Of a stretch of DNA of 64,000 nt, positions 1 through 64,000 are shown one piece after another. Position numbers and translations under genes: made by a program. Numbering within the stretch: position 1 is the stretch's first letter; each line of letters starts with the position of its first letter. The notes under the pieces were generated by a model that saw only the letters and a program-made list of their open reading frames with translations, did not search any database and had not been told where the DNA came from. Source of the DNA: Escherichia coli. GTDB taxonomy: Bacteria; Pseudomonadota; Gammaproteobacteria; Enterobacterales; Enterobacteriaceae. The stretch is from assembly GCA_025336685.1 (NCBI GenBank), contig GCA_025336685.1_4717.1, one strand, 5' to 3'.

Positions 1-3000
1 GTTGATGCACAAGGTAACGTCGTACTTACGCTTGCCGACATGCAGAAAGGACTCGTCGATAAATACGGTAAAGCGATTCGTCGTTTAAAAGAAAAGCTCA
101 TCAACTTCGGTGTAAAAGCTTTTACGTTACCGTTAACCTTACTACGCAAGACAAAGGACATCCTTAAAACCCTTCCAGGTAAAACCGTTAACGGCCTACG
201 ACGGATGGGATTAAATTTCCAATCACCTGACGCATTATTGGTGGGAACAACGTCGAGCATGGTAGATCGTCTCGATGCTATTTACCAGCTCCTTGACCAA
301 CGTATGCCTGGTGGTGATAGGGATTATCGCGATTGGAATGGAGATGGCGTTCGAGAAGGATCGTTGGAAGACCTGAAACGTAAGCGTGCAGCCAAGGAAA
401 ACGGTAAGGATGACACTGGCAAAGATTCTAATAAAGGAGAAGAAAAGGAGAAGAAACGAGGATTACTCGGAAGCCTTTTCGATATGCTTGGCGACACCGC
501 ATTAGGTAAACGCCTCATGGCGAGTCCGCTTGGAAAAATTCTAGGTGGTCTTGGAGCGGTGTTAAGCGGCGGTGCATCGTTAACCGGGTTGTTAGGCAAA
601 GGCCTCATTAGTGGAACCGGCGCGCTGGTCAAGGGGGGACTAAGTGCGGCAGGATGGTTAGGACGTGGTGCGTTAATGGCGGGCGGGGCTGCATTGAACG
701 CTGTTGGTGGGTTATCGGGATTAGGTGCATTCCTCATCTCACCTGTTGGGCTTGCTATTGCTGGCGGTGCATTGGCTGCTTATGCAGGATGGAAGATCTA
801 TCAGCATTTCGCTGAGAAGCCTGACCCGATGCAGAAGCTCCGTCTTATTGCATACGGTGCAAAAGGGGACGATAAAGACTTCAATAAGAAGCTGCTTGCG
901 ACAGAAACATACCTCACCGACCATGTGGTTATGACTGGGGATACCATCGGATTCGATCCGAAAGCGGATTCTGAAAAGATTCTCGAAATCTGGGAATTGT
1001 CCCTGGAAGATTCCGACCGAATGAACGAATGGAAACGCTGGTATCTGCATCGTTTTATTCCTGTTTTCGCTCGTGCGTACAAACTCTGGAAAGAGCATAT
1101 GCCGGACGAGAAGAAATACATGGAAATGGATAAATATCCGAACGGTGAGAACAAGGTGAAATGGTCGGAAGCGTTTATCTGGCCTTCCGATAGTCCTGAC
1201 GGTCCGTATTACGTCGAAGCTAACCCGTTGGGTTCTTCTGGTGCGACGCGTTATATTGCTGGTCAAGACGTCAAAACCTTGATGCTGAAACAACTCGAAG
1301 CCATCAAGAAAGAGTACCAGAATCAGATCAAACAATACTCTCATGATGAGGCTATTGCTGATTGGTCACGGATGTCTGACACACAACGTAAATCCGTTGC
1401 GCCTAACGCATTACGTGGTCAGAAAGCGTCGTTACGTTTTAACGATAAGCGTTACAACAGTGCTGGCGCTAAAGGACGACAGAAGCTTGACGCAACCGCT
1501 GTTATTGAAAGCGTAGACCGTCGTGGTAGGAAATGGGTTGCTGGCGGATACATCGACGAACTCACCAGTCTCCGTGTTCGCGCGTACGGTATTAAGGTTC
1601 CGTTGTTAAGTCAGATAAAAGTGCTGATGGAACTCGAAGACGCTGTAGAACCTGGCGTAGTCGCTGAAGGTAAAGGGGTTAAATACGGTGGCGATCTTGT
1701 CGCGCTCTACAAGAAATTCGCGACGAAGTTCGGAAGAGACGTTAACAGCAAGCAGGATCAGGATATCTGGTTTGCTTGGATGAACAACCGTTTCCTACCC
1801 GTCTTTTTAACCTATTACCAACACGTTAGCGACATGGGTGGTCAAGGACTTCTGTCCGACATGGTACAGAACCTGAAAGACAGCCAACGTTGGGAAATCG
1901 GTGAAGCACTTGTCGCAACGCAATACCGTGATGAGAAAGGTGCACTCCAGCCTGTATGGTCCTGGAATAGTTGTGGTTTCTCCGGTACTGAAGCTAACAC
2001 CACCAGCAGTTCAACAAAGAGCCAACTCGATCTGTTAAAAGAATATGCGGATAAAGAGAAGGTTCGTGAGAAGAACGCGGAAGCATCGCAAGAGGACACC
2101 GATAAATTATCGAAGATCCAAGAGCTGATGATGAAGCAGGCTGGGTACGAGAAGAAAGACGGTGTCTGGCAGAAGAAATCACGCATTACCGGTGGGATGA
2201 GTAACGCCGAAGCGAATTACAACCCCAATGGGAATAGGGTAGGTGCAAGCAGCTTTACTGCTTCGGCTACTTCCAGTGCTGGGTTGGGGTCAACCGGCGA
2301 TCTTACCGGATTGCCTAACATGGGCTTACAGAAACCTGCAACGGGACCAGGTCCTGAAGCTGGACGTCGTGCGCTTGTTAAATCCGCTGTGAAACGCGGT
2401 ATTACCGATCCAATGGAAATGGCGATGTTCCTTGCAAACATCGAACATGAATCGGGGAACTACAGTCACGTACGTGAGGGGAACTATAAGACACCAGAGC
2501 GTCTTAAACAGGTCTTCCCTTACAAATTCCGTGATGTGCAGGATGCCGCACAGACGATCAGCATGGGACCAGAAGCGGTATTCGAACGCGTGTATGGTAA
2601 TCGTAAAGACTTAGGGAACACGCAGAAAGGAGACGGGGCGAAGTATTTAGGACGCGGCTTCATTCAGGTTACCGGTAAAGCTAACTACGCTCGTCTGTCC
2701 AAGACCTTGAATAAGGATCTTGTCAGCGATCCGACATACCTGGAAACGCCGGAAGGTGCGGCGGAAGGTAGTGTCGCGTGGTGGCTCAACCGAGGTAACG
2801 TATTACGCGATCCCGCAAAACGGGGTGACGTACGCCAAGTTCGTTATCTGGTTAACGGTGGTTATAACGGATTACGTGACGTTGAACAGCGCTCTGCTTA
2901 TTGGATTCAGGCGGCTAAGAACGGCACCCTGAAGAAAATGATGGACGAGTTATCGGGGTCAACATCAGACGATCAAGCTGAAGGACCGACCACCGCCGAA

Positions 3001-3534
3001 CAGGTGAAGAATGAAGCGGCCCAAGAGGCGAACGGAACACCGACGGTAAGCAACGATCCGCAAGCCCCGGCATCTTCTACCACCCCTGAAGCTAAACCGT
3101 CTGCGGCTGCCGGTACGGCTCCAGCACCCGGAGAAGCATCACCAACGCCTGTAAGTTTCGAGACAGCAAAAGCTACGGCAGGACAACCGACATCAACTCC
3201 GGCACTTAGCGATTTGCCGTCAAACCCTGGTGCAAATCGAGGGATATCGGTTCCGAATACGCCTGCACAGGTCGCGCAGTCTGCGACACAAACATCGGCT
3301 GCGAGTGAGAACTTCTACGGTAGCGCAGGTGAAATTCTCCGACAGCAGCTGACCACGCAGCAGAACATCGAGAAGAACACCGGTAGAACGAATGAACTTA
3401 TTTCGGAATTAATCCAAGCCGTTAAGGGTTCTTCTATCGGTAAGGGTTCTGCAAGTCCTTCTCAACAACAGGCGATGTCGCTACCTAATCGTCCGCAAGG
3501 AATCTCTCCAACACGGACAAGGTACGCGCAGTAG
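1..3534 (+). CDS. Giant virion-associated protein with internal GH19 lysozyme/chitinase-like domain (5'-partial; frame is open to the window edge)
   Basis: ORF open from nt 1 in the same frame as the track ORF 40..3534. FLAN-x2-HESG and YLGRGFIQVTG motifs at about nt 2380-2930 match glycoside hydrolase family 19. Gly/Ala-rich hydrophobic segment at about 480-800; Pro/Thr/Ala-rich linker at about 2960-3300. Confidence 0.7.
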   Translation, partial: VDAQGNVVLTLADMQKGLVDKYGKAIRRLKEKLINFGVKAFTLPLTLLRKTKDILKTLPGKTVNGLRRMGLNFQSPDALLVGTTSSMVDRLDAIYQLLDQRMPGGDRDYRDWNGDGVREGSLEDLKRKRAAKENGKDDTGKDSNKGEEKEKKRGLLGSLFDMLGDTALGKRLMASPLGKILGGLGAVLSGGASLTGLLGKGLISGTGALVKGGLSAAGWLGRGALMAGGAALNAVGGLSGLGAFLISPVGLAIAGGALAAYAGWKIYQHFAEKPDPMQKLRLIAYGAKGDDKDFNKKLLATETYLTDHVVMTGDTIGFDPKADSEKILEIWELSLEDSDRMNEWKRWYLHRFIPVFARAYKLWKEHMPDEKKYMEMDKYPNGENKVKWSEAFIWPSDSPDGPYYVEANPLGSSGATRYIAGQDVKTLMLKQLEAIKKEYQNQIKQYSHDEAIADWSRMSDTQRKSVAPNALRGQKASLRFNDKRYNSAGAKGRQKLDATAVIESVDRRGRKWVAGGYIDELTSLRVRAYGIKVPLLSQIKVLMELEDAVEPGVVAEGKGVKYGGDLVALYKKFATKFGRDVNSKQDQDIWFAWMNNRFLPVFLTYYQHVSDMGGQGLLSDMVQNLKDSQRWEIGEALVATQYRDEKGALQPVWSWNSCGFSGTEANTTSSSTKSQLDLLKEYADKEKVREKNAEASQEDTDKLSKIQELMMKQAGYEKKDGVWQKKSRITGGMSNAEANYNPNGNRVGASSFTASATSSAGLGSTGDLTGLPNMGLQKPATGPGPEAGRRALVKSAVKRGITDPMEMAMFLANIEHESGNYSHVREGNYKTPERLKQVFPYKFRDVQDAAQTISMGPEAVFERVYGNRKDLGNTQKGDGAKYLGRGFIQVTGKANYARLSKTLNKDLVSDPTYLETPEGAAEGSVAWWLNRGNVLRDPAKRGDVRQVRYLVNGGYNGLRDVEQRSAYWIQAAKNGTLKKMMDELSGSTSDDQAEGPTTAEQVKNEAAQEANGTPTVSNDPQAPASSTTPEAKPSAAAGTAPAPGEASPTPVSFETAKATAGQPTSTPALSDLPSNPGANRGISVPNTPAQVAQSATQTSAASENFYGSAGEILRQQLTTQQNIEKNTGRTNELISELIQAVKGSSIGKGSASPSQQQAMSLPNRPQGISPTRTRYAQ

Positions 3535-3544
3535 TCATTAGTTA

Positions 3545-3572
3545 AGGGCGGGAGATTCCCGCCCTCTTCTTG
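3545..3572 (+). terminator. Terminator-like hairpin AGGGCGGGA-GAT-TCCCGCCCT followed by CTTCTTG
   Basis: 9-bp GC-rich stem directly after the stop of the giant gene; the T-tract is weak. Confidence 0.45.
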
Positions 3573-3583
3573 AGGAATGTTAC

Positions 3584-4141
3584 ATGGGTATTCTTGTTCA
3601 AAACGCCCTAATCACCAAACAGGCGTTTTTATTACCTGGCGATAGCAGCACGCTGAGTGCCGACATGATTAAAGCGAGACATACACCGTATTCCTACGAT
3701 AACGTCGATGATACCACCTTAGGCGGGAACTGGGTGCTTAACCCACCACCGCAATATACGAAATTTGCCGACATCAAAGAACGGCGACGTGCGGTTATGC
3801 CGGGATCAACGGGCATGGGCCGAGGCTATAGTGAAAGCATTAACAGCTTTAAAGAAGTCGTTACGTTACGATTCGGTAAACCTCGCTTTACAGGCGCAAG
3901 TATCTTCTTTACCGATTTCTACGATGCGGATGTTGCCGTAACGGTTAAAACCGGTCGCGATCCCGGTATTCTTTATTACGCAGCCAAAGCGTATACCACC
4001 GTTCTTTCTTACCTCACGCCTCTACCTTACCTGTATATGGTTGACGTATCGGTCGATATTTCCCGGGTAAGCCTACCAGTCAATATTACTATCAAGTACC
4101 AACCATGCACGTGTATTGGGCGTCTTTCCAGACGCTGGTAA
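3584..4141 (+). CDS. Hypothetical protein (185 aa)
   Basis: ATG preceded by GAGGA 7 nt upstream; follows the terminator-like hairpin after the giant gene. Confidence 0.5.
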   Translation: MGILVQNALITKQAFLLPGDSSTLSADMIKARHTPYSYDNVDDTTLGGNWVLNPPPQYTKFADIKERRRAVMPGSTGMGRGYSESINSFKEVVTLRFGKPRFTGASIFFTDFYDADVAVTVKTGRDPGILYYAAKAYTTVLSYLTPLPYLYMVDVSVDISRVSLPVNITIKYQPCTCIGRLSRRW

Positions 4142-5724
4142 ACCAAACAGCGATAAACATGGGTCTTATCGCCGGTGCTGGTAAAGATAAAGGCTATGTG
4201 GAAGAAGGGGGTACCGTACTCCACCAATATTCAATCGGTGGCCAGAACGTTGAAGAATTCATCAACTACGCCTCTAAGACGCTACCGGGGATTTATAAGA
4301 AAGGTGGTGGGATCGATATCTACCAGATTGCAACACGTCGTCAGCGTATACAAAACGCATGGGTACGTCGTATTCAATCCATGATGGAAAACGATTACTC
4401 GTCTTACGAGGAGTTCTGGAACGATCTTGATAAACGACTTGATAGCGGAGCATTTCCATCGGATGTAACCGGTCGTACGTTAACGCAGTATCTCGCCGAC
4501 ACACAGAAGTCTGCTGTTTACAGTGCGACAGCTGGTGATAATAAACAAACGATGGACGACCTTTTATTCGGAAGGGCCTCATACACCAACAAGGATGCTG
4601 ATGCCAACTTCAAAGTCTCGGCGGCTACCTCCGACGGTGGTACGTCAACACAGAGTCAGGGTACAACAGCCAATGTCGGTAATTCGACATCAGGGACAAC
4701 GCAGGCTGCAACAGCAGCATCGACGGCTGGAGGTGCGAACGTACAGAGCAAAGGGATCGGTCAAACAAATGCGGCCGAGGAAGCTACGTTTCTTGATCTG
4801 ATGGATGCTGAACTGGCTGACGGTGCTCAGTTTATCAGTTTTCGAGTCGATTCTGTCACCAGCGTAACCGAAACGTTTTCAAACAGCGCTTCAGAAAGTT
4901 CAATCGCACAGACGATGAATAGCCGCGCGCAAGCGAACATCGAACGTCGTTTCACCCTCTCCGGTGGTAATACAGGTTGGGCTGTACTAGACGAAGCCAT
5001 CAAAGCCGGTTCCGATCTCGTCAATGGTGCTATTTCCGGGATGGGTCTGGATGGTATTTTTGGTGCCTTCATGGGTTCCGGATTCGCTGACATTCCGAAA
5101 TTCTATTCTGGGTCGTCAGTAAGTCTACCGCGTGCCGATCTGATGATGGAATTGCGTTCCTGGAGTGGGGACCGCTGGTCGATCTTTACGAACCTCATGG
5201 TACCTCTTTTAGCTATCCTCGCAGGTGGCTTACCTCAGGCTACCGGTAAATCGTCCTACGGGATGCCGTTCATGTGTGAGTGTTATATTCCAGGTAAAGT
5301 CCAGATTAAAATGGGTCTTATCGATAACATCACTGTGACGCGTCATGTTGGAAACGTACCATCGACACGCGAACGATTACCGTTGGGCATCGATGTCAGC
5401 TTCAGCGTTTATGACCTATCGTCCATCGTCGCAATGCCGATCACAACGACAGCTGCATCGATCGCAAAATTAGATCCTCGCGGCTTCTTAAGTGATCTTC
5501 TTGCTGATGATACTCCGCTCAACAACTATCTTGCTGTATTATCGGCATTGACACTTACGGAACAAGTTTACATGATTCCTGATTTAAGTCGTCGCATGCA
5601 TAAAACCATGGCCGATATCGATAGTTTCTGGAGCAAAGGTAATTTTGCTAGCTGGTTGTCTGACACCATGCCAGGCAGGATAGCATCAGGGCTGTTATGG
5701 AAACGTACAGAACGACCGTTCTGA
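4105..5724 (+). CDS. Hypothetical protein, possibly structural (start uncertain; alternative ATG at 4159)
   Basis: Long ORF with Ser/Thr/Gly-rich low-complexity stretch; no motif recognised. Confidence 0.5.
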   Translation: MHVYWASFQTLVNQTAINMGLIAGAGKDKGYVEEGGTVLHQYSIGGQNVEEFINYASKTLPGIYKKGGGIDIYQIATRRQRIQNAWVRRIQSMMENDYSSYEEFWNDLDKRLDSGAFPSDVTGRTLTQYLADTQKSAVYSATAGDNKQTMDDLLFGRASYTNKDADANFKVSAATSDGGTSTQSQGTTANVGNSTSGTTQAATAASTAGGANVQSKGIGQTNAAEEATFLDLMDAELADGAQFISFRVDSVTSVTETFSNSASESSIAQTMNSRAQANIERRFTLSGGNTGWAVLDEAIKAGSDLVNGAISGMGLDGIFGAFMGSGFADIPKFYSGSSVSLPRADLMMELRSWSGDRWSIFTNLMVPLLAILAGGLPQATGKSSYGMPFMCECYIPGKVQIKMGLIDNITVTRHVGNVPSTRERLPLGIDVSFSVYDLSSIVAMPITTTAASIAKLDPRGFLSDLLADDTPLNNYLAVLSALTLTEQVYMIPDLSRRMHKTMADIDSFWSKGNFASWLSDTMPGRIASGLLWKRTERPF

Positions 5725-5740
5725 TATTCACTGCATAAAC

Positions 5741-5772
5741 CCCTCTCCCTTCCCTGATGGGTTGGGAGAGGG
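5741..5772. terminator. Family hairpin CCCTCTCCCTTCCC-TGAT-GGGTTGGGAGAGGG at a convergent junction
   Basis: 14-nt arms with a TT/TT mismatch; between 4105..5724 (+) and 5779..6846 (-). Confidence 0.55.
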
Positions 5773-5778
5773 AATATG

Positions 5779-6846
5779 TTAACCTAATGTCACCGTAGGT
5801 AAATCAGGATAAAGTTTCTTCAAGCCTGCCATCGTGGTGGTAGTTGTATAATTCTTACCCATCACAGCAAGAGATGCATATTTCTTACTGCGGGAGAAAA
5901 GGGAATAAAACCCACTGGATGTTTCCATCCACATCGTGAGGAGTTCTGCGTCGTTACCGTGATAGTTCGTTTTACCCCATCCAGGTTTAAACGCATCGGC
6001 AAAATCAATTAAACGCGATGCTTCGGCGTCGTATTCTTTAAGGGTAATGTACGATGGGATACGGTAGTTACGAAACAACAACGTAATGAGTTCAGGGACA
6101 ACGCTACGAGCGCGTTCAGCCGTAATGAGTTCGGTGATAACGGCAGCCGTACGGAAATCGCCGTTGAGGCCAACGCTGCTTAACGATTCCGCTAAAGTGG
6201 TTGCCATCGCCACTTTATCCTCCGCTGACCCAGAGTCATACAGACTACGTACATCGATATAGTTGCCTGCTAATGCGGCTTGACGAATCAACGACGTGAC
6301 AACCGTCCGGTTCGTCTTATAGTCGTTGTAGCTGAATTCGGTTCGCGTTTTCCCTTGATCGTCGAGATACCGATCGACAATCGTTGATAGTTTATAATAC
6401 TCATCGCCCGACATCAGACTATCGAGGAGCTTAACGTTTCCATCTTTATCGATAAGCTTCCCTAACGCACCATTGGATTGTTGGTTAATGGTGCTGTAAA
6501 TCTGATCTTTTACTTGCGATAGGATGTTATCAGTCGACGATATATTCAGACCAGTAACATCTTTGATCTTATTCATCAACGCGTTTTCATTCAGGGAGAT
6601 TTTGCCTCCGCTGATATCGATGAAAGAATTAAGATCGCTTATGGAAATCAGGTTTCCTGTTAACGCCGATAATGTACTATTGATACTGTTCGTAATACTG
6701 CTACGAAAACTGGTTAACGCATCCGCGGCCGAAACAGCGGTACCGCTAACCGCTTTAAGGAGCGTGTCGCGCCCTGTCGAAAAATCGCTGGTGATGGTTT
6801 TGATCTTGGACGTATCTATACTCGGCAGTTTGTCGTAAAGACTCAT
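5779..6846 (-). CDS. Hypothetical protein (start moved to ATG at 6846)
   Basis: AGGAGG 5 nt upstream of ATG (MSLYDKL) on the minus strand; the track start at 6897 gives an unlikely hydrophobic leader. Confidence 0.55.
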   Translation of the reverse strand: MSLYDKLPSIDTSKIKTITSDFSTGRDTLLKAVSGTAVSAADALTSFRSSITNSINSTLSALTGNLISISDLNSFIDISGGKISLNENALMNKIKDVTGLNISSTDNILSQVKDQIYSTINQQSNGALGKLIDKDGNVKLLDSLMSGDEYYKLSTIVDRYLDDQGKTRTEFSYNDYKTNRTVVTSLIRQAALAGNYIDVRSLYDSGSAEDKVAMATTLAESLSSVGLNGDFRTAAVITELITAERARSVVPELITLLFRNYRIPSYITLKEYDAEASRLIDFADAFKPGWGKTNYHGNDAELLTMWMETSSGFYSLFSRSKKYASLAVMGKNYTTTTTMAGLKKLYPDLPTVTLG

Positions 6847-6928
6847 CACGTCCTCCTGAAAAAGAAAAAAGAAATACGGCATAAAGCCTACCCACACAAT
6901 GGTGGGTAGGCTAAGATCAACATCGATG

Positions 6929-7441
6929 TTAAACTTCTTCGTTTTCTGAACCTAATGATTCAGCATCTGGATCGTCAACAGGAATTGTTGCGTCAAAATA
7001 CCGTTTCGTATGCGTGGTCGTATATCCTACACTATCTGTGATGGAAATCGTAAACGTGACTTCTCTCGCACGGATTAAGCGTAGTTTATTCATGAAGTTA
7101 CGGAACGGCATCGATCCCCGATTCAACTCCTTAATGACGTTTCCTCGAATACTGGAAATGTCTTTATTCGTTTTATCAGGATGTCGTTTCTTCACATCAC
7201 GCATATGTCGGGTAATATACGAATTGAGCTGATTTGCGCCGATCCCTCTCTCCGTATAAATCTGCAACAGGAACTCCGTAAGGAAATCCTGTCTACCCGT
7301 AGGCGTCCAGAAATTGTTACCGTGATTGTAGTTAGTCGCTCGTCCTCGATTACTTTGAGGATTTTCATCATCGTTTTCGTCACAACGCTTAAGCGGATTA
7401 ATGCGTGCTCGGAAAGAGACTTCATTATATTTATTTGTCAT
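6929..7441 (-). CDS. Hypothetical protein (start moved to ATG at 7441)
   Basis: ATGA stop/start overlap with the upstream gene 7438..7953 suggests translational coupling. Confidence 0.5.
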   Translation of the reverse strand: MTNKYNEVSFRARINPLKRCDENDDENPQSNRGRATNYNHGNNFWTPTGRQDFLTEFLLQIYTERGIGANQLNSYITRHMRDVKKRHPDKTNKDISSIRGNVIKELNRGSMPFRNFMNKLRLIRAREVTFTISITDSVGYTTTHTKRYFDATIPVDDPDAESLGSENEEV

Positions 7442-7953
7442 AATACACCAGTGTACTGACTGAGTGCGAAGGTTAGGAGTTCGCAACAGTCTCTCGCTAG
7501 TTTCCTTGTTTTGCGTAATCCATAAGCCGCATCCAAATCGTCACGTTCTGCCAGCGCGTCTAACCACGTCGCAAGTATGCGTCCATACTCGATAACGTCA
7601 CGCATGAGAACGTCGAACTGGATAACACGACCATCGGCATCAGCAAGCCAACGATTGAATGTGATTTGTGGTGCTAGTATTGCATATGTTCTCTCCTCTA
7701 ATGCTATTATGTTTATGTTGCCTTCGTTATCGAACGCTTGATGCCAACGGCGAAGGTCAAGCATCAACGACTCAGCGTCCATATACCACAACGGTAAATA
7801 CGTTTTACGTGCAACGCGTATATCGTAGATGTTGTGAACCCAGGACGTTGTTTTATAAAGCAACAAGAGTTCGTTTAACCGTTGCCTATCATCTTGAAAC
7901 GTCTTCCTTTTATAACGTTGGAATGCACGCCTCAAGAAAAAGCGATGTAACAT
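7438..7953 (-). CDS. Hypothetical protein (171 aa)
   Basis: ORF in a co-directional minus-strand block; divergent from 8087..8716. Confidence 0.5.
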   Translation of the reverse strand: MLHRFFLRRAFQRYKRKTFQDDRQRLNELLLLYKTTSWVHNIYDIRVARKTYLPLWYMDAESLMLDLRRWHQAFDNEGNINIIALEERTYAILAPQITFNRWLADADGRVIQFDVLMRDVIEYGRILATWLDALAERDDLDAAYGLRKTRKLARDCCELLTFALSQYTGVL

Positions 7954-8033
7954 GGCATCACCTATGTATCATTCTTGCAGGCATCAATGAAACCATCACA
8001 AGAAGGTAACGTTATACGTCGCCTCCATGACAG

Positions 8034-8054
8034 TCATCATGAAGGTAATATAGT
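8034..8054 (+). promoter_or_regulatory. Conserved 21-mer CATCATGAAGGTAATATAGTC (candidate promoter), about 32 nt upstream of the 8087 start
   Basis: Identical 21-mer recurs at 35790..35810; contains a TATAGT (-10-like) hexamer with ATGACA 16 nt upstream at this site. Confidence 0.45.
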
Positions 8055-8086
8055 CCTGTTATTTTTTTCAATACGGAGAATGTAAA

Positions 8087-8716
8087 ATGAGCGAATACGG
8101 TGTTGTCCCCGTAGATGATGAACCGCAAGAGGCACCCGATAAATTCGAGGTCCGTCTTGACGAAACCCGTAATATCCGTCAACGATTTATTCAACGTCTT
8201 GAAATGCTGTTAGATAGCGAATTCAAAGATTTTGAGCGTAACCCCGGTGTAGATAATAAAGCCATTGTTGACGTCGAAAACGTCGACCGAATAGGTAAGC
8301 TGTTGTTGAAATCGTTGGGTGATAACGATAAAGTCGACTTAACGTTGAAACGTATCAGCGCCGACCAGGCTATGAACGACAGCGCATTGAAAACAGCACA
8401 GGCCCTAACCGAAACCATGCTGCGCCGCTTAGGTCAGATAGATGAACATCCTCTCGCAGCAGGGGCTGTTTACGATGGCGAAGTCGTGAAGTCAGTTACG
8501 CCTGAAGAACGCGATCGTCGACTTGGTTTTGCATCGTTGGAAGAGTTTAATAGCAAGGAGTTTTCACCAGGCGTTCTCATCCAGGGACGTGTCGAAGAAA
8601 CCAGTGATGCTTTCTACGCTAGAATGGCTCAACTGACGGAGTCGGTTCGTGAGGAGGTGTCTCAGAAGATGGCTGCAGATCATCAGTCTTCGGAGGCGTC
8701 ACACGAGGAGGAATAA
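8087..8716 (+). CDS. Acidic hypothetical protein (209 aa)
   Basis: ORF downstream of the conserved motif; Glu/Asp-rich, acidic C-terminus. 3' end overlaps the convergent ORF 8619..9407 by about 98 nt. Confidence 0.5.
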   Translation: MSEYGVVPVDDEPQEAPDKFEVRLDETRNIRQRFIQRLEMLLDSEFKDFERNPGVDNKAIVDVENVDRIGKLLLKSLGDNDKVDLTLKRISADQAMNDSALKTAQALTETMLRRLGQIDEHPLAAGAVYDGEVVKSVTPEERDRRLGFASLEEFNSKEFSPGVLIQGRVEETSDAFYARMAQLTESVREEVSQKMAADHQSSEASHEEE

Positions 8717-9407
8717 AATAACTGAACCATTTTATCCCAAAGAACCGCATGAACATCACGGGTGCGTTAGAAAGTTCGATTGCTTCGTAAAGTTTGTCAT
8801 AAGCCAGATCGGAATCAGGGATGGTTTCGCTGATTCGTCTGGCGACAACCAACACGTTACAAATCGGATTATCTTCTAACAACATCTGATTGGGGAGGTG
8901 CCAGCGTTTGAAATCGTAAAAGAACATCGCGTTATACGTCTTACGGATTTCTGATGGATGCAGTGTGGCCGGATGACGGTAAATAATCTCGACGCTATCT
9001 TGCGCACCGAGGTATTGCTGAATACCTTCTTTTAACGCGGTCGCTGCATCTCCCACAAATTCAAACGGGTACGTATTCACGTGAACCGAAAAATCCGGCG
9101 TAGCAATCCCCGTTAAGCGGTCTTTCATGTAATCCGCGACCACATAACACAGCCGCCACATCAACTCCGTCGGGATGCATTTATCGAGAATGGTTTCGTC
9201 GATATTTGCCATCGCGTCCTTAAACTCTTCGTAAGTATAAGTAACGCCCGCCTGCTTCTCCGGCTCCAGGTTATAGGGTCGGTAATGCCATTTCTTCCCC
9301 CACTTTCTGATAGCCTCCGGATCCAACGTTGTTGCTACCGCCATTTCGATATCAAGCAGTGCTTCGAGTTCTACGTACACCGTCACCAATGCTACACTTC
9401 CAGTCAT
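8619..9407 (-). CDS. Hypothetical protein (262 aa)
   Basis: Long ORF abutting 9410..10111; Pro/Thr-rich C-terminus; overlaps the 3' end of 8087..8716. Confidence 0.5.
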   Translation of the reverse strand: MTGSVALVTVYVELEALLDIEMAVATTLDPEAIRKWGKKWHYRPYNLEPEKQAGVTYTYEEFKDAMANIDETILDKCIPTELMWRLCYVVADYMKDRLTGIATPDFSVHVNTYPFEFVGDAATALKEGIQQYLGAQDSVEIIYRHPATLHPSEIRKTYNAMFFYDFKRWHLPNQMLLEDNPICNVLVVARRISETIPDSDLAYDKLYEAIELSNAPVMFMRFFGIKWFSYFIPPRVTPPKTDDLQPSSETPPHEPTPSVEPF

Positions 9408-9409
9408 TG

Positions 9410-10111
9410 TTACTCTCCAGCTTCACCGGTTAACATCTGCATATCGGGAGACGTTTTAATTTTCTTCTCGTACTCTTTTGTTTGTTTGAATACCAATTCA
9501 CCGATTTCTTCCAATTCTTCAACGGTGACGGTATGCAAATAAAGCAGCGGAATAATCCAGGTATTCGCACGAAGCATGTCCTGAATATCGTCAACGGTGG
9601 GTAACTCCGTAAAGAACTGTTCGTCTACCGCAAATAAATCCCGTGCGATACCATCCACCAGTTTATGATCGCTTTCATGGATCCATGCAAAACTTTCAGC
9701 AAGATGGTCAACAAGCATACTGATGTCATCGTCCGTTGAGAACACCGTACGACGAACGTGTGTTGTGAGGTCCATCGTAAAACCCATTAACGAAGGGGTT
9801 TCTTCAGAACGGAGTTCACGCCAAAGACGAAGCATGTTTTCGGGGATAAACAAATCATGGATGAACGTTACGCTGAATTTCGTAATCCAATCACGAATTG
9901 TCGCACCTCTGGAATACTGTTGCGGTGGAGAATACAAATACACCCAACGTTTCGTAAACGCGATAACTTCCTTTCGCATCGCCGCATCTAAAACAAGCAC
10001 GTAACGATCGGAAGCAAGCTCTTCTAACAAAAGCTCGAACGATGTATCGCTCTCTGGGGAGAACGATCGTTTTATTTCTGCGATACGTCGTGATAGCCGA
10101 CTACGTAACAT
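9410..10111 (-). CDS. Hypothetical protein (233 aa)
   Basis: Tightly packed minus-strand ORF. Confidence 0.5.
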   Translation of the reverse strand: MLRSRLSRRIAEIKRSFSPESDTSFELLLEELASDRYVLVLDAAMRKEVIAFTKRWVYLYSPPQQYSRGATIRDWITKFSVTFIHDLFIPENMLRLWRELRSEETPSLMGFTMDLTTHVRRTVFSTDDDISMLVDHLAESFAWIHESDHKLVDGIARDLFAVDEQFFTELPTVDDIQDMLRANTWIIPLLYLHTVTVEELEEIGELVFKQTKEYEKKIKTSPDMQMLTGEAGE

Positions 10112-10113
10112 AA

Positions 10114-10788
10114 TTAGCCCTCATCAAGGTTATTCTGGAGATGCATTGCGGTGAGAATAACACCAACTGCCGAAACCGATTTTGCCTTGCTGTCTTCGGG
10201 TAGCTGTTCCAAGCTTACGGTACCTGTTTCTAACAGCATGCGGTTCATCGCGTTGAACTTCTTATCGTCGCCACCACGAGCCTGCATTAACTCTCGGTTC
10301 ACGTTCGGCATCGATCGTCCTAACGTCGCTTGCATTTCCGGCTGACTCCAAGTGGAACCTTTACTATCACCCGTCGGCTGATTGGTGAGCTGGTCCTTGG
10401 TGTTGTTGTTTTTCGGAATCGATATTTTAGCACTCAACGTTTCGGCTTGTCGGCGGTTTGGAATCAGGTACAATCTGGTTGGACGATCACGAAGCACCAA
10501 TTGTCCTGTTTTCTGATCGGTGAGATAAACGCGTTGGAAGAAAGGGAAACCGTATTTCTTGCCGACTTCCAGTGCGCGTTTTATCGTCACCTCGTTTTTG
10601 TTCATATTGGGTACCCAGATGGGTAGAATCTCTTTCTTATCCCGACATAAACGCATATACGCATCAAACGTCTCATCATCGATTTCAGCAAAACGTTTTT
10701 TGTAAATAGCGTAGGTCGGACTCGATCCCCCCACCAGGTCTTTGATATACCCAAGAATGAATTTTTCTGCTGCAGCGCGGTTGGACAT
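10114..10788 (-). CDS. Hypothetical protein (224 aa)
   Basis: Tightly packed minus-strand ORF; no motif recognised. Confidence 0.5.
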   Translation of the reverse strand: MSNRAAAEKFILGYIKDLVGGSSPTYAIYKKRFAEIDDETFDAYMRLCRDKKEILPIWVPNMNKNEVTIKRALEVGKKYGFPFFQRVYLTDQKTGQLVLRDRPTRLYLIPNRRQAETLSAKISIPKNNNTKDQLTNQPTGDSKGSTWSQPEMQATLGRSMPNVNRELMQARGGDDKKFNAMNRMLLETGTVSLEQLPEDSKAKSVSAVGVILTAMHLQNNLDEG

Positions 10789-10797
10789 AAACGTCTC

Positions 10798-11139
10798 CTA
10801 TTGTCGTGTCTGTTGCGGAAATACCCGAAACACCTGGACGATGATGTTCTTGTCCTCGCGATTGGCGATGTCGATCATGTGTTTTGTTCCAGGACTTTTG
10901 AAATCCCAGAACGCAACTAGATGCGTAATGACATCGCCCATCCACTCGTTGCGTCTGAATCCAGCACCTTTACGATAAGGGCCATCCCAATCGGCAGGAA
11001 ACGTAGTGTATTTAAACCCGTAATCCTTCGCATAGCGGCGCACATGCAAATCAGCACCTGAACGCGCACCGCCAGCAATGAGATGAACTTTGTCGTGAGG
11101 GAGGTTATGTAACATCTGGTTCATACGCTTTTCGAACAA
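10798..11139 (-). CDS. Small Rossmann-like protein, possibly SLOG/DUF2493-like
   Basis: HLIAGGARSGAD ... AFWD-x4-GT pattern resembles small SLOG-family (LOG/DprA-like) proteins; weak, motif-level only. Confidence 0.4.
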   Translation of the reverse strand: MFEKRMNQMLHNLPHDKVHLIAGGARSGADLHVRRYAKDYGFKYTTFPADWDGPYRKGAGFRRNEWMGDVITHLVAFWDFKSPGTKHMIDIANREDKNIIVQVFRVFPQQTRQ

Positions 11140-11192
11140 GGGATAATCATCCCAGTAGCGTGATCCTGATACCCCTACACGATAGGGTTCGC

Positions 11193-11513
11193 TTATCTTC
11201 CACCGCGCAATGACTTTACGTTGCGTGCAATAAAGGGTGCAACGTAATCACGGAAATTATGGATCCATCCTTTAATGGGTTGATTGTCTAGTAAGCACTC
11301 TCGCACCGAGAACGTACTTACTTCTAGTACACCGAACTGCAATCGCCAATAACGATTGATTTCGGCTTGGGCGTGTTCTAAAGTCATGTACTCAGGAACA
11401 CGAGCCAGCAGATCGTGTTTAAATTGCTCGGCAATCGCTGGCTGATGCGATGCAATTGTCTGTGCGATAACATCAACCAGTTCGTGCGCGTGCTTGATAG
11501 CAGGTGCGGTCAT
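11193..11513 (-). CDS. Hypothetical protein (106 aa)
   Basis: ORF between the SLOG-like gene and the RecA-fold ATPase gene. Confidence 0.45.
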   Translation of the reverse strand: MTAPAIKHAHELVDVIAQTIASHQPAIAEQFKHDLLARVPEYMTLEHAQAEINRYWRLQFGVLEVSTFSVRECLLDNQPIKGWIHNFRDYVAPFIARNVKSLRGGR

Positions 11514-11525
11514 TTATTCAGCCTT

Positions 11526-13016
11526 TTATTTTTTGCTTGGACGATTTAATGCAGGTACCGGGTTCTTTGGTTGCTTTGTCTTTTCATCCATCCAGTACGG
11601 GAAGTACTCACCGGTACGCATACGCAATAAGTCCATTGTGGACAAGAACGGTAGCGGGTTAGGATCATCCAGATATGTCCAGTAACCGCGTGTGTTTAAC
11701 AACACATCCCAATCGAATCCTTTTGCTTTAAGATCGTCGTACAGTTCCTGCGGGGTGCAATACAATTGCGGATTTTCGTAAACCTCTTGACGCCAGAGAT
11801 TATGCATCTGACATAGCTCCGACGTAATTTCCAGAGCACGCTGTAAATACTCATCTTCTTCGCAGAGGGAACGAATGGTTGTGCGCTGTAACGCAACATC
11901 CGGATAAATATCCAAATACACCGTTGAAGCACCATCAGCTGACTTACCACCTGATGCATGCATACCCCAACCACGCATCCAATCTTTATCACGTAGGTAG
12001 TGGTATTCTGTTAATGATGGTTTAACCCCCTCGCTCTGACTAACCACAATCGGGAACGGTAAGCCGGTGGGTCCGTTTTTAGCACGCATGTTGAAGACTT
12101 GGATCATCTGTAGATCGGTATCACCGATAAGGTTATCACCAGGTCCACGCGGATAAAGAACGCGTTTATCGGTGTTCTGAAGAATCGTCAGTTTATCGAT
12201 TTTCCAGAGGTTATTCGTATAAAACGTGAAGCGTTCCGGGACGTTCTTAAACTTCTCATCGCCCTTAAACCCTTTCAGTTTTCGTACCGGCTGCTGTCCT
12301 GGCATACCACCAACGTTTACACCGTCACCGAGGTGGGCGGTCATGGTAATGTAGATACCAGCTGACGCTGTGAGTACCGGCATCTGTGATAGAATCTGGC
12401 TTTTCGCTGCTGCCGAACGCATCGCTTCAGCATTCAGTTTTGCACCACCTGCGGTTTCTTTATCAAACAGTGCGTCAACGGCATCGATTGGTAATCCAGA
12501 GAAACTGTCGATGAGTACGACGGTCGGTAACCACCAGGTATAGTTCTCACCATGTTTATTAATGAACGGAACAGCTTTGCGTTGGGATTTATCTTTGACC
12601 TTGTCGTCACGGAATTTCTTAATCGCATCAAACCAAATGTTACCACTCATCTGAACAGCATCGGTGATAAACACACGTTCTTCTTCGAAAAGATCGACAC
12701 CCGCGATATTAGACATGTTCATCGCAAGCGTTAAGATACGTGTTGTCGTTAACGACATTTCTGTATCGTAAACGCTACTATTGCTGTTCGCGTAACGATC
12801 AATAACACGTAACAAGCGAAACATTATGAACGTGGTTTTGTTCATGTTGCCGCGAGCGCCTGCGCCCTCAACAAGCATCATACCGCCGTTACAAATGCTT
12901 TCACCGTGTTTACCGACATAGTACCGACCACCAGATGTGGGAATATCCATTAAGCAACCAATGTTGAGATTAAAACGCATCTCTTCACCGGGAGAAAGGT
13001 ACTTATTAAGATTCAT
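11526..13016 (-). CDS. RecA-fold ATPase (UvsX/RecA-like recombinase or DnaB-like helicase core) with about 200 aa C-terminal extension
   Basis: Walker-A-like GARGNMNKTT near the N-terminus; VVLIDSFSGL Walker-B-like strand followed by KLNAEAMRSAAAKSQ, resembling the RecA/UvsX VVFIDSLGNL...TRAKTMKSL region. Confidence 0.5.
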   Translation of the reverse strand: MNLNKYLSPGEEMRFNLNIGCLMDIPTSGGRYYVGKHGESICNGGMMLVEGAGARGNMNKTTFIMFRLLRVIDRYANSNSSVYDTEMSLTTTRILTLAMNMSNIAGVDLFEEERVFITDAVQMSGNIWFDAIKKFRDDKVKDKSQRKAVPFINKHGENYTWWLPTVVLIDSFSGLPIDAVDALFDKETAGGAKLNAEAMRSAAAKSQILSQMPVLTASAGIYITMTAHLGDGVNVGGMPGQQPVRKLKGFKGDEKFKNVPERFTFYTNNLWKIDKLTILQNTDKRVLYPRGPGDNLIGDTDLQMIQVFNMRAKNGPTGLPFPIVVSQSEGVKPSLTEYHYLRDKDWMRGWGMHASGGKSADGASTVYLDIYPDVALQRTTIRSLCEEDEYLQRALEITSELCQMHNLWRQEVYENPQLYCTPQELYDDLKAKGFDWDVLLNTRGYWTYLDDPNPLPFLSTMDLLRMRTGEYFPYWMDEKTKQPKNPVPALNRPSKK

Positions 13017-13114
13017 TGGGTAAAAACTCCTTCGATTCTTCGACTAATTCTTAGTGTTCAGAGAATAACTATTTTTAGTTAAGACTGACAACCACTATTT
13101 CCACGAGGACCATC

Positions 13115-13957
13115 ATGCATAAATTTACCATTCCTGAAGACCCGATTACACTGCAGACCCTTTGGGATTCTCATCGTGCTCTATCAATGGAAGGCTTTGC
13201 GCAAGACTTCGCTTCACTTACCGCAGTAACGAATCTTCGTAGTATGTTTACTAACGGTAAGAAGTTCGTTACCGATTGGCTTAAAAAACGTGATGTGACG
13301 GTTTATCCTAAAGTCTTCGATGACCTCGATACCATCTTTAGCAACAACGCATACAGCGATCTCATTGGGTATCGTGCTTTTATTCCGAATGGTTTAAATG
13401 CACCGATGTCAGATTATGTTGTTGCTCTAACCCAGAGCCTGGATAGCGTAATTGGCACCATCCTACCCGATTTAGATAAATTGACCGTAACGTGCGCTAA
13501 AGCCGTCAATGACGTCAACTTCCGTCGTAGTAGTGGTATGGCTCAAACGCTACCTAAAAACGACCCAGAGAACGTTTTAGAGACGTTACGTGCGATGTTC
13601 AAACGTGGGACGGTAACACAGACCACTGTAGGTCGTGCATATAAGAACGAAGACGATATCCGTCAGATCGGAAAAGATCTGGATGCTTCCCGCATCCGTG
13701 CGCTCGACGTTAATCCTAAAGACGTGAAGAAAGCAATCGAACGTTTCATGGAAGTGGCTGACCGCTTAACCGAAATCCTGGTTCAAGACTACAATGAGGG
13801 TGCGGTGAGCAACGCGATGATTCGCGATATTAGTGACGCTATCTACCAAACAGCCAAGCAGGCTGAACTGTATGCGTTTCTCGTGAACGCTTTGGCTGAG
13901 GCGATCATTGCATATAACGACACTTGGGACGCTGTTAAAAAGAACGCGAAAAAATAA
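13115..13957 (+). CDS. Hypothetical protein (280 aa)
   Basis: ORF with GAGGA upstream of ATG; followed by a bulged hairpin. Confidence 0.5.
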   Translation: MHKFTIPEDPITLQTLWDSHRALSMEGFAQDFASLTAVTNLRSMFTNGKKFVTDWLKKRDVTVYPKVFDDLDTIFSNNAYSDLIGYRAFIPNGLNAPMSDYVVALTQSLDSVIGTILPDLDKLTVTCAKAVNDVNFRRSSGMAQTLPKNDPENVLETLRAMFKRGTVTQTTVGRAYKNEDDIRQIGKDLDASRIRALDVNPKDVKKAIERFMEVADRLTEILVQDYNEGAVSNAMIRDISDAIYQTAKQAELYAFLVNALAEAIIAYNDTWDAVKKNAKK

Positions 13958-13965
13958 CATAATAA

Positions 13966-14001
13966 CCCACCCTACTACCCCGTTAAGGGCGGTAGGGTGG
14001 G
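13966..14001. terminator. Hairpin at convergent junction (CCCACCCTAC...GTAGGGTGGG), likely bidirectional terminator
   Basis: About 10-bp GC-rich outer stem plus inner CCC/GGG stem; sits between convergent genes 13115..13957 (+) and 14009..14440 (-). Confidence 0.5.
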
Positions 14002-14008
14002 ATAAGGT

Positions 14009-14440
14009 TTATTTGCCGTATAGTTGTACCACTCGTTGTGTCGTAGGAACGCAGACTCTTACCAGAAGCTTTTTAATCTCCTGACGAATCGTTGTTTTAT
14101 CATCATAATAAAGCCATGGTGGAACGCGCTGCATTATGCACTGCACCGCTTCATCGTAGTTTGTCGTCCCATTAAGTAACGTCTCACTATCCAGATCTTT
14201 CCATGCAGTAATACCAAGCCGCGCAGCAAACATCAACGCCGAAACCGACTCAGCTATCTCCAATCGCTCATTCATATCCGCAAGACCTTTTAGCATGACG
14301 TAATTATCGTCATGTTGGTGCAAGGTACCAAACAAACTTCCGAAGAGAAGTATACGTTTAGCTTTTGCGGTTAAGAAGAACGATAGGAGAGCGTGTTTCA
14401 ACGGTTGTTTCTCACGTTCTACCTGTTCGACCATCACCAT
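14009..14440 (-). CDS. Hypothetical protein (143 aa); weak nucleotidyltransferase-like GS-x2-G-x5-DD motif
   Basis: FGSLFGTLHQHDD loosely resembles the Pol-beta-type NTase GS...D.D motif, but the second acidic residue is misplaced. Confidence 0.4.
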   Translation of the reverse strand: MVMVEQVEREKQPLKHALLSFFLTAKAKRILLFGSLFGTLHQHDDNYVMLKGLADMNERLEIAESVSALMFAARLGITAWKDLDSETLLNGTTNYDEAVQCIMQRVPPWLYYDDKTTIRQEIKKLLVRVCVPTTQRVVQLYGK

Positions 14441-14537
14441 TGATTACTCCAACACATAACGTGGGTTACTGTATATGTTAGCCCATATACCAACGTCGTC
14501 TCCCGACTCAATAATCACAGCGAAACGAAACGCAACA

Positions 14538-15980
14538 TCAGACTCGCGATATGTTACCGCGTACGCTTTCGTTTCCGGCGATGCTAAATAGCTCAAGTTC
14601 AGACGTTGAGGCAGGTCTAACCCTACGACATGGTACAAGACGTAACACCCTGCTTATCGGGGTCAGTCTGTAATTCACGTCCACCTTCAAGCTTTTCGTA
14701 ACCTGCGTAATCGCACTATGCACTTTGGTAACCGTTTTACCTTTCTTATCCTTTTCTGTTTCGAAAAGAACGTCGGTAATTTCGGTTACGACCAGACGCG
14801 GTGTGGATTCGCGGTTAGCGTCAAGCCATTCATCCAGTAACGTCTTTAAGAAGTTCAAGGAATCAATCGCACGCCAAGCAAGGTTAGGCGGATTGCATGC
14901 TTCCATTAAAATGGCTGTGTTCGATCCACCTAGCGGAAGATGCACGCTCTTACCGAGGCCTGTCGGACGCATCGTAAGATCGCACTCACCCTCAAGAATA
15001 TCGCGATGATGTTGACGATGATGAAGGTTATCCGTGTATGCGATATACACTGACTCCGTTGTCCCATGCTCTAATACCCGAGATGCATGCGTACGCATAA
15101 TCTCAATAGCATCATCCGGCTTGCTTAAATAGATAACACTGTACGCGCTATCGCTAATCCTTTTCCCTAACTCAAGACGTCCCTTGTTGTCTTTATCGGT
15201 GTTACCACCGAAATAGATGTAGCGACCATCTTTCGCACGCTCTTGCTGCTGATTGGTGGTAAAGTAGCAGCGCGAGAACGTAAAGAACGGACTTATTTCC
15301 GGTTCGGGACTCCAATACCCCTTAGCCGGAAGTTCGCGACGTATTTGGGTTCTTACAGCCCAGTCCTGGTTTTGTGATAGATATGTTCCACGCGTTGCCA
15401 ACATATCCGCACGTTCGTTACCAACATTGCCCTCATGTCCAGGAACGTAACGCAGCGAAATATCGATAGCGTCGCGCTTCGCATCCCTTATCGCACTATC
15501 GAGTTTCCGCCACCGTTCCGCATTCATTAACGGTTTATTGTCGGATTTAACCCAGTTGTTCTCTCGCCAGTTAGCAAGATGGTTGGTGGCACCTACAACA
15601 ACATATTGGCTGTCCGACAACAGCTGGATCCGTTTTGCCCCCTTTGCTTTTCCAAGTTCAATCGCACGTATTGCAGCATCCAACTCAGCCTGATTGTTCG
15701 TTACGTTGAAACCCAAAGCCTCTAACTCATCCACGTATTCCTTGGGTTCGACCAGCACAGCGTCTTTAGGAAAGTTGAGTTTAGGGTCAACATAACCGTA
15801 TTGTGTTGGTTTGGGCTTTCCACTTTTTGAAGGTTCCAAGGTGCCTTTTATTTCTTTCACCATATCGTAGGTGTAGCCATGCACGCCATAGCCACCATAC
15901 CCACTCGATGTTGGACGGGATCCTCCATCACAGTAGAAAACGGCACCAAGCTCAGTATTTCCTGCCATTGTAAACCTCAT
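14538..15980 (-). CDS. RNase H (RNase HI-like) domain protein with about 250 aa C-terminal domain of unknown function
   Basis: Catalytic-site pattern: FYCDGGS (Asp), NNQAELDA (Glu), LLSDSQYVV (Asp), VPGHEGNVGNERADMLA (His/Asp). Confidence 0.65.
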   Translation of the reverse strand: MRFTMAGNTELGAVFYCDGGSRPTSSGYGGYGVHGYTYDMVKEIKGTLEPSKSGKPKPTQYGYVDPKLNFPKDAVLVEPKEYVDELEALGFNVTNNQAELDAAIRAIELGKAKGAKRIQLLSDSQYVVVGATNHLANWRENNWVKSDNKPLMNAERWRKLDSAIRDAKRDAIDISLRYVPGHEGNVGNERADMLATRGTYLSQNQDWAVRTQIRRELPAKGYWSPEPEISPFFTFSRCYFTTNQQQERAKDGRYIYFGGNTDKDNKGRLELGKRISDSAYSVIYLSKPDDAIEIMRTHASRVLEHGTTESVYIAYTDNLHHRQHHRDILEGECDLTMRPTGLGKSVHLPLGGSNTAILMEACNPPNLAWRAIDSLNFLKTLLDEWLDANRESTPRLVVTEITDVLFETEKDKKGKTVTKVHSAITQVTKSLKVDVNYRLTPISRVLRLVPCRRVRPASTSELELFSIAGNESVRGNISRV

Positions 15981-16018
15981 TAATCATTGTCCGTATGATA
16001 GCCCAAAGTTGTACGGTA

Positions 16019-16570
16019 TTACCGATTACCGTCAGTTGACGTTGGTTGATTGCGATCGATTTTCATTGACCGTAATTTTCCACCATTAGTTACACACTGA
16101 TTGCGCTGTTCGACGGAGGCCAGACTGTTACAGACATAATAAGTATCGATAAAACGCTCAACGCGTTCTTGAAACTTCCTCCTGGCAACTTGCTCTTTTT
16201 CAAAAGTTTGTAACGCGCGATCGACCTCACCTTGGAGAATCCGGTTCTGTTCAACCATACTGTCGATTAAACGGCCTCGCACTTCGTTCGATGTGTAGAG
16301 TTGATGAATCAGTTCTCGGTTGGTGTCTCGCGCATAGCGCAATGTTGTATTTTCCTGACGTAAACTATTCGCCTCAGCCATCAAGGTAAAGATTTTTTCG
16401 CCAGCAAATAACGTCACGATACCCAGCACGATGAAAAAACCCGTAATCAAGAATATCGAGGACTGTCGAGCTCCATCTCGACGATAGCGTGTGGGTGGTC
16501 GCTTACTTCGCCGAAACAACTCGCGAAGAAAAGGGAAAAGCCAGGGCAACGCCTTGAGTGTAGTAAACAT
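16019..16570 (-). CDS. Predicted membrane protein with coiled-coil (start moved to ATG at 16570)
   Basis: Hydrophobic segment IFLITGFFIVLGIVTLFAG; the track start at 16861 would overlap the divergent gene 16589..17965 by about 270 nt. Confidence 0.45.
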   Translation of the reverse strand: MFTTLKALPWLFPFLRELFRRSKRPPTRYRRDGARQSSIFLITGFFIVLGIVTLFAGEKIFTLMAEANSLRQENTTLRYARDTNRELIHQLYTSNEVRGRLIDSMVEQNRILQGEVDRALQTFEKEQVARRKFQERVERFIDTYYVCNSLASVEQRNQCVTNGGKLRSMKIDRNQPTSTDGNR

Positions 16571-16588
16571 GCGTGTGTCCTTGATAGT

Positions 16589-17965
16589 ATGAAATTTCCA
16601 ATACAACTTAACCGAGGACGTCGAATGATTAGTATTTTTGGTTTTTATACGTACAAAGGGTACGCTAATAACCACCCAAAAACCACGGCGAAATTCGGTG
16701 AGTTCAGCCAGCATAGTGCTACGTTCAGTCGCGAGATCGGCATCTATACCAACACGGCGTACGCACGTACGACCCTGCTGGTATTGAATGCAGAAAACGA
16801 AGCTGGTGAAGCACAAACGCTGGATGACAACACCGCAAATCAGATTCTTCAGGTTGGTCAATGGTTGCTGGAAAAAGCCTCATCGGGCGAAATCCAGGAT
16901 GACAGAGACCAGGTTATCAGCTACCTAAAAGACGACTTCACAACGTATTTGGATTCTATCGACATCCCGACACCCACCACCGATGGGAAAGTCTATCTAC
17001 CGGCGTGGATCAGTTTCAAGATAACCGCCACGGGTGATGTTGTCAAGATATGGCTGTCTGATAGCGTATTCCAAAGTCAATATCCAAAATACGAATATGA
17101 AGTCGTTCCTCCTGTTCCTAAGGATCAGTTAGACACCTTCTTCGAAGATCTGGCAACGTTGAAGAAACTGGTTGACAGTCGAAGCAGCGAGAAACTGACC
17201 GAAGAAATCAACGAGGTGCGCGACCAATTCCCAGACACACAATTGTGGACGAAAACCTATAAAGCGTACGATTACACCGACGATTCGAAGTACATTGATA
17301 CCGATTGGACGGTGATTATCTACGGTGCAGCAGGTAACAATATTGATAATATCAAGGAGTTCCTGCAAAACTGGATTCTTAGCAATAGTACGCATGGACG
17401 CCCAGACTGGGAAATCGTTCTGCCTGATCTTTTTATTCCGACAGAACACATCTTCATCCCAATCTGGAACCGCCACAGCGCTCCGGAGATGACCAATCAG
17501 GCACGTATTTATAGCCCCATCTTCGATGATTCGTTGATGGATACCTACCTGAAAAACTTTGCTGATGGTTACGGTGAAACCGCCGAAGTCCGTAAATCGC
17601 TTCAAGCGGTGCCGACGCTGTGGCGTTCGATCGGTTTCTTAAGTGTTGGTAACTCACGTAACCGTGATGGTAAACTTAAGTTCTACGATCGTTGGCCGCA
17701 ATACGCACTCATCAGCACAACCAGCATCGATATTAACCGTATCGACGACGCGACACGTGAATTCATCACGTTCACTTACGAGATGCTGAAACTGGCGGAA
17801 TCGCTCACTGAAGACGACCCGGTACCGTTGGGTTATAGTCGTGTTACGCGTGGTAGCAATAACTTCTTAGCGAAAAGCCACAACGATGTTCAGTATCTCT
17901 TCTTAACAAAAGAAGCGTTCCTGAAGAAAATGCCGGATGAAGCCGACACACCTGTTGGAGGTTGA
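16589..17965 (+). CDS. Hypothetical protein (458 aa), possibly structural
   Basis: Long ORF; stop is followed 2 nt later by the next ATG (coupled). Confidence 0.55.
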   Translation: MKFPIQLNRGRRMISIFGFYTYKGYANNHPKTTAKFGEFSQHSATFSREIGIYTNTAYARTTLLVLNAENEAGEAQTLDDNTANQILQVGQWLLEKASSGEIQDDRDQVISYLKDDFTTYLDSIDIPTPTTDGKVYLPAWISFKITATGDVVKIWLSDSVFQSQYPKYEYEVVPPVPKDQLDTFFEDLATLKKLVDSRSSEKLTEEINEVRDQFPDTQLWTKTYKAYDYTDDSKYIDTDWTVIIYGAAGNNIDNIKEFLQNWILSNSTHGRPDWEIVLPDLFIPTEHIFIPIWNRHSAPEMTNQARIYSPIFDDSLMDTYLKNFADGYGETAEVRKSLQAVPTLWRSIGFLSVGNSRNRDGKLKFYDRWPQYALISTTSIDINRIDDATREFITFTYEMLKLAESLTEDDPVPLGYSRVTRGSNNFLAKSHNDVQYLFLTKEAFLKKMPDEADTPVGG

Positions 17966-17967
17966 TT

Positions 17968-18594
17968 ATGGCTGTAACACGCATGACGCCAAGTCCCGGT
18001 GCGGTCGGGGTATTCACAGTATCCGCGCCGTTCACCGTTGGTGCGTCAACGCTTTATACCGTCACAGCGTTGCGTAGATTCAGTGAAGTTATTGGTAGCG
18101 GAATCGATCTATTTAAGGAACTGTACGAACCGTTATCGATAGACAAATCCACATTCGATGCGCATCTCGAAGCGAATGCTTATCTCGTTACGCTGCAACC
18201 GGATTACGGTGCGCCCGTACTGGTACCTGATACGTATATCACGTCGTACCCAAAGAACGATTCGTTGCGGTATCGTCGCATTATTCTGGGTATCGATTTC
18301 GGGCCTCTTCCTCCAGGTCTTGACCTTTCGTATTTAACAACGATATTGAAAGGTAAGGCCAGTGATATTCTTGGTGTCGAACCTGAAGTTAAAATAATGG
18401 AAATCACTCTCGATGATACCGTTACTCAGGAACAACATCAGATAAACGAAGCCCGTCGTCAGGCTGCGATAAAAGAGCGAGATACCATTTACGCGCGCTG
18501 TGAAACGCAAGAGAAGCAGATAACAGCTTTACTTGCAACCCAAAAGCAACTTATCAAATTGCTTCAGGACGCCGGAATCAATCCAACACCTTAA
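17968..18594 (+). CDS. Hypothetical protein (start at ATG 17968; the track start at 17962 is a TTG)
   Basis: Coupled to the upstream gene; followed by a strong hairpin at 18601..18633. Confidence 0.5.
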   Translation: MAVTRMTPSPGAVGVFTVSAPFTVGASTLYTVTALRRFSEVIGSGIDLFKELYEPLSIDKSTFDAHLEANAYLVTLQPDYGAPVLVPDTYITSYPKNDSLRYRRIILGIDFGPLPPGLDLSYLTTILKGKASDILGVEPEVKIMEITLDDTVTQEQHQINEARRQAAIKERDTIYARCETQEKQITALLATQKQLIKLLQDAGINPTP

Positions 18595-18600
18595 CATATT

Positions 18601-18633
18601 CCCTCCTCCTTCCCATGTTGGGTTGGAGGAGGG
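18601..18633 (+). terminator. Hairpin CCCTCCTCCTTCCC-loop-GGGTTGGAGGAGGG, member of a recurring hairpin family
   Basis: 14-nt arms with a central TT/TT mismatch, immediately after the stop of 17968..18594. Confidence 0.55.
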
Positions 18634-18647
18634 TTATGCCGTCAAGC

Positions 18648-18694
18648 AAAAAAAAAAAAAATGATAGCCACGGACCCTCCAATGAAGGAGGGTC
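18648..18694 (-). terminator. Minus-strand terminator candidate: hairpin GACCCTCC/GGAGGGTC followed on the minus strand by a U14 tract
   Basis: 8-bp stem at 18673..18694; A14 homopolymer at 18648..18661 on the plus strand; located just after the stop of 18707..19411. Confidence 0.45.
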
Positions 18695-18706
18695 GTGACC
18701 GTCAGT

Positions 18707-19411
18707 TTAGGATGTAGATAATCTCGCGTACTTCTGGCGAACATGGTTCTTACGGCGAACTTCGTCATCCTCGTCACGCCATTCGAGGTAAGCAACGAAT
18801 CGACGTAACTGTGCTGCTGTCATCGTTGACGATCGGTCTTCTACATCTAGAACGACGTAACGAACGCCACCAACATCATCGCAATCAACGTAATTGAATA
18901 CCATAAGGCCATCACCGTATTCAACGACGGTAACTTCGAACCGTTTCTCGAACAAATAAAACAGTTCCGATTCGATGATCATCGGAATGACGCATATTTC
19001 AGCACGATCGAGGATTTCCATCATCACCCGTAACGCGCGAGGAGTATGGCGAGCGAACTGGCCGTTAAAACGTTGTCTCATTGCTTGTTCCACGCCATCT
19101 GTTTTTGTTCCAAACCAAGGACGTATTACAGATTTCGGTGGTGTAAGACGAAAGCGATATGCTTGTATAAACAACAGAATATCAGCGACGTTAGGAAATT
19201 CTTCCTGGTCTTCGTATATCTTGCGGATAATATCCGGAATCGTAACCATCAAGTATTTCTTATCGCCTCCCACTTTCTCGAGATTAGCAATATGTCCTTC
19301 TACTACCGGCTGGTAAACGAAATTATACCAATGACGGTATCTTGCAGCACGCTGGTAATTCGGGATAAAATTAAGAACAACATTCACTGCACGTTTTAAC
19401 GGGTTCATCAA
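18707..19411 (-). CDS. Hypothetical protein (234 aa)
   Basis: Long minus-strand ORF. Confidence 0.5.
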   Translation of the reverse strand: MMNPLKRAVNVVLNFIPNYQRAARYRHWYNFVYQPVVEGHIANLEKVGGDKKYLMVTIPDIIRKIYEDQEEFPNVADILLFIQAYRFRLTPPKSVIRPWFGTKTDGVEQAMRQRFNGQFARHTPRALRVMMEILDRAEICVIPMIIESELFYLFEKRFEVTVVEYGDGLMVFNYVDCDDVGGVRYVVLDVEDRSSTMTAAQLRRFVAYLEWRDEDDEVRRKNHVRQKYARLSTS

Positions 19412-19422
19412 AAGGTTCCTTC

Positions 19423-19857
19423 TTATGTTCTAATATGCACATCGTCAATCCCCTCGGTAATCCAGCCGATGGGAAGGACAATCGTTGTTATCGTGTTATG
19501 GGTGTAGGGATTAAGAAAATGGAAATAGTAATTTTTGTTAGACTGTTCAATGCGTAGCTCGAGCTGCGCATCTTCAGGTAACCGTAACCAAGCACCGTAC
19601 AGCTCATTAAACTTACGCTGAATTTTACCCGGGTTCATTGGAACCCTACGACCACGGTGGCGTAGCTGACGTAATGATTCAATCAAACACTCAGAGATAC
19701 CCATTACCGTTCCGTTATCGCTTGCATCAATAACGATGAACTCATGTGACCCGCGACCATGATAGAATCCAGCAACAAGCGCAACGGCGACAACGACAAC
19801 CGTACCGATACCTACGTACCAATAGTAAACGTCCATAACAGCCTCACTTATGCCCAA
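19423..19857 (-). CDS. Predicted membrane protein (N-terminal transmembrane segment)
   Basis: Hydrophobic stretch YYWYVGIGTVVVVAVALVAGFY. Confidence 0.45.
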   Translation of the reverse strand: MGISEAVMDVYYWYVGIGTVVVVAVALVAGFYHGRGSHEFIVIDASDNGTVMGISECLIESLRQLRHRGRRVPMNPGKIQRKFNELYGAWLRLPEDAQLELRIEQSNKNYYFHFLNPYTHNTITTIVLPIGWITEGIDDVHIRT

Positions 19858-20423
19858 TAGTCGGCGAGCGGTTTCACCTTATTAATGGGTAACTGTACTT
19901 TACCGATGTTCTCTACATCCGCATCAGCGTAGAGAACGATTTTATCGTCGTCTCTTTCCCAACGTATAATAAATCGACCAGGAAGAAGATTACCCTGTTC
20001 AAGAGATGCTGTAACCTGTTGTGTTAAAACAGACAACCAAGCAGGCATCAGTGTTGCAATATCTAAGTCATTTGACCACTCAGCACGTTGCTCCACTGGA
20101 CGCAACATACGTTGGACGGTGCGTTGAACTGTTGCGGTGATATAGCCTTTATCTTCGTCACTGATTGGATCCGGACGAGACACGAAACGTTCAGCAGGCT
20201 TACGGGAAATATGTTCATGTAGTTTGATGAGTGGTGTTGTCATAGTACTCGCTCCATCAGAATGTAATTGGGTAACCCGCAGGGTTGTCTGCATGTTATT
20301 CAGAAGCGCAAAAGCGCCATAAACAACAACGATACCAAGTACAGCCAAAACAGAAATCATTAACGTGTATTGCATTGTCATCTTCCCCTCATACGCATCT
20401 TGAAGATTAGTTAAAAACAACAA
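19848..20423 (-). CDS. Predicted membrane protein (N-terminal transmembrane segment)
   Basis: Hydrophobic stretch LMISVLAVLGIVVVYGAFALL; short overlap with the downstream gene. Confidence 0.45.
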   Translation of the reverse strand: MLFLTNLQDAYEGKMTMQYTLMISVLAVLGIVVVYGAFALLNNMQTTLRVTQLHSDGASTMTTPLIKLHEHISRKPAERFVSRPDPISDEDKGYITATVQRTVQRMLRPVEQRAEWSNDLDIATLMPAWLSVLTQQVTASLEQGNLLPGRFIIRWERDDDKIVLYADADVENIGKVQLPINKVKPLADYWA

Positions 20424-20470
20424 AAGAAAAAACGATATAAAGCAAGGTCCTCTGATATCAGAGGACCTTG
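20411..20470 (-). terminator. Rho-independent terminator (minus strand): perfect 28-nt palindrome followed by a T-rich tract
   Basis: CAAGGTCCTCTGATATCAGAGGACCTTG at 20443..20470; minus-strand T-rich run corresponds to plus-strand 20411..20440. Confidence 0.6.
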
Positions 20471-20476
20471 GATCAA

Positions 20477-21160
20477 TTAGCTTGCAGCATCTTCATTTGT
20501 ATCAGGTTTGCTTCCCCCTAACAAACCGTCAAACAGACCTGTATGTTTCAGGTAGAAGATAGCGATAGCGCCCATCGCTGCTGCGCTCGTCGCCGTTAAC
20601 GCAACCCCAGCACGATACTGCCATTTACGGTCAGGCTTTTGATCAAGCGCCATACGACGCATGTATTCAGCCTCTGCTTCATTCCGATGAATTTCGGATT
20701 CGGCCAGACGGGCTAAGGTATCGCGGTCAAGGTTATCATAACGTACGTTCATGGAAGTTTCCTCTTGTTTGGAAGTTGATTGCTTAGTGGATTCTTGGTC
20801 AACAGTCGTTTCAGTTGGTTCAAACGGCTGGTTGTTCATTTTCTGATCTTTATTGGTCATGATAGACTCCTTCGATTTTTGAGACGAAATTGATTTAAAC
20901 CATCGTGGATGGCGGTATTCGGTTTTACATGTACAGTTAAGTTTCTCGTGCATGAAAGCGTAAAAACGTTTTGCACCTACACGTAAGGCTTTCAGCATTA
21001 TCCATCCACGAGCACTCAAACGGTGTAGCTGTTGCGGTATGTCGAGTTTCCTAGCCAAGCGAAAGTATCTCTCAATCACTTCGATAGGAAACCATTGTTG
21101 TTCCGCATCGGTGAGACTGAAAGTCTTATCCATGATTGAAATCTCGCTGGCTTGCTTCAC
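20477..21160 (-). CDS. Hypothetical protein with C-terminal transmembrane segment
   Basis: C-terminal hydrophobic stretch VALTATSAAAMGAIAIFYL; acidic/Ser-Thr-rich middle. Confidence 0.5.
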   Translation of the reverse strand: MKQASEISIMDKTFSLTDAEQQWFPIEVIERYFRLARKLDIPQQLHRLSARGWIMLKALRVGAKRFYAFMHEKLNCTCKTEYRHPRWFKSISSQKSKESIMTNKDQKMNNQPFEPTETTVDQESTKQSTSKQEETSMNVRYDNLDRDTLARLAESEIHRNEAEAEYMRRMALDQKPDRKWQYRAGVALTATSAAAMGAIAIFYLKHTGLFDGLLGGSKPDTNEDAAS

Positions 21161-21178
21161 CTAGGTAATATAGCCGTG
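21161..21178 (+). promoter_or_regulatory. Promoter-like motif CTAGGTAATATAGCCGTG in a divergent intergenic region
   Basis: Shares the AGGTAATATAG core with the 21-mers at 8034 and 35790; lies upstream of the plus-strand gene 21283..22104. Confidence 0.35.
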
Positions 21179-21282
21179 AAAAAAGTTGGATTAAGTTAAA
21201 TACCGCAACCTAACTAATTTTATAGGCCTACAGCCTAAACCAATCATCTTCGAAATCATCATCTACGAAACAGGAACCTATC

Positions 21283-22104
21283 ATGGAAAAAGTATTTGTT
21301 TGTAAGCTGTTTACTAACGGCAATAGCCAACCAATGTATCTGACCGATCCGGTTCTGGGTAATCGGAACAGTACTGTATTCAAAGAAGCTATCGAATACG
21401 CTAAAAATAAAGCCGTGAGAACACTGACGTCCGATGACTGTATCAATGGTATCACGTGGGCAGAGTTATTAGGTGATGCTGTTAGACACTTCGTTCGGGA
21501 TGCAAGAAAACAGGAAATCAGCCTCACGACCATTGTCGTGCGCGAAAACGCAGAAATTTTATCAAACGTTTTAGTTGATTTTAATGACGTTTACGTGTTT
21601 AATCCAGAGAACACTTTTGAACAATACCTTGCCGCCCTGAACAAACAGCTCGGTAAAGATGTTCATCCCGAATTCGCCAAGTTAACGTATCAAGTACTTT
21701 TTGACGACGTCGATCCGAATACGAAGATCAGCACCCGCTTAAACTGCCAGATAAAGAAATACGGATCGGTTCTTGCTACAGCGACACCTACCATCGATGG
21801 CGGTTATGATATCGAATTGGATTCTCCATTAAAAGAACAAGAACCTACTGGGGTTCGGGCAATACATCATACCCTCGTCGTTAAATCCGATGGTTGTGAT
21901 GAACATTACGCTATGACAAACGATGAAAATAATCACCGTTTAAGTCAAGCGATCGGTGTTCTACGTTATACCGAACCAACCACTGTAGACGATTATACTT
22001 CGACAACAACGCACACCACGTGTTTCATTTTCATTTATCCAAATGAAAGTGTGTACATTACTGACTGCTACGGCAACACGGTAGATAGCTTACGTCGTTA
22101 TTAA
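21283..22104 (+). CDS. Hypothetical protein (273 aa)
   Basis: ORF followed by a canonical terminator. Confidence 0.5.
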   Translation: MEKVFVCKLFTNGNSQPMYLTDPVLGNRNSTVFKEAIEYAKNKAVRTLTSDDCINGITWAELLGDAVRHFVRDARKQEISLTTIVVRENAEILSNVLVDFNDVYVFNPENTFEQYLAALNKQLGKDVHPEFAKLTYQVLFDDVDPNTKISTRLNCQIKKYGSVLATATPTIDGGYDIELDSPLKEQEPTGVRAIHHTLVVKSDGCDEHYAMTNDENNHRLSQAIGVLRYTEPTTVDDYTSTTTHTTCFIFIYPNESVYITDCYGNTVDSLRRY

Positions 22105-22110
22105 TCATGG

Positions 22111-22138
22111 AGCCTGTCCTTCGGGGCAGGCTTTTATG
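22111..22138 (+). terminator. Rho-independent terminator (GCCTGTCC-TTCG-GGGCAGGC + TTTTAT)
   Basis: 8-bp GC-rich stem, TTCG tetraloop, T-tract; immediately after the stop of 21283..22104. Confidence 0.65.
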
Positions 22139-22205
22139 CTGTTAAATATCAGGAATAAGAATTAACAAAATAGGAAAATGGTGTGAATATAACACAAAGG
22201 AGGGA

Positions 22206-22328
22206 GATGATTATGTTACTCATTCTAATGGAGAGAGCATTGCTGGCGGGTATATGCGCATTCTCTGTTAAACACGCTGTTGCTATCATGACTGAAGAAA
22301 GGCGTAATACGCATAATGTATTACGCTG
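22206..22328 (+). CDS. Small hydrophobic protein (40 aa), below the ORF-track size cut-off
   Basis: ATG with strong Shine-Dalgarno AAGGAGGGAG upstream; fills the gap before 22335; encodes MIMLLILMERALLAGICAFSV... Confidence 0.35.
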
Positions 22329-22334
22329 AAAACA

Positions 22335-22748
22335 ATGTCTGCATTAGTGTATGACGAGAAATCGTCGAGGCCCCCGTCTTCACGAGGGCCAACACCTATG
22401 CGCGACTATTTACCATCTACGAAACAAAGGGTTATAAACATGAGCAATTTGAATGTTGAATTTACTTCAACAACGCCCGTCATGAATGGCGTTGGTACTG
22501 AAACTAAGATCGTATTAGAACCCATCCCGGGGTTACGTGATCTCGGTGATTTTTACCAACTGATGCCACGTATACGTAACGCCTTAAACAGTATCGATCT
22601 TGATTCTGATAAAGATTTCCAACACGATACAGAAAATACCGATCATGTGTTGCTACCATCAGGGATCGGAAAATTCACCTACACGCAAACATTGAAAGCC
22701 TCCGATGGTGAAATCCGTCGTTTTATTGTTGAAGTAGAAAGCGCATAA
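22335..22748 (+). CDS. Hypothetical protein (137 aa)
   Basis: ORF followed by a family hairpin at 22753..22784. Confidence 0.5.
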   Translation: MSALVYDEKSSRPPSSRGPTPMRDYLPSTKQRVINMSNLNVEFTSTTPVMNGVGTETKIVLEPIPGLRDLGDFYQLMPRIRNALNSIDLDSDKDFQHDTENTDHVLLPSGIGKFTYTQTLKASDGEIRRFIVEVESA

Positions 22749-22752
22749 AAAC

Positions 22753-22784
22753 CATCCTCCCAACCCGTAAGGGAAGGGAGGATG
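22753..22784. terminator. Family hairpin CATCCTCCCAACCC-GTAA-GGGAAGGGAGGATG at a convergent junction
   Basis: 14-nt arms with a single AA/AA mismatch; between convergent genes 22335..22748 (+) and 22802..23443 (-). Confidence 0.55.
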
Positions 22785-22801
22785 AAATATGCCGTTATAT
22801 G

Positions 22802-23443
22802 TTATTCAACAAATCCCGCGTTCAACAAATTGTCGTAAACACGATTAGCGACATCAACAGGAGAATGTGTGTTACTGGTGTCTATACACAACGTTTTCGC
22901 GTCGCCGAGATAGTCCATAAAATCCATGTAACGATAACGTCGTTTATTGAATGTCGCTTCATCGATGTTATCAAACATCTGATGTTTAGCGTGTCGAACA
23001 CGGAATCGCCTTAAATACGTAGGATAGTCAATATCCAGATAAACGTAGTAAGACGGCATGATAATCGACGGTAGGTTCGGCAACAACGCATCAAACAGCT
23101 TAACGTTGGCATCATTAACCTGATAAACGTACGTCGAAGCAATCGAACGATCGCTAAGCACAGTCTTCCCTTCGTTAAGGGCTGGATGAATCACCTTATT
23201 GAAGAGATGATTACGTTGCGACATCATCGCCAACAGTTCAGTTTCTGGATCGAATCTGTTCGTTGGCGTCTGATCTTCCAGGATAAGTTTACGAATCGCT
23301 TCTCCGTAGAGTGTACCACCGGGTTCACGTACGACGCAGACGTTGTTTAAACGACTGTGTAAAGACGAGATAACCGAACTCTTTCCTGAATAATCCAGAC
23401 CTTCAATAACGATATATTTATTACGAGACATTCCCCGCTCCAA
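22802..23443 (-). CDS. tmk: Thymidylate (dTMP) kinase
   Basis: N-terminal KYIVIEGLDYSGKSS P-loop, REPGGT and DRSI(A)S motifs match the bacterial Tmk pattern (KYIVIEGLEGAGKTT ... REPGGT ... DR). Confidence 0.75.
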   Translation of the reverse strand: MERGMSRNKYIVIEGLDYSGKSSVISSLHSRLNNVCVVREPGGTLYGEAIRKLILEDQTPTNRFDPETELLAMMSQRNHLFNKVIHPALNEGKTVLSDRSIASTYVYQVNDANVKLFDALLPNLPSIIMPSYYVYLDIDYPTYLRRFRVRHAKHQMFDNIDEATFNKRRYRYMDFMDYLGDAKTLCIDTSNTHSPVDVANRVYDNLLNAGFVE

Positions 23444-23447
23444 TTAA

Positions 23448-24629
23448 CTATTTCGTTTTCGCCGTCAACGGTTGCGATACCGTAATCTCGACACGATTCT
23501 CATCGGTACGTTTAACGATGATAAGGCTGCGTTCATCACCGAATGGTGCTGCTACCTCGGAAGCCTCTTTAAGATTTTCAAGAATCTCACCGAAAGCTTC
23601 AAATACCGCAAAACCAGAGCTAACATCAATTCTTACTAAATGTACACACACATCGTTTACGGTAACGGTGTCATCCGTCTTGAACCCGCAACAGGAGGGT
23701 AGACAGAACTGACCGTCAGCGCAATTAGCTAGGCATGCCTCGCCACCGAACATTTCTATTAACGTCACCGGTTTAAATGTTTTCTCTGGGAAAGCGCTAT
23801 TAAGGGTATCGTTTCCATTCACGAACCAGATCGTTACTTTATCTTCAGAATACACCAGCCGGTACGGTTGGGTTGCGGACGCTTGCGCTTTATGCTGGTT
23901 AAATAACTTTGATTTTGTCGCAATCACAGCACGACCTTCGGCGTCGAAGTACAGAACTTCATACCCAACACATCCGATAAACACACGACGGTTATTAAGT
24001 TCCGGAATTCTGACTAATAATGCTTCACCGTTGTATCCGGTAGGAACAATACCACGTAGGATGATAGATTCATTGTTCAATACCGAGTTGTCTGCAGTGA
24101 TACTTCGCATTACCGCTGGCGTCACTATTTTATCTGCGGTAGGTTCAGGTTGCTCAGCAATGCGGTCAAAAGGTTCGATGGATACCATGGGAACGAAGTA
24201 TTCAACTATATACTTGTTTTCAGCACCAACGTCCATGACGGTGATCTGCAAACGCGTAGCATCCGAATTCAATGCTTGTCTCACACGTTCCGCATTAGGA
24301 GTATCGCGGTCAATATGAATCAAGGCTTTTACCACACCGTCGTCTTCCAACCATCCTGTTAAAACGCGACCGACGATATCATTCACGTCACGAATCGGGA
24401 AGCACACTTCAGCGCCATCGAGCACCGCTACGATTTTACTGCTAATGACGGGCACCTTACCGTCGTTAAGATGTGCCAACAGACCGGTTAATGCATCTTC
24501 ACTAACCGGATATTTTGTCGTCGTACTGACCACCGGTATGATAAAACGATCTTCGCCGTATTTCTCTGCACCACAGATAACCGGGACTTGAGGACATTGA
24601 TCAACTAGGCCCCATTCAACAGTAATCAT
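23448..24629 (-). CDS. Hypothetical protein (393 aa) with C-terminal Cys-rich cluster
   Basis: Six cysteines within about 25 residues (CLANCADGQFCLPSCCGF...C) suggest a metal-binding site. Confidence 0.5.
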   Translation of the reverse strand: MITVEWGLVDQCPQVPVICGAEKYGEDRFIIPVVSTTTKYPVSEDALTGLLAHLNDGKVPVISSKIVAVLDGAEVCFPIRDVNDIVGRVLTGWLEDDGVVKALIHIDRDTPNAERVRQALNSDATRLQITVMDVGAENKYIVEYFVPMVSIEPFDRIAEQPEPTADKIVTPAVMRSITADNSVLNNESIILRGIVPTGYNGEALLVRIPELNNRRVFIGCVGYEVLYFDAEGRAVIATKSKLFNQHKAQASATQPYRLVYSEDKVTIWFVNGNDTLNSAFPEKTFKPVTLIEMFGGEACLANCADGQFCLPSCCGFKTDDTVTVNDVCVHLVRIDVSSGFAVFEAFGEILENLKEASEVAAPFGDERSLIIVKRTDENRVEITVSQPLTAKTK

Positions 24630-24661
24630 AACGTTTTCCTTCTTGGGTTTTGTACATGTTG

Positions 24662-25276
24662 CTAACGGCGTTTTGTACCGACCTTCCCATTTCGATGGTC
24701 ATCAAGAATACGCCATTCTTCGAACAGGAGTTCAGCTGCGAAATAACCTACGGCGATGCTGTCTATCGCATGCTCATCAAGATTCGCTAACACAACACCG
24801 TTTCTGGGTGTGATGTTCATGAGGTTCAACACTTTCTGGCGAACATCGTCCTTACCGACACGTGACGTCATGATCCCAACGGCGCGTTTTGCGCTTCGGT
24901 TATCAACCCCTAAGAAAGACACCGTAGGGTCAAAATCGATAACCGTTGTCTGAATCGCTGAAAACAGCTCGCTGAGCGCCATACCGCTTTGCTTGAAACG
25001 ACCGATAAACGGTGTTTCACAAGCGACCGCCTGCGGTTGGTACTCTTGCAATAACGACGTCAGCGAACGACGGTGTTCTTGGATACGTGCGGCACGGTTA
25101 CCGTATCCAAGAGCAATATCACCATCAGGATCATATCGGCGTGAGGCGTGCCATGTCCCCGCATAAAGCAGTTCAATATCTTCGACACGCACGTCCAAAC
25201 GCAGTAACGACGCACCGAGTGTATCGGTGCCGGGGTCGATTGCCAGAATATCGTAAGCGTATTCTGGTGGGATCAT
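24662..25276 (-). CDS. RuvC-like Holliday junction resolvase (start moved to ATG 25276, ATGA-coupled to the upstream gene)
   Basis: ILAIDPGTDTLG (first catalytic Asp), ACETPF (Glu), DEHAIDSIAVGYF (His/Asp) follow the RuvC-family arrangement. Confidence 0.6.
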   Translation of the reverse strand: MIPPEYAYDILAIDPGTDTLGASLLRLDVRVEDIELLYAGTWHASRRYDPDGDIALGYGNRAARIQEHRRSLTSLLQEYQPQAVACETPFIGRFKQSGMALSELFSAIQTTVIDFDPTVSFLGVDNRSAKRAVGIMTSRVGKDDVRQKVLNLMNITPRNGVVLANLDEHAIDSIAVGYFAAELLFEEWRILDDHRNGKVGTKRR

Positions 25277-26088
25277 GGTGTTACAACAGCCTCTACCGAC
25301 CACGGGAAGGTTTTCGCAATAACGCCTTCCAGGAAGCGTTCAACTTCGGCTTGCTCATACACCGAAAGCTTTTCAAACGGCGTTTGGTCCTCGGTTAAAC
25401 CCACCGCATGAATGGGACCCAGATCTTTAACCAGGGTAACTTCACCTTTAACGCCTTCACGTTTAACGATAACCGCGTGGTCATTAACCTTAGGATCATA
25501 CAACACACGCATCATGGTTACCGCGTCATCCGGCTCATAACCGAAATCGATCGCAACGCGAGCACTCGTCCCTTCTTCATCCAAGAGCTTGCTCAACGCT
25601 TTACAGCGGTCTTCAATCCAATCCAACGCAACCACGGTTTCTTGGCGTAGCTGAACCTCAACCTCTTTTCCTTGTTCATCGATACGTTTCACGGTAACAA
25701 AATCACGCAATAAGCGGTCAGGAAGAAGGGAAGCGATAAGTTCAACGTTGGGTTCGGGTTTATCGTTTTCCAGGATGATGGTCGCTTGTGCGTCCAGATG
25801 TTCTTTAAAACGGATGTAACGTGTTAATCGCAGAACTTCATCCTGGGATTTTGCGTCTTCGGGAATAATCTCCGTCATGACGTTATAAATCTTTTCAGCG
25901 AACGTTGGAATTACGGTGATTGTAATTCGTGCTGGTGTACCACGCTCCTGGTACTCATCGGCTAACTTCTTTGCCATCCCGTTAAAGTAGGTCTGGAGAA
26001 ACGGTTGTTGGGTTAAAAACATTTTTTCCAGATCGGAATAGCGATGCTTGCGCGCGTGGCCTAGCTTCTTCATGGGCTTTTTCATCAA
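25273..26088 (-). CDS. Hypothetical protein (271 aa) co-transcribed between the Rad50-like ATPase and the RuvC-like resolvase
   Basis: No Mre11/SbcD phosphoesterase motifs (DxH, GDxxD, GNHE) detectable. Confidence 0.5.
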   Translation of the reverse strand: MMKKPMKKLGHARKHRYSDLEKMFLTQQPFLQTYFNGMAKKLADEYQERGTPARITITVIPTFAEKIYNVMTEIIPEDAKSQDEVLRLTRYIRFKEHLDAQATIILENDKPEPNVELIASLLPDRLLRDFVTVKRIDEQGKEVEVQLRQETVVALDWIEDRCKALSKLLDEEGTSARVAIDFGYEPDDAVTMMRVLYDPKVNDHAVIVKREGVKGEVTLVKDLGPIHAVGLTEDQTPFEKLSVYEQAEVERFLEGVIAKTFPWSVEAVVTP

Positions 26089-26106
26089 CAGAAATCCTTA
26101 TTTATC

Positions 26107-28626
26107 TTAAATAATCGTGACATGTTCGTTATACGTTTCAGGGAGAATGATGTTCGTTTTGTCGAGAACCATACACTCGGCTTTACGGAATGATGCGTGA
26201 TTGATAACATAGTGGCTGATGAACCACACTTGGCTTACACGGTGACCATCGACCAAACGACGAACAAAATCCATGGCATTAGATTGGTGCTGCGGATCAA
26301 ATGTTGATGCGAATTCATCCAGCATCAAGGGATAATCCGTAAACCCTTTGTAATGCATCATCGCGATGATAAACGCGATATTGATAATTTCCTTTTGCCC
26401 CTTACTCCCATAAACAATATCTTTTCGCGGTGTCGGATACTTCTCGGTTAGCAGCGGGAAACGATAATTCAATCCTTGCGCATCGATAGCACAAGGGAGT
26501 ATCTGAAGTTGGTATTCCCAAATACTCGCAATGATACCGTTCATGTATTCGACGAACGCGTTGATTGGACCAGCAATTGTTTCAGCAATCAGGCCGTTAG
26601 ATGGACTTAACTCATCCAGAACAAGTTGTGTGTAACTGAGTTGTTCTTCCACCTCTTTTTGCGTTGTTTCCAGCTGAGCCAAAAGCTGTTGGTCGGTTTT
26701 AGCTTCCTGTAACTGCTGTTCGACATGACTTATTCGTCGAACCGTATCAGACATCGCAGCGCGTAATGATTTCGTGTAGAGGTGTTGCAGATACTCCAAC
26801 CACAGTTGTGTTAACGCTTTATCGCTACTATCAGAACGCACCTGGTCTTCCATAATCGCCGTAATGGTTTCCAATCTACCTTCCGTTGCTGTGATGGCTT
26901 GGGTCAATCGTTCAACGGTCGTTAGCAACTCCGTCCTGTTCTTATAAAGCAGTTCTCGGCGTTGCTGTAATGGTTCAACATCAACAGCTTGTACACGTTC
27001 GAGCATGCCTTGAAGATGCTTCCGTTCTTGTTCGGCTTGGGTGTAACGCGCAAGCTTCTCAAATGCGAGCAGCCAATCATTAATGATTCCAATACTGCGA
27101 AACCCTAATCCGTTTTTACGTCCTTCTTCCAGCAGATTGTCCCACATGGGTTTAATGGCGTAATAATCTTTCGTCCAACGTGTTAACTGACGATGCTGCT
27201 CCATCCAAAGCGTATAACGCTGAACCTTCTCACTCAGCTCAGCTAACGATTTCTCTTGTTCTTCAACCCAAGCACGGCCCTTCTGAATACGTTGTTCGAT
27301 GCTTGCTTTGCTGGTCTTTTCTGTCTCACCAACATGAAAGCGATAATTGCATTTTGGGCAGCTGGTCTGGGGTTGATGGTTAAGGTGGTCAAGATGCGCT
27401 TCCAAGTCAGCTAACGCATGTTTCGCGTTACGCAAACGCATTCGTGCCGCCTCTTCCTCCTTGATGTAAGCTTCAGCATCGTAAACATGATAGGTGTTGT
27501 CGGTATCAATCCATTCTTGCAATAGTTCCGTTAACGGAGCCTGAACTTGCGTGAGCTGTTGTAAACAAACCGCGGCGTCCAGATTCATCGTTAAAAGCTC
27601 ACCTGGATGATCATGCTGGAGTTGTTCGTCCAAACGGGCAAGGCGGGCTTTAATCTGATCGATATCGCCTTCTCCAGACTGTTTCAACTGGTCAAGGATA
27701 TTATCGATACCCAACAGCTCGTCAACCTGACTTTCGAGTTTCGCATTCGCATTCGCGAGTTGCTCTCTTAGTTCAGCCAGATTCCGCTGTTCTTGTTGCG
27801 ATGTTCCTCCTTGGTAACGAACAACTGCACGAAGAAGCTCGCGATTAAAATGATGGGCACGTTGTGTGGATTCCAGAAGCTGTCGTTGATCGACATCGCT
27901 ATCGAATAACGGCAATCCCATCATCGCTTCGAGCGCTGAGCGTTGCTGCTTTAACTCTGCTTCCAATCCCTGGTGGTCGGTTCCAGTGTATTTCGCTTCA
28001 ATTCGCTGTGACGTTTCAACCAACTTATTCAATGTATGCTCATTCACCGCTTTCAGTGAACGTACTTGTTGCTTAACCACCTGAAACAACTCAAGCGCAT
28101 AATCGACGTTAACCGGACATATCTGTGTTAATCGTTCGCGTCGTTTCATCGGTCCCATTTCGGTGAACTGGTAAGCTGTTTCGTAACCTAACAACAAACG
28201 AATGGTGTCGTCATTAAGTTCGAAATGTTCTTCGATCAGTTTCCACTGGGCTGGTTGTGTACCACCACCGTTCAGGTTCTCGCTGTCGTTAACGTAGAAC
28301 TCGTGCTTAAACCCTTTTTCTAAACGACTGATAAGACGGTATTGCTTATTACGGTGTTCGCAGCGGTACTCGTAATACCCATCTTTATCAAAATCGGCGC
28401 GCTCGGGAACGGTTGGATACAGCAAAGGCAGTAGACTACTCTTACCCGAACCGTTACTACCTAAAATGAGTTGTACGGGATTATCTGGCCGGATGACCAG
28501 CTCCCGAATCATCCCGGTATCAAAACGATTGAATCCACGTAAGTGGAGATAGGTGCATCGCATGCTATGATAATCCTTCTTCGATACCTTCTGAACCCGT
28601 GGTTCAGAATGCGAAGCTGAAGCCAT
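26107..28626 (-). CDS. Rad50/SbcC-like SMC-type ATPase with coiled-coil and CxxC zinc hook
   Basis: Walker A GSNGSGKSS; long heptad-rich middle; CPKC hook-like motif; C-terminal signature-like SKGQKE, Walker B YPLMLDEFAS, H-loop ISHY. Confidence 0.7.
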   Translation of the reverse strand: MASASHSEPRVQKVSKKDYHSMRCTYLHLRGFNRFDTGMIRELVIRPDNPVQLILGSNGSGKSSLLPLLYPTVPERADFDKDGYYEYRCEHRNKQYRLISRLEKGFKHEFYVNDSENLNGGGTQPAQWKLIEEHFELNDDTIRLLLGYETAYQFTEMGPMKRRERLTQICPVNVDYALELFQVVKQQVRSLKAVNEHTLNKLVETSQRIEAKYTGTDHQGLEAELKQQRSALEAMMGLPLFDSDVDQRQLLESTQRAHHFNRELLRAVVRYQGGTSQQEQRNLAELREQLANANAKLESQVDELLGIDNILDQLKQSGEGDIDQIKARLARLDEQLQHDHPGELLTMNLDAAVCLQQLTQVQAPLTELLQEWIDTDNTYHVYDAEAYIKEEEAARMRLRNAKHALADLEAHLDHLNHQPQTSCPKCNYRFHVGETEKTSKASIEQRIQKGRAWVEEQEKSLAELSEKVQRYTLWMEQHRQLTRWTKDYYAIKPMWDNLLEEGRKNGLGFRSIGIINDWLLAFEKLARYTQAEQERKHLQGMLERVQAVDVEPLQQRRELLYKNRTELLTTVERLTQAITATEGRLETITAIMEDQVRSDSSDKALTQLWLEYLQHLYTKSLRAAMSDTVRRISHVEQQLQEAKTDQQLLAQLETTQKEVEEQLSYTQLVLDELSPSNGLIAETIAGPINAFVEYMNGIIASIWEYQLQILPCAIDAQGLNYRFPLLTEKYPTPRKDIVYGSKGQKEIINIAFIIAMMHYKGFTDYPLMLDEFASTFDPQHQSNAMDFVRRLVDGHRVSQVWFISHYVINHASFRKAECMVLDKTNIILPETYNEHVTII

Positions 28627-28677
28627 ACTTCAGCGTTATTTTCTATATCGTTATTTAAATCAGTAGGAGATTACAGC

Positions 28678-29766
28678 ATGAGCGATCTGGCAACAGACAA
28701 TCGCACAAAAGGGAGTCAGTTAGCTCCAGACAGCAACGTAAGCGTTTTCCGTATCTTTGCCTTGGGTACCGTTGCTGCCGACTTTTCCAATAAAAGTCTG
28801 GAGGAAGATCCTAACCAGGCGCTGGAGGTCTTTCTTGACGAGATGATGTCAGGTGCTGACGGGAAAGTTGAAGCGGCGGGAAGCGTGAAAGAAGTTAGTG
28901 CAACAGACGCTCAAGGGAACAGCTATACGGCAAAAGCGGCAACAACAACCAGCGTGCAGTGTTACTGGTTACCCTTTGGTAGTAATCGGATGACAGCGCC
29001 TAACTTGAGGAAAGGTCAGCGTGTGGTGGTCTGGCGTACTGCCGATGAAGAACAACTCTATTGGCAGCCCAAAGGAGGGGATAGTGAGCTGATGACCATG
29101 GAATCGGTTATCCTCACCGTCAGTGCACGTCCTAGCGCTAAGAAGGACCGTAAATCGATTTCAACGGAAGACTGCTATTACCTAATGGTTGATACCTTTC
29201 TTAAGAAAGCGGTTATCGGTACAAGCGCACAGCTTGGTGAAGTTACCCAAGTCTACATGGAACTTAATCTGGACGAGGGTTACTTACAGGTTGCGGACAG
29301 CGTCCATCAAAACCTACTATTGCTCCATTTTGTCGAGCATATGCTGCGATACCAAAACCAGGACGACAGCATTATCGACGTAACAAAAAAGAACATCACA
29401 TTCCAATGCGAGGATACGCTCAAAGCAATCGCTAAGAACGATATCCGAATGAAAGCAAAAAATATTTATACGGAATGTGAGAACTTTGAACGTACCAGCA
29501 AAACAGAAAGCGTTACGAGTCAGAATGTTTCTTTGAAATGCGATCGCTACACCGCGCAAGTATCAGGACAAACCATATTCAAATGTCCGAATACGGTATT
29601 CACCGGAGCCGTGAGTTTCACTGGTGAAGACGGAAACACGATGACATTGAACGGTAACTTCATACACGTCGCGGGATCTTGGCGTTCACCAAGCGGAACA
29701 AACGTATACACTCACGACCACGGTGGCGTTAAATCCGGTAGTAGTAGAACCGACCCGTTTCAATAA
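28678..29766 (+). CDS. Hypothetical virion protein, possibly baseplate central spike-like
   Basis: C-terminal THDHGG (HxH) resembles the iron-binding apex of gpV/gp5-type spikes; weak. Confidence 0.45.
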   Translation: MSDLATDNRTKGSQLAPDSNVSVFRIFALGTVAADFSNKSLEEDPNQALEVFLDEMMSGADGKVEAAGSVKEVSATDAQGNSYTAKAATTTSVQCYWLPFGSNRMTAPNLRKGQRVVVWRTADEEQLYWQPKGGDSELMTMESVILTVSARPSAKKDRKSISTEDCYYLMVDTFLKKAVIGTSAQLGEVTQVYMELNLDEGYLQVADSVHQNLLLLHFVEHMLRYQNQDDSIIDVTKKNITFQCEDTLKAIAKNDIRMKAKNIYTECENFERTSKTESVTSQNVSLKCDRYTAQVSGQTIFKCPNTVFTGAVSFTGEDGNTMTLNGNFIHVAGSWRSPSGTNVYTHDHGGVKSGSSRTDPFQ

Positions 29767-29789
29767 AACAAAAAAGAAATACAACATAG

Positions 29790-29824
29790 CCTCCTTCCCC
29801 GGCCTTGGTGGCTAGGGAAGGAGG
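29790..29824. terminator. Family hairpin CCTCCTTCCC-loop-GGGAAGGAGG at a convergent junction
   Basis: 10-bp perfect stem with a 15-nt loop, between 28678..29766 (+) and 29840..30277 (-). Confidence 0.5.
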
Positions 29825-29839
29825 ATTATAGTTTATTTA

Positions 29840-30277
29840 TTAACGCACTGCGTTCTGGATGATTTCTTTTCCGATCTTAACCAAAGCAGGTATCTGCACA
29901 GCGGTTGCGCCTCGATGACGAAACGCGGTCGTTAACGCGGTATCGATACTCACAGCACGTCCGTGGAGACGATCGAAGTAGACTTGCGTGATTGCAGCGG
30001 CGTAATCCTTTCGCTGTTTCTTGGTTTGGTTTAACAGCGCCGCACTATGACTAACGATGAAGTAAGCGATTAAGAAGAACGCCGCCGACCGCGAACCGGG
30101 TAGAAAACCTTGTCGCTTAGGAAGCATCTCACAATCGCGAACAGTATTATCATTCGCGAGCTCATCCATGTCAACACAGCATAATTTTGCATAGGTGTGG
30201 AGATAGTGGGTAAAAGCTGAATTTAACATGTTTCTTTCCTCGATTACAATGAGTTCAATGTATAGCTTAAACGTCAC
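29840..30277 (-). CDS. Small hypothetical protein with one hydrophobic segment (start uncertain; internal ATG at about 30229)
   Basis: ORF with hydrophobic stretch AAFFLIAYFIVSHSAALL. Confidence 0.4.
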   Translation of the reverse strand: MTFKLYIELIVIEERNMLNSAFTHYLHTYAKLCCVDMDELANDNTVRDCEMLPKRQGFLPGSRSAAFFLIAYFIVSHSAALLNQTKKQRKDYAAAITQVYFDRLHGRAVSIDTALTTAFRHRGATAVQIPALVKIGKEIIQNAVR

Positions 30278-30335
30278 AGAACGACGTGTAGCGGTTTGTT
30301 TTAATTTCTAAGGGGTTTCCTTATCTAAGATTGAA

Positions 30336-30698
30336 TTAAAGCGTTCTGAAGAGTTCTGTAGCGTTCTCGTCACGTAGACAGGCTTCGTTCAACAATTCAG
30401 CTAACAGCTTCGACCGAACTTCAACAAATGTCCTGAGGCGATGCTCCCATTCTAAACGGATGGTGTAAGTATTATCCAGGTTTTTGTAATCAACGACAGA
30501 TACCGAGCAGCGGGGTTCACGTTTGTTCACAGCACCCCAAACATCTTGAATGATCGCCTTACCTTTCTCAGTACATGTAAACGTTATAACGTAATGATTG
30601 TTCGATGCTTCAACACGAACATCAATAAATTCGTTTTGTAATGTCGAGACCTTGGTTAGACGCTCAATCGCGAGCGATAACCCAACACGTTGTTGCAT
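30336..30698 (-). CDS. Small protein, paralogue family A (1 of 3)
   Basis: Shares the hxFxC(T/S)xxGKxhh(E/Q)xx(W/Y/F) ... WE motif with 30700..31125 and 31127..31543. Confidence 0.5.
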   Translation of the reverse strand: MQQRVGLSLAIERLTKVSTLQNEFIDVRVEASNNHYVITFTCTEKGKAIIQDVWGAVNKREPRCSVSVVDYKNLDNTYTIRLEWEHRLRTFVEVRSKLLAELLNEACLRDENATELFRTL

Positions 30699-30699
30699 A

Positions 30700-31125
30700 T
30701 CAAATCCCCTCTTTCAGAATCTCATTAAGGCTGTCAGTAATCCAGTCGAACTTCGTCTTAATCATGGCTGGGTTCAATCCGTATACTTCCCACACAAGCT
30801 GCGGTTTATGTGTTCCATCGTCCAAACAAAGCACATCGATTGAGAGCATCATACCGCCCGTCAATTTCATGTTCTCACAACTACGAAGATATGCGGATTC
30901 TAGCATTACTTTCCCTAACGCGGTGCAAGCAAACGTTAACCGGGAAGAATACAGGTACGATGAAGTTTTACAGTAGGTTGCTGATATCGGTTGAATATGT
31001 TTGCGGAGTTTGGCGTCTTCACGTAAGAGCAGTAACGTGCGATGTAAACGCGTATGCTCGGTAACCGATGGGCTATATTCACCGATACGCTCTTCGGCGA
31101 CTGATTCAGGCCATTTAATTTCCAT
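30700..31125 (-). CDS. Small protein, paralogue family A (2 of 3)
   Basis: LTFACTALGKVMLESAYL ... VWEVY; abuts its neighbours with 1-2 nt gaps. Confidence 0.5.
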   Translation of the reverse strand: MEIKWPESVAEERIGEYSPSVTEHTRLHRTLLLLREDAKLRKHIQPISATYCKTSSYLYSSRLTFACTALGKVMLESAYLRSCENMKLTGGMMLSIDVLCLDDGTHKPQLVWEVYGLNPAMIKTKFDWITDSLNEILKEGI

Positions 31126-31126
31126 G

Positions 31127-31543
31127 TTATCTTCCTCGATTTTCTAGTTGAGACACAATACCATCAGCAACGTAATGCAACTGGACATTAAAATCCAACG
31201 ACGATACTGCGGAAATTGACCAGCAGGCATTTGAAGCCCAATACAACCCACCTACACCCAAAGAGACTTCCCACGTTAACTTCGTTATGACGTCTCTAGC
31301 TCGCTGTTCACTATATCGAAACGCGTTTTCCAACAATGTTTTTCCCGTTTGTGAACATAAAAAGCAAAGTTTCACATCTGTGCCGGTCTTTTCAAAATCA
31401 AACAATCGAAAATGGTCAACCAAAGAGGGGGTGGAGGCTAGGCATTGCAATGCGTCTTCCAATGCAAGATGGTCTAGCGTTTCTAAGTTTTTGCATGGCT
31501 GCTTTGGTGCGAGTGCGATTGATTTGTGGAATACAACATTCAT
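31127..31543 (-). CDS. Small protein, paralogue family A (3 of 3)
   Basis: LCFLCSQTGKTLLENAFRY ... TWEVS. Confidence 0.5.
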   Translation of the reverse strand: MNVVFHKSIALAPKQPCKNLETLDHLALEDALQCLASTPSLVDHFRLFDFEKTGTDVKLCFLCSQTGKTLLENAFRYSEQRARDVITKLTWEVSLGVGGLYWASNACWSISAVSSLDFNVQLHYVADGIVSQLENRGR

Positions 31544-31591
31544 GATTAGTTCCTCGTAGTGTTAAGTGGGGACAGATGTGTCCCCGGATAG

Positions 31592-32062
31592 TTAGATTAC
31601 ATCCCAAGCCGTGTTAGGTATGGGTTGATTACGATCGATGTAATACATCACGCTTTCTTTAAGCTTGGTTAACGCGTCAGCAACGATGTTCTCCACGGTT
31701 ATCACCTTTTCCATGTTGCCCATTGTATCCTGCCATGTAAACCAATCATTGATGTTATCGATGTATAGGGACTCATCGTCATCCGTCATGACCTGTATAT
31801 TTTCACGGCGATCGCGGGTTGTATACAACGGTGTTTGTACATTCGTTCTAACACGCGTCCAAAGCTTCTCTAGAAAGTTCGACGGTTGATTATTCGTAGC
31901 GATAATAAGCTCACTACGTACTGAATGTTCTCCTCGCTTTTCAATAGCAAATAAACCATCGTAAGTGATGTTCATCAATTTACGGAGGTCATCGTTGCTG
32001 TTCCAGTCTTTTACAACAGCAGGAAGTCGGCTATTGTAACCTTCAGGCAATCTCTCAATCAT
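31592..32062 (-). CDS. Hypothetical protein (156 aa)
   Basis: ORF in the same co-directional block. Confidence 0.45.
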   Translation of the reverse strand: MIERLPEGYNSRLPAVVKDWNSNDDLRKLMNITYDGLFAIEKRGEHSVRSELIIATNNQPSNFLEKLWTRVRTNVQTPLYTTRDRRENIQVMTDDDESLYIDNINDWFTWQDTMGNMEKVITVENIVADALTKLKESVMYYIDRNQPIPNTAWDVI

Positions 32063-32492
32063 CGGTTTCTGCTCCTATATCACGTTTGAGGTCGGCCATC
32101 AGTTTTTCATAATGGTCTTTTATCACGTTCGCAATAACGAATTGCACTTTTCTCACTAGCTGCTCATCGGCATCACTGAATGTAAAAAGCTCACACACAT
32201 CAATCGGTTGTGATGCACCACCAATACGGTAGGTTTTAGTCGATGCGCGCTCAGCAATGACGGGGAGCGGTTCCACAGCGTTCAGTGCGGTACAGATTTC
32301 CGTAACGAGTTCTTGAATGCTGCTTCTGCCTTCGATAATAACAGAACAGCGATAGACATCCACCTCGTTAAGCCGTTCAACGACATCCGCCCTGATTTTG
32401 AAATTTCCAATAAGCGAGCTCACCAAAGTGCTATGCCAGTTGTTCACCACCCCGACCAACAGCGGATGATTCTCAAGATCTCTTCTATTCAT
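32055..32492 (-). CDS. Hypothetical protein (145 aa)
   Basis: ORF overlapping the downstream start by 8 nt (coupled). Confidence 0.45.
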   Translation of the reverse strand: MNRRDLENHPLLVGVVNNWHSTLVSSLIGNFKIRADVVERLNEVDVYRCSVIIEGRSSIQELVTEICTALNAVEPLPVIAERASTKTYRIGGASQPIDVCELFTFSDADEQLVRKVQFVIANVIKDHYEKLMADLKRDIGAETDD

Positions 32493-32571
32493 CAGTTAGC
32501 TCCTAAATAGCGCTACAACTAATTTTTAATGGAAGGGAATATGTTTCCCTTCCTTGGGTTAGTTTAATGCG

Positions 32572-32847
32572 TCATGCAGCTTTACAGCTCGCGTAACATA
32601 CCAGTGTTCCGTTGTTGATTGCCTCAACAACATCCTGGGTCAGTTTGGTCGCAAGTTTATTATCCGCACTCGGTACGTAATAACCTTCTCCTGTTTCAGT
32701 GACTAGGCGATAACGTACTAATCCTACCGCACGCTCGACGCGTAGCACCTTTTCAAGTTTGTGTTTGATGATCTTCGTCAGGCTGACGGCGTCTGATGCG
32801 TAGATTGCTTTATAAACCTTGTTCTTTGCTGTCGGTTTCATCAACAT
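32572..32847 (-). CDS. Small hypothetical protein (start moved to the internal ATG to avoid overlap with 32870..33703)
   Basis: The track ORF 32572..32910 would overlap the upstream gene by 40 nt; the internal start gives MLMKPTAKNK... Confidence 0.4.
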   Translation of the reverse strand: MLMKPTAKNKVYKAIYASDAVSLTKIIKHKLEKVLRVERAVGLVRYRLVTETGEGYYVPSADNKLATKLTQDVVEAINNGTLVCYASCKAA

Positions 32848-32869
32848 GGTTTCTGTTTTCCTTGGTTTA

Positions 32870-33703
32870 TCACGATGCCAGGTCAGCGATATCCCAATGG
32901 GTATAACCAACCTCGCGGATGAGCTCTGCTGTCTCTTCGAACAGTGGGGTAGGGCTAATAACCGGTAACCATTTCCCCTCTCGGGTTATCTTGACTTCGA
33001 CGGTCTGTAAGTTCGTGTTCCAACGAACATCATAAACCAGCGCATAGCCAAGAGGATGAACAAGTCCATCTTGGTTATATGTCTCCAAAAGACCTCGTAC
33101 GTCTTCTTCGTAGGATGTTTTCGACAAGACAGCACGTACTCGTCGCAGCCTCTTCGTGATAACCTTTCCCAGCTCGATGCTCTCCCAGCCTGTCATGACG
33201 CAAGGATTACCATCGCGACGAAGAGACCGAGAAATATAAATAGAATCGTTCGTGGTAAGGTGTACCCACCCAAGATCGCAGTATGCGACAGGTCGTGGTG
33301 ATTCTCCTTCGATAACCGTCGTTTCATCCAACATCGCCACAACACCGCAGTCTGCGAACTCCGGCGATACTTCATCCAGCATCTTAATACGGCTTTCTTG
33401 GCCGGTATGGTCAGGATCGACATGCGCGTAGTAGTAATTAGGCTCTATCGCACGGTATTGCGCAATGCTTCTACGGAAGTCGGTATCCTGCATTCCCAGC
33501 GGGTGGTGATACGCAAGCTGTTGCTTTATACCATCCTTGATTACCAACAGAAGATCTTCGCGATCTGATGCGGGATCCTCCACCACGATGTATTTAACAA
33601 TCGCTTTCAGGTTCTTAACGATGCTATCTGGAAGTTTCTCAATATCCCGCGCATCATAGACACGGTTAACTACAGTGTTTACAAGGTGTTTTGATAAGCT
33701 CAT
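32870..33703 (-). CDS. Paralogue family B protein (1 of 3), function unknown
   Basis: Shares an HPLG(F/Y)-containing C-terminal domain and a (Y/W)(H/Y)PLGMQD N-terminal motif with 33781..34638. Confidence 0.55.
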   Translation of the reverse strand: MSLSKHLVNTVVNRVYDARDIEKLPDSIVKNLKAIVKYIVVEDPASDREDLLLVIKDGIKQQLAYHHPLGMQDTDFRRSIAQYRAIEPNYYYAHVDPDHTGQESRIKMLDEVSPEFADCGVVAMLDETTVIEGESPRPVAYCDLGWVHLTTNDSIYISRSLRRDGNPCVMTGWESIELGKVITKRLRRVRAVLSKTSYEEDVRGLLETYNQDGLVHPLGYALVYDVRWNTNLQTVEVKITREGKWLPVISPTPLFEETAELIREVGYTHWDIADLAS

Positions 33704-33780
33704 CGATGATCTCTCTTTGTTATTTCTACCGATAACGCGGCATAAGGGGACAATGATGTCCCCGTGTTAGAATCAACTAC

Positions 33781-34638
33781 TTACGGCTTCAAATCCGAAA
33801 TATCCCATCGTACGTAACCTGTACGCTCAATTTCATGAACCAGTTCCTCGGTTTGTTTCTCAACACCGACAACGGGAACCCAATTCAACTGTTGGGTGCG
33901 TTTACCGATGTTAACCTCGACACGCTGCAGATCATCATTCCAACAAACCCCAGCCGGTTTCACAAAACCCAGCGGGTGGATAAAACTAAGATCGTCGCTG
34001 AAATCACGAAGAACGCGCAACGTATCGATGGTTGAAGGGTTATCACAGCGAACAAGGCGTACGCTTTGCAATTTATCGTATACCGCTCGAGCTACACGTT
34101 CATCGCGCCAGTTCGTCATGAATACCGGTTTTATACCACGTTTTAGAAGATGATCGATCTGGATTGCGATGTTATCGTGAACATACATGCAACCCTGTTC
34201 GGTTTCGGTGTTGCAGCCACCGTCCTCTAACCGGTTCGGATACGTCTGATGGTCTACCGTCACAGCAACTCCTTCAGCGAGCGTGGTCAACGGAAGAAGA
34301 CGTTGTAGACTCGTTATTGGATAATCAGGCGACATCCCAGGACGGATATGCGCCATCGTACCCCAACTGTCAGGGAATCCGTGTCGGTATGTGTATTGCC
34401 TGAATACCTCATCCTGCATCCCTAACGGATACCATCGTGCAAGCCGCTGTTGCTCGCCATCCTGAATAACAAAAAGCATTTCTTTGCGATTCGGCCATCG
34501 ATGATGTTCCACGGTCAAGCCATCAACAACCGGTCTTAAGTTGACTTTGATATGCTCGGGAAGTTTATCCACCTCTTCGCGACGGTAAAATCGATCGACG
34601 ACGATGATATCAACCTTCCCGTGATTGAACCAATTCAT
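33781..34638 (-). CDS. Paralogue family B protein (2 of 3), function unknown (start moved to ATG 34638, MNWFNHG)
   Basis: WYPLGMQDEVF and IHPLGFVKPAGVCWNDDLQRVEVNI align with the other two family members. Confidence 0.55.
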   Translation of the reverse strand: MNWFNHGKVDIIVVDRFYRREEVDKLPEHIKVNLRPVVDGLTVEHHRWPNRKEMLFVIQDGEQQRLARWYPLGMQDEVFRQYTYRHGFPDSWGTMAHIRPGMSPDYPITSLQRLLPLTTLAEGVAVTVDHQTYPNRLEDGGCNTETEQGCMYVHDNIAIQIDHLLKRGIKPVFMTNWRDERVARAVYDKLQSVRLVRCDNPSTIDTLRVLRDFSDDLSFIHPLGFVKPAGVCWNDDLQRVEVNIGKRTQQLNWVPVVGVEKQTEELVHEIERTGYVRWDISDLKP

Positions 34639-34926
34639 GTTAACTCCCTCTGTGGTGCGAAAACAAAACATCTAATTGCTCCCGTTGTTCTTTTAAGTAT
34701 GCGGGAAGCTGGTCTTCCCGTACCGTTCCGATTTCCAACGTGATATACCAGCGTTGTTCGGAAGCCTGCCATTGAAAACTGCTCTGTAACCGCAGGATGC
34801 TAGGATCGTGTACCTTGCTTGCACTGTAACGGTTGAACCAATTCAGGTATCCTGCTTTCCCTTCCTCATCAGCAACGTAACGCTGCACGCTGTTCTTCCC
34901 TTTGTTTTCGTATCCTGTTGCGTGTA

Positions 34927-35709
34927 TCATGCGAACGTTTCTCCTGTAACGTGTTGTGGGCGTTGTAGCATGGTAGCATCCCATTGTACGATCCGGCTCC
35001 GGCTTACCCGCATCATGACGGATTCATCGTCAAGCCCCGGTTGCGCAACCGGCAACCAACGTTCGTTAAGCACCTTCGCTTCAACCCGTTTCTTGCGTGG
35101 GTTGTAACGCACCTCGCTAACCCAAGCGAATCCAAGCGGATGCACAACCCGTGGATAATACGTGCGAAGCAATTGATGCATCCGATCCAGTACCTCCAAG
35201 CTCGCATCGGCCATGTATGGTTTCACCATGGTAAGCTTTTTGGTGTAATACGTCCCAACGGTATGGTTCGCCCACCCGGGAAGCACGTGATGGAATCCTA
35301 CCTGTAATTGTGTATTGCCGTTCACCTTCAGCCAACCGTATTGTCCAGCCGCACGTCCCTCGTCAGTATCGATCCATGTAAGTATATCGATGAACGCACG
35401 ATCGGTGATCTCGATGCGTTCCACCCGTTCATCCAACGCACCACGTACCACGAATCCGCTCGCGCTCACCCGCGCAGGATGCTGGCTGCGATGCGCGTAC
35501 CAATTCTTGTTGCCGGTAAGCAGGTAAGGGTACGTGTGAGCACCCCGCCAAACAACCGTTCCGTTCGTCCCATCAACACAGTGTACATACATCCCATCTT
35601 GACCGTTGTTGTAGCATGCTACCTTCACGCATTCGTTTTGAACATCGCTCGGTAACGCCAGGTATTCACCTTCGGTAAACATGGTATCAAAAATGATTTC
35701 TTCGTTCAT
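34927..35709 (-). CDS. Paralogue family B protein (3 of 3), divergent N-terminus
   Basis: C-terminal VHPLGFAWVSEVRYNPRKKRVEAKV aligns with VHPLGYALVYDVRWNTNLQTVEVKI of 32870..33703. Confidence 0.55.
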   Translation of the reverse strand: MNEEIIFDTMFTEGEYLALPSDVQNECVKVACYNNGQDGMYVHCVDGTNGTVVWRGAHTYPYLLTGNKNWYAHRSQHPARVSASGFVVRGALDERVERIEITDRAFIDILTWIDTDEGRAAGQYGWLKVNGNTQLQVGFHHVLPGWANHTVGTYYTKKLTMVKPYMADASLEVLDRMHQLLRTYYPRVVHPLGFAWVSEVRYNPRKKRVEAKVLNERWLPVAQPGLDDESVMMRVSRSRIVQWDATMLQRPQHVTGETFA

Positions 35710-35789
35710 CTAAAAAGATCCTCTGTTTTTCACGTTAATTAAACAACGTATTGATTTCTATTTAACGCAATACGAACATCGTACGTATG

Positions 35790-35810
35790 CATCATGAAGG
35801 TAATATAGTC
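35790..35810 (+). promoter_or_regulatory. Conserved 21-mer CATCATGAAGGTAATATAGTC (second copy)
   Basis: Exact 21/21 identity with 8034..8054; sits at the left edge of the AT-rich region, pointing into it. Confidence 0.4.
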
Positions 35811-36415
35811 GTGAAAGGATTTGCATTAAAGCAAGGGTAATTGTTTTGTTTTAAGAAGGGATGGATGATAGCGGTATCTGAAAGGAGAAGGATTTTAAGG
35901 AAGGTCTTGATTGAAGTAAGTGAAGAGGATGATTATTTCGGTTTAAGTAAGTAGGTAAGTTATCGTGTTATTGTTTTTTGTCTTAATGGTTTTATCGTTT
36001 TATCTGTTGTTTATATAAATCAAATTAAATTATAAAGTCAGTTAAGATGTTGGTTAACAACGTTCAACTCAAAAAACCATTTGTGATACTCTTCTTCACG
36101 TTGTTCATCAGAGTATCTCGTCTATACTCATTGCATTCGTATACGACATAACCGTTATACGCTAACGCTACGCTTATAGCTTGATAACTCTAAGGATAAA
36201 AACATAAACTCGCTTCGCTCGTTTAGTTTTTCTTTTTCTTAGAGTTATCCTGTTGCTCGTCTCTAAAGGACTTCGCTCCTCCCCCGTCCCCCGAAGGGGC
36301 CGAGGTCGTGGAAATTTTACTTTCCAAATACATTTACAACATCTGTAAACTTTTACTCCAGGTACTTAATCTTATCATTAGAAATTATAAAGAGAAGAAT
36401 AAACACAAACATAAA

Positions 36416-36447
36416 CCTTCCTCCAACCCAACAGGGAAGGAGGAAGG
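36416..36447 (-). terminator. Family hairpin CCTTCCTCCAACCC-AACA-GGGAAGGAGGAAGG after the stop of 36461..37354
   Basis: 14-nt arms with one mismatch; on the minus strand it is followed by a T-rich run. Confidence 0.55.
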
Positions 36448-36460
36448 GATACAATGGTTA

Positions 36461-37354
36461 TTATTCGGAAACGTTGTAACCGAACACCGCTTTACCGTAG
36501 GTGTGAGTACCGTCAGCTAATGACAGCACCAGCACGTGGTTGTACGTAGCGTTAACACCCTTGTCGGTAGACTCGGTGGTAGCACCGTTGTAGACGAAAG
36601 TAGCCGTTTGCAGATTGGCTTTCAGCTCGGTGATGATCTCATCACCCACACCCGTCTGCTCTTTGATCAGCGTGGTCAGGTTACCCGCCAGGCTTTCATC
36701 GATCTTGGTTTCATCACTGGTAATAGCTTGTAAACCTGCGGTGTAGGTGCTGAAGTCTAACGGATAGGTTAACAGACGCGCTGAGGTCTTGGTACCATCG
36801 CCTTCATCAACGTAGGTTAACTTACCCAGGTTGGTAACCTTGATGATGTTAGCCAGATCCAGCGTGGTGTTATAAACTTTAACTTCAACGGAACCGTACC
36901 AAGCCAGCGAATCTTCTTTGGCCTGCAGGGTGATCGTCTGGATACCATGATCGTCGAAGGTAACCGGCGTAGCTAACGTATCGGCTTTGATGTCTTTCGT
37001 TTTATCTAAGAACTTCTCACCGGAAGGCGTGATCATACCGTAGCGTTGAGCTACAAGGTCAACCACGTCACCAATAGTGGTGTTAGCATTAACGTTAACG
37101 CGTACGGCGATCTTCTGGAACCACTTAGCCAGATCCAGACGATGATAGGTAACATCGCGGTCATTGAAGTAAGGTGTACCTTCACCAGGGCTAAGCGTTA
37201 AAGTTGCATCTGGAGCAGAATCGCTTTTGGATTTAAGAACGTATTTAAGGTCGGTGGGTTTGAAGTTGGCACCAGTGTCGGCGTTGAGTGTGTTAATCTC
37301 ATCAACGATAAGTTGCCAAGGTGTTTTTAAAGTAAGTGATACTTGAGCTGTCAT
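36461..37354 (-). CDS. Putative virion structural protein, paralogue family C (YxDR ... AW(T/Y)GSV motifs)
   Basis: Shares motifs with 37498..38040, 48415..49320, 50237..51088 and 51099..52046; codon usage biased towards preferred codons. Confidence 0.55.
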   Translation of the reverse strand: MTAQVSLTLKTPWQLIVDEINTLNADTGANFKPTDLKYVLKSKSDSAPDATLTLSPGEGTPYFNDRDVTYHRLDLAKWFQKIAVRVNVNANTTIGDVVDLVAQRYGMITPSGEKFLDKTKDIKADTLATPVTFDDHGIQTITLQAKEDSLAWYGSVEVKVYNTTLDLANIIKVTNLGKLTYVDEGDGTKTSARLLTYPLDFSTYTAGLQAITSDETKIDESLAGNLTTLIKEQTGVGDEIITELKANLQTATFVYNGATTESTDKGVNATYNHVLVLSLADGTHTYGKAVFGYNVSE

Positions 37355-37497
37355 TTTCTACCTCTATGGTTGTTACATCACTCTCAAAAGATGTAAGTGT
37401 TTACAGAAATCAATATATTTTATATTAAATGTGAATATTATGGAGAACGACTCCGACTCTCCTTTTCGACCATCAAAAAATCAGAGGATACATAATC

Positions 37498-38040
37498 ATG
37501 GCCTTAGACTTTAACAAAGCAGCGAAATCCCTTCTGCTTGATCTGATCAACACCAAAGCAACCCGCGCACTGTCCGAAGAAGAACTGCAGTTCGGTACTC
37601 CGGCGGCATCTTCCGAAAATGCTAAGAACACCGTTATCCAGCTGAATGCTGCGGCTGAAGCAGAAAACCTGCAGGGTACTCAGCAGTTCTACTACGATCG
37701 TCTGGCTCTGTCTGACGTTTTCGCTGATGTAACCAGCGATGTTACTTTCGAACTGCCGCACGGTACTGACAGCATTAAGGCTTCTGAGCTGGTAAGCAAG
37801 CTGGTCACCAAGTTCGGTCTGGCTTCCCTGACCGGTGAAATCAATGAAGAAACCTTCCAGCTGTCCGCAGGTACTGTTGGTCAGGTAACCCTGACTGCGA
37901 TCGAGGGTGGTATGGTATATACCGGTACTCTGCAGGTTGCCCTGACCTACGCAGCAGCACCGAAAGACAATCTGGCAACCGTTCTGGCGGATAACGTAGC
38001 TGATGGCTTCGTGAAACCTGAAGTTGCTGTCGTTGGCTAA
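37498..38040 (+). CDS. Small putative major virion/decoration protein, paralogue family C, with strongly biased codon usage
   Basis: FYYDRLALSDVF and GMVYTGTLQVAL motifs; heavy use of CTG, GGT, ACC, GCT, GAA codons; SD AGAGGA upstream; apparently monocistronic. Confidence 0.6.
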   Translation: MALDFNKAAKSLLLDLINTKATRALSEEELQFGTPAASSENAKNTVIQLNAAAEAENLQGTQQFYYDRLALSDVFADVTSDVTFELPHGTDSIKASELVSKLVTKFGLASLTGEINEETFQLSAGTVGQVTLTAIEGGMVYTGTLQVALTYAAAPKDNLATVLADNVADGFVKPEVAVVG

Positions 38041-38239
38041 TAAACACATAGAGCAATAGTATGGGTTTTGTACAGCTCGGCTATTGCTCTTCTACAATTT
38101 GGTTGTAACAATCTGCGTGGTTGCACGCTTATCTTTCTCATTGAACGCTTCGTATGAAGCGTGGTGTTGAAAGGGTTGTGGATCTCCTCAAGCGGCCAGG
38201 GACCCAGACCAACCTGAATAAACACAAACACATGTTAAG

Positions 38240-38272
38240 CCCCTCCTCAGCCCTTATCGGGTTGGGGAGGGG
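38240..38272. terminator. Family hairpin CCCCTCCTCAGCCC-loop-GGGTTGGGGAGGGG (imperfect) at a convergent junction
   Basis: Between 37498..38040 (+) and 38336..38971 (-); two mismatches in the 14-nt arms. Confidence 0.45.
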
Positions 38273-38335
38273 TCTTATACGTCTTTATACGTTTCGTTCG
38301 TTCTGGTGTGTTTTAGAACGGTTTACAGCAGGGTT

Positions 38336-38971
38336 TTATTCAACACTGAAACCGTTCAAACAGATGGCTTCGTAACGTTTACGTTCACGGCGTTTGCGTG
38401 CCTGCCAACCGTAAATGAACTTCTCGTCTTTCTCACGACGTTCCGCTAATTCGATGTAATAGGTGCTCTGCATGTCCAGCATTGCATCGATGAGATAATC
38501 CTTACCGGTTGCGCCACGCTTAGCGATGTAGGCATCAAGAGCCGCCAGTGTTTTGGGACCCATTGCGCCATCAGCGTCGATATTTTTCCAGTAAGTTTGG
38601 CGGTTGTTCATGACGTTCAGATAACGCTGAAGGTTCTTAACCGGTACGGTTTTGCCTGCGTTGATACCCAGGTCAAAGAGACGATCAGCCAAGAACACGG
38701 AACGTTTCATGACCTCATCAAGCTTCATCTTATCCCAGAAGTGGGTCTTGTAGATGAAGAACGCCATTTCCGTGGTAAGGTTACGCATATTACCGTCCCA
38801 CCCGAATTTCGTTTTCAGCGTGGTTTTGTACTGATCCGCAAGCGCTTTCGTAATGCCGTGGTTCGTGATCCCACCAGAGTCATCGGGATCGTCGACGTAA
38901 CCTGCTTCGATGCTAGTTTTATCACGAATGATAAATTCGCAAGTAAAATCTTTTTCAGTAATCTTGGCCAT
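38336..38971 (-). CDS. Endolysin: GH108-family lysozyme with C-terminal peptidoglycan-binding (PG_binding_3-like) domain
   Basis: N-terminal IEAGYVDDPDDSGGITNHGIT matches the GH108 E...GGY.DDP.D.GG.T..GIT signature; C-terminal half resembles PG_binding_3. Confidence 0.7.
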   Translation of the reverse strand: MAKITEKDFTCEFIIRDKTSIEAGYVDDPDDSGGITNHGITKALADQYKTTLKTKFGWDGNMRNLTTEMAFFIYKTHFWDKMKLDEVMKRSVFLADRLFDLGINAGKTVPVKNLQRYLNVMNNRQTYWKNIDADGAMGPKTLAALDAYIAKRGATGKDYLIDAMLDMQSTYYIELAERREKDEKFIYGWQARKRRERKRYEAICLNGFSVE

Positions 38972-39097
38972 TAGAACTCCTCGTTGGAATAACGTTTTAG
39001 AGGAATAGGGAAGCCCTAGAACGCGATAAACGATTTAATCCAGGCAAACACCAGACTAAACTTTTCTAAGCGTTAGAACGCGTTCTAGAGCGCAATA

Positions 39098-41146
39098 TCA
39101 AATACCTTTGGTTCCCTTCACGTGATGTGCAATTTCTTCAACCATTGCACGCAACGCACGAAGCTGCTGGTCGTGTTCGTACCAACCGCCCAACAGAACC
39201 CCGCTATACACCATGGTGTCAAGACTTAACAGTCCTTTATCTGATACGTTGATCATTTCCGGGAACTGTTCTTGAACACGCTGTGCGATGACACCGATCT
39301 TCTCTACATCAGGATCGTAGTTGTGACGGAAACGGGCAAGCCCGCTGCGCGCCATTTCACGTAAACGTTCGCTAAGAGATTCTGGATGGTCTTTCAGGTA
39401 ACGGATGTCATGTTTACTACGCTCATCTGAACGGATGTAAGCGTTAGGAACATCGATGTTACTGTTGAAGTACAGTGCGCTACCACCACCTGCAGAGTTA
39501 CCCCAATAGAAGCGTGTGATCTCCCCACCGCCATTTTCCGTGATGATAACATGTTTACCTAAACGCGTGCCACCATTGCCGTCAACGAAGACCAGTTTGT
39601 TTCCGCTGTAAGAACCCCAGAACAAACGTGTGTCGATGATGTGCGTTGCAGCGAGACGAGCGTTACGCGGTGTAGAATACACGGTGTTAACATCTTGCTG
39701 CGCTTGCGCATCGGAAGCGATACCGTAGTTCTGTACGTTCCCTAAACCTACCTGCGCTTTCGTAACAGCATGTGGGTTATCTCGACGGTTAGCGTGAGCG
39801 TTAACCAGATCGCCCGCCAGTTTTTGAATAGCCCAGTTGGTAGACTGTGGTGTCATGTAACGGTTCGTTGCAGAACCACCTTGCGCCTCAGCTTGGTTAG
39901 CGGTTGGGTAGTTCTCAACGCTTCCTAACCCCACTTGTGCTTTAGACACTTGGTGTGGGTTGTTCTTGTCAGCGATGTGTGCATTAAGCGGAACTAACGC
40001 AAAGGTCTCAATGGACGCTTTGGTTGTGTTCGGTGCCATTAATCGGTTAGCTGCAACACCGGCACGCGCTTCATCCTCAGACGCCATTGGGTAGTCTTGT
40101 ACATTCCCTAACCCAACCTGCGCTTTGGTTACCCTGTGTGGGTTGTTGTAATCGGCTTTATGTGCGTTAAGCGGAATCAATGCGAACTGTTCAATCGCTG
40201 CAACGGTACGCAACGGCGTCATGAAACGGTTGTTCGCGGTTCCGCCCTTCGCCTCGCTATCCGAAGCGGTAGGGAAGTTATCAACGTTCCCAAGGTTAAC
40301 CTGCGCTTTGGTGACGCTATGCGGGTTATCTTTACGGTTAGCGTGAGCATCGACTAGGTCACCAGCCAGTTTAGCGATTGCCCATCCAACCGTTTGTGCG
40401 GTCATGTACCGATCAGGTGCGGTACCGGCTTCTGACTCCGCCTTGTTTGCGGTAGGGTAGTTCTGTACGTTACCTAGTCCAACTTGGGCTTTGGTGGTTT
40501 CGTGTGGGTTATCGGTACGGTTAGCATGCGCGTAATGCAGATCGGTAAGATTTTTATCCGCTGCTTGCATGTCTTTGCGTAACTGATCGATTGCTGCCCA
40601 GAGACGGTTATCGGACGCAGCGTCGCCGATAAGTATCGCGGCTTTCAGTGAATAGATCGCTAAGCAAAGATGTTCGGTACCGTAGATAGCACTAACGTGG
40701 TGGATGTGTGGTTCAGGCGGATAAAGTTCCGGTTTGTTCTTGATGTCGTCCCAGTTGATCGGACGATCGTCAAGTTTGAGTTCTTCGATAGCCTGATATA
40801 ACGCGTCAATAAGACTTACGTAAACACCACCGATGATACGATAGTCGTTAACTAACGTACCCTCGATGTCATCGTTGATGATGGCGATAGCCGCACAGAT
40901 TTCTTTACCGGCGTAAAGCGTAGCGTCCTGATACAAGAAGATGGGTTTGTAGTCCACGCCTCGCACCAGTGTCTTACCGGTAAGCTTTTCAGTGATGACC
41001 AGACTTTCGGTGAAGAACGGTCCGCCGTCGAGGGCGTAACATTTATTCTCGGTTCGTGGAACGGTGTGCTCTTCACCAACGATGTGGTTGCTATCGAGCG
41101 TGCCGGTCCAGTCCTCGGGGTACTTCAGGGTAATTGGTGTTGACAT
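39098..41146 (-). CDS. Tail fibre protein with 5 NPHxVTKAQVGLGNVxN repeats and a C-terminal S74-type intramolecular chaperone domain
   Basis: Five roughly 57-aa repeats (H-A-N-R-x-D-N-P-H-x-V-T-K-A-Q-V-G-L-G-N-V); C-terminal SDERSK at about nt 39411-39428 matches the SDxRxK autoproteolysis motif. Confidence 0.8.
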   Translation of the reverse strand: MSTPITLKYPEDWTGTLDSNHIVGEEHTVPRTENKCYALDGGPFFTESLVITEKLTGKTLVRGVDYKPIFLYQDATLYAGKEICAAIAIINDDIEGTLVNDYRIIGGVYVSLIDALYQAIEELKLDDRPINWDDIKNKPELYPPEPHIHHVSAIYGTEHLCLAIYSLKAAILIGDAASDNRLWAAIDQLRKDMQAADKNLTDLHYAHANRTDNPHETTKAQVGLGNVQNYPTANKAESEAGTAPDRYMTAQTVGWAIAKLAGDLVDAHANRKDNPHSVTKAQVNLGNVDNFPTASDSEAKGGTANNRFMTPLRTVAAIEQFALIPLNAHKADYNNPHRVTKAQVGLGNVQDYPMASEDEARAGVAANRLMAPNTTKASIETFALVPLNAHIADKNNPHQVSKAQVGLGSVENYPTANQAEAQGGSATNRYMTPQSTNWAIQKLAGDLVNAHANRRDNPHAVTKAQVGLGNVQNYGIASDAQAQQDVNTVYSTPRNARLAATHIIDTRLFWGSYSGNKLVFVDGNGGTRLGKHVIITENGGGEITRFYWGNSAGGGSALYFNSNIDVPNAYIRSDERSKHDIRYLKDHPESLSERLREMARSGLARFRHNYDPDVEKIGVIAQRVQEQFPEMINVSDKGLLSLDTMVYSGVLLGGWYEHDQQLRALRAMVEEIAHHVKGTKGI
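39646..40534 (-). repeat. Tandem in-frame coding repeats (5 units of about 170 bp) within the tail fibre gene
   Basis: Repeated protein motif NPHxVTKAQVGLGNVQNY(P/G)xA and recurring DNA words such as CAGGTTGGGTTAGGGAACGT variants. Confidence 0.6.
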
Positions 41147-41159
41147 AACCTGGAGGTCC

Positions 41160-43754
41160 TTATAACGTGACTGTACCTAATTTGGTTGTCTTATTGAGAT
41201 TGATGACAGAGATCTGGGTATCGCTGGTCGTAATCGTTCCGATGTTAACGCGCTGCCCTTTATCATCTTCTTGCTTGTGGATGGTTAACTCCAATTCTAA
41301 CTGGTTACCGTTAGGAACAACGGAAACGTACCACGTTTTATTACCTGGCGAACTATTATAGTCTTTTAGGTTATAATGGCCTTTAGGTAAAGTCATGGCC
41401 TTACCAGCAAACAAGCAAGCGATGTCTTCGTTGATGTAGATATCGTAACCGGAAGCAGCAACGACCGTAGAAACCATGTAGACATGTTTGACGGTACCTG
41501 CGAGGTATTCGGCTACGCTTGGCCCATATGCTCTGAATACCTGTCCGCCATTGGATAAACGGTACGCTTCCCCAAGGTCGACGTACCCCAGACCCCATAC
41601 CGGATGGACGTTGTAACGACGTCCGCTGCTGGCCAAATACTCATAAAGGTCATCTACCGATAACCCAACCCACGCACCACTGGCGTTCTTAGCACCACGG
41701 AATTGAAAATCGTTTGCGTTTCCTGGAGTAGCAACGCGCACGGACATCGCCCCGGCGATTAACCAACCATCAGCGCATTTACGATACCCTAATGGTCCCC
41801 ACGCCCCCAGAGTGTTGTCAATGTTATTGATTTGGTCCCGAAGCGTGTAAGTTACCGTTGTGATGACCCCCGTTACGGTAATGTTCCCTTCCCGAGCGCT
41901 GGTCGTCACTTCAGACGTCATGATAGCCGCCTTCCTGGAGACAGGATCGTACACCGATATGAACATCAAGCAGGGGGCCCCTGTGGACGCTGGAGGAACC
42001 ACGATAGAGCCGCGTATAACGGAGTATCTCTCAAGCTTCGGCGACGTGTAGGTATCCCAACAAAGTTTGGCCGCTCTGTCGAGTTCTGCCTGCGTGATGC
42101 TTATCGATGCCCCCTTTAAGGCTAACGTATCAGGGTCGACCTCAACCCTGCTGCTTAATCTCCCTTCCTGTAGCCAGCTGCCAGTCACTATCGTCTGGTC
42201 GTCGCTCATGTGAATTGTCGCGAAACGTTCGCTCACTGAACCGCCTACGTGGACGCGACTGGTTGGCGGGAATCCCATCACATCGACCACGCTGTTCTTA
42301 TAGCGATAACTCAAATCCCAATCAGCGGTTATTAACCGCTTTTCGAAATTGCTCTGACCCCCTGGGATGCGGGATAAGACATAGACCTTGTTCTTCGCCG
42401 TGAAGCCAACGAAGCCGTGTGGACCACAGGACCCAACAACGCGGTCCTTGATGTTAATCCAGTTCCCCGCCTCGTACGCGGATATTGGGGTGAGTTTTGC
42501 AAGTTCGTCGAAGACATTACCAGCGTAGTCACCAATGCGATACGATCGAACCATCGGCGAGGCCAGGTTATCATTCACACAGCTGGTAACCAGACCGTCC
42601 TCGCGAATGACCATGTTCCCGGTAAGGTTGGCCCCACCCCATACCCAGAATCCGTCTTTATAATCACGGTCACGAGTTGACATCGTACAAGGGCCACGAA
42701 AGGACACCGAACCATCGGAGTTCACTTGTAATGACGGTGTTCCAGCATTGGGACTTAATGTCCATTGCTTCGTATCCAGGTTCAAATCGACGTACCAGAT
42801 CGTTGTCCCCTGATCGGCGATATTCACGGTACTGTTAGTGTACCATGCCGTCGTGCAGTAGATTCGCGCAATGTTACCTTTTACAACAGCGTAATTTCTA
42901 ACACCCGCACGAATAGGGACAAGCGTCGTTAATTGACTAGGGTACGCTGTATGGTTTAACACTTCCCAGAAAAGAATATGGTCGAGGTTGGTTTTCGTCG
43001 TTCCCTCAAAAATCTTTCCACTAAACCCGGTTTCTTTGGTGAACTGTACGGCCGCACCATTTTTAATGTCCGATAACATACAGGTATGTACATCGAGCCC
43101 GTTTTTCCCTTCATACGCCCACCAGACTAACAGGTACACTTTGTTTTTGTAGACGAACGTACTACAGCGCGCCATGCTGTCGGTAATACCCTCTACCGAC
43201 CCGGTACACATGGCGGCGACATGCTTCTCTACGTTGAATGTGCCGTTAGTCAGAACGATGTAGGGCTGTGTGTTCTCGTCGTTTGCGTCCATCGCGACAC
43301 CCATCATCACGCCGTGGTTATGACACCAGACTGATTGTGGGATTTTAGGTAGTGCTGTAGGGTTGTACTGGCGACTGGTACCTATGGCGGTATCGAGCAG
43401 CCCTTCACCATTGTTTTTACAGATAGCGTAATACACCCCGTTTTTCATGCTGTTGGATGCAGAGCGAAGGATGGAAACACTCCCGTCTGCTTCCTGACAG
43501 ATTCCGTAGGTACGACGTTCGGTCATGGCTATCGCGCCATCAGCTGACCCTTCGATGGCGAGAGGGAAGTAACTTTGATCGCCAATTTGTTCGATATCGG
43601 TTACGTCAATATCAATGTACTTTTCCATCTCGGTGTTGAACTCTGCGGTGCTGTACGCGCCGAGATCGCCAGCCTTTAACCCTGTTGGATTGCTTCGACT
43701 AGCGATACGTTCGGTAACGCTGGTCACCAGTTCGCTAAATTTTTTCATTGCCAT
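41160..43754 (-). CDS. Large tail-associated protein (864 aa), possible tail spike or baseplate component
   Basis: Location between the tail fibre genes; no catalytic motif recognised. Confidence 0.5.
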   Translation of the reverse strand: MAMKKFSELVTSVTERIASRSNPTGLKAGDLGAYSTAEFNTEMEKYIDIDVTDIEQIGDQSYFPLAIEGSADGAIAMTERRTYGICQEADGSVSILRSASNSMKNGVYYAICKNNGEGLLDTAIGTSRQYNPTALPKIPQSVWCHNHGVMMGVAMDANDENTQPYIVLTNGTFNVEKHVAAMCTGSVEGITDSMARCSTFVYKNKVYLLVWWAYEGKNGLDVHTCMLSDIKNGAAVQFTKETGFSGKIFEGTTKTNLDHILFWEVLNHTAYPSQLTTLVPIRAGVRNYAVVKGNIARIYCTTAWYTNSTVNIADQGTTIWYVDLNLDTKQWTLSPNAGTPSLQVNSDGSVSFRGPCTMSTRDRDYKDGFWVWGGANLTGNMVIREDGLVTSCVNDNLASPMVRSYRIGDYAGNVFDELAKLTPISAYEAGNWINIKDRVVGSCGPHGFVGFTAKNKVYVLSRIPGGQSNFEKRLITADWDLSYRYKNSVVDVMGFPPTSRVHVGGSVSERFATIHMSDDQTIVTGSWLQEGRLSSRVEVDPDTLALKGASISITQAELDRAAKLCWDTYTSPKLERYSVIRGSIVVPPASTGAPCLMFISVYDPVSRKAAIMTSEVTTSAREGNITVTGVITTVTYTLRDQINNIDNTLGAWGPLGYRKCADGWLIAGAMSVRVATPGNANDFQFRGAKNASGAWVGLSVDDLYEYLASSGRRYNVHPVWGLGYVDLGEAYRLSNGGQVFRAYGPSVAEYLAGTVKHVYMVSTVVAASGYDIYINEDIACLFAGKAMTLPKGHYNLKDYNSSPGNKTWYVSVVPNGNQLELELTIHKQEDDKGQRVNIGTITTSDTQISVINLNKTTKLGTVTL

Positions 43755-43766
43755 TATTCACCTCAG

Positions 43767-44252
43767 TTAAATCGGCGAATCAGGTAATTGGCCATCGACA
43801 ATCTCGATAGTGGCCACTTTACATGTCGCAGCGAGATGTGCTGTGCCCTGAACTTTGTTCCAGGTACCGATACGCATCACGTTTTTATAGCTGCTGTTAC
43901 TGTCGCTCAATGTGTAAACAAAACCGTTATCCGTGACAGCAAGATAGATCCAACCGGTTGATGCGCTAACACCAGAAACATCCAACGTGGTCGCGGGAAC
44001 CGTTCCTGTTATCGTGTTGTATTCCGCTTCACCTTGGCCGATGCTGATCCTCCCGTTGTTGTAGCTGGCTGCTGGAATTATTTTATTTCGGCTGAAGAAA
44101 AGGAACGGAAGATAACGTTGTGTAACAAGAGGCGTAAGTTTAGGAGCCACTTCTGTCTTAGCGTACACGTTTGTCTGCGTCGTTGTTACTGAATGAGGAT
44201 TCTTCTTGGCCAGGTAGGCTCCCCATTCAGAAAGCAATGTCGATAACTTCAT
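43767..44252 (-). CDS. Short fibre-like protein with one degenerate fibre repeat (KKNPHSVTTTQ)
   Basis: N-terminal degenerate copy of the NPHxVT repeat; lies within the tail fibre cluster. Confidence 0.5.
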   Translation of the reverse strand: MKLSTLLSEWGAYLAKKNPHSVTTTQTNVYAKTEVAPKLTPLVTQRYLPFLFFSRNKIIPAASYNNGRISIGQGEAEYNTITGTVPATTLDVSGVSASTGWIYLAVTDNGFVYTLSDSNSSYKNVMRIGTWNKVQGTAHLAATCKVATIEIVDGQLPDSPI

Positions 44253-44256
44253 ACGG

Positions 44257-44772
44257 CTACCCCATGTAACGTTTTTGGCCGAGGATAAAGACCTTGTTAA
44301 GGACCACCGAGGTAATGCCTGACGCGTCGCAACTCACCTGCCCAACACGAATCGCTGTTGATGAATCAGCCCCAGCACTACTGTTCCAACTCCACCCGAC
44401 CGACCCACCTTTCTGATGAATAAACAGATAGCCGGTTTTGTTCGCCCAGTCGGAAGTAAGACTTTTGATGTCTAACGTTCCTTTCGCCAGAATATAGTCG
44501 GTACCGGCGATCATGACGGGTATTTCAGGATACGAGATTACCGTACCGCTAGCGGTAACGTTGCTGATGCGATCATTACGGATATCAGTGCAATCACCGA
44601 AATACGCTACGGGGAGTATCCCCTTAGGTAGCTTTTTGTCGATTTTCGTATCGACCGTGCTTTTATCGGGCGCGTCGATTTGCGCTGCAGTGACTTGGTT
44701 AGGGTTATCCTTCCTTGCGTACCATGTCGTCATGCGAGCACCCAATTCACTCATTTTTGTGCCCATTTTCAC
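44257..44772 (-). CDS. Short fibre-like protein with one degenerate fibre repeat (RKDNPNQVTAAQ)
   Basis: N-terminal degenerate repeat; lies immediately downstream of the long fibre gene. Confidence 0.5.
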   Translation of the reverse strand: MKMGTKMSELGARMTTWYARKDNPNQVTAAQIDAPDKSTVDTKIDKKLPKGILPVAYFGDCTDIRNDRISNVTASGTVISYPEIPVMIAGTDYILAKGTLDIKSLTSDWANKTGYLFIHQKGGSVGWSWNSSAGADSSTAIRVGQVSCDASGITSVVLNKVFILGQKRYMG

Positions 44773-44779
44773 GTCCTAT

Positions 44780-44819
44780 CGAAAAAATAAAAAGATGGAA
44801 AGGTGGGCAGAACCCACCC
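44780..44819 (-). terminator. Rho-independent terminator candidate (minus strand) after the tail fibre gene
   Basis: GGTGGG-CAGAA-CCCACC stem-loop followed on the minus strand by TTTTTATTTTTT. Confidence 0.5.
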
Positions 44820-44824
44820 ATCCG

Positions 44825-46978
44825 TTATAACGTTTCGAAGTCTTTTGCCTTGATGACTGCGTTGAAGTTGGCAAGGAATTCCTTAAGTAATGCTTGGAAA
44901 ACATCGCGGAACGCCGCGTTCGTCTTCAAGCTGGTTAAATAATCGTTCTTAAGGTAATCGCTAAGCTTACCGATCTTCTGCATCGTCACGCCTTCATCGT
45001 TCTCTCCGGGTTCTTGGCTATTGATATTAGCCCACTTGATCCCTTCGAGATCACCATCAGCAAGGAAGTTAGCTGGCGTCTCATCATCGTTCAGGATTTT
45101 GATCGTATCGCTGGATTCAATACCGCCGTAAGCTTCCAGAAGCTGGTTGACGGTCAACTTATTGACGTTGATTGAACCATTAGCACCATCGATACCGAGT
45201 CCGGTACCCGTGATAGACGTTACTGAAAGATCGATTGGTCCGGTTAACTTACCCCCATTGATAGGGAGCGCGCCAACCTGTTCGGCTGTGTGTGTATGAT
45301 CGGCTAACGCGGCGAACGCTGCAATCGACTTGTAAGTCGAGTACGGTGTCATGTACGCTGTCTGGTTAGTCCTGTCGGCAGCTTGCACGTCGGTGGCGAC
45401 AGCAAAGTCCTGTACGTTCCCTAACCCCACTTGTACCTTGGTTACTTCATGCGGGTTACTCTTATCGACAACGTGTGCCGCAAAACCATCACCTGCTAAA
45501 GCGATGATCGCTGCTTTTGTCGCAGCCGGTGTCATATAGCGGTTGGTCGCTACACCGGTTTGTGCTTCCACATCAGAAGCAACAGGGTAGTTCTCAACAC
45601 TCCCCAACCCAACCTGGGTTTTCGTTACCCTGTGTGGGTTCTCGGTATTTGCGATGTGACTACTGAACCCTTGACCAGCCATTTGCTCGATCGCGTAACG
45701 AACAAGTATTGGTGTCATGTACTTGTTGTTAACCTGACCATCGATCGCTTCTTGGGTAGTAGCAACCCCGAAGTTCTGCACGCTTCCCAGCCCAACCTGG
45801 GCTTTGGTAACACCATGTGGGTTATTGGTGTTACCGATATGTTCGGTTACGGTTGGGGTGATTAGCGCTGCGATAGCGGCGGCTGTGGTCGCAGGCGTCA
45901 TGTATTTGTTGTTAGCAACACCCGCACCAGCTTCCCCATTAGACGCTACACCGTAGTTCTGTACGTCCCCCAGCCCTACCTGGGCTTTCGTAACAGCGTG
46001 AGGGTTGTTATTATCCTCGGTATGGGTTGTTAACGTAGCGTTGACATGATCGATGCGTGTACTTAAGCCGTCCGTGATTGCCTTGATTGCTGCTCGTACA
46101 CCCGCTGGAGTCGTGTACAGATTAGTGGCTGTACCGGTAACGGTTGTATTATCATCGGCTACACCATAGTTCTCAACGTCCCCGAGTCCCACCTGGGCTT
46201 TGGTCACCTTGTGTGGGTTGTTGCGGTTACTGATGTGTGCGGCAGCACTATCACCACTAAGGTTAGCGATCATCTTACGTGTCATCGCCAACGTCATGTA
46301 CAGATTTTCACCGACAGTTTCCAGATCGCTCTCGGTCGCTGTTGTGAAGTTCTGTACATTCCCCAACCCAACTTGGGCTTTCGTGACGCCATGGGGATTA
46401 TCACGTCGATTCTCGTGCTGCACTAACGCAGTCATTGCTTTATTGAACCCTTCTTCAAGCGGTCCTTTCAATGACTCGATTGCAGCCACCACATCGTCCC
46501 ACGTCATCGTGTCGGTTTCGACATTATGTTGGTGGTTGATTGGTGGGAATACGGAAGGAACGTCAGCAACCTTTTCCCAGAACGTAACGCGAGGGTCATA
46601 AAGGTTGTTGGCTAAAACGTTAAGAATTTGTTGTTGATCAAGTGTAAACTCACCCCCCAGTGAATAGTAGTTCAGTTGCAACTGTCCACTGAATGCGGTG
46701 TCCAACAGCATGATGGAACCGTATAATTCCAGGCCGGTCAGCGCAGCCATGGCACGGAAGGGGTGAGTGCATAAAAAGTCAACGCCTTCTTCCAGATACG
46801 CGTTTGTTTCAGGGTTGTAGATCTTTAACCCATTACGAAAATAGGGTGCGTATTTAGGAACGAGAAAGTTAAATCCGGTCCCCGTGGAAGGACGGACAGT
46901 GACGAGTTCTTCTGGAACCCATGCGCCATCCAAATTCCCCTGCGGGTTATACGGAAGGCGTTTAATTTCATCTGTCAT
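44825..46978 (-). CDS. Tail fibre protein with 6 NPHxVTKAQVGLG(N/D/S)V repeats (no S74 domain)
   Basis: Six roughly 55-aa repeats; architecture parallels 39098..41146 but the C-terminus differs. Confidence 0.75.
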   Translation of the reverse strand: MTDEIKRLPYNPQGNLDGAWVPEELVTVRPSTGTGFNFLVPKYAPYFRNGLKIYNPETNAYLEEGVDFLCTHPFRAMAALTGLELYGSIMLLDTAFSGQLQLNYYSLGGEFTLDQQQILNVLANNLYDPRVTFWEKVADVPSVFPPINHQHNVETDTMTWDDVVAAIESLKGPLEEGFNKAMTALVQHENRRDNPHGVTKAQVGLGNVQNFTTATESDLETVGENLYMTLAMTRKMIANLSGDSAAAHISNRNNPHKVTKAQVGLGDVENYGVADDNTTVTGTATNLYTTPAGVRAAIKAITDGLSTRIDHVNATLTTHTEDNNNPHAVTKAQVGLGDVQNYGVASNGEAGAGVANNKYMTPATTAAAIAALITPTVTEHIGNTNNPHGVTKAQVGLGSVQNFGVATTQEAIDGQVNNKYMTPILVRYAIEQMAGQGFSSHIANTENPHRVTKTQVGLGSVENYPVASDVEAQTGVATNRYMTPAATKAAIIALAGDGFAAHVVDKSNPHEVTKVQVGLGNVQDFAVATDVQAADRTNQTAYMTPYSTYKSIAAFAALADHTHTAEQVGALPINGGKLTGPIDLSVTSITGTGLGIDGANGSINVNKLTVNQLLEAYGGIESSDTIKILNDDETPANFLADGDLEGIKWANINSQEPGENDEGVTMQKIGKLSDYLKNDYLTSLKTNAAFRDVFQALLKEFLANFNAVIKAKDFETL
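45390..46426 (-). repeat. Tandem in-frame coding repeats (6 units) within the second tail fibre gene
   Basis: Recurring DNA words (CCCAACCTGGGCTTTGGT / CCCACCTGGGCTTTCGT variants) encoding KAQVGLG. Confidence 0.6.
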
Positions 46979-47082
46979 GATGCGCCCTTTACAAGTTGTT
47001 AGTAAGTGTGGGATACCCTGGGGTATCCTGTGTTAACAGCGGTAAAATATTACTGTAACTATAAAATAAGGGGGCCTCTCCC

Positions 47083-48363
47083 ATGTATACATTGGTAAAA
47101 ACTTACGGATTACCCGTAGGTTCTGGCACGGCCTGGACAGCACTTGAGGCGGGTGAAAGTGTCCTGAGTACGTTGTTCTCAGCGTATCAAAAACTCAAGA
47201 TCCAGGTTCATGAAAGCTATGCTGACCAGCAACAAGTTATTGATCTGTACACATTTCAATCCGAGCTTCAAAACAGCAATGACACGCTCAATGCGTGGTT
47301 GAAAGCGAAATCGGATGCACATACCAACCTTCGAGGACAGCCTGGTGAGCTGTCGATTAAAACCCACAAGCTTTATTGCCATGACGTTATTACCGTAGGC
47401 TTTCTCCCTAAAGTCGGTAATAGTGGTTATCATCCGAGCAATGCGATCCCTGAGTCGGAACGTACCGATATCCTGTTGACGAAAGCGAATACGAATTACG
47501 AAAATATCGGCAAACATTGCTTGTTCACCGTAGGCGGTTATATTCATCCTCATGTTTACGGTAAAGACGTTGGCGTCTATATCCAGGGTGGGTTCGAGAC
47601 AGCACAGCGTAGCCAAGAAAACGATATCGGCATGATTGATTTTAGCCGTATCGGGAGTTTGGAAATCCACGCCATCACAGAAGAGATGATTGCTGATTCC
47701 ACGAAGCTCTTGCCGTATAAGGACGAGATGTACTTACGGCTACCACGTAAGGTCGCCGAAGATGAAACCGTTGCGCTGGTGTTCGGGGGATATCTACACC
47801 TTCTTGACGATTGTTACACGATCGTTAGTGACACGACGGCAAAAATAAACTGCAGAAACATGTTTCTGTATGAAAGATACTTCCGCTCCCGCAAATACCT
47901 TGATTTAACGTCTCTTGGTATTCTGTTGAACGAAGAAGACCCGCAGTCCGATATTGTTGCCAATCGTTTACTGTCTGATAAGACTTTAAAAGCATGGGTG
48001 ACGCATCCCTGCAGTTTCTGGGTGTATATCAAAGCAACATCGATTCAGGTTACACAAGAACCTTTACCACGAAGTGGCGTACCAGGACAATATTTCTTAG
48101 GTAAGAAACCGGAAGGACTGATTCGAGCCGATCTCGGTGAGTTACCGGCCTACGTGCAGACCTATGAAAAACCGTTATGGGTACTTCACTCACGCTGGGG
48201 GCTTCGTAAGAACATGTTGTTTGAAAACACATTGTACAAACATACACGCGTTAAGCGGCTTAACGATACGCCTTATCTTCACCAGGTCTGGTTGAAAACG
48301 CATGCGACGTTGCAGACAGTACATAAGCTCGAATTGATCGATTCCAGTCAGAAAAACAAATAA
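47083..48363 (+). CDS. Hypothetical protein (426 aa), likely tail-associated
   Basis: Divergent from the fibre gene; followed by a family hairpin. Confidence 0.5.
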   Translation: MYTLVKTYGLPVGSGTAWTALEAGESVLSTLFSAYQKLKIQVHESYADQQQVIDLYTFQSELQNSNDTLNAWLKAKSDAHTNLRGQPGELSIKTHKLYCHDVITVGFLPKVGNSGYHPSNAIPESERTDILLTKANTNYENIGKHCLFTVGGYIHPHVYGKDVGVYIQGGFETAQRSQENDIGMIDFSRIGSLEIHAITEEMIADSTKLLPYKDEMYLRLPRKVAEDETVALVFGGYLHLLDDCYTIVSDTTAKINCRNMFLYERYFRSRKYLDLTSLGILLNEEDPQSDIVANRLLSDKTLKAWVTHPCSFWVYIKATSIQVTQEPLPRSGVPGQYFLGKKPEGLIRADLGELPAYVQTYEKPLWVLHSRWGLRKNMLFENTLYKHTRVKRLNDTPYLHQVWLKTHATLQTVHKLELIDSSQKNK

Positions 48364-48373
48364 ACAAACATAA

Positions 48374-48405
48374 CCCTCCTCCTTCCCTTACGGGTTGGAG
48401 GAGGG
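48374..48405. terminator. Family hairpin CCCTCCTCCTTCCC-TTAC-GGGTTGGAGGAGGG at a convergent junction
   Basis: Arms identical to the 18601 copy; between 47083..48363 (+) and 48415..49320 (-). Confidence 0.55.
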
Positions 48406-48414
48406 AATATGCTG

Positions 48415-49320
48415 TTATGCCACGTATAACGTTAGATAACCGTCGATGAGCGTATTCATAACACTGAGTTGAAGTACAACAGCTTTACGAGCGTCTGTAC
48501 GTACACCAAATGGTAGTGTTTTGAAATGCTCTGGATCGGCTATTACTCTCGCATTCTGCAAGTTGAGCGGTCCAGGCGTTGCCGACAATACCCAGCGATC
48601 GTTGGCCGTAAGACCATCGATCTCTTCAGAGAGACCCAATTGCAGCATGTTCATTTCTGCAATTAGCGCCTCTGATTGCATATCACCTGAGGTTAACGTA
48701 TACCCATCAGTAAGTGACGCTAGAACATCATCAGACATGAACCAGTTGTACGAAACAATAGCGCCCGGGAGTTTATCACTATCTCGATCGATGAGATAAT
48801 TCAACCCAGCCAACATATTGTTGCGAATGAGGTTGTTGAGGTCGTTATGTCCTGAAGTTAACTCAACAAGTAATTGACCAACCCATACTTGGTTACCAGG
48901 TTTAGGTGTTATCGCAACATGTATCGGTGATTTGGATTTATCCAGATCCGCGTCGACAATCTCGGTTTTATTGAGAAGGATACCGTACGTTGATGCTAAG
49001 ACAGGTAATATCTCAGAGACCTTGGTTAGTGTATCTAAGGTTTCGATCTCGATGGGCCAGCGGTGCTGTCCGCCAGGCCAAATACCCAGTTTACCAAGAT
49101 CGACGCGGTTATAATAGATGTCGACAGAGTTCACCAGCCCTGAACCCGGTTGGGGATGCACGGTTAACTTGCTGTTACGCTTGTACCCTGTGCTTTCAGA
49201 AGCCTCACCGATAACCAGTTTATCCAGCGTTACGCCTCGAGCGTCGAAATCGCTATGCTTTCGAATCAGCCGAAAGAGGATTTCTTTCGATTCTAACCCT
49301 AGGATTTCACTGTACTCCAT
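48415..49320 (-). CDS. Putative structural protein, paralogue family C
   Basis: IYYNRVDLGKLGIW and QVWVGQLLVEL motifs align with the other family members. Confidence 0.5.
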   Translation of the reverse strand: MEYSEILGLESKEILFRLIRKHSDFDARGVTLDKLVIGEASESTGYKRNSKLTVHPQPGSGLVNSVDIYYNRVDLGKLGIWPGGQHRWPIEIETLDTLTKVSEILPVLASTYGILLNKTEIVDADLDKSKSPIHVAITPKPGNQVWVGQLLVELTSGHNDLNNLIRNNMLAGLNYLIDRDSDKLPGAIVSYNWFMSDDVLASLTDGYTLTSGDMQSEALIAEMNMLQLGLSEEIDGLTANDRWVLSATPGPLNLQNARVIADPEHFKTLPFGVRTDARKAVVLQLSVMNTLIDGYLTLYVA

Positions 49321-49335
49321 TTAACACCCCTTAGG

Positions 49336-49545
49336 TTACGGTAGGATTTCTGCGCCCGTCGGGCCTGCCTTACGAGCTTCCAACGCACCAAGGTCGTATT
49401 TCAACGTCAGCGTATCGTTGGTGGTAAATAGGTTGTGGTAAGTCGAAATCAGATCGGTAACCTGTGCGCCTACGATCTCGTTCATGTCGAAGGCAGAACC
49501 TTGACCATCATCAGCACGAACGATTTTGTCGCCAGCAGAGACCAT
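49336..49545 (-). CDS. Small hypothetical protein (69 aa)
   Basis: Fills an otherwise empty gap between two minus-strand genes. Confidence 0.35.
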   Translation of the reverse strand: MVSAGDKIVRADDGQGSAFDMNEIVGAQVTDLISTYHNLFTTNDTLTLKYDLGALEARKAGPTGAEILP

Positions 49546-49614
49546 CCCAATTTCAGAAATAACCGCGCAGTACTCTTCAATTACCCGGAGAGTTTAGCCA
49601 CATTGAGATATTCG

Positions 49615-50220
49615 TTAATATCCTGATGGTGTCCAGACCAAAGAGACTCCAGCTATAATCGTAGTACTTCCGGTCGCTACCAGAATTCCTGTTGTTGGAA
49701 TATCCGGTCGGGGCGGGTTGAGGTTCTTGTCGGTCGGATGCCATTCGATAGTCTGAGCAACACCATCGATGTACTTGGTATATCGCATGGAGCGGACAAC
49801 GTTATCGAAATCGATGCGACGACCGTAATAACAGATGTACTTTTTACCGTTTTCCAGCGTCTCAATACGACGTAACCCAAATCTAGCACGTTCGTCCGTG
49901 GTCAAATCGTTACCAACTTCACGCATCACGAAAGGTTTGATTTTCCATGGTGAAAGATCGCTTGCTTCGTGAGCGATCGGCATCGAGGAAGGGATGCCGT
50001 TAGCGTTGCGGATGAATTCGTGACCTTGGTTGCCGATACAGAAGTAACGTACAGCAGGATTACCCTCGGGGTAAATCTTTGATTGAATCTGAAGCTTTTC
50101 GTTCAAGGTGCTGTGTTCTTCCCACGCATGAGGAAGACCGAGCGTAAGGTTCGTTTGTACTTGACCGCCGATAATCGTACGGACGATACGATCGGTAGCA
50201 CGGATTTGTGTAGAAGCCAT
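49615..50220 (-). CDS. Hypothetical protein (201 aa)
   Basis: ORF in the co-directional structural block. Confidence 0.5.
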   Translation of the reverse strand: MASTQIRATDRIVRTIIGGQVQTNLTLGLPHAWEEHSTLNEKLQIQSKIYPEGNPAVRYFCIGNQGHEFIRNANGIPSSMPIAHEASDLSPWKIKPFVMREVGNDLTTDERARFGLRRIETLENGKKYICYYGRRIDFDNVVRSMRYTKYIDGVAQTIEWHPTDKNLNPPRPDIPTTGILVATGSTTIIAGVSLVWTPSGY

Positions 50221-50236
50221 GTCTTTTCCTATTTAA

Positions 50237-51088
50237 TCAGTTATATTGCATCAACAGGATACCGCCGTAGTTCGTGCAGTAATCTTGGCTAAGCGTAACG
50301 ATAACAGCGTTAGCGAACGCAGGGTTAACAGGATAACCCTGTGCGATAAGTTCTGTTGTTTTACCGGTTGCGAGTACGGTAGCCCCGTAAAGGTTGTTTT
50401 CGTCTTCACGACCGTTATAAACCCATGGGGTTGGCGCAACGTTGTTGAATAAGCTAACCATTGCGCTTAGGTTACCACCAACCTTTAACCCGGCAAGATC
50501 GGAACGGATTGCTGTGCAGTCTATAGCGTAACTGTAGACCAACGCTTGGATACGATTTGCGGTGTAGTACGGGAAATTGAGACCGGCCATCACCGTGGTC
50601 TTCATCATCCCCGCAATATCGCGCGCGCTATCGAGGAGGTAGAATGTAACACTTCCCGTCCAAGCCAATCCGGTTGTTTTCAATTCTACGACATGAGGGA
50701 ATGGGTATTCATTCCCTCGAACAATCGGAGAATCGACGCAGCTATCCCGATCGATAACGATTCCGTACGTCGATTGGATCAGAGGGATAAGATCGTGCGT
50801 TGTTTTAACCCCGGCGTCGATAGCAAGCTTCGGTTCCATTCCCAAGAAGAAGTCTTGGATAGGGATACGATCGTACCACACGTAGCTGCTTTCACGGTAT
50901 TGTGCTGGCGTTACTGTTGCCGAAGGCGATACCTTAGCGCGGGTGTTCCGTTTATACGCATGGTTTCCGTTTTCAGCAGCATCCGTGATCTCAAGCGCAT
51001 CGAAGTTAAAGTCGAAGTCAGGATTGGCAGCCTGAATAAGTTCGGCGACCAGTACTTTAGGACTTTTGTTTAACAATTTCTGACTCAT
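50237..51088 (-). CDS. Putative structural protein, paralogue family C
   Basis: VWYDRIPIQDFF, LAWTGSV and DYCTNYGG motifs; closest to 51099..52046. Confidence 0.55.
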   Translation of the reverse strand: MSQKLLNKSPKVLVAELIQAANPDFDFNFDALEITDAAENGNHAYKRNTRAKVSPSATVTPAQYRESSYVWYDRIPIQDFFLGMEPKLAIDAGVKTTHDLIPLIQSTYGIVIDRDSCVDSPIVRGNEYPFPHVVELKTTGLAWTGSVTFYLLDSARDIAGMMKTTVMAGLNFPYYTANRIQALVYSYAIDCTAIRSDLAGLKVGGNLSAMVSLFNNVAPTPWVYNGREDENNLYGATVLATGKTTELIAQGYPVNPAFANAVIVTLSQDYCTNYGGILLMQYN

Positions 51089-51098
51089 TGTTTATTCC

Positions 51099-52046
51099 TT
51101 AGCCTTGTTCTTCTGGAGAACGACCCTGGAGGCTTGCGGTATGTCCGTCGACGTTGTAATAGAAAATCAATGGACCGCCGACAGCAGTACAGTAGTTTTC
51201 ATCCAGACTGATCTCGATACCGTATTGGTAACCTGCTCGTGCTGGAATACGTCCGCCTAACTCGCCGTTGAAAGCCACTTTAGCGTTATACAGGTTATAC
51301 GGTGCGATGTTGTCGTCTAATACCCAACGATCGGCGGTCATTTCAGCCAGAAGATCGGCGACCACCACATCGCTAATGACCGTACCTGTTACCAGCGAAG
51401 CCAGCAACTCACCGTAATCGGAAGTATCACGACTGTAGCTGTAGATTTCACCGCTAGCGCGTACGCCTTGTCCGAAGAACTTAAGACCATCAAGCTCTTT
51501 GATTGCGATAATATCATCAAGATTCGGTACACGCGATTTCATCAAGATACGAACACTTCCCGTCCAAGCCAGGCAATCAGATACGACACGGAGCAATTGT
51601 CCGTTAACGGTATCCCAGTTAAGTTCGTCGTTGACAATTTCTTCTGCGGTAAGGCCGAGACCGAAACGTTCTTTGATGATAGGCCAGATATCACGCATCT
51701 TGGTGGCATCTGGTGCATCGATAAGAATAGGTGCTACGTTACGTAGATACGCACCGATGTTAATACGATCGTAATACAGCGTCGTCGAACCTTCGTAATC
51801 GTCTAACTCGGTAAGCTTAGCGGTTGCCGTTGCCGTAATCTGGGTATCGCGCTCGTAGGCGCTTTGGTTGGTGGTTGGTGTCCCTAAAACCAATAATTCA
51901 GGGGTTAGAACATGTTCTCCGTTCTGAGGTGGGTTATCGTGGTTGATAAGACCATACACGAGATCGGATGAGGGTAAAGAGACGTCGACCGGGTAAAGTT
52001 CGGTGTCGTCAATAGTTGTTACCGTATCACTCACGGTGACCTCCAC
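51099..52046 (-). CDS. Putative structural protein, paralogue family C
   Basis: LYYDRINIGAY, LAWTGSV and NYCTAVGG motifs. Confidence 0.55.
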   Translation of the reverse strand: MEVTVSDTVTTIDDTELYPVDVSLPSSDLVYGLINHDNPPQNGEHVLTPELLVLGTPTTNQSAYERDTQITATATAKLTELDDYEGSTTLYYDRINIGAYLRNVAPILIDAPDATKMRDIWPIIKERFGLGLTAEEIVNDELNWDTVNGQLLRVVSDCLAWTGSVRILMKSRVPNLDDIIAIKELDGLKFFGQGVRASGEIYSYSRDTSDYGELLASLVTGTVISDVVVADLLAEMTADRWVLDDNIAPYNLYNAKVAFNGELGGRIPARAGYQYGIEISLDENYCTAVGGPLIFYYNVDGHTASLQGRSPEEQG

Positions 52047-52093
52047 GCCAGGAATTAATTAAAAAAGACTTTACGATTTGCTGCGCTATCACG

Positions 52094-54574
52094 TTAAGCG
52101 TCCTCGATAGGCAAAGGTTTAACAATCAAACGATTGAGCGGATTCGATAGACGCATACTGACAGGCTTATACGCAACATGATTCGTCTCACTTAGAACCG
52201 CTGACCTGAAACGACCATTCACCTGTTTGTAGATTGGATCTATCCAAAGACCTTGAAGGTCGCGCTTACGGAAACGTTGTTCGAACGGTTTGATCGGGTT
52301 TATGGTCAGCCCATGCAGCGACTCCGACAGTAAACGCTCACGAAGGTCGCGTGGTGCCCGACCCGGGAACGGTGCAAGCCACAAACCATCGAGTGGGTTT
52401 TTACGGAAACGTAACGAGATGGGATCACTGATGACTTGTGCCCAATATTGCGTACTGAATCGAACCGTTTGGGTATTCTCGTAACCGCTACAGTCACACC
52501 AGGTTGGTTTCGGAGGTGCTTCCAAACTTTCAACCACCGATTCGCGCCAGTTCGTCATCGGGTTGTTATCATGTACGAATTTGATAACTTCCGTAGCCTG
52601 GTTATCCGTATCATGAACGTTTGCCTGTGCCCAGTCTTCCCACAGTTCTTCACTACCACTTACTAAACTCGAACCAAGACGAACGGCGATTTTGTTTAGT
52701 GGTTTGATTGGATCACTGTTGATTGTCTGGATAAAATGGATGGTGTAACTACTCAATGTCTTAAGCAGCTGCAGCATTCCGTATTGAATATCCTTAAGAC
52801 TGGTGACATCTTCCAAATCTTGACCGGTGGCCTTTGTGAAGATATCGAGAGCCAGAATTCCCGCCTCTTCTTGACTGATTGCGTCAAGCTCCCAATCCAT
52901 CGCTAAGAACCATTCCTTGTAAAGCTGCCCAATACCGAAGTCGACACCAACATCCATGTAAAAGTTTTCAACGATGGCTTCAGCCATACCTCGAGCTTGA
53001 TAATGCTCTTGGAGCTGGTACATGAACTGATGACGACGCCAGCCCTGGTAGATCTCGGTAACGACGTTGAGAAACTCTTCAGTACTGACGACCGGACGCA
53101 ATGTTACTTGCTTATCCAAACACCACCAGATCAGTTTATCGGGAATGATAGCGGGATCGGTAATGCTACGGAGATGGTCGAATGTCGGTAGCGTTAACAC
53201 CCTGACATGGTTAGCATGGATCTTAGGTACTTCAATCAGCGTCATGCCCATCGAATAGTTCAGCAAATACAAGAACAGCTTGTATGCATCTTTCATCGAC
53301 ATCGTCATGGTATCACCCGTCACCGGGTTGGTTGTCGTTAACCGTGACTGGTACATGCCTATAGCGCTAAGATGAATCCATTCGTTCAGTAGGAAATCAT
53401 ACTTAGGATACAATTCACTGTCTGTAAGGTCTTCCGCTTCACTTTCCAACACCTTGGTCGTTAAGGTGTTGTTGTCATGCATCGACATTTTCTCTATCGT
53501 GCGGTTAAGCTCGGTATAATACTCCGCTTCGTTATCCCGCGCTAAAGGGAACTGTTGCTGCATCACGGTGGTGACCTTACGCCTTACCGTGCCGTTGCCG
53601 ACGATCTCTTGAAGGTTAAGTGGTTTACGCTCCATGTAAACGGTAGGTTTTAACGTCTGAGGTATCTCGGAAGCGTCTTGTTTGATCGAGAACGCACCGA
53701 TTGGAATTCCACGTTCGGTTAATACCTTTTGAATGAGCTTATCGTAGTTTTCCGTTCTGCCCATGTTTCTTTCAACGTAAGCAATGTTACGATAAAACCA
53801 GAGCATTTGAGATTCGGTCATGTATCGCTCGAATCGATCAAGACCTTGATGGCTTGCCAGATAACTCCAGATATGGAAGCTATGGGCATAATGGGTATGA
53901 CAGTTTTCCCAACGAATACCTTTTATCATCTCAGGTATTTGTGTGAATAGAATGGCGTATAACGCAGGCCAATGAAGCATATCGACGCTTTCATACGCCG
54001 GGTGTTCCCAACGTCTAAAGTAATCATCGATTTCTTGCTGTAAGCGTGGAATAAGATTGGCCTCGCGCGATTCAACCTCTCGTGTATCGTACCAGAGAAT
54101 CTCATGATTGCGTGCCGCAATTGCTTTCTCGATATCGATGGGGTTAAGGATACCCAAGATCAACATACGTTGTTCTGGATACCGCGCAATTAAACGATTG
54201 AAATAATCTCCGCCGTACGCGTATTCCCTTGCTGTCATGCGATGTCGTAACATGTTTTCCTTGGTGAACTCGATCTCTTCGAGCGTATCCAGGGAATTTA
54301 CGGTCATCATTGTCTGACAAGGATGATACTCGCCAGCGAGATTCATGTAGTATAACCACGTGCGTGGGTCGTCCCCGACGGCCATCTGGTAGACTTCGGA
54401 AACCTTGAGGTTTAACCGTTCTGCCGTGATGTCGCTTTTAATAATCAGGGTGTCCGTTAGACGCTGCACGCTTTCCGAATAAAGCTGATAGTCAGTGTTG
54501 GACACGATCGGTCCTCCAAGGAGCCAGTGTAAATGAACGATATAAATAAAGGGCGCGTCGCCCTCGAACGTCAA
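52094..54574 (-). CDS. Large hypothetical protein (up to 826 aa) with C-terminal tandem peptide repeats; 5' end uncertain
   Basis: The track start at 54574 is a TTG overlapping the divergent gene; first in-frame ATG is near 54385. C-terminus has 2-3 repeats of (D/N)PI...RFRK..L.GLW. Confidence 0.5.
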   Translation of the reverse strand: MTFEGDAPFIYIVHLHWLLGGPIVSNTDYQLYSESVQRLTDTLIIKSDITAERLNLKVSEVYQMAVGDDPRTWLYYMNLAGEYHPCQTMMTVNSLDTLEEIEFTKENMLRHRMTAREYAYGGDYFNRLIARYPEQRMLILGILNPIDIEKAIAARNHEILWYDTREVESREANLIPRLQQEIDDYFRRWEHPAYESVDMLHWPALYAILFTQIPEMIKGIRWENCHTHYAHSFHIWSYLASHQGLDRFERYMTESQMLWFYRNIAYVERNMGRTENYDKLIQKVLTERGIPIGAFSIKQDASEIPQTLKPTVYMERKPLNLQEIVGNGTVRRKVTTVMQQQFPLARDNEAEYYTELNRTIEKMSMHDNNTLTTKVLESEAEDLTDSELYPKYDFLLNEWIHLSAIGMYQSRLTTTNPVTGDTMTMSMKDAYKLFLYLLNYSMGMTLIEVPKIHANHVRVLTLPTFDHLRSITDPAIIPDKLIWWCLDKQVTLRPVVSTEEFLNVVTEIYQGWRRHQFMYQLQEHYQARGMAEAIVENFYMDVGVDFGIGQLYKEWFLAMDWELDAISQEEAGILALDIFTKATGQDLEDVTSLKDIQYGMLQLLKTLSSYTIHFIQTINSDPIKPLNKIAVRLGSSLVSGSEELWEDWAQANVHDTDNQATEVIKFVHDNNPMTNWRESVVESLEAPPKPTWCDCSGYENTQTVRFSTQYWAQVISDPISLRFRKNPLDGLWLAPFPGRAPRDLRERLLSESLHGLTINPIKPFEQRFRKRDLQGLWIDPIYKQVNGRFRSAVLSETNHVAYKPVSMRLSNPLNRLIVKPLPIEDA

Positions 54575-57439
54575 ATGAGCAATAATGACGTTGCGAAGGC
54601 ACTCATGAACAAATTTGTCGCTCCTGCTCCGCAGTCACGTCTTTATAATACACGTGATGCGGAAGGAGCGAGCGGTCGTTTCGGGTTAGTTGTTCCCGAC
54701 CAAATGACGATGAACACGGTTACGCGTGCGACCGCGACAAACATCGAGGATAATAAAAACATCCTCGAGTTGTTCCCTGAACTTAAACGCGTGATGCAGA
54801 TCTACGTTGCCGCGTTGACGAACCCTAACGATCTTAAGACGGTCGAGATGTTTATCGATAGCGAAGATTTCCCGGGTAGGGTCGCAGAAATCGTTCAGCC
54901 GATGATCGATACCATCGACACGCATTTTAAGAATATCTATAAAATAAAGACGCTTATCCCTCGTATCATCGAAGACGTCTTCTTTATCAAGGGCAGTTAT
55001 AACTTCGTTGTTCTGCCAGAAAGCACGCTCGACCGCGCTATTAATGGTAACGGTCAACTGAAACTTGAAGAATACGGGTTTAGAGACAACCATTTCGCAA
55101 GTTGGGGGCTTTTAGGTAACGACAGTCGCAAACGTCACGAAAATCAATTACCTTCGACGGTCTCGATGGAAGATTATTTCTCGGGCGTTAATGAAACCAT
55201 ACCGTACGATCCCGTTGTCCGTATAGACAGCATTAAGTTTACCAATACCCTGCTTCGTGATAAGGACGGTAAATTCATTGAAGCGAAGATCGATATTCCG
55301 GATATGGTTACGGTTGTCGATAACCCAGATATTCTCCGCATGCCTATTTTGCATCAACGTCGAGCAGCGACAGCGGTGCAACGCGCGTTACGCACGAACA
55401 CGTTAGGAGGTAGTGGTTTGGTAACACTGTCAGGTGATCCAACCCTAACCGCTAACCGACGTGAGCTGTCGCAAGAACAGGTTAACGAGATTTGGAATAA
55501 ACTCAACATCCAACGTCACACCAAGGTATCTCCCGTTTACGCGCTGGCAACCCCAGATACGCTTGATCGTCAAAGCGTTGGCCATCCTGGTGTGATGCAC
55601 GTACCACCTGAGGCATTAGAACCCGTACATGCACCAGGTGATCCGGAGAACCATATCGGGTATTTAGTTCAGTTGGATGAGTTTGGTTATCCGGTGCGTT
55701 TGGTTGAGGATGCTGCGTATTACAAGCAGTTGGAAGGTCGGTTGTCGAAGATCACCGCGGATATCGCGGGTACGTCAAGCAACGGCATGGCGAGCGAGAT
55801 GATCGGTGCGGCCAAGAACATGATCCAAGGTACGTCGTGTAATCAAGTAGACATGTCGGCCTTCGTGTCATCGTACGAATCATTGATGCAACGCTACATC
55901 GTTGAACGAATCGTCAACGGTTATCTTGGTAGTGCGGTGGAGATCGGTGCGACATCATCGTTTTACCTATCGATGCTTGCTCGCAGTCTCGCCCACAAGC
56001 AGACCCGTGTTTTGTTTATTCCTCGAGAGATGGTGACATACATCGCTTATGAATACAACAAATACGGTATTGGTCGTTCACTGCTTGAAAGTACGAAGAT
56101 GATCTCGTCGCAACGAGCCATGCTCATGGTTCAAGAACTGATGGCGAAAATCAAAAGTTCGTTGAACTATACGACGCTAAGTGTAATGCTTGAAGATACC
56201 GACAGAAACCCGGTCGATACCGTCGAACAGGCACTACATAGTTTCGCTCGCGTCTACCAGTCTGGTTTCCCGTTGGGTGAAACTAACCCAATGGACATCA
56301 TCAACGCATACGAACGAAGCTCGATTCGATTGAAGGTTGAGGGGAATAACCCACGCTTCCCGAAATTGAATACGGACGTCAGCGTTGAGCAGCGTAACTA
56401 TCAGTCTCCTGATAATGAATTGATGGATCGTTACCGTCGTGACCACTTCATGGGTTTGGGAGTTTCTCCAGAGATTATCGATACTTCCTACCAATCTGAA
56501 TTCGCGGCTTCTGTGATTACCGCTAACGCGATGCAAGAGAAGCAGTTCACGGTTTGTCGTGAGGTTATCACGAACGGATTAACTGATCACATCAAGAAGT
56601 ACACGGCTTACAGTCCTGTATTGTTGACGTCGCTACGAAACACGGTTCGTGCGAACATGTCTAAGCTCTCCCAAGCACAATTGAAACAGCTTTTTGGTAG
56701 CGATTTCGAAAACGGCGTTATTCGTAACGTTAATGCTTATCAGGAGATCGACGACCAGTCAGCAACAATGGACCTGGATTATTCTAAACCGGAAGTTCAG
56801 GAAGTTATTGCCGATGCTTATGTATCCATGTTCTTAAACAGTCTGCAGGTGCGTTTACCGAACAGCAATGCTCGCCGCCTTGAAGATCAGGTACGTGAAT
56901 ATAATCAGTACAAGGAAGCGATTACAGCGCAACTTGATGATTATTTAACGCCTGATTACGTCATGGGTCTGGGTGGGGTTGATGAAACAACACTGCAGAT
57001 GATCCGTGCATGCATTATTGGTACCGCGATGCGTACATGGGCAAAAGAGAACAACTTCAATCAGGAGCTGGCTGATCTCTTCAGTCTCGACGATAAGAAG
57101 AATGCCGTGCAAGATTGGAAACGTGCATCCATGGAACATATTGAAATCATGGGTAAATGCATGGGTGATTTTGCATTGTATATTCAGAATCTGACGAAGA
57201 AGATTGAAGAGAAGATGGGAGATCAAGCACAGGACGGCAGCGTTTCATCTGATGGTTCTTGGTCGTCTGATTCAAGTAGTGATACCGGTTCTTCTGATGA
57301 CTTTGGCGGTGATGATTTCGGGGATACCGATTTCGATACCGAAACGATGGAGGAAACCTCAACAGAGGAGACAACCACGTCTGAGGATACGACTACCGAT
57401 ACAACGTCAGAAGACGAGACTTCAGGTGATATTGTCTAA
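54533..57439 (+). CDS. Large hypothetical protein (968 aa) with highly acidic Asp/Glu/Thr/Ser-rich C-terminal tail
   Basis: Strong SD AAGGAG 9 nt upstream of ATG 54533; C-terminal about 70 aa is acidic low-complexity. Confidence 0.55.
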   Translation: MNDINKGRVALERQMSNNDVAKALMNKFVAPAPQSRLYNTRDAEGASGRFGLVVPDQMTMNTVTRATATNIEDNKNILELFPELKRVMQIYVAALTNPNDLKTVEMFIDSEDFPGRVAEIVQPMIDTIDTHFKNIYKIKTLIPRIIEDVFFIKGSYNFVVLPESTLDRAINGNGQLKLEEYGFRDNHFASWGLLGNDSRKRHENQLPSTVSMEDYFSGVNETIPYDPVVRIDSIKFTNTLLRDKDGKFIEAKIDIPDMVTVVDNPDILRMPILHQRRAATAVQRALRTNTLGGSGLVTLSGDPTLTANRRELSQEQVNEIWNKLNIQRHTKVSPVYALATPDTLDRQSVGHPGVMHVPPEALEPVHAPGDPENHIGYLVQLDEFGYPVRLVEDAAYYKQLEGRLSKITADIAGTSSNGMASEMIGAAKNMIQGTSCNQVDMSAFVSSYESLMQRYIVERIVNGYLGSAVEIGATSSFYLSMLARSLAHKQTRVLFIPREMVTYIAYEYNKYGIGRSLLESTKMISSQRAMLMVQELMAKIKSSLNYTTLSVMLEDTDRNPVDTVEQALHSFARVYQSGFPLGETNPMDIINAYERSSIRLKVEGNNPRFPKLNTDVSVEQRNYQSPDNELMDRYRRDHFMGLGVSPEIIDTSYQSEFAASVITANAMQEKQFTVCREVITNGLTDHIKKYTAYSPVLLTSLRNTVRANMSKLSQAQLKQLFGSDFENGVIRNVNAYQEIDDQSATMDLDYSKPEVQEVIADAYVSMFLNSLQVRLPNSNARRLEDQVREYNQYKEAITAQLDDYLTPDYVMGLGGVDETTLQMIRACIIGTAMRTWAKENNFNQELADLFSLDDKKNAVQDWKRASMEHIEIMGKCMGDFALYIQNLTKKIEEKMGDQAQDGSVSSDGSWSSDSSSDTGSSDDFGGDDFGDTDFDTETMEETSTEETTTSEDTTTDTTSEDETSGDIV

Positions 57440-57468
57440 ACGGACGTAAAAAAATAACACATAGTTAA

Positions 57469-57503
57469 CCTTCTCCCCAACCCGATGAGGGAAGGGGAGA
57501 AGG
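57469..57503. terminator. Family hairpin CCTTCTCCCCAACCC-GATGA-GGGAAGGGGAGAAGG at a convergent junction
   Basis: 15-nt arms with an AA/AA mismatch; between 54533..57439 (+) and 57516..57797 (-). Confidence 0.55.
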
Positions 57504-57515
57504 GCTATGCGCTAT

Positions 57516-57797
57516 TTAATTATTTCGAGAGGTTAACCACGATTCAATTGCGGTGAGGTTGCATTTCAGTTCACGCCAACTAGGGTGTGGTGGGATCACA
57601 GCACCTTTGTCAATTACGGTTAGCTGAACCTGGTATTTCTGTTGCATACGTGCTACCGTATCGCTTACCGAGAGGAAAAGCTGGTAACGTTCGTACGCTG
57701 TCAGTTCGCGGTCCTGATAAACCGCGTAGGTGGCTAACGTAACTTCGCGTAAGTCCTTTGCGTCCACAGAGACGGTGATGAGTTTATATTGACTCAT
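57516..57797 (-). CDS. Small hypothetical protein (93 aa)
   Basis: ORF bounded by the hairpin and the upstream gene. Confidence 0.45.
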   Translation of the reverse strand: MSQYKLITVSVDAKDLREVTLATYAVYQDRELTAYERYQLFLSVSDTVARMQQKYQVQLTVIDKGAVIPPHPSWRELKCNLTAIESWLTSRNN

Positions 57798-57859
57798 ACG
57801 GTTTCCTTATCGACTAGGGTATTGCAAACTACAATACCCGTCATCGGATGATAACTTAA

Positions 57860-60418
57860 TTACTGCTCTTCACGTTCCAACAGATACTCGGAAGCGGTAA
57901 TACCGTTTACCGTACGTACCGCTTTCAGACGAGTATCGTCACTCAGAATCACGGTAACAGACTGCAGACCTTTTACTTTGGTCTCGAAGGTCTTGAATAC
58001 CTGATCCAGCATACGAGCAATGCTTGGGTTGGTTGCAGCCGATGCGTGAGTGTAACCGTTCTGGTTCAGCTTCAGAATCTTGGCGTTGGTTGGTACACGA
58101 AGAACAACATGCGGACGCATTGCGAACACACTGTGGTTAAACCAGTAAGCATCGTTACTATCTTCGTCAGTGACGATGTCTGGATTAACACGCATGTCTT
58201 CGGTAGCCGCACCCGCCAAACGACGTTCGATTTCGTCAGCATCCAGAGAGCCGTCCTTCTCCAGTTCTGCACGATACTCACTCATGGCAACCAGATGACG
58301 TTCACGATTCGCTGCAGATTTTTCGTGAGCGGCTTTCAGGTAGTCATGCATGTTGTACAGTTCTGCCATGGAAAGACGAATGTTCCACTGACCTTCGCCG
58401 TCACGATTGCAGTAGAGACACTTCAGCATGTTGACCCAGGTGTAGTAGCAATTGGAGAACTCATCTTCAATGAACTTCTGATCCATTTTAAGATCGTGAA
58501 TCAGCCAACCGGACAGTTCTCCGATATCATCAACGAAGCTAGAAATGGTGGTTTCAGAGAAGTTCTTCGGTACGATACGTTTGATCAGCTTGTTAACGTC
58601 TTTGGTCATGCTATCATTCAGGAAATGCCAGATACGCAGAGGAATGACATCACGATACTGTTGCATGATCTGACGATAAGCTTTGATATCGTCGCTACGA
58701 CCTTTATCAATAGACAACGCGTCCAGGAATTCATGGATAGCATCCAGCTCTTTGTCGGTATAGGTTCCCAGATAGGAATTGACCGTGGCAAGGAATGCTA
58801 ATGCGTCGTTTTGGTTGACGTCGGTGTTGGTCTGCTGAATGATCGCTACTGCAGCTTTGGTTTCAGCATCCTCAACGCTTGACGCTGCGATTGCGTCGGT
58901 AACAGTAAACAGTTTCATTTCGCGCTGTTCGCCGACAACGATCGGTTCGCGTTGAACCGGTTTGTTAAGACTAACGCGAACAACTTCTGCTTGCGCGATA
59001 CGATCCAGTTTTACCATTTCCTGCTCCGCCATACGACGAGCGGTCGGATCTGATTCAAGTTCGATGTATTCCACTTCTTCCTCCGTGAGGGATGTAATGT
59101 CAACAATGGTTTCATGAAGAATTCCGTTTTCGTCGATACGTGCTCGACGAGCGAAGTGTCTGAAGTCATACAACGTTGGCCAGCGACAATTAGGCGCATA
59201 GTCTTTGGCCTTCAGACGCATCTGCATAAATTCTTCATGTTGAACAACACGACCGTAACGCTTAGCATCTTCGGTCGCATCAATTGGATTAACGGTCTTT
59301 GTTACCGTAGCAGAACGAGCCGTACGAATGGGTTCCGGTTTAGTCTGCACTGGTTCAGGTTGAACGGATTTCTGTTGTCCAGCCTTAACATGCCATTCGG
59401 GTTCTTCGTACCGTTCAGCAAATTGCTCGGCTGCTGCAAAGATATCATTGATACCACCAATATCTCCTTCTGGATTCGTCGAATATATCCGTGGTTGCGG
59501 TGCCTCGTAACGCGGCGCTGAGGTAGCAGATGCGTCGTTAACGACAGGATCGTCATCGCCAACATCATACAAACGGTTGAACGCACAATCCTTCGAATCG
59601 ATGTACGATGGAGTTTGTGGTTGGATAACCGTCGGTCGAGGCTGTGCGCCGTATCCCGGCATTGTTGGAGCCATACCACGCATAACTGCTGGGTTAGGTT
59701 GGTATTGTGGTTGTGGGTAGGTTCCGCCATACGTGGGATATGCAGGCTGTTGCGGTTGACCGTACCCACCACCAACCATCGCATTTGCTTGCGGTCCACG
59801 GTAAGTCATCCCCAGTTGCATCACCTGTTGCTTCAGACCGCGGGACTTCTGCGCTATTTGTGCTAGACTCCCACTTTTATTTAGCTGCGTGTACTTATTC
59901 GCGGCTTCCGGGTTAATGCGCGATAATTCAATCGCACGATAATACTCCGGGTATTGATTGGCTTCAAAGAGCCACGTTACAAGGTGATACAGCGCAACTG
60001 TGCTCACAGCAGCAGAGACGATCTGGTCGTTGGACGCATTCTGCGGCATCGGGTTGATGTAAGAGAATACGTTCCAGCAACAGTCTTCAACAAGCGATTC
60101 CATCATCATGTCGTTATTGGTGTAACGTGAGACGAACTCGGTTTGTATTTTATCCTGTTGGGCGAAGTCTTTCAGGACATTGAAGACAGCTTGACGGATT
60201 TTGACGATCGTCGCTTCTTGGGTGATGAAGTTATAGTTCTGCTGATATGATGGTTGCTGGTACTGTGGTGGTTGATAGGTGTTATTCGGGTATGCGCTGT
60301 ACTGCGGTTGCTGGTACTGTTGTTGGCGAACCTGTTCAGCCGCATAATTAATCGTACTCGCATAAGGGTTTTCGTTGTAGCCCATTTGCTGATACATGTT
60401 GTTACTGCCATTATACAT
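57860..60418 (-). CDS. Large hypothetical protein (852 aa) with Gln/Tyr/Pro-rich low-complexity N-terminal regions
   Basis: N-terminal 65 aa (YQQPQYSAYPNNTYQPPQYQQPSYQQNY) and a second QPxY-rich segment around aa 215-270. Confidence 0.55.
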   Translation of the reverse strand: MYNGSNNMYQQMGYNENPYASTINYAAEQVRQQQYQQPQYSAYPNNTYQPPQYQQPSYQQNYNFITQEATIVKIRQAVFNVLKDFAQQDKIQTEFVSRYTNNDMMMESLVEDCCWNVFSYINPMPQNASNDQIVSAAVSTVALYHLVTWLFEANQYPEYYRAIELSRINPEAANKYTQLNKSGSLAQIAQKSRGLKQQVMQLGMTYRGPQANAMVGGGYGQPQQPAYPTYGGTYPQPQYQPNPAVMRGMAPTMPGYGAQPRPTVIQPQTPSYIDSKDCAFNRLYDVGDDDPVVNDASATSAPRYEAPQPRIYSTNPEGDIGGINDIFAAAEQFAERYEEPEWHVKAGQQKSVQPEPVQTKPEPIRTARSATVTKTVNPIDATEDAKRYGRVVQHEEFMQMRLKAKDYAPNCRWPTLYDFRHFARRARIDENGILHETIVDITSLTEEEVEYIELESDPTARRMAEQEMVKLDRIAQAEVVRVSLNKPVQREPIVVGEQREMKLFTVTDAIAASSVEDAETKAAVAIIQQTNTDVNQNDALAFLATVNSYLGTYTDKELDAIHEFLDALSIDKGRSDDIKAYRQIMQQYRDVIPLRIWHFLNDSMTKDVNKLIKRIVPKNFSETTISSFVDDIGELSGWLIHDLKMDQKFIEDEFSNCYYTWVNMLKCLYCNRDGEGQWNIRLSMAELYNMHDYLKAAHEKSAANRERHLVAMSEYRAELEKDGSLDADEIERRLAGAATEDMRVNPDIVTDEDSNDAYWFNHSVFAMRPHVVLRVPTNAKILKLNQNGYTHASAATNPSIARMLDQVFKTFETKVKGLQSVTVILSDDTRLKAVRTVNGITASEYLLEREEQ

Positions 60419-60453
60419 TTCTTACGATCCTTTTTATTTTATTCGGTTATGTG

Positions 60454-62250
60454 TCAATCGATTATGTCACGATCGTTAATTTCTACAATTTCTTCATCGA
60501 ATCGACCGACGTCTTTCTTCAAGCCTGCATTTGTTGCTGCAACGTCATTTGCGATTTGTGGGGTAACGATTAACCGACCACGCTCATCGATAGGTGCGTA
60601 CATACTGAACTTCTGACGTCCGGTTGGTTCGGAGTGTGGAAGATTCAGATAGCTTGCACAGAACGGGATGGAACCACTAACCAAACGACTCTCGTCAGCC
60701 AATGCAGCACCGCCTGCGTTTTGGCTCTGGAGAACAACATGCGTGCTCACTTTGAACAGCATGCAATCACCAGGTGACTGAATCGATGTTGCCACTTTCT
60801 CACGTTTATCACGATTGCTCTGGATATTGAGAATCGCTTCCGTTGCAACTTGATTTCGCAACGCCTTCTGTACATCGCGATTGGTCATCTCTTTACGGTT
60901 GTTCTGTCGTTTACCACGTTCCGTGGTTTTAAGATGGAACCCCAGTTTAAAGATGCTTTTACGCACATCCTCCATGACATATTCCAACACCATCAATTCC
61001 TTACCGAACATCGTCGTGGTATCAACACGACTCATTTCGATAGTAACATTGTCAATCAGATACGCCATAAATTCGTAGAAGTCGTCGCAAGGAATATTTT
61101 CCTGTTTGAACTTCTTCTGTTGAATTTCGTCAACGTAAAGATCGAGACTGTCGATGTGGTGGTTTACATCACGCAACAAACGCGCATCCGCATTGTTGTT
61201 ATTAAAGATAATCAAACCGAGTAATGTACGCCAATGGTCTGGCGCATTCGCGAACTCTTCAACCGGATAGTCTTCCGGGAAACGATCGTAATAACGGTCG
61301 ATGAGATATAAGAACGCACCGACAAGGCCAAGAACAATACGTTCCGTACCTCCACGTCTTACAGCGATTTGAATATCAGGATGTTTATAACGTACAGCGT
61401 TAGCGCTACGGCTTTTACCGCTTTTGCTGATACTAAAGCCTTTAGGAATAACCCCCATGGTGCGATAGATTACCCATTGGTCGCGCGGAAAATCACGTTC
61501 AGCAAGGTTCCGTCCGGTTACGGCTTCGACACCTGCAAAACGTCGGAAACATTCACCCACCCCATACTTCGCAAAGAGATAATGACCCAGTGTGGTTACG
61601 CTGGTGTGGTTGATGTTGTCACCGTTCACTTTACTTTGTTTGGTAAGATGATAGATTTGCGACCAGGGTAACGACAGATAATGACGATAATCGATACCCG
61701 TTGGTGTATCATTGCTCAGGAACTGATACGGTGTACGTTTAACCGTGATTTTGTCACGCGGAAGCATGATGAACGCCATGTCTTTCGTGTAACTGATTAC
61801 AGGGTCAGCGAGCACCGCACTGAGAATGAAGTTCGCACCACGTAGACGCATTTTACCACCCTGACCTACTGCGGGCAATAGGAGAGGATGTCGGATAATG
61901 CAGTAGTCCTTTCCCGGCTCACGGCGGTCACCTGATTCCATCGCACCGTACCAGCGGAATTCTAGCATCACCATAAACACGTCGGAAGGTGCAAGGTCGA
62001 AGGTCAGCTTACCGCTATCCTTCCCTTTGGTTTTCTTTCCTCCGCTTAAGTAGTGGAACTGTTCGCGGGCCATACAACGACGTAGGCCATGATACACCAG
62101 ATCCTTAGGTAAACTATCTTTGCTGTTCCGCCAAAGACGATCAACATAGGACTCAACATCTTGCATCTTATCGACGACGATGTTGCGTGCTATCTTCTCG
62201 TTCATCTTCGGTGCAAGCTCAGCGACAGCTTTGCAGAATCTAGGATCCAT
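60454..62250 (-). CDS. Hypothetical protein (598 aa)
   Basis: Long ORF; no motif confidently recognised. Confidence 0.5.
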   Translation of the reverse strand: MDPRFCKAVAELAPKMNEKIARNIVVDKMQDVESYVDRLWRNSKDSLPKDLVYHGLRRCMAREQFHYLSGGKKTKGKDSGKLTFDLAPSDVFMVMLEFRWYGAMESGDRREPGKDYCIIRHPLLLPAVGQGGKMRLRGANFILSAVLADPVISYTKDMAFIMLPRDKITVKRTPYQFLSNDTPTGIDYRHYLSLPWSQIYHLTKQSKVNGDNINHTSVTTLGHYLFAKYGVGECFRRFAGVEAVTGRNLAERDFPRDQWVIYRTMGVIPKGFSISKSGKSRSANAVRYKHPDIQIAVRRGGTERIVLGLVGAFLYLIDRYYDRFPEDYPVEEFANAPDHWRTLLGLIIFNNNNADARLLRDVNHHIDSLDLYVDEIQQKKFKQENIPCDDFYEFMAYLIDNVTIEMSRVDTTTMFGKELMVLEYVMEDVRKSIFKLGFHLKTTERGKRQNNRKEMTNRDVQKALRNQVATEAILNIQSNRDKREKVATSIQSPGDCMLFKVSTHVVLQSQNAGGAALADESRLVSGSIPFCASYLNLPHSEPTGRQKFSMYAPIDERGRLIVTPQIANDVAATNAGLKKDVGRFDEEIVEINDRDIID

Positions 62251-62289
62251 TACTCACTCCTTTCAGAAAGTTGCTTAAGCAGATTAAAG

Positions 62290-63723
62290 TTACTTTTTCG
62301 ATGACGCCTTCTCAAGAATCTTGAAAAAGGTCATACCTATACCGACAACAGCCGCGGTTATACTCGCAGCGGCTTTCCAAACATCGACGTTACGTTGACG
62401 TCGTGCTTCTTCCGCTTCACGTTGTCTTTTTGCCTCTTCATCACGTCGACGTATCTCAGCAGCAAACTCGTCATGCTTACGTTTGGCTTCTTCGTCTCGA
62501 CGACGAAGTTCAGCGACGAATTCTTCATGTTTGCGTTTAGCCTCATCATCACGACGTTTTAAATCAGCTTGATAATCTTCGTGTATTTGTCTACGTAGAT
62601 CATCTTGACGTTTCATTTCGGCTTGGTGTTGTTCCATCCTACGTTTTTGTTCGTCTTTAAGCTGATCGAGTTCGGCTTTATGTTGTTCGTCGCGCAGCTT
62701 TGCGTCGGCGCGATGCGCTTCATGCATCTGTGCGATAACTGCCTTGTGTTCATCCGCCATACGTCGCATTTCAGCCATCACCCCTTTAAGGGTTTCTTCT
62801 GACGACTTACGTTCGTAGCTGCGTTGGTCGAAATCATTTTTGTAGGCTTCTTTTTGGATGGGATCGCGCCAATGCAATGCCGATTCACGCGTCGGAAAAA
62901 CATTGTACTTCCACATCTCTTTTTCCAAATCTTCGACCGGTACGAAGATGGAGTCATTATTCCCGAAGGTAACCAACATACCTGGCGCGCCTGCTCCATT
63001 CGTTGGTTTTATTTCGAACGCTTTCCCCAGCACGTTAACCCATAGGCTATACGGATTATGAAAGTCGGGTGGCGTCCAGTGGATAGTGAGTTGCGTTCCG
63101 AGAATCCGGAAACCCTCTGTCTTTCCTGTTAAACTACGCGCACATGTTGCGATGTAGGGGTGATCAATCCCTTTCGTAACATGGTCTGCGCTTTTGTATT
63201 CTCCTTTAACTTTTACGATTGCCACGTTGATTTGCGCGACATAAATAGGTTGATTAAAGTTCAACGTGTTGAGGTCAATTTGACATATCTCGTCCAGCGT
63301 ATCGTACCAGTCTTGCTGGTCTAATAGACGCGGTATTTTCTCTGTGTTAACGATGCGACGGATATGCGGTTTCCTTATCGCGTAACCTGTACCATTTTTA
63401 ACACGGAGTATATCCCGACGTCTACCCGCGTAGACGAAGTTTCTGAATGCACCATTCGCATTAGATACGTCATGGCTGTCAACTATTACAGGACTACGAA
63501 ATTTTGAACGTCGTACGATCCTGAATGTATTACTGTCCTCAACTCTACCAGGAATGTACTGGAACATATTGTCGGAGGTGATAACCAACACGGTATGGCC
63601 GGATTCATTAATACATGCCCACCCTAATTCCAGGTCATACAACGGTTCAGCATAACCGTCAATGCGATATGCGTACCATCCCCACGGTTCGAACGCGGTA
63701 TCACATATTGGCATGGAGGGCAT
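62290..63723 (-). CDS. Hypothetical protein with charged tandem repeats and C-terminal transmembrane anchor
   Basis: Three 19-aa RRRDEEAKRKH(D/E)EF(A/V)AE(I/L) repeats, then hydrophobic AAASITAAVVGIGMTFFKIL at the C-terminus. Confidence 0.5.
   Translation of the reverse strand: MPSMPICDTAFEPWGWYAYRIDGYAEPLYDLELGWACINESGHTVLVITSDNMFQYIPGRVEDSNTFRIVRRSKFRSPVIVDSHDVSNANGAFRNFVYAGRRRDILRVKNGTGYAIRKPHIRRIVNTEKIPRLLDQQDWYDTLDEICQIDLNTLNFNQPIYVAQINVAIVKVKGEYKSADHVTKGIDHPYIATCARSLTGKTEGFRILGTQLTIHWTPPDFHNPYSLWVNVLGKAFEIKPTNGAGAPGMLVTFGNNDSIFVPVEDLEKEMWKYNVFPTRESALHWRDPIQKEAYKNDFDQRSYERKSSEETLKGVMAEMRRMADEHKAVIAQMHEAHRADAKLRDEQHKAELDQLKDEQKRRMEQHQAEMKRQDDLRRQIHEDYQADLKRRDDEAKRKHEEFVAELRRRDEEAKRKHDEFAAEIRRRDEEAKRQREAEEARRQRNVDVWKAAASITAAVVGIGMTFFKILEKASSKK
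62385..62555 (-). repeat. Three imperfect 57-bp tandem repeats encoding the charged 19-aa repeat
   Basis: Units around 62387-62439, 62440-62495 and 62496-62549 share TCATCACGTCGACG...TTCTTCATG...GCGTTT words. Confidence 0.5.
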
Positions 63724-63876
63724 CGCTCACCTCCATCAGATTGAAAATTATCATGCATAACGCATTTCCCTTTTCTTGTTCTTATCAAACTGACAGCCGA
63801 CGGTTTCCAGTATCGCCCCCAGCGCGAGAACGACCTTACGTGTTGTCTATGCCTTATTAATCGCAGGCTTCTGTCA

Positions 63877-63895
63877 CCTAGGTAATGTAAGCGTC
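63877..63895 (+). promoter_or_regulatory. Promoter-like motif CCTAGGTAATGTAAGCGTC, related to the 21161 site
   Basis: Shares TCACCTAGGTAAT with 21156..21170; lies in the region upstream of the 62290..63723 start. Confidence 0.3.
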
Positions 63896-64000
63896 AAATT
63901 TTTTCTATTCGCAACGATAAACGGCATAAATCTCCCCCAACCCTTACGGGCTGAGGGAGGCTGACTTATGTATCACGGTGCCGGATGAATGTCCGCAATG

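Follow-up and report, generated by a model that had tools for sequence, protein, structure and literature searches.

The Focal Locus and Its Closest Relatives

The stretch of DNA analysed here, which is 64 kb long and is referred to below as the window, carries at positions 48374-48405 a hairpin with the sequence CCCTCCTCC-TT-CCC-TTAC-GGG-TT-GGAGGAGGG. It is placed between two converging genes, with the stop of 47083..48363 (+) on one side and the stop of 48415..49320 (-) on the other. As the first-pass annotation of this DNA had expected from its palindromic form, the hairpin is predicted to fold equally well as RNA from both strands, at -26.7 kcal/mol (+) and -26.5 kcal/mol (-). The conserved flanks of the hairpin, CATA upstream and TATG downstream, were missing from that annotation. 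They are distinct from the stop codons of the neighbouring genes: the TAA of the plus-strand gene lies at 48361-48363 versus 48369-48372 for CATA, and the stop of the minus-strand gene at 48415-48417 versus 48408-48411 for TATG. The whole element is delimited as follows.

48369..48411, both strands: focal bidirectional terminator (predicted), with CATA at 48369-48372, the hairpin at 48374-48405 and TATG at 48408-48411

The 5 kb around this site match Escherichia phage vB_EcoM_Goslar at 93.7% identity; this chimallivirus of E. coli is a jumbo phage of 237 kb that forms a nucleus. The window is distinct from Goslar itself, being 93-97% identical to Goslar and to the IMG/VR contigs 3300011560_000001 and 3300045988_173921. 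In the GenBank record of Goslar, the ortholog of the focal hairpin (27746-27777) is labelled 'putative transcriptional terminator, -15.49', and the orthologs of the hairpins at 13966, 29790, 38240 and 22111 of the window are also marked as putative terminators. According to the Goslar paper, those terminators are ARNold predictions; the repeat family described below goes unmentioned there.

A Family of Pyrimidine-First Hairpins

Ten sites in the window had been listed as copies of a family of CT/GA-rich hairpins, and all ten do hold a hairpin with a 5' arm made up almost wholly of pyrimidines and a 3' arm almost wholly of purines. A scan for stems of at least 10 pairs with at most 2 mismatches, a loop of 3-7 and a 5' arm of at least 78% pyrimidine yielded 11 such pyrimidine-first hairpins in the window, compared with a mean of 0.13 and a maximum of 1 in 30 dinucleotide-preserving shuffles. 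The mirror class, in which the purine arm comes first, had one member in the same scan. The eleventh hit, at 28775, is a weak hairpin within a gene and is unrelated to the family; consequently, the list of ten is complete for the window. The predicted RNA stabilities of the ten hairpins range from about -23 to -33 kcal/mol (z = -4.4 to -7.1), and none of 200 shuffles was as stable as the family hairpins. Besides the focal copy, the members are the following.

5734..5778, both strands: predicted bidirectional terminator; hairpin 5741-5772 (CCCTCTCCC TT CCC TGAT GGG TT GGGAGAGGG), -27.4 kcal/mol, TATG box on each side; convergent junction 4105..5724 (+) / 5779..6897 (-)
13958..14001: copy with hairpin 13966-14001 (CCCACCCTACTACCC CGTTAA GGGCGGTAGGGTGGG), -27.3 kcal/mol, TATG box on the minus side only, plus side TTTATTTG; convergent junction 13115..13957 (+) / 14009..14440 (-); Goslar ortholog 232609-232644, an annotated terminator
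18595..18642, both strands: predicted bidirectional terminator; hairpin 18601-18633, -26.3 kcal/mol, TTATGCCGT at 18634-18642 (+), TATG box on the minus side, weak match to the phiKZ model; convergent junction 17962..18594 (+) / 18707..19411 (-)
22744..22791, both strands: predicted bidirectional terminator; hairpin 22753-22784 (CATCCTCCC AA CCC GTAA GGG AA GGGAGGATG), -23.5 kcal/mol, TATG boxes on both sides; convergent junction 22335..22748 (+) / 22802..23443 (-)
29785..29824: copy with hairpin 29790-29824 (CCTCCTTCCC CGGCC TTGGT GGCTA GGGAAGGAGG), -29.1 kcal/mol, TATG box on the minus side, TTATA on the plus side; convergent junction 28678..29766 (+) / 29840..30277 (-); Goslar ortholog 11186-11220, an annotated terminator with inverted centre
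36410..36447, minus strand: unidirectional copy; hairpin 36416-36447, -25.1 kcal/mol, TTTATG box only on the minus (transcribed) side; directly after the stop of 36461..37354 (-) and followed by ~700 nt of noncoding sequence
38240..38272: copy with hairpin CCCCTCCTCAGCCC TTATC GGGTTGGGGAGGGG, -33 kcal/mol, plus-strand RNA fully paired through G-U pairs, plus side TCTTATACG, TATG on neither side; between 37498..38040 (+) and 38336..38971 (-); Goslar ortholog 17603-17637, an annotated terminator
57460..57509, both strands: predicted bidirectional terminator; hairpin 57469-57503 (CCTTCTCCCC AA CCC GATGA GGG AA GGGGAGAAGG), -26.6 kcal/mol, TATG boxes on both sides; convergent junction 54533..57439 (+) / 57516..57797 (-)
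63921..63970, minus strand: copy with hairpin 63932-63959, -24.7 kcal/mol, followed by TTATGCCGT at 63929-63921 (-), with TTATG also on the plus side; downstream of the ortholog of the minus-strand major capsid protein gene (Goslar_00040/00041 as context)

The characteristic stem is built in two tiers. Its 12-14 pairs comprise an outer part of 9-10 bp and an inner CCC/GGG clamp, separated by a 2x2 internal loop of AA/AA or UU/UU. This combination of clamp and mismatch, previously described as the usual design of the family, occurs at six of the ten sites. The copy at 63932 is a seventh site with the clamp but has an AA/CT loop, and those at 13966, 29790 and 38240 depart from the design, with a single mismatch or G-U pairs at the corresponding position. 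Pairing is kept over at least 13 different arm sequences, C/T changes being matched by G/A changes. Arm complementarity was taken directly from the per-site hairpin calls; in the family alignment the longer copies were out of register, and consequently no pair counts were run on that alignment.

The arms are near-perfect polypurine/polypyrimidine palindromes in the DNA as well, and the phage encodes SbcC-like and RuvC-like proteins. Both points would suit a double-stranded or cruciform DNA site bound by a phage protein during replication, packaging or genome organisation in the phage nucleus, but this is the least probable of the explanations considered here. The copies at 38240 (plus) and 63932 (minus) are fully paired only as one-strand RNA, through G-U pairs, and the flanking box is asymmetric at unidirectional sites. 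Moreover, the arm sequences vary freely while pairing holds, unlike a sequence-specific DNA-binding site.

The absence of a canonical U-tract from most copies, already pointed out in the first-pass annotation, was borne out by a consensus scan for U-tract terminators in 40000-59999 (at least 5 T in 8 after the stem), which left the hairpins at 48374 and 57469 uncalled. U-tract terminator-like sites showed no enrichment in this region (24 vs 18.0 +/- 4.3). A search of the whole window against Rfam gave 0 matches at gathering score.

Gene Context

According to the ORF map and Goslar's annotation, every one of the ten copies occupies intergenic DNA directly 3' of a stop codon. Eight of them (5741, 13966, 18601, 22753, 29790, 38240, 48374 and 57469) occupy the short gap between convergent stop codons, and eight of the nine convergent junctions in the window have a copy. 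The ninth, at which 8087..8716 (+) and 8619..9407 (-) overlap, is without one. The copies at 36416 and 63932 are found between co-directional minus-strand genes, and none in the window lies in a divergent promoter region. The proposal that these hairpins mark convergent junctions describes the majority of copies and fails for these two. When the same scan was applied to the whole Goslar genome, about 30 family members were found, of which 17 were at convergent junctions, about 12 at co-directional ones and 1 in a divergent region. Family members are not specific to convergent junctions: unidirectional copies make up 2 of the 10 in the window and, in Goslar, about 12 of 30.

The Flanking TATG Box

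Almost every copy has (G)CATA(A) upstream and (T)TATG downstream. Along the transcribed strand, the hairpin comes first and (T)TATG-Y-Y-G-T-T after it; 49 of 53 flanks place the G of TATG 5-9 nt beyond the end of the stem. Of the 18 flanks in the window that are transcribed, 14 have TATG at most 12 nt downstream of the stem, compared with a background rate of 2.2% (p ~2e-20). The four flanks without it are 13966+, 29790+, 38240+ and 38240-; three of these keep only TTAT and one keeps nothing. The longer string TTATGYYGT occurs 8 times in the window, where 2.7 are expected, and none of 100 shuffles reached 8.

The presence of the box depends on the direction of transcription. In Goslar, where the transcription context of each flank was hand-coded from the annotation and the scan, the box accompanies 34 of the 46 flanks into which an annotated gene is transcribed and 4 of the 14 others (Fisher p=0.004). 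The 4 box-bearing flanks of the latter group, into which no annotated gene is transcribed, run counter to a terminator reading. Of 12 co-directional junctions in Goslar, 11 have the box downstream and 4 have it on the opposite side.

The box is also found after hairpins that do not belong to the CT/GA family, and the functional class is consequently wider than the repeat family. Two such hairpins of the window are the following.

22111..22142, plus strand: non-family hairpin of the same terminator class; hairpin 22111-22133 (GAGCCTGTCC UUCG GGGCAGGCTT), -19.2 kcal/mol, then TTATGCTGT (22134-22142); directly after 21283..22104 (+); Goslar ortholog 3508-3527, an annotated terminator
6876..6912, minus strand: non-family hairpin of the same class; hairpin 6885-6912 (AGCCTACCCAC ACAATG GTGGGTAGGCT), then TTATGCCGT on the minus strand (6884-6876); between co-directional minus-strand genes

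The (T)TATGYYGT box appears to take the place of the U-tract. Consequently, the RNA processing or stability elements and protein-binding sites that had been offered as a fallback are not needed to explain why the U-tract is missing.

Comparison with Mapped Terminators of phiKZ and 201phi2-1

The most informative comparison is with two phages in which transcript ends have been mapped. ONT-cappable-seq of phiKZ revealed a conserved motif, 5'-BCCYCCCCHWWDGGGRRGGBYTTATKYYGT-3', in 61 terminators, i.e., in most of the intrinsic ones, together with six regions, each between convergent genes, in which termination is bidirectional (Putzeys et al. 2024, microLife; PMC10914365). For 201phi2-1, 132 termination sites were reported, and the commonest motif (n=59) strongly resembles that of phiKZ (PMC11512511). 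Eight selected 201phi2-1 terminators, spanning the sequence motifs of that phage, cut downstream reporter expression in vivo in a terminator trap, an assay performed with the host RNA polymerase in uninfected cells (PMC11512511).

Entries in Table S4 of the phiKZ study share their layout and nearly the same flanks with the focal site (e.g., ...AAACATAATGCCCTCCCgcaatGGGAGGGCTTATGCTGTTAAG). One example from the table reads AAACATAAT-GCCCTCCC-gcaat-GGGAGGGC-TTATGCTGTTAAG, compared with acaaacataa-CCCTCCTCC...GGAGGAGGG-aatatgctgttatg at the focal site. The features held in common with the phiKZ motif are a GC-rich hairpin whose 5' arm is a pyrimidine stretch of the CCYCC type and whose 3' arm is a GGRGG purine stretch, a YTTATKYYGT box directly after the stem, ACATAA upstream, the lack of a long U-tract, and a location at gene 3' ends, back to back between convergent genes. 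However, the phiKZ stems consist of 7-9 uninterrupted pairs, whereas those described here have 12-14 pairs in two tiers. The host is E. coli rather than Pseudomonas, and the 3' ends, mapped in phiKZ, are predicted here. The likeness to 201phi2-1 is similar in kind, as its motif A is phiKZ-like, its A/B combination forms an elongated hairpin, and 15 of its sites are bidirectional (PMC11512511). The elements also resemble bacterial Rho-independent terminators, in that a GC-rich stem-loop would lie a few nucleotides before the RNA 3' end and a single palindrome could serve both directions. They differ from them in having a TATG-containing box instead of a U-tract and in the strict segregation of purines and pyrimidines between the arms.

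A covariance model was prepared with 12 mapped phiKZ terminators as its input and an 8-bp stem specified by hand. Two earlier phiKZ alignments were not used for it: one of 35 sequences, in which MAFFT misaligned the 3' arms (RNAalifold found no pairs), and one of 20 sequences, which mixed two stem registers. In the 64 kb window, the focal hairpin was the top match (24.1 bits, E=0.002), followed by the copy at 5741 (E=0.039) and by the non-family site 22102-22146 (18.1 bits, E=0.11). The copy at 18601 and opposite strands reached E=1.7-5.5, and the other six sites fell below the threshold. The weak scores of the other copies can be attributed to their stems, which are nearly twice as long as the 8-bp stem of the model and are interrupted. 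A sequence-only profile derived from the 35-sequence alignment likewise matches the focal site and 5741. As judged from these models, membership in the phiKZ type appears clear for only some copies.

In the full-length table entries of phiKZ, the mapped 3' ends and the G of TATG are about -2 to +4 nt apart, positions that are approximate because letters are lost in some table rows and nanopore ends are good to a few nucleotides. Taken alone, the ONT 3' ends of phiKZ do not tell termination apart from exonuclease trimming up to a stable hairpin. The hairpins might instead protect or process RNA 3' ends: the polymerase would read through, and 3'-to-5' exonucleases or an endonuclease would then trim the RNA to the hairpin, which would stabilise the upstream mRNA. 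The unusual stability of the hairpins (about -23 to -33 kcal/mol) and the missing U-tract would agree with such a role. This explanation is nevertheless unlikely. Trimming would leave ends at the base of the stem, whereas the phiKZ ends are several nucleotides downstream, at the box, and a direction-dependent box 5-9 nt beyond the stem is unneeded for blocking an exonuclease. In addition, the eight 201phi2-1 terminators selected for assay lowered reporter expression in vivo (PMC11512511). A stability or processing role could possibly coexist with termination.

Occurrence in Other Phages

The two-tier form of the hairpin is present in three Goslar-like genomes. More distant uncultivated contigs, mostly of jumbo size (~100-270 kb), carry uninterrupted CCTCCTACCC-GNRA-GGGTAGGAGG hairpins, several of which are flanked by GCATA...TATGYCGT. 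In Erwinia phage Ea35-70 (positions 1-50000), a TTATGCCG box follows hairpins of the reverse, purine-first arm order, such as GGGGAGG-gaaa-CCTCCCC-ttatgccgt. Arm order is not essential to box-bearing hairpins, to judge from the sequences of Ea35-70. Examples of the purine-first hairpin with its box in this phage are located at the following positions.

5446-5465, Ea35-70: purine-first hairpin and box
6052-6077, Ea35-70: purine-first hairpin and box
27578-27603, Ea35-70: purine-first hairpin and box
49563-49580, Ea35-70: purine-first hairpin and box

In Salmonella phage SPN3US and Bacillus phage AR9, the hairpins are followed by ordinary T-tracts, and phage EL shows no box.

Purine-first hairpins were also observed in the window between co-directional genes, at 3545-3565, 32529-32555, 33742-33767 and 44797-44823. 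Examples are AGGGCGGGA-GAT-TCCCGCCCT and GGAAAGGTGGG-CAGAA-CCCACCCATCC. In Goslar, the hairpin of the 44797 type has a T-rich tract after it on the transcribed strand; ordinary U-tract terminators thus appear to coexist with the TATG-box type.

Inversion of Hairpin Centres

When the focal hairpin is compared between the window and Goslar, the outer arms are identical and the 14-nt centre differs at 6 positions. After reverse-complementing, the two centres show 0 differences (TTCCCTTACGGGTT vs AACCCGTAAGGGAA; window 48383-48396 vs Goslar 27755-27768). Within 120 nt of focal flanks, only 6 differences separate the two genomes. The same exact inversion is found between the Goslar hairpin at 48107 (centre 48116-48129) and its ortholog in contig 3300045988_173921, and the copies at 5741 and 29790 differ from those at 224384 and 11186 in Goslar by an inversion together with two loop changes. 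The inverted unit is the 14-15 nt centre, comprising the internal loop, the CCC/GGG clamp and the loop, in genomes that are otherwise 93-97% identical. At another site, both arms are replaced in a compensatory way, from CCCTCTCCC to CCCTCCTCC. The centres thus flip between the inverted arms, and either orientation seems to be acceptable, which fits an element that needs to work from both strands.

Enterobacteria harbour REP/BIME elements, many similar imperfect palindromes in 3' intergenic regions and in both orientations, which can stabilise the upstream mRNA. The hairpins described here share the number, the imperfect palindromic form, the location and the two orientations of these elements. 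They could be imagined as REP-like palindromes, selfish or spread by recombination, that are tolerated in intergenic DNA and have no dedicated role in transcription. Identical copies exist (four 32-mers in Goslar are the same), and the replacement of whole hairpins and the exact inversion of centres among genomes that are 93-97% identical suggest exchange from copy to copy. On balance, however, such an origin is very improbable as the explanation of the family. The hairpins are phage-encoded and shorter than REP/BIME, and no transposase, of the Y1 (RAYT) type or any other, is named among the 249 annotated genes of Goslar, an annotation in which most genes are hypothetical proteins. Every copy is found directly after a stop codon and none in the divergent promoter regions of the window. 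Furthermore, the flanking box tracks the direction of transcription, and the motif is kept in phiKZ despite proteins that are only weakly similar.

Interpretation and Proposed Mechanism

The hairpins with their boxes are probably intrinsic terminators of a Goslar-like nucleus-forming jumbo phage, of the type conserved in phiKZ. This reading is supported by their position, by the direction-dependent box and by the similarity in sequence and structure to the mapped terminators of phiKZ and 201phi2-1. The same evidence argues for the earlier suggestion that the copies between convergent genes act as bidirectional terminators. By homology, RNA synthesis would end at these sites in this phage, and either the virion or the non-virion polymerase would be the one that responds to them.

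In the proposed mechanism, the directional unit would consist of a very stable GC-rich hairpin and a (T)TATG-Y-Y-G-T box whose G lies 5-9 nt past the stem. By the time the hairpin forms in the nascent RNA, the polymerase would be 5-9 nt ahead of it on the UAUG box, where the transcript would be released. A single palindromic copy that is flanked by a box on either side could in this way stop both converging transcripts; copies between co-directional genes have the box downstream only.

At late promoters, the non-virion RNA polymerase of phiKZ recognises nothing more than 5'-TATG-3', read on the non-template strand; transcripts begin at the G, and the motif is held in a pocket of the beta-like subunit GP123. 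In a composite of terminator and promoter, the TATG after the stem would be a late start site of this polymerase, from which the following gene or an antisense RNA would be transcribed. In phiKZ, some late start sites do lie 5-26 nt downstream of terminator boxes (P016, P049 and P054 in the part of the promoter table that was covered). A composite is nonetheless highly improbable. Six hairpin-plus-TATG strings occur in the phiKZ terminator table, but only one promoter row corresponds to them, with a start 26 nt further on, and none of the start sites within the same part of that table coincides with the G of a box. In a convergent junction, a start at the box would give only antisense RNA. The idea of the box as a late promoter was rejected as unsupported by the phiKZ start sites in that part of the table. 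Separately, a role of the hairpins as mRNA export signals bound by the nucleus-associated RNA-binding protein ChmC was considered and found to be unsupported, as the eCLIP peaks of PhiPA3 lie near start codons and no motif was detected in them.

Within the terminator reading, the shared tetranucleotide allows a more tentative suggestion. Since the box contains the TATG of the promoter, and since the phiKZ 3' ends map at or next to its G, the elongating polymerase might perhaps re-capture this TATG, in the register that it uses at initiation, and pause where the hairpin acts, so that the box would serve as a polymerase-specific substitute for the U-tract. If true, such a pause would account for the conservation of the box among phages of Pseudomonas, Escherichia and Erwinia, even with the arms reversed as in Ea35-70. 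No paper linking the terminator box to the promoter tetranucleotide was found in the literature searched, and no late-promoter motifs were recognised by eye in the upstream regions of Goslar.

Elements of this kind have already been reported from phiKZ and 201phi2-1, and in Goslar they are annotated in part. The two-tier stem with its AA/AA or TT/TT loop, the exact inversion of the centre and the box behind the purine-first hairpins of Ea35-70 have not been described before. Chimalliviruses transcribe their genomes within a protein-walled phage nucleus, using two non-canonical multisubunit RNA polymerases. The occurrence of essentially the same hairpin and TTATG in phages of E. coli, Pseudomonas and Erwinia, but of ordinary U-tracts in the relatives SPN3US and AR9, points to a signal that is read by the phage's own machinery rather than by that of the host. 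For practical purposes, the element offers a simple rule for annotating operon ends in Goslar-like genomes and a compact set of candidate bidirectional insulators. The TATG box also provides a concrete mutational target for termination assays with purified phiKZ polymerase.

Other Features of the Window

Downstream of the copy at 36416, a gap of ~700 nt of noncoding sequence (35710-36415, minus; Goslar 14972-15825) is gene-free in the Goslar annotation too. It contains a GC-rich UUCG hairpin at ~36280-36305 and a TTATGTCGT box at 36151-36143; an Rfam search of 35.6-36.5 kb gave no match. The string TATATTAC, which is the core of the phiKZ early promoter, is located at 35800-35807, where it precedes the start of 34927..35709 by about 90 nt, and is not significantly enriched in the window. 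The gap may be the site of a noncoding RNA or of an early promoter region.

Sigma-70-like promoter matches are depleted in 40000-59999 (13 vs 27.3 +/- 5.2 in shuffles), as would suit a phage that is transcribed independently of the host RNA polymerase. A run of 14 A lies at 18648-18661, starting 15 nt after the predicted terminator at 18601-18633, where the Goslar GenBank record starts and ends. Finally, Goslar_00233 is one gene of 2142 nt, and the corresponding part of the window (3584-5724) has two overlapping ORFs in different frames, 3584..4141 and 4105..5724. This split implies a 1-nt indel, which could be either a real frameshift or pseudogene or a sequencing error.

Follow-up and report, generated by a model that had tools for sequence, protein, structure and literature searches.

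Five DUF7941 paralogues in the tail region of a Goslar-like jumbo phage: probable filament or adaptor subunits

The window, a 64,000-nucleotide stretch of DNA deposited within an Escherichia coli assembly (GCA_025336685.1), carries five genes that are genuine DUF7941 paralogues, corresponding to the "Paralog family B" of phage SPN3US. They probably encode filament or adaptor subunits, comprising both baseplate-proximal anchors and the bulk polymer, which settles the annotation of five genes hitherto called "hypothetical/virion structural". The family membership, fold, gene order and purifying selection of the five proteins were all established in the window, where the five ORFs lie exactly where an earlier note on this DNA had placed them:

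36461-37354, minus strand: gp22 orthologue, 297 aa, 90.6% amino-acid identity to Goslar gp22; full-length DUF7941
37498-38040, plus strand: gp23 orthologue, 180 aa, 88.9% identity to Goslar gp23; short DUF7941 form
48415-49320, minus strand: gp31 orthologue, 301 aa, 93% identity to Goslar gp31; full-length DUF7941
50237-51088, minus strand: gp33 orthologue, 283 aa, 96.5% identity to Goslar gp33; full-length DUF7941
51099-52034, minus strand: gp34 orthologue, 311 aa, 99% identity to Goslar gp34; full-length DUF7941

The mechanical ORF of the gp34 orthologue reaches 52046; the more likely start is the GTG at 52034, with a GGAGG ribosome-binding site 5 nt upstream of it. The gp22 and gp23 orthologues are divergent, with a 143-bp AT-rich spacer between them. 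An opposite-strand ORF at 37504-38049 (minus strand) was rejected as a true gene and is a shadow ORF, as it has no family match, whereas DUF7941 matches the plus-strand ORF, whose model has a pLDDT of 91.

The proposal of the earlier note, a single paralogous family of virion structural proteins, is borne out by profile searches. The five ORFs score 175.4, 73.9, 181.3, 161.6 and 214.0 bits against Pfam PF25613 (DUF7941), for which a whole-protein score above the gathering score of 27 bits was required, with E-values from 2e-20 to 4e-63 (2.2e-51 for the gp22 orthologue, 3.6e-53 for the gp31 orthologue and 3.6e-47 for the gp33 orthologue). In the short gp23 orthologue, the match covers profile positions 4-173 of 276. 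Each ORF also matches the "virion structural protein" profiles phrog_1037/phrog_2935, the gp33 orthologue hitting phrog_1037 with an E-value of 3e-59. Most pairs align significantly by BLASTP, from the best pair (50237 against 51099; 74 bits, E 6e-18) to the weakest significant one (37498 against 51099; 40 bits, E 6e-7); 37498 and 50237 have no significant pairwise match (E 1.9) and are connected via other members. The motifs that first drew attention to these genes are real: Y92 and R94 of YxDR, G129, and G163 in AWTGSV are invariant in the five-way alignment, and the C-terminal motif "YCT..GG...YN" is found in the long forms. The Pfam, PHROG and BLASTP statistics rule out chance motif matches as an explanation. 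When the entire window was scanned in six frames with the five-sequence profile, no sixth member came up at E<10.

Comparison with the Goslar orthologues gave dN/dS values of 0.055-0.35 across the five genes (0.20, 0.18 and 0.087 for the gp22, gp31 and gp33 orthologues, respectively), indicating purifying selection and hence that the five ORFs are real genes. The gp22 and gp23 orthologues, the putative bulk subunits, evolve at 0.20-0.35, compared to 0.015-0.09 for most neighbours, and this faster protein evolution fits exposed, loosely constrained polymer subunits.

DUF7941 comprises an α/β N-terminal domain of ~150 residues followed by a conserved linker, to which the four long forms, such as the gp22 orthologue, add a C-terminal domain of ~100 residues; the gp23 orthologue has the N-terminal domain and linker only. 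In the AlphaFold2 model of the gp34 orthologue, residues 20-170 and 200-300 form confident blocks and the pLDDT is 65-72 across residues 170-200, in line with a flexible linker between two domains. The gp23 orthologue is modelled as one domain plus a tail, with a pLDDT of 90.7. The N-terminal domain matches the fold of PhiKZ gp127 (PDB 9XQD), the sole experimentally placed member of the family. The linker motif D/N-L-x3-I-x4-L-x2-L is kept in every aligned member, including the gp23-type short form, with zero gap weight, a sequence pattern consistent with head-to-tail polymerisation. Among 2,568 cluster representatives of the family, most are 265-310 aa long and one class is 170-195 aa, and in longer representatives the DUF7941 module is N-terminal with extra domains after it. 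The gp23-type sequences were gathered by a separate gp23 search; matches of 190-207 aa from the profile search, considered as gp23-type, proved to be pieces of gp22 that had been truncated or mis-assembled.

Three of the five genes, the gp34, gp33 and gp31 orthologues, surround a baseplate spoke gene in an operon that also encodes the wedge protein. The neighbouring features are as follows:

52094-54505, minus strand: gp35 / PhiKZ gp128 orthologue, baseplate wedge protein (803 aa), first gene of the operon
49336-50220, minus strand: gp32 / PhiKZ gp139 orthologue, DUF7208 baseplate spoke filament protein, not DUF7941
48374-48405, minus strand: intrinsic terminator hairpin, CCCTCCTCC...GGAGGAGGG and then a T-rich tail, read from the sequence
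47083-48363, plus strand: gp30 / PhiKZ gp130 orthologue, outer-peripheral-baseplate "star lobe" component (phmmer E 1.7e-27)

The wedge ORF matches PhiKZ gp128, whose wedge assignment comes from cryo-EM, with a phmmer E-value of 8e-114, and is 97.9% identical to Goslar gp35. The star-lobe role of gp130 has been described in PhiKZ (PMC13250141), and a Peptidase_S74 fibre protein is also encoded nearby, so that the tail/baseplate setting recognised earlier holds. The gp34 orthologue, with the wedge gene immediately upstream, is the positional counterpart of PhiKZ gp127. The gp31 orthologue, with the spoke gene directly upstream, is the last gene, and the hairpin closes the gp35-gp34-gp33-gp32-gp31 operon, a terminator being annotated at the equivalent position in Goslar. 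This operon, at 48.4-54.5 kb, is a peripheral-baseplate module. The gp22/gp23 orthologue pair, by contrast in position, adjoins the endolysin gene. In a scan of the gp22/gp23 spacer and the operon for sigma-70 promoters, sites were no more numerous than chance would give, as anticipated for phages that rely on RNA polymerases of their own.

These positions recur in related phages. The order portal, wedge, one or more DUF7941 genes and DUF7208 spoke is found in Goslar, in Erwinia phage Deimos-Minion (gp6-gp11) and in SPN3US (gp81-gp84), which shares it with the window phage type. PhiKZ keeps portal, wedge and DUF7941 (gp129-gp126), but its spoke gene gp139 is located elsewhere, apart from gp126 and gp127, whereas in the window family members lie on both sides of the spoke gene. 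In both Goslar and PhiKZ, a short DUF7941 gene likewise adjoins the endolysin gene; the endolysin-proximal locus of SPN3US, upstream of the endolysin gene, is a tandem array of ~18 genes rather than the two of the window.

The earlier note had suggested a baseplate built from paralogous wedges, or a duplicated receptor-binding unit giving multivalent adhesins. The location of the genes in the tail/baseplate region and the published link of the family to host recognition speak for such roles; nevertheless, we consider it highly improbable that the five proteins are wedge subunits or themselves adhesins. The role of wedge belongs to the 803-aa protein encoded alongside, and no match to the DUF7941 fold was found among wedge proteins (T4 gp6/gp7/gp53-like; PhiKZ gp87/gp128). 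Published work gives the family the part of polymerising filament or adaptor subunits rather than that of a multivalent adhesin. DUF7941 fills each protein and is the sole above-threshold Pfam match at E<=0.1, beside a few chance sub-threshold matches (E~0.09) on two ORFs; no receptor-binding domain (carbohydrate-binding, GP38, LRR, β-helix or depolymerase) was found in the five at this cutoff. Another paralogous virion family of the tail region of these phages, PhiKZ gp131-gp135 / SPN3US "Paralog family C", has a common N-terminal attachment module with variable C-termini. Its members are large, low-copy proteins that form defined hetero-hexameric fibres, and their fold, a helical bundle plus β-propeller, is unrelated to DUF7941; none of the five ORFs matches them.

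What these proteins may do in the virion is suggested by their orthologues in Goslar, where gp22, gp23, gp31, gp33 and gp34 have the same gene order, strands, lengths and Pfam domain as in the window. In a cryo-EM preprint of April 2026 (Basu et al., bioRxiv 10.64898/2026.04.21.720040), label-free quantitative mass spectrometry gave about 2,144 copies of gp23, 577 of gp22, 112 of gp33, 27 of gp34 and 8.5 of gp31 per virion. With the subunit masses, we compute a DUF7941 total of ~60 MDa per particle; at more than 2,500 copies together, these proteins rank with the most abundant components of the chimallivirus particle. Purified recombinant Goslar gp22, the only member for which filament formation has been demonstrated, forms filaments and bundles hundreds of nm long in negative-stain EM, and the preprint also presents head-to-tail AlphaFold 3 dimers and a head-to-tail polymer model (bioRxiv 10.64898/2026.04.21.720040). 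Virion presence, copy number and filament formation would carry over to the window proteins by orthology, such that the gp22 orthologue is a likely abundant, filament-forming subunit and the gp23 orthologue the presumptive family member of highest abundance.

In the published model, the linker and C-terminal domain of one subunit would dock on the following subunit's N-terminal domain, and such docking could generate long, flexible filaments built head to tail, as homo- and hetero-polymers. The preprint places the filament anchor at the baseplate and links the family to host recognition; it also describes members with adhesin, carbohydrate-binding or LRR extensions (Goslar gp86/92/161). From gene position and the Goslar copy numbers, we infer that the gp34, gp33 and gp31 orthologues would act as baseplate-proximal anchors or adaptors, at the site where PhiKZ gp127 caps the distal spoke end, and that the gp22 and gp23 orthologues would supply the bulk polymer. 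Family members encoded elsewhere in the genome might contribute sugar-binding, hydrolase or LRR heads, and the filaments may thereby serve in host capture.

The structural reference for the anchor is PhiKZ gp127, which sits on the spoke protein gp139 and ends a band of five gp139 dimers (PMC13250141, Nat Commun 2026). Its placement is an AlphaFold model docked in a 4.4 Å map, and the modelled part is the N-terminal domain only. PhiKZ has about three members (gp126, gp127 and gp143), compared to ten in Goslar, and they share only ~15% sequence identity with the window proteins. The search for a sequence orthologue of gp127 among the five gave an ambiguous answer: the best phmmer matches are the gp22 and gp33 orthologues, whereas position points to the gp34 orthologue. 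This sequence affinity counts against the position-based assignment of the anchor.

The location of the family in the particle and its role in infection are disputed between the SPN3US tailless-head data and the structural data from Goslar and PhiKZ. In SPN3US, "Paralog family B" comprises gp83, gp138-154, gp160 and gp237 (Thomas 2016, PMC5105663; Ali 2017, PMC5694885; Scheuch 2023, PMC10052503). In our Pfam scan, gp141 (E 1e-84), gp83 (5e-14) and gp160 (7e-11) match DUF7941, and gp155 combines the DUF7941 N-terminal domain with a GP38 tail-fibre adhesin domain; gp146, 147, 149, 150, 152 and 153 are too diverged and have no Pfam DUF7941 match. Like Goslar, SPN3US has one abundant member of ~32 kDa and one of ~18 kDa (gp141/gp160, compared to gp22/gp23).

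The SPN3US family has been assigned to the head from the proteomics of tailless mutants, in conflict with a baseplate-only location. Tailless heads were purified on two CsCl gradients from 255(am107), an amber mutant in the tail tube. They keep every family-B protein that the head/tail table gives (gp83, gp138-154 and gp160), at 1.1-1.7x wild type, with gp141 at 1.44x, gp160 at 1.23x and gp83 at 1.20x; gp155 stands at 0.89x, and no more than 0.07x remains of sheath, tube, wedge gp82 and spoke gp84 (PMC10052503, Table S2). A second independent tailless mutant agrees, gp141 and gp160 are estimated at >300 copies each per capsid, and head association is supported too in PMC5694885 and PMC5105663. 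Family-B gp237 follows the tail (0.06x), which shows that members of the family can differ in location. The Goslar preprint neither cites nor mentions the SPN3US data, and its baseplate maps lack DUF7941 density. Taken together, these observations raise the alternative that the abundant gp22/gp23-type copies belong to the head, either as capsid contents that are ejected along with the DNA or on the capsid/neck exterior, with only one or a few specialised paralogues, such as PhiKZ gp127, on the baseplate. We regard this alternative as rather unlikely. The Goslar capsid maps also give DUF7941 no density; the prohead-protease-cleaved proteins of PMC5694885 exclude the family, unlike classical internal proteins; paralogues with adhesin, carbohydrate-binding or LRR domains make sense outside the particle but not inside; the sole solved placement is on the baseplate; and three of the five window genes lie in the baseplate operon.

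Baseplate-anchored filaments are the reading we favour, though there is an appreciable, if minor, chance that a baseplate-anchored fibre cloud is an incomplete or wrong description of the bulk, with gp22/gp23-type polymers on or in the head and only gp31, gp33 and gp34 at the spoke tips. If the head reading were true, one fold would serve two virion compartments, and candidate functions would include a host-capture net on the capsid and a scaffold that is ejected.

The Goslar preparation also held co-purifying material of the nucleus shell (chimallin) and PhuZ (bioRxiv 10.64898/2026.04.21.720040), neither a virion component, and contaminating filaments could thus account for some of the "virion" copy number. 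In the extreme case, the abundant members would be intracellular self-assembling filaments, co-purifying or tangled with particles, and the copy numbers preparation artefacts. Recombinant gp22 does polymerise alone, and sticky filaments would account for presence on both SPN3US tailless heads and whole Goslar virions. However, this explanation is improbable: the step and buoyant-density CsCl gradients used for SPN3US should band free filaments away from DNA-filled heads, family members in SPN3US have reproducible levels, with a CV of mostly 2-19%, a symmetric reconstruction shows PhiKZ gp127 at a defined site, and the genes form part of conserved structural operons.

To date, PhiKZ-like (Chimalliviridae-type) jumbo phages, giant phages that form a nucleus, are the only ones in which the family is known. 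By tblastn it occurs in 124 jumbo-phage records, all of them phage genomes of 210-300 kb, with up to nine matching places in each, in agreement with the expectation that paralogous virion families are typical of large phages. As "Paralog family B" was published in 2016/2017 and the Goslar DUF7941 preprint in 2026, the finding, although correct, is not new, and the window itself yields no new discovery on DUF7941. The window, which derives from an isolate or variant other than Goslar, is 94.2% identical to Goslar in nucleotides over 4.5 kb, with one-to-one orthologues at 88.9-99% amino-acid identity, and is 99.4% identical to a contig in assembly GCA_039902845.1. A protein identical to the gp31 orthologue is encoded on many public contigs of 230-240 kb, with the gene order kept.

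Compared to Goslar, the bulk subunits of the window differ by ~10% in protein sequence, and the spoke gene is disrupted. Alignment to Goslar revealed six indels at 49567-49669, which split the gp32 orthologue into ORFs of 201 aa and 69 aa, matching Pfam PF23838 at profile positions 1-194 and 227-287, respectively; the patch also bears clustered substitutions, out to 49678. A truncated 201-aa product is not on record in public data. Goslar and five public contigs, one of them 99.4% identical to the window, have the gene intact at 294 aa, and by comparison with these six sequences the clustered indels appear only in the window.

The five ORFs that an earlier note had grouped by short shared motifs are present as described and form a paralogous family. 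They lie in a region closely related to Escherichia phage vB_EcoM_Goslar, a nucleus-forming, PhiKZ-like jumbo phage of 237 kb. Across 48000-52500 the nucleotide identity to Goslar, the sole match in the phage collection, is 94.2%; 48000 is equivalent to 27372 in Goslar, and gene order and strands agree from gp21 to gp40. With genes named after their Goslar orthologues, and at window positions, the features are as follows.

36461-37354, minus strand, gp22 orthologue (DUF7941)
37355-37497, AT-rich spacer of 143 bp between the gp22 and gp23 orthologues, core TATATTTTATATTAAATG
37498-38040, plus strand, gp23 orthologue (DUF7941)
48374-48405, strong hairpin terminator at the operon's end
48415-49320, minus strand, gp31 orthologue (DUF7941)
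49336-50220, minus strand, spoke gene, gp32 orthologue (DUF7208)
50237-51088, minus strand, gp33 orthologue (DUF7941)
51099-52046, minus strand, gp34 orthologue (DUF7941)

Each of the five ORFs independently matched Pfam PF25613 (DUF7941) at 74-214 bits, against a threshold of 27 bits, and all matched PHROG families annotated 'virion structural protein'. Pairwise alignment gave BLASTP scores of 40-74 bits for most pairs; the gp23 and gp33 orthologues formed the sole pair that failed alone, and they are joined via other members. The motifs correspond to conserved positions, YxDR to the invariant Y92/R94, AWTGSV to the invariant G163, and the C-terminal block to YCT..GG...YN. Against the Goslar orthologues, dN/dS ranged from 0.055 to 0.35, well under 1, so the five are genuine protein-coding genes. 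Searching the full 64 kb in six frames with a profile made from these five turned up no sixth member. A 181-aa ORF antisense to the gp23 orthologue (37504-38049, minus strand) was rejected as a shadow ORF, its low-complexity translation being cysteine- and arginine-rich and without a family match.

Three of the genes belong to a minus-strand operon in the order wedge (gp35 orthologue), gp34, gp33, spoke and gp31, with intergenic gaps of 10-16 nt. Neighbouring genes have PhiKZ homologues in gp128 (the wedge, E 8e-114), gp139 (the spoke, E 3e-32) and gp130 (a star-lobe protein, E 2e-27). The assignment to a tail module was right, as was that of repeated duplication of a structural unit. The suggestion of paralogous wedges was wrong, as the wedge is the separate gp35 orthologue; that of multivalent adhesins fails for these five, none of which has a binding domain, though other family members do. 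Read mechanically, the ORF of the gp34 orthologue begins with the GTG at 52046. A downstream GTG, at 52034, has a perfect GGAGG ribosome-binding site (52043-52039) 5 nt ahead of it and is where the Goslar annotation, too, puts the start (311 aa); the real extent is most likely 51099-52034. The family's two most abundant members, the orthologues of gp22 and gp23, are a divergently transcribed pair adjoining the endolysin gene. The spacer that they flank presumably holds two phage-polymerase late promoters; a sigma-70 scan found no sigma-70 promoter in it.

The finding is a correct rediscovery, because the family is already covered by work on SPN3US, PhiKZ and Goslar. In SPN3US it is 'Paralog family B', a set of 17-20 proteins (gp83, gp138-154, gp160, gp237), rated as possibly the largest paralogue family of any single phage genome; the abundant gp141 (32.6 kDa) and gp160 (18.5 kDa) exceed 300 copies each (Thomas et al. 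2016, PMC5105663; Ali et al. 2017, PMC5694885). We verified gp141, gp160, gp83 and gp155 as DUF7941, and a Goslar-type profile matched SPN3US gp138-145, 148, 151, 154 and 155. In the 2026 PhiKZ structural atlas, gp127 caps the distal end of a band of five gp139 dimers across the outer baseplate (PMC13250141). An April 2026 Goslar cryo-EM preprint, in which the SPN3US work is uncited, names DUF7941 and counts ten members in Goslar, gp22, gp23, gp31, gp33 and gp34 among them. Its estimates per virion are ~2,140 copies for gp23, ~580 for gp22 and, from Table S4, ~112 for gp33, ~27 for gp34 and ~8.5 for gp31. It reports gp22 filaments in negative stain and predicted head-to-tail oligomers, and proposes host capture by a baseplate-anchored 'fibre cloud' (bioRxiv 10.64898/2026.04.21.720040).

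Judging from gene position and these copy numbers, the gp34, gp33 and gp31 orthologues would act as low-copy, baseplate-proximal adaptors, and the endolysin-side gp22 and gp23 orthologues would form the bulk polymer. That the abundant members instead associate with the head is unlikely but deserves weight, given the proteins on tailless SPN3US heads, which came from an amber mutant of the tail tube and were purified by two CsCl gradients: gp83, gp138-154 and gp160 were kept at 1.1-1.7 times wild type, and gp155, DUF7941 by our scan, at 0.89, when sheath, tube, wedge gp82 and spoke gp84 dropped to <=0.07; gp237 was the only family member to go with the tail (PMC10052503). Even gp83, whose gene lies between those for wedge and spoke, stays on heads. 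Co-purifying filaments would also account for such retention; we regard this lesser rival as improbable, since free filaments would be expected to band apart from DNA-filled heads in a buoyant-density gradient, which favours a physical link to heads in SPN3US. The 725-aa gp155 (21170-23347 of the SPN3US locus analysed) combines an N-terminal DUF7941 domain (E 2e-23) with PF05268 (GP38, 'phage tail fibre adhesin'; E 7e-18), yet is found on tailless heads; it is unmarked as family B in the PMC10052503 table.

The proposed bulk subunits, together with gp31, showed protein evolution three to seven times that of most neighbours, consistent with exposed, loosely constrained subunits. Their dN/dS values were 0.35 (gp23), 0.20 (gp22) and 0.18 (gp31), compared to 0.015-0.09 for most neighbouring structural and polymerase genes over 34.9-62.3 kb; gp21, of unknown function, reached 0.31. 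By this one pairwise comparison, with Goslar, the abundant DUF7941 subunits appear to evolve faster than the baseplate core. In its AlphaFold2 model (mean pLDDT 82), the 51099-52046 protein shows two confident globular domains, residues ~20-170 and ~200-300, with a lower-confidence linker between them and disordered termini. For the 180-residue 37498-38040 protein the prediction (pLDDT 90.7) consists of the N-terminal domain and a tail. The linker motif is kept even in this short form, which fits a conserved docking peptide.

The portal <-> wedge-DUF7941-DUF7208 order is common to Erwinia phage Deimos-Minion and SPN3US. The equivalent slot in PhiKZ is gp129-gp126, but its spoke gene is located elsewhere; PhiKZ gp143 adjoins endolysin gp144, like the gp22/gp23 pair, and in SPN3US endolysin gp156 has the gp138-155 array upstream of it. 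By tblastn, the family occurs in 124 phage records, all jumbo phages of 210-300 kb infecting Erwinia, Salmonella, Serratia, Klebsiella, Escherichia, Proteus, Cronobacter, Vibrio and Pseudomonas, at 1-9 places per genome. An exhaustive profile search (E<=1e-3) gave 2,568 cluster representatives at 50% identity, mostly of 265-310 aa with one class of 170-195 aa; in longer proteins the module is followed by other domains.

The spoke gene is split into ORFs of 201 and 69 aa by six small indels, which leave the net length unchanged, in a 110-nt patch (49567-49678) that also has about nine substitutions. The gene is intact, at 294 aa, in Goslar and in five public contigs (99.4% identity for one of these), and a search of public protein records found the 201-aa product nowhere. 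The simplest reading is a local sequencing or assembly error, the alternative being a genuinely broken essential gene. The gp26 orthologue (41160-43754, minus strand, 864 aa) has 52% protein identity to Goslar, with neighbours at 84-98% (gp25 98%, gp27 84%); its central 1.9 kb (41480-43415) has no blastn alignment to Goslar, and the protein has no Pfam match. It is probably mosaic, or a segment gained by exchange, and may determine host range.

A relative closer than Goslar is a public 236-kb contig from GCA_039902845.1, an assembly under the label Shigella flexneri, with 99.4% identity over 5.9 kb. The Goslar-like lineage is far commoner in sequence data than its single GenBank phage record would suggest. 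Many near-complete genomes (231-250 kb contigs) stand unlabelled in metagenomes and in assemblies filed as E. coli, Salmonella enterica and Shigella flexneri, and the exact gp31-orthologue sequence is present in 67 index blocks.

Follow-up and report, generated by a model that had tools for sequence, protein, structure and literature searches.

Reiterated short motifs in the predicted disordered tail of a jumbo-phage baseplate wedge protein

What might a series of short peptide repeats be doing at the extreme C-terminus of a long phage protein? The window (the whole 64-kb stretch of DNA analysed here) is a close relative of the E. coli jumbo phage Goslar, and a preliminary description of it had reported such repeats in an 826-aa protein and suggested a reiterated module that binds nucleic acid or a partner protein. 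We find that the repeats belong to the wedge protein of the inner baseplate, and the comparisons below suggest that they most likely serve to dock further baseplate or fibre proteins and not to bind nucleic acid.

Identity and start of the repeat-bearing gene

By sequence, fold and synteny, the product of the open reading frame is an inner-baseplate wedge protein. The gene and its parts are as follows.

52094..54505, minus strand: baseplate wedge protein gene (homologue of Goslar gp35, phiKZ gp128 and 201phi2-1 gp213), 803 aa, stop codon at 52094-52096
54512..54517, minus strand: GGAGGA, a Shine-Dalgarno sequence 6 nt ahead of the GTG start codon (54505)
52676..54505, minus strand: folded core of the wedge protein (residues 1-610), rich in alpha-helix, conserved across chimalliviruses, pLDDT mostly 80-97
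52097..52675, minus strand: C-terminal tail, residues 611-803, predicted disordered, about 190 residues

The gene shares 95.9% nucleotide and 97.8% amino acid identity with Goslar gp035, and the protein is 34% identical to phiKZ gp128 and matches phrog_3222 with E=4.3e-210. Among PDB sequences, phmmer gave E=0 to the Goslar chains 11lx_Bh and 36za_sR and 9.5e-111 to 9xqs_C (PHIKZ128); when its AlphaFold2 model was compared with 9xqs_C using Foldseek, 606 columns were aligned against 610 modelled residues (E=3.5e-47, TM(target) 0.79). The protein thus has homology to the wedge family across the ~600-aa core, the phiKZ gp128 fold and the gene neighbourhood of a family for which homologues are present in 290 phage records. 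The conserved neighbourhood includes a divergent gp36/gp129-like gene upstream of the wedge gene and, downstream, the operon order gp128-like, DUF7941, DUF7941, DUF7208, DUF7941, which is common to Goslar, the P0003 phage and Erwinia phage RAY. A Pfam scan of the wedge protein, tail included, matched no family, nucleic-acid-binding or other.

The length of 826 aa did not hold up. It assumes initiation at a TTG at 54574 that is probably not used as a start: the GTG at 54505, with its GGAGGA, gives 803 aa, and both the annotation of Goslar gp035 and the 803-aa PDB chain begin at the same residue (MSNTDYQ).

In phage T4, the core bundle (gp6)2-gp7 has gp7 as its wedge protein, which joins the inner baseplate to peripheral proteins; T4 gp7 attaches its partners by folded domains and is not known to use a disordered tail of repeated motifs. 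Neither in sequence nor in fold was a match to T4 gp7 found, the Foldseek search of the PDB returning only phiKZ gp128 at E<=0.001. The available text of both a phiKZ paper (PMC13250141) and a Goslar preprint (10.64898/2026.04.21.720040), which cover the role of the wedge protein in the baseplate, likens it to T4 gp7 as a protein at the equivalent position: it is present once in the helical bundle of the wedge, and the periphery is attached from there. According to the same sources, gp128 of phiKZ forms a wedge heterotrimer with two gp87 and touches the first gp139 dimer (PMC13250141), and cryo-EM and mass spectrometry of Goslar and phiKZ put the wedge protein in the baseplate at six copies per virion.

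Repeat units in the C-terminal tail

The repeats do lie at the C-terminus, encoded by the 3'-terminal part of the minus-strand open reading frame 52094..54574. When local BLOSUM62 scores were set against 5000 shuffles, r1 (DPISLRFRKNPLDGLW...) and r2 (NPIKPFEQRFRKRDLQGLW...) scored 71 (shuffles 19.1±3.9) and r1 and the degenerate r3 (PVSMRLSNPLNRLIV...) scored 41 (17.9±3.6), with 0 of 5000 shuffles as high in either comparison; by the same measure, the similarity of r2 to r3 was not significant. The description of two clear repeats and a degenerate one is thus upheld by significant scores for r1/r2 and r1/r3. The proposed period of roughly 38 aa is not: successive repeats start 45 and 40 aa apart, and each repeat is a double unit. 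The elementary unit is ~20-25 aa long (~21) and has the form Φ-x3-Φ-x4-L-x-G-L-x-Φ-x-P, with a core L-x-(G/R)-L-x-Φ-x-P that occurs in four intact copies (LDGLWLAP, LHGLTINP, LQGLWIDP and LNRLIVKP) and one decayed copy (RFRSAVLSETNHVAYKP).

52370..52426, minus strand: unit 1a, residues 694-712, DPISLRFRKNPLDGLWLAP
52295..52351, minus strand: unit 1b, residues 719-737, RDLRERLLSESLHGLTINP, the second half of r1
52235..52300, minus strand: unit 2a, residues 736-757, NPIKPFEQRFRKRDLQGLWIDP
52163..52216, minus strand: unit 2b, residues 764-781, GRFRSAVLSETNHVAYKP, decayed, with the L-x-G-L core lost, aligning with unit 1b
52115..52165, minus strand: unit 3a, residues 781-797, PVSMRLSNPLNRLIVKP, equal to the degenerate third repeat r3

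At the position of the decayed unit 2b, P0002 and P0003 carry an intact unit (ELNGLYP and ELDGLYP) that scores ~8 bits with the DUF7941-linker matrix described below, and the DLQGLWIDP of unit 2a is identical in gp7 of RAY. In the DNA, the sole exact repeat is one of 12 nt (the RFRK codons) at a spacing of 135 nt, and Tandem Repeats Finder reported nothing, from which we conclude that the duplication is old and has been kept at the level of the protein.

The tail motif and the DUF7941 linker

The same motif is reiterated in related wedge proteins. In the tails of 121 homologues LxGΦ occurs 201 times, against 47±6.6 in shuffles, and its density per 100 aa is 1.00 in tails and 0.15 in cores. Tails differ in their number of LxGΦ cores, some having none and others 9 or more; the family consensus is Φ-x4-L-D-G-L/F-x-Y-P, and the median spacing is 19 aa (modes 14, 16, 19 and 21 aa). 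For 44 of 76 proteins, no more than 15 aa separate the final copy from the C-terminus. Tails of 45 of the 121 family members have no LxGΦ, and those of phiKZ gp128 and 201phi2-1 gp213 gave no motif match. Units of the Goslar clade are of a type that we call W-type (LxGLW..P); the clade has five, and P0002 and P0003 have five to six. Proline makes up about 9-12% of repeat tails, in which copy number and spacers vary strongly. When the final 146 aa were compared by tblastn with 50,697 phage records, Goslar was the sole match, and the W-type tails of RAY and SNUABM_37 surfaced solely through full-length alignments.

A closely similar motif is found in the interdomain linker of DUF7941 (PF25613) proteins, such as Goslar gp22/gp23 and phiKZ gp126-gp127. 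Wedge-family tails and DUF7941 linkers have in common the pattern D-L-x-x-Φ-Φ-x4-L-D/N/P-G-L/F-x-Y, their residue preferences agree at nearly every position, and the segment is disordered in both. The linker motif itself reads D-L-x-x-Φ-Φ-T-N-T-x-L-D-G-L-x-Y; across 125 full-length DUF7941 representatives and 5 paralogues from the window, its main columns are L 73%, L 78%, G 74%, L/F 73% and Y 72%. The representatives came from an exhaustive search, a word-indexed search with the gp33-like protein having given four close relatives. Several proteins of this kind, and a spoke protein, are encoded in the window.

51099..52046, minus strand: gp34-like DUF7941 protein (PF25613, E=3.8e-63), directly downstream of the wedge gene; linker NLDDIIAIKELDGLKF, 20.9 bits
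50237..51088, minus strand: gp33-like DUF7941 protein (PF25613, E=3.6e-47); linker DIAGMMKTTVMAGLNFP, 19.6 bits
49336..50220, minus strand: gp32-like DUF7208 baseplate spoke filament gene (PF23838, E=1.5e-60), the spoke role according to the available text of the Goslar preprint
48415..49320, minus strand: gp31-like DUF7941 protein (PF25613, E=3.6e-53); linker DLNNLIRNNMLAGLNY, 25.6 bits
36461..37354, minus strand: gp22-like DUF7941 protein (PF25613, E=2.2e-51); linker DLANIIKVTNLGKLTY, 22.1 bits
[quoted passage not shown]

An ungapped scoring matrix was built from 118 DUF7941 linkers alone and used with a cut-off of >=10 bits. It found 77 windows in the tails of the gp128 family, 2 in the cores, which are four times larger, and 1-3 in shuffled tails. 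The likeness also covers the 10 residues that precede the core (mean -5.05 versus -13.35; Mann-Whitney p=1.7e-32, which ignores kinship among sequences that are related, so that p-values for the family overstate independence). In the protein of the window itself the matches are weak: units 2a (4.0 bits) and 1a (3.7 bits) rank first and second among 788 windows, unit 1b scores -6.8 bits (rank 16 of 788) and unit 3a -16.8 bits, and the top four windows together score higher than in 1999 of 2000 shuffles. W-type units elsewhere score higher, with 10.8 bits in RAY gp7 and 14.6 bits in SNUABM_37 gp8, and the spacing of unit 1b equals that of the gp31-like linker. The tails also differ from the linker in several respects: the motif is in tandem at the C-terminus, without the flanking DUF7941 globular domains, and Goslar-clade units carry Trp and Pro at +4 and +7 and are preceded by a basic RFRK, the aromatic residue of W-type tails lying at +4, not +5. 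One natural fusion, P0014, unites the wedge core with a DUF7941 domain and has four LDG motifs; it was seen in 4 contigs, at least two of them from different samples.

According to the available text of the Goslar preprint (10.64898/2026.04.21.720040), the DUF7941 linker is predicted by AlphaFold3 to dock on the N-terminal domain of the next protomer and so give head-to-tail filaments, a prediction supported by filaments in negative stain, and the gp22 homologue in Goslar was shown to form filaments. Since the tail is predicted to be disordered, its motif is reiterated in relatives and that motif resembles the DUF7941 linker, the partner-protein half of the earlier proposal is favoured, and we put the probability that the repeats are a protein-docking array of disordered motifs at roughly 0.6. 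What survives of the "reiterated binding module" is thus the reiteration, as an array of short motifs in a tail predicted to be disordered; the binding is what we infer, as are the identity of the partner and the use of the same receptor by the diverged W-type units of the window phage. That the partner is a DUF7941 protein is possible, at something short of even odds.

In this reading the folded core (residues 1-610) sits in the inner baseplate wedge, and the tail of ~190 residues, predicted disordered, bears five units, four intact and one decayed, as the Goslar-clade W-type version of a family motif matching the DUF7941 interdomain linker. Given that match and the predicted docking of the linker, each unit would present the N-terminal domain of a DUF7941 protein with a peptide resembling the linker. 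Candidate partners are the products of the genes that directly follow (gp34, gp33 and gp31), as well as gp22 and gp23, which are abundant, and the wedge protein would serve the DUF7941 fibres of the peripheral baseplate as a multivalent anchor or as a site of nucleation. More tentatively, family tails in general may be arrays of linker mimics that allow a single wedge protein to anchor several DUF7941 filaments or fibre proteins, with repeat number setting the valency of the fibre cloud.

Several observations speak against these proposals. No rise in the number of downstream DUF7941 genes with motif number was seen, and a few cases point the opposite way: the tail of P0006 is without the motif, yet at least 11 DUF7941 genes follow, and P0103, whose repeat tail is among the longest, has a single such gene after it. 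The phiKZ baseplate likewise carries DUF7941 proteins although the gp128 tail is without the motif. Co-variation of W-type tails with W-type DUF7941 linkers within the same phage was not found for Goslar and RAY, because the DUF7941 linkers of these phages are not W-type.

In the available text of the two 2026 virion structures, of phiKZ and Goslar, much of the peripheral baseplate is unmodelled and the attachment of DUF7941 fibres is left open, and the reiterated linker-like motif of the wedge tail offers a concrete hypothesis for it. If true, the so far unplaced attachment point on the baseplate of the host-recognition fibre cloud of jumbo phages would be identified, and a fast-evolving repeat number, from none to at least 9, would set the valency of that cloud in nucleus-forming jumbo phages; repeat number and type would be a simple read-out from sequence that varies strongly between related phages. 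If wrong, there remains the modest annotation point of a real, lineage-variable repeat in the disordered tail of a known structural protein.

Alternative readings of the tail

One other arrangement would have the tail run along the spoke filament formed by gp32 (DUF7208), with one unit per gp32 dimer, as a tether or length ruler. The spokes of Goslar and phiKZ are described as holding five gp32/gp139 dimers, the innermost beside gp35/gp128, and five is also the number of units in the Goslar clade (five to six in P0002/P0003); ~110 extended residues could span roughly 35 nm, and gp32 is encoded in the wedge operon. Across the family, however, the motif number runs from 0 to at least 9, and the motif resembles the linker of DUF7941. 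The ruler reading is further weakened because phiKZ has five gp139 dimers and a gp128 tail without recognisable motif, and we consider the spoke arrangement unlikely.

A folded structural repeat, of beta-hairpins or a small solenoid, could also form a rigid arm in the peripheral baseplate that AlphaFold2 missed on a shallow alignment. The regular spacing, with its modes of 14, 16, 19 and 21 aa, would fit such an arm, and a D-G turn between hydrophobic residues could form hairpins. The tail is, moreover, retained in virions, as the Goslar peptide DLQGLWIEPIYK (unit 2a, repeat 2) was detected in purified Goslar virions by mass spectrometry; no further tail peptides are among the matches listed in the Goslar mass-spectrometry table. 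The prediction itself argues otherwise, showing no folded repeat: in the single-chain AlphaFold2 model residues 613-803 have pLDDT <50, values that may in part stem from the shallow alignment of the tail, and in the repeat regions of both this protein and the P0112 homologue pLDDT is 25-45 with secondary structure almost absent. In P0112, with 9 canonical and very regular 14-aa repeats, pLDDT is 25-29 and there is no secondary structure. The proline content and the strongly variable copy number and spacers likewise speak against a rigid fold. Of 724 residues, 610 are modelled in the phiKZ structure 9xqs_C, and the sequence of one deposited Goslar chain (36za) ends at residue 595, so the tail is unmodelled in phiKZ and probably also in Goslar; the gp128 passages of the phiKZ paper and the gp35 passages of the Goslar preprint, in the available text, mention neither tail nor repeats. 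Taken together, these observations make a folded arm quite unlikely and leave docking by disordered motifs as the preferred reading.

The remaining alternatives turn on charge. Conservation had been described for Arg/Lys, Leu and Trp, and here the basic character proved to be confined to the Goslar clade, where the repeat region has a net charge of +3 to +7 and a pI of 9.4-11.2; what is conserved is L-x-G-Φ with an aromatic residue and proline. Arg/Trp-rich peptides commonly bind LPS and membranes, and the basic, Trp/Leu-rich units of the Goslar clade (RFRK...LxGLW) might touch the negatively charged outer membrane or LPS as the baseplate lands. This is highly improbable: 44 of the 51 repeat regions in the family are net acidic (median pI 4.1), including the W-type tails of RAY and SNUABM_37 (pI 4.1), and the available structural descriptions place the wedge away from the distal tip, in the inner baseplate. 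The richness of the units in Arg and Lys in this phage was also what spoke for a nucleic-acid-binding module, which is scarcely credible for a baseplate wedge component described as lying far from DNA, with no match to a nucleic-acid-binding Pfam family, a charge that is not conserved in the family, and conserved positions that are hydrophobic residues, Gly, aromatic residues and Pro.

Among the candidate partners, the 180-residue gp23-like protein has its linker motif NLATVLADNVADGFVK at residues 158-173; this is its top-scoring window (8.8 bits), and the protein ends right after the motif. An overlapping minus-strand open reading frame (37504-38049) was rejected as gp23: a domain scan of it gave nothing, and the plus-strand frame at 37498-38040 resembles a DUF7941 protein in position and sequence pattern. 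Relative to Goslar gp032, the gp32-like gene in the window appears to be broken by compensating small indels, in the region 49570-49668.

The wedge gene and its product

The minus-strand ORF 52094..54574 shares 95.9% DNA identity with Escherichia phage vB_EcoM_Goslar, a nucleus-forming jumbo phage, in which its counterpart is gp035. Translation almost certainly begins at the GTG at 54505, which has GGAGGA located 6 nt to its 5' side, is the start annotated for Goslar gp035 and corresponds to residue 1 of the 803-aa PDB chain 11lx_Bh; a start at TTG 54574 would run into a divergent gene that begins at 54533. The protein is therefore 803 aa long, and the 826-aa length given in the preliminary description was not borne out.

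54505, minus strand: GTG preceded by ribosome-binding site GGAGGA, likely start of the 803-aa protein

The product belongs to phrog_3222, and homologues were found by tblastn in 290 phage records. [quoted passage not shown] In its passages on gp128 the phiKZ paper describes a baseplate wedge heterotrimer of gp128 and two copies of gp87, with the first gp139 dimer touching gp128 (PMC13250141), and the Goslar preprint, in those on gp35, places gp35 in the upper wedge with gp172, gp63 and gp32 (10.64898/2026.04.21.720040). The window protein is a known baseplate wedge protein of characterised structure.

An AlphaFold2 model built on a 120-sequence alignment matches 9xqs_C (E=3.5e-47) and is of high confidence over residues 1-610. 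Residues 613-803 have pLDDT <50, and the tail is probably disordered, with the caveat that its alignment is shallow. Only 610 of 724 residues are modelled in 9xqs_C and one deposited Goslar entry comprises residues 1-595 only, so the tail is unmodelled in the phiKZ structure and probably likewise in Goslar. The tail is retained in Goslar virions: DLQGLWIEPIYK, a peptide from repeat 2a of gp035, is listed in the Goslar mass-spectrometry table.

Repeats in the tail

The C-terminal repeats first described as two clear copies and a degenerate third are real. Repeat r1 (717-758, in 826-aa numbering) aligns to r2 (759-803) with a local BLOSUM62 score of 71 (shuffles, 19.1±3.9) and to the short r3 with a score of 41 (17.9±3.6), and none of 5000 shuffles reached either value. 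The third copy is related to r1 in this way, but r2 and r3 showed no significant similarity in the same comparison. The duplication is an old one that has been retained in the protein, since the only exact DNA repeat among the units is 12 nt long (the RFRK codons, copies 135 nt apart) and TRF reported no tandem repeat in the DNA.

The proposed unit of ~38 aa proved to be twice the elementary one. Two relatives that are 61-63% identical, P0002 and P0003, have five to six units each, 19-30 aa long and all ending in L-x-G-L. The window protein contains L-x-(G/R)-L-x-Φ-x-P four times (LDGLWLAP, LHGLTINP, LQGLWIDP and LNRLIVKP), a pattern with no further occurrence in any long ORF across the 64-kb window; RFRSAVLSETNHVAYKP is a fifth, decayed copy whose counterpart is intact in both relatives. 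Identity to Goslar is 98.7% in the wedge core and 91.8% in the repeat region, where none of nine substitutions falls at the L, G, L, W or RFR(K) positions. This sparing is no more than suggestive: with so few changes we estimate that it would arise by chance ~6% of the time.

Taking as tail all residues past the conserved RLG at the end of the core, we found L-x-G-Φ in 76 of 121 family members, with two or more copies in 55 and nine in one; looser variants such as LDQLNYP raise the copy number further. The 201 occurrences compare with 47±6.6 in shuffled tails, and the density is 6.7 times that in cores. The consensus is Φ(-5)...(D/E)-L-D-G-L/F-x-Y-P, spacings peak at 14, 16, 19 and 21 aa, and the final copy mostly lies ≤15 residues from the C-terminus. 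The window protein shares a W-type form (LxGLW..P) with Erwinia phages: four such units occur in RAY gp7, with a DLQGLWIDP identical to unit 2a, and six in pEa_SNUABM_37. The motif was not found in the remaining 45 tails, nor in the tails of phiKZ and 201phi2-1. The conserved Arg/Lys of the preliminary description holds for the Goslar clade, to which the basic RFRK character is confined, but not for the family, in which acidity prevails (44 of 51 repeat regions; median pI 4.1).

Resemblance to the DUF7941 linker

Several genes of the window encode DUF7941 proteins:

Downstream of the wedge gene, flanking the spoke gene: gp34-, gp33- and gp31-like genes, DUF7941
Elsewhere in the window: gp22-like gene, DUF7941
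37498-38040, plus strand: gp23-like candidate, DUF7941 N-terminal domain plus linker, from position and sequence pattern only

The last is probably the gp23 homologue; its best match to the linker matrix described below is at residues 158-173 of 180, a C-terminal linker. A Cys-rich minus-strand ORF of ~180 aa that overlaps it (37504-38049) looks spurious.

The DUF7941 passages of the Goslar preprint report head-to-tail oligomers predicted by AlphaFold3, with each protomer's linker docking onto the following protomer's N-terminal domain, filament formation by purified gp22, and a proposed fibre cloud of these proteins on the peripheral baseplate (10.64898/2026.04.21.720040). An exhaustive profile search found 1366 DUF7941 proteins, and an alignment of 125 full-length representatives with five window paralogues showed the interdomain segment to be strongly conserved, its columns being D/P/S, L (73%), x, x, Φ, Φ, T, N, T, x, L (78%), D/P/N, G (74%), L/F (73%), x, Y (72%). 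Position by position, these preferences are those of the wedge-protein tails.

A 16-column matrix made from 118 DUF7941 linkers only was used to scan the wedge proteins.

Table. Windows scoring ≥10 bits under the DUF7941-linker matrix
Wedge-protein tails: 77 of 18,189 windows
Wedge-protein cores: 2 of 72,138 windows
Shuffled tails (5 runs): 1-3 of 18,189 windows each

The ten columns upstream of L-x-G-Φ, which had no role in defining the tail motif, scored -5.05 before tail cores versus -13.35 elsewhere in tails (p=1.7e-32, optimistic because the sequences are related). The window protein fits more poorly than the family: its units reach at most 4.0 bits, and 1b and 3a score negatively. Units 2a and 1a are nonetheless the two best of its 788 windows, and its summed top four exceed 1999 of 2000 shuffles. 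Because W-type units of RAY and SNUABM_37 score 10.8 and 14.6 bits and P0002 and P0003 keep canonical-looking units, the Goslar-clade units are taken to belong to this motif class in diverged form. The tail array, judged by sequence, is a family-wide, fast-evolving set of short motifs resembling the DUF7941 docking linker; no mention of it was found in what the phiKZ paper says on gp128 or the Goslar preprint on gp35.

These observations point to multivalent protein docking in the peripheral baseplate as the most likely function of the tail (probability about 0.6), which is the protein-binding half of the binding module first proposed. That DUF7941 proteins would be the partner is a more tentative proposal, drawn from motif similarity. 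One family member, P0014 (1310 aa), joins a wedge core to four LDG motifs plus a DUF7941 domain in a single fusion protein, and occurs on four metagenomic contigs, two of them, from different samples, being L007 (6001-9933) and L008 (5208-9140). In neither Goslar nor RAY are the DUF7941 linkers W-type, so tail and linker do not co-vary. Nor does motif count increase with the number of downstream DUF7941 genes; if anything the reverse holds, P0006 having a short motif-less tail directly followed by at least 11 consecutive DUF7941 genes (L010:11152-20085) and P0103 many motifs and one such gene. With 45 of 121 tails lacking the motif, and none in those of phiKZ and 201phi2-1, it cannot be the sole means of attaching DUF7941 proteins.

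Running along the spoke, the tail might conceivably serve as a tether or ruler, its five units equalling the five gp32 dimers of the Goslar spoke, but phiKZ lacks the motif despite its five dimers, and the number of copies differs widely. A folded structural repeat is less likely given the low pLDDT of the window tail, and an autonomous solenoid is disfavoured by P0112, whose nine very regular 14-aa repeats (ELDGLxYPDVxLxx) are predicted without structure (pLDDT 25-29). The basic, Trp-rich units of the Goslar clade could contact the host envelope, a less likely role for a family with mostly acidic repeat regions. This acidity, together with the baseplate location, also disfavours nucleic-acid binding, the other half of the original proposal.

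Other features of the window

The gp32-like DUF7208 spoke gene (49336-50220, minus) differs from Goslar gp032 by six small indels within 49570-49668 (-1, -2, +1, -2, +1 and +3 nt; net 0), as a result of which the ORF ends after 201 aa and the Goslar-like frame returns ~30 codons on. The indels may stem from faulty sequencing or assembly, or may genuinely disrupt a structural gene that seems to be essential. The 852-aa protein at 57860-60418 (minus), corresponding to the hypothetical Goslar gp038 and adjoining a gene annotated 'polymerase', has a weak Pfam match to Cas9_C_2 (E=0.0029; 17.8 bits, under the cut-off of 27). Two further ORFs have recognisable domains, and the second is probably a fibre:

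38336-38971, minus strand: endolysin-type ORF, GH108 and PG_binding_3
39098-41146, minus strand: 682-aa protein, C-terminal Peptidase_S74 (endosialidase chaperone) domain
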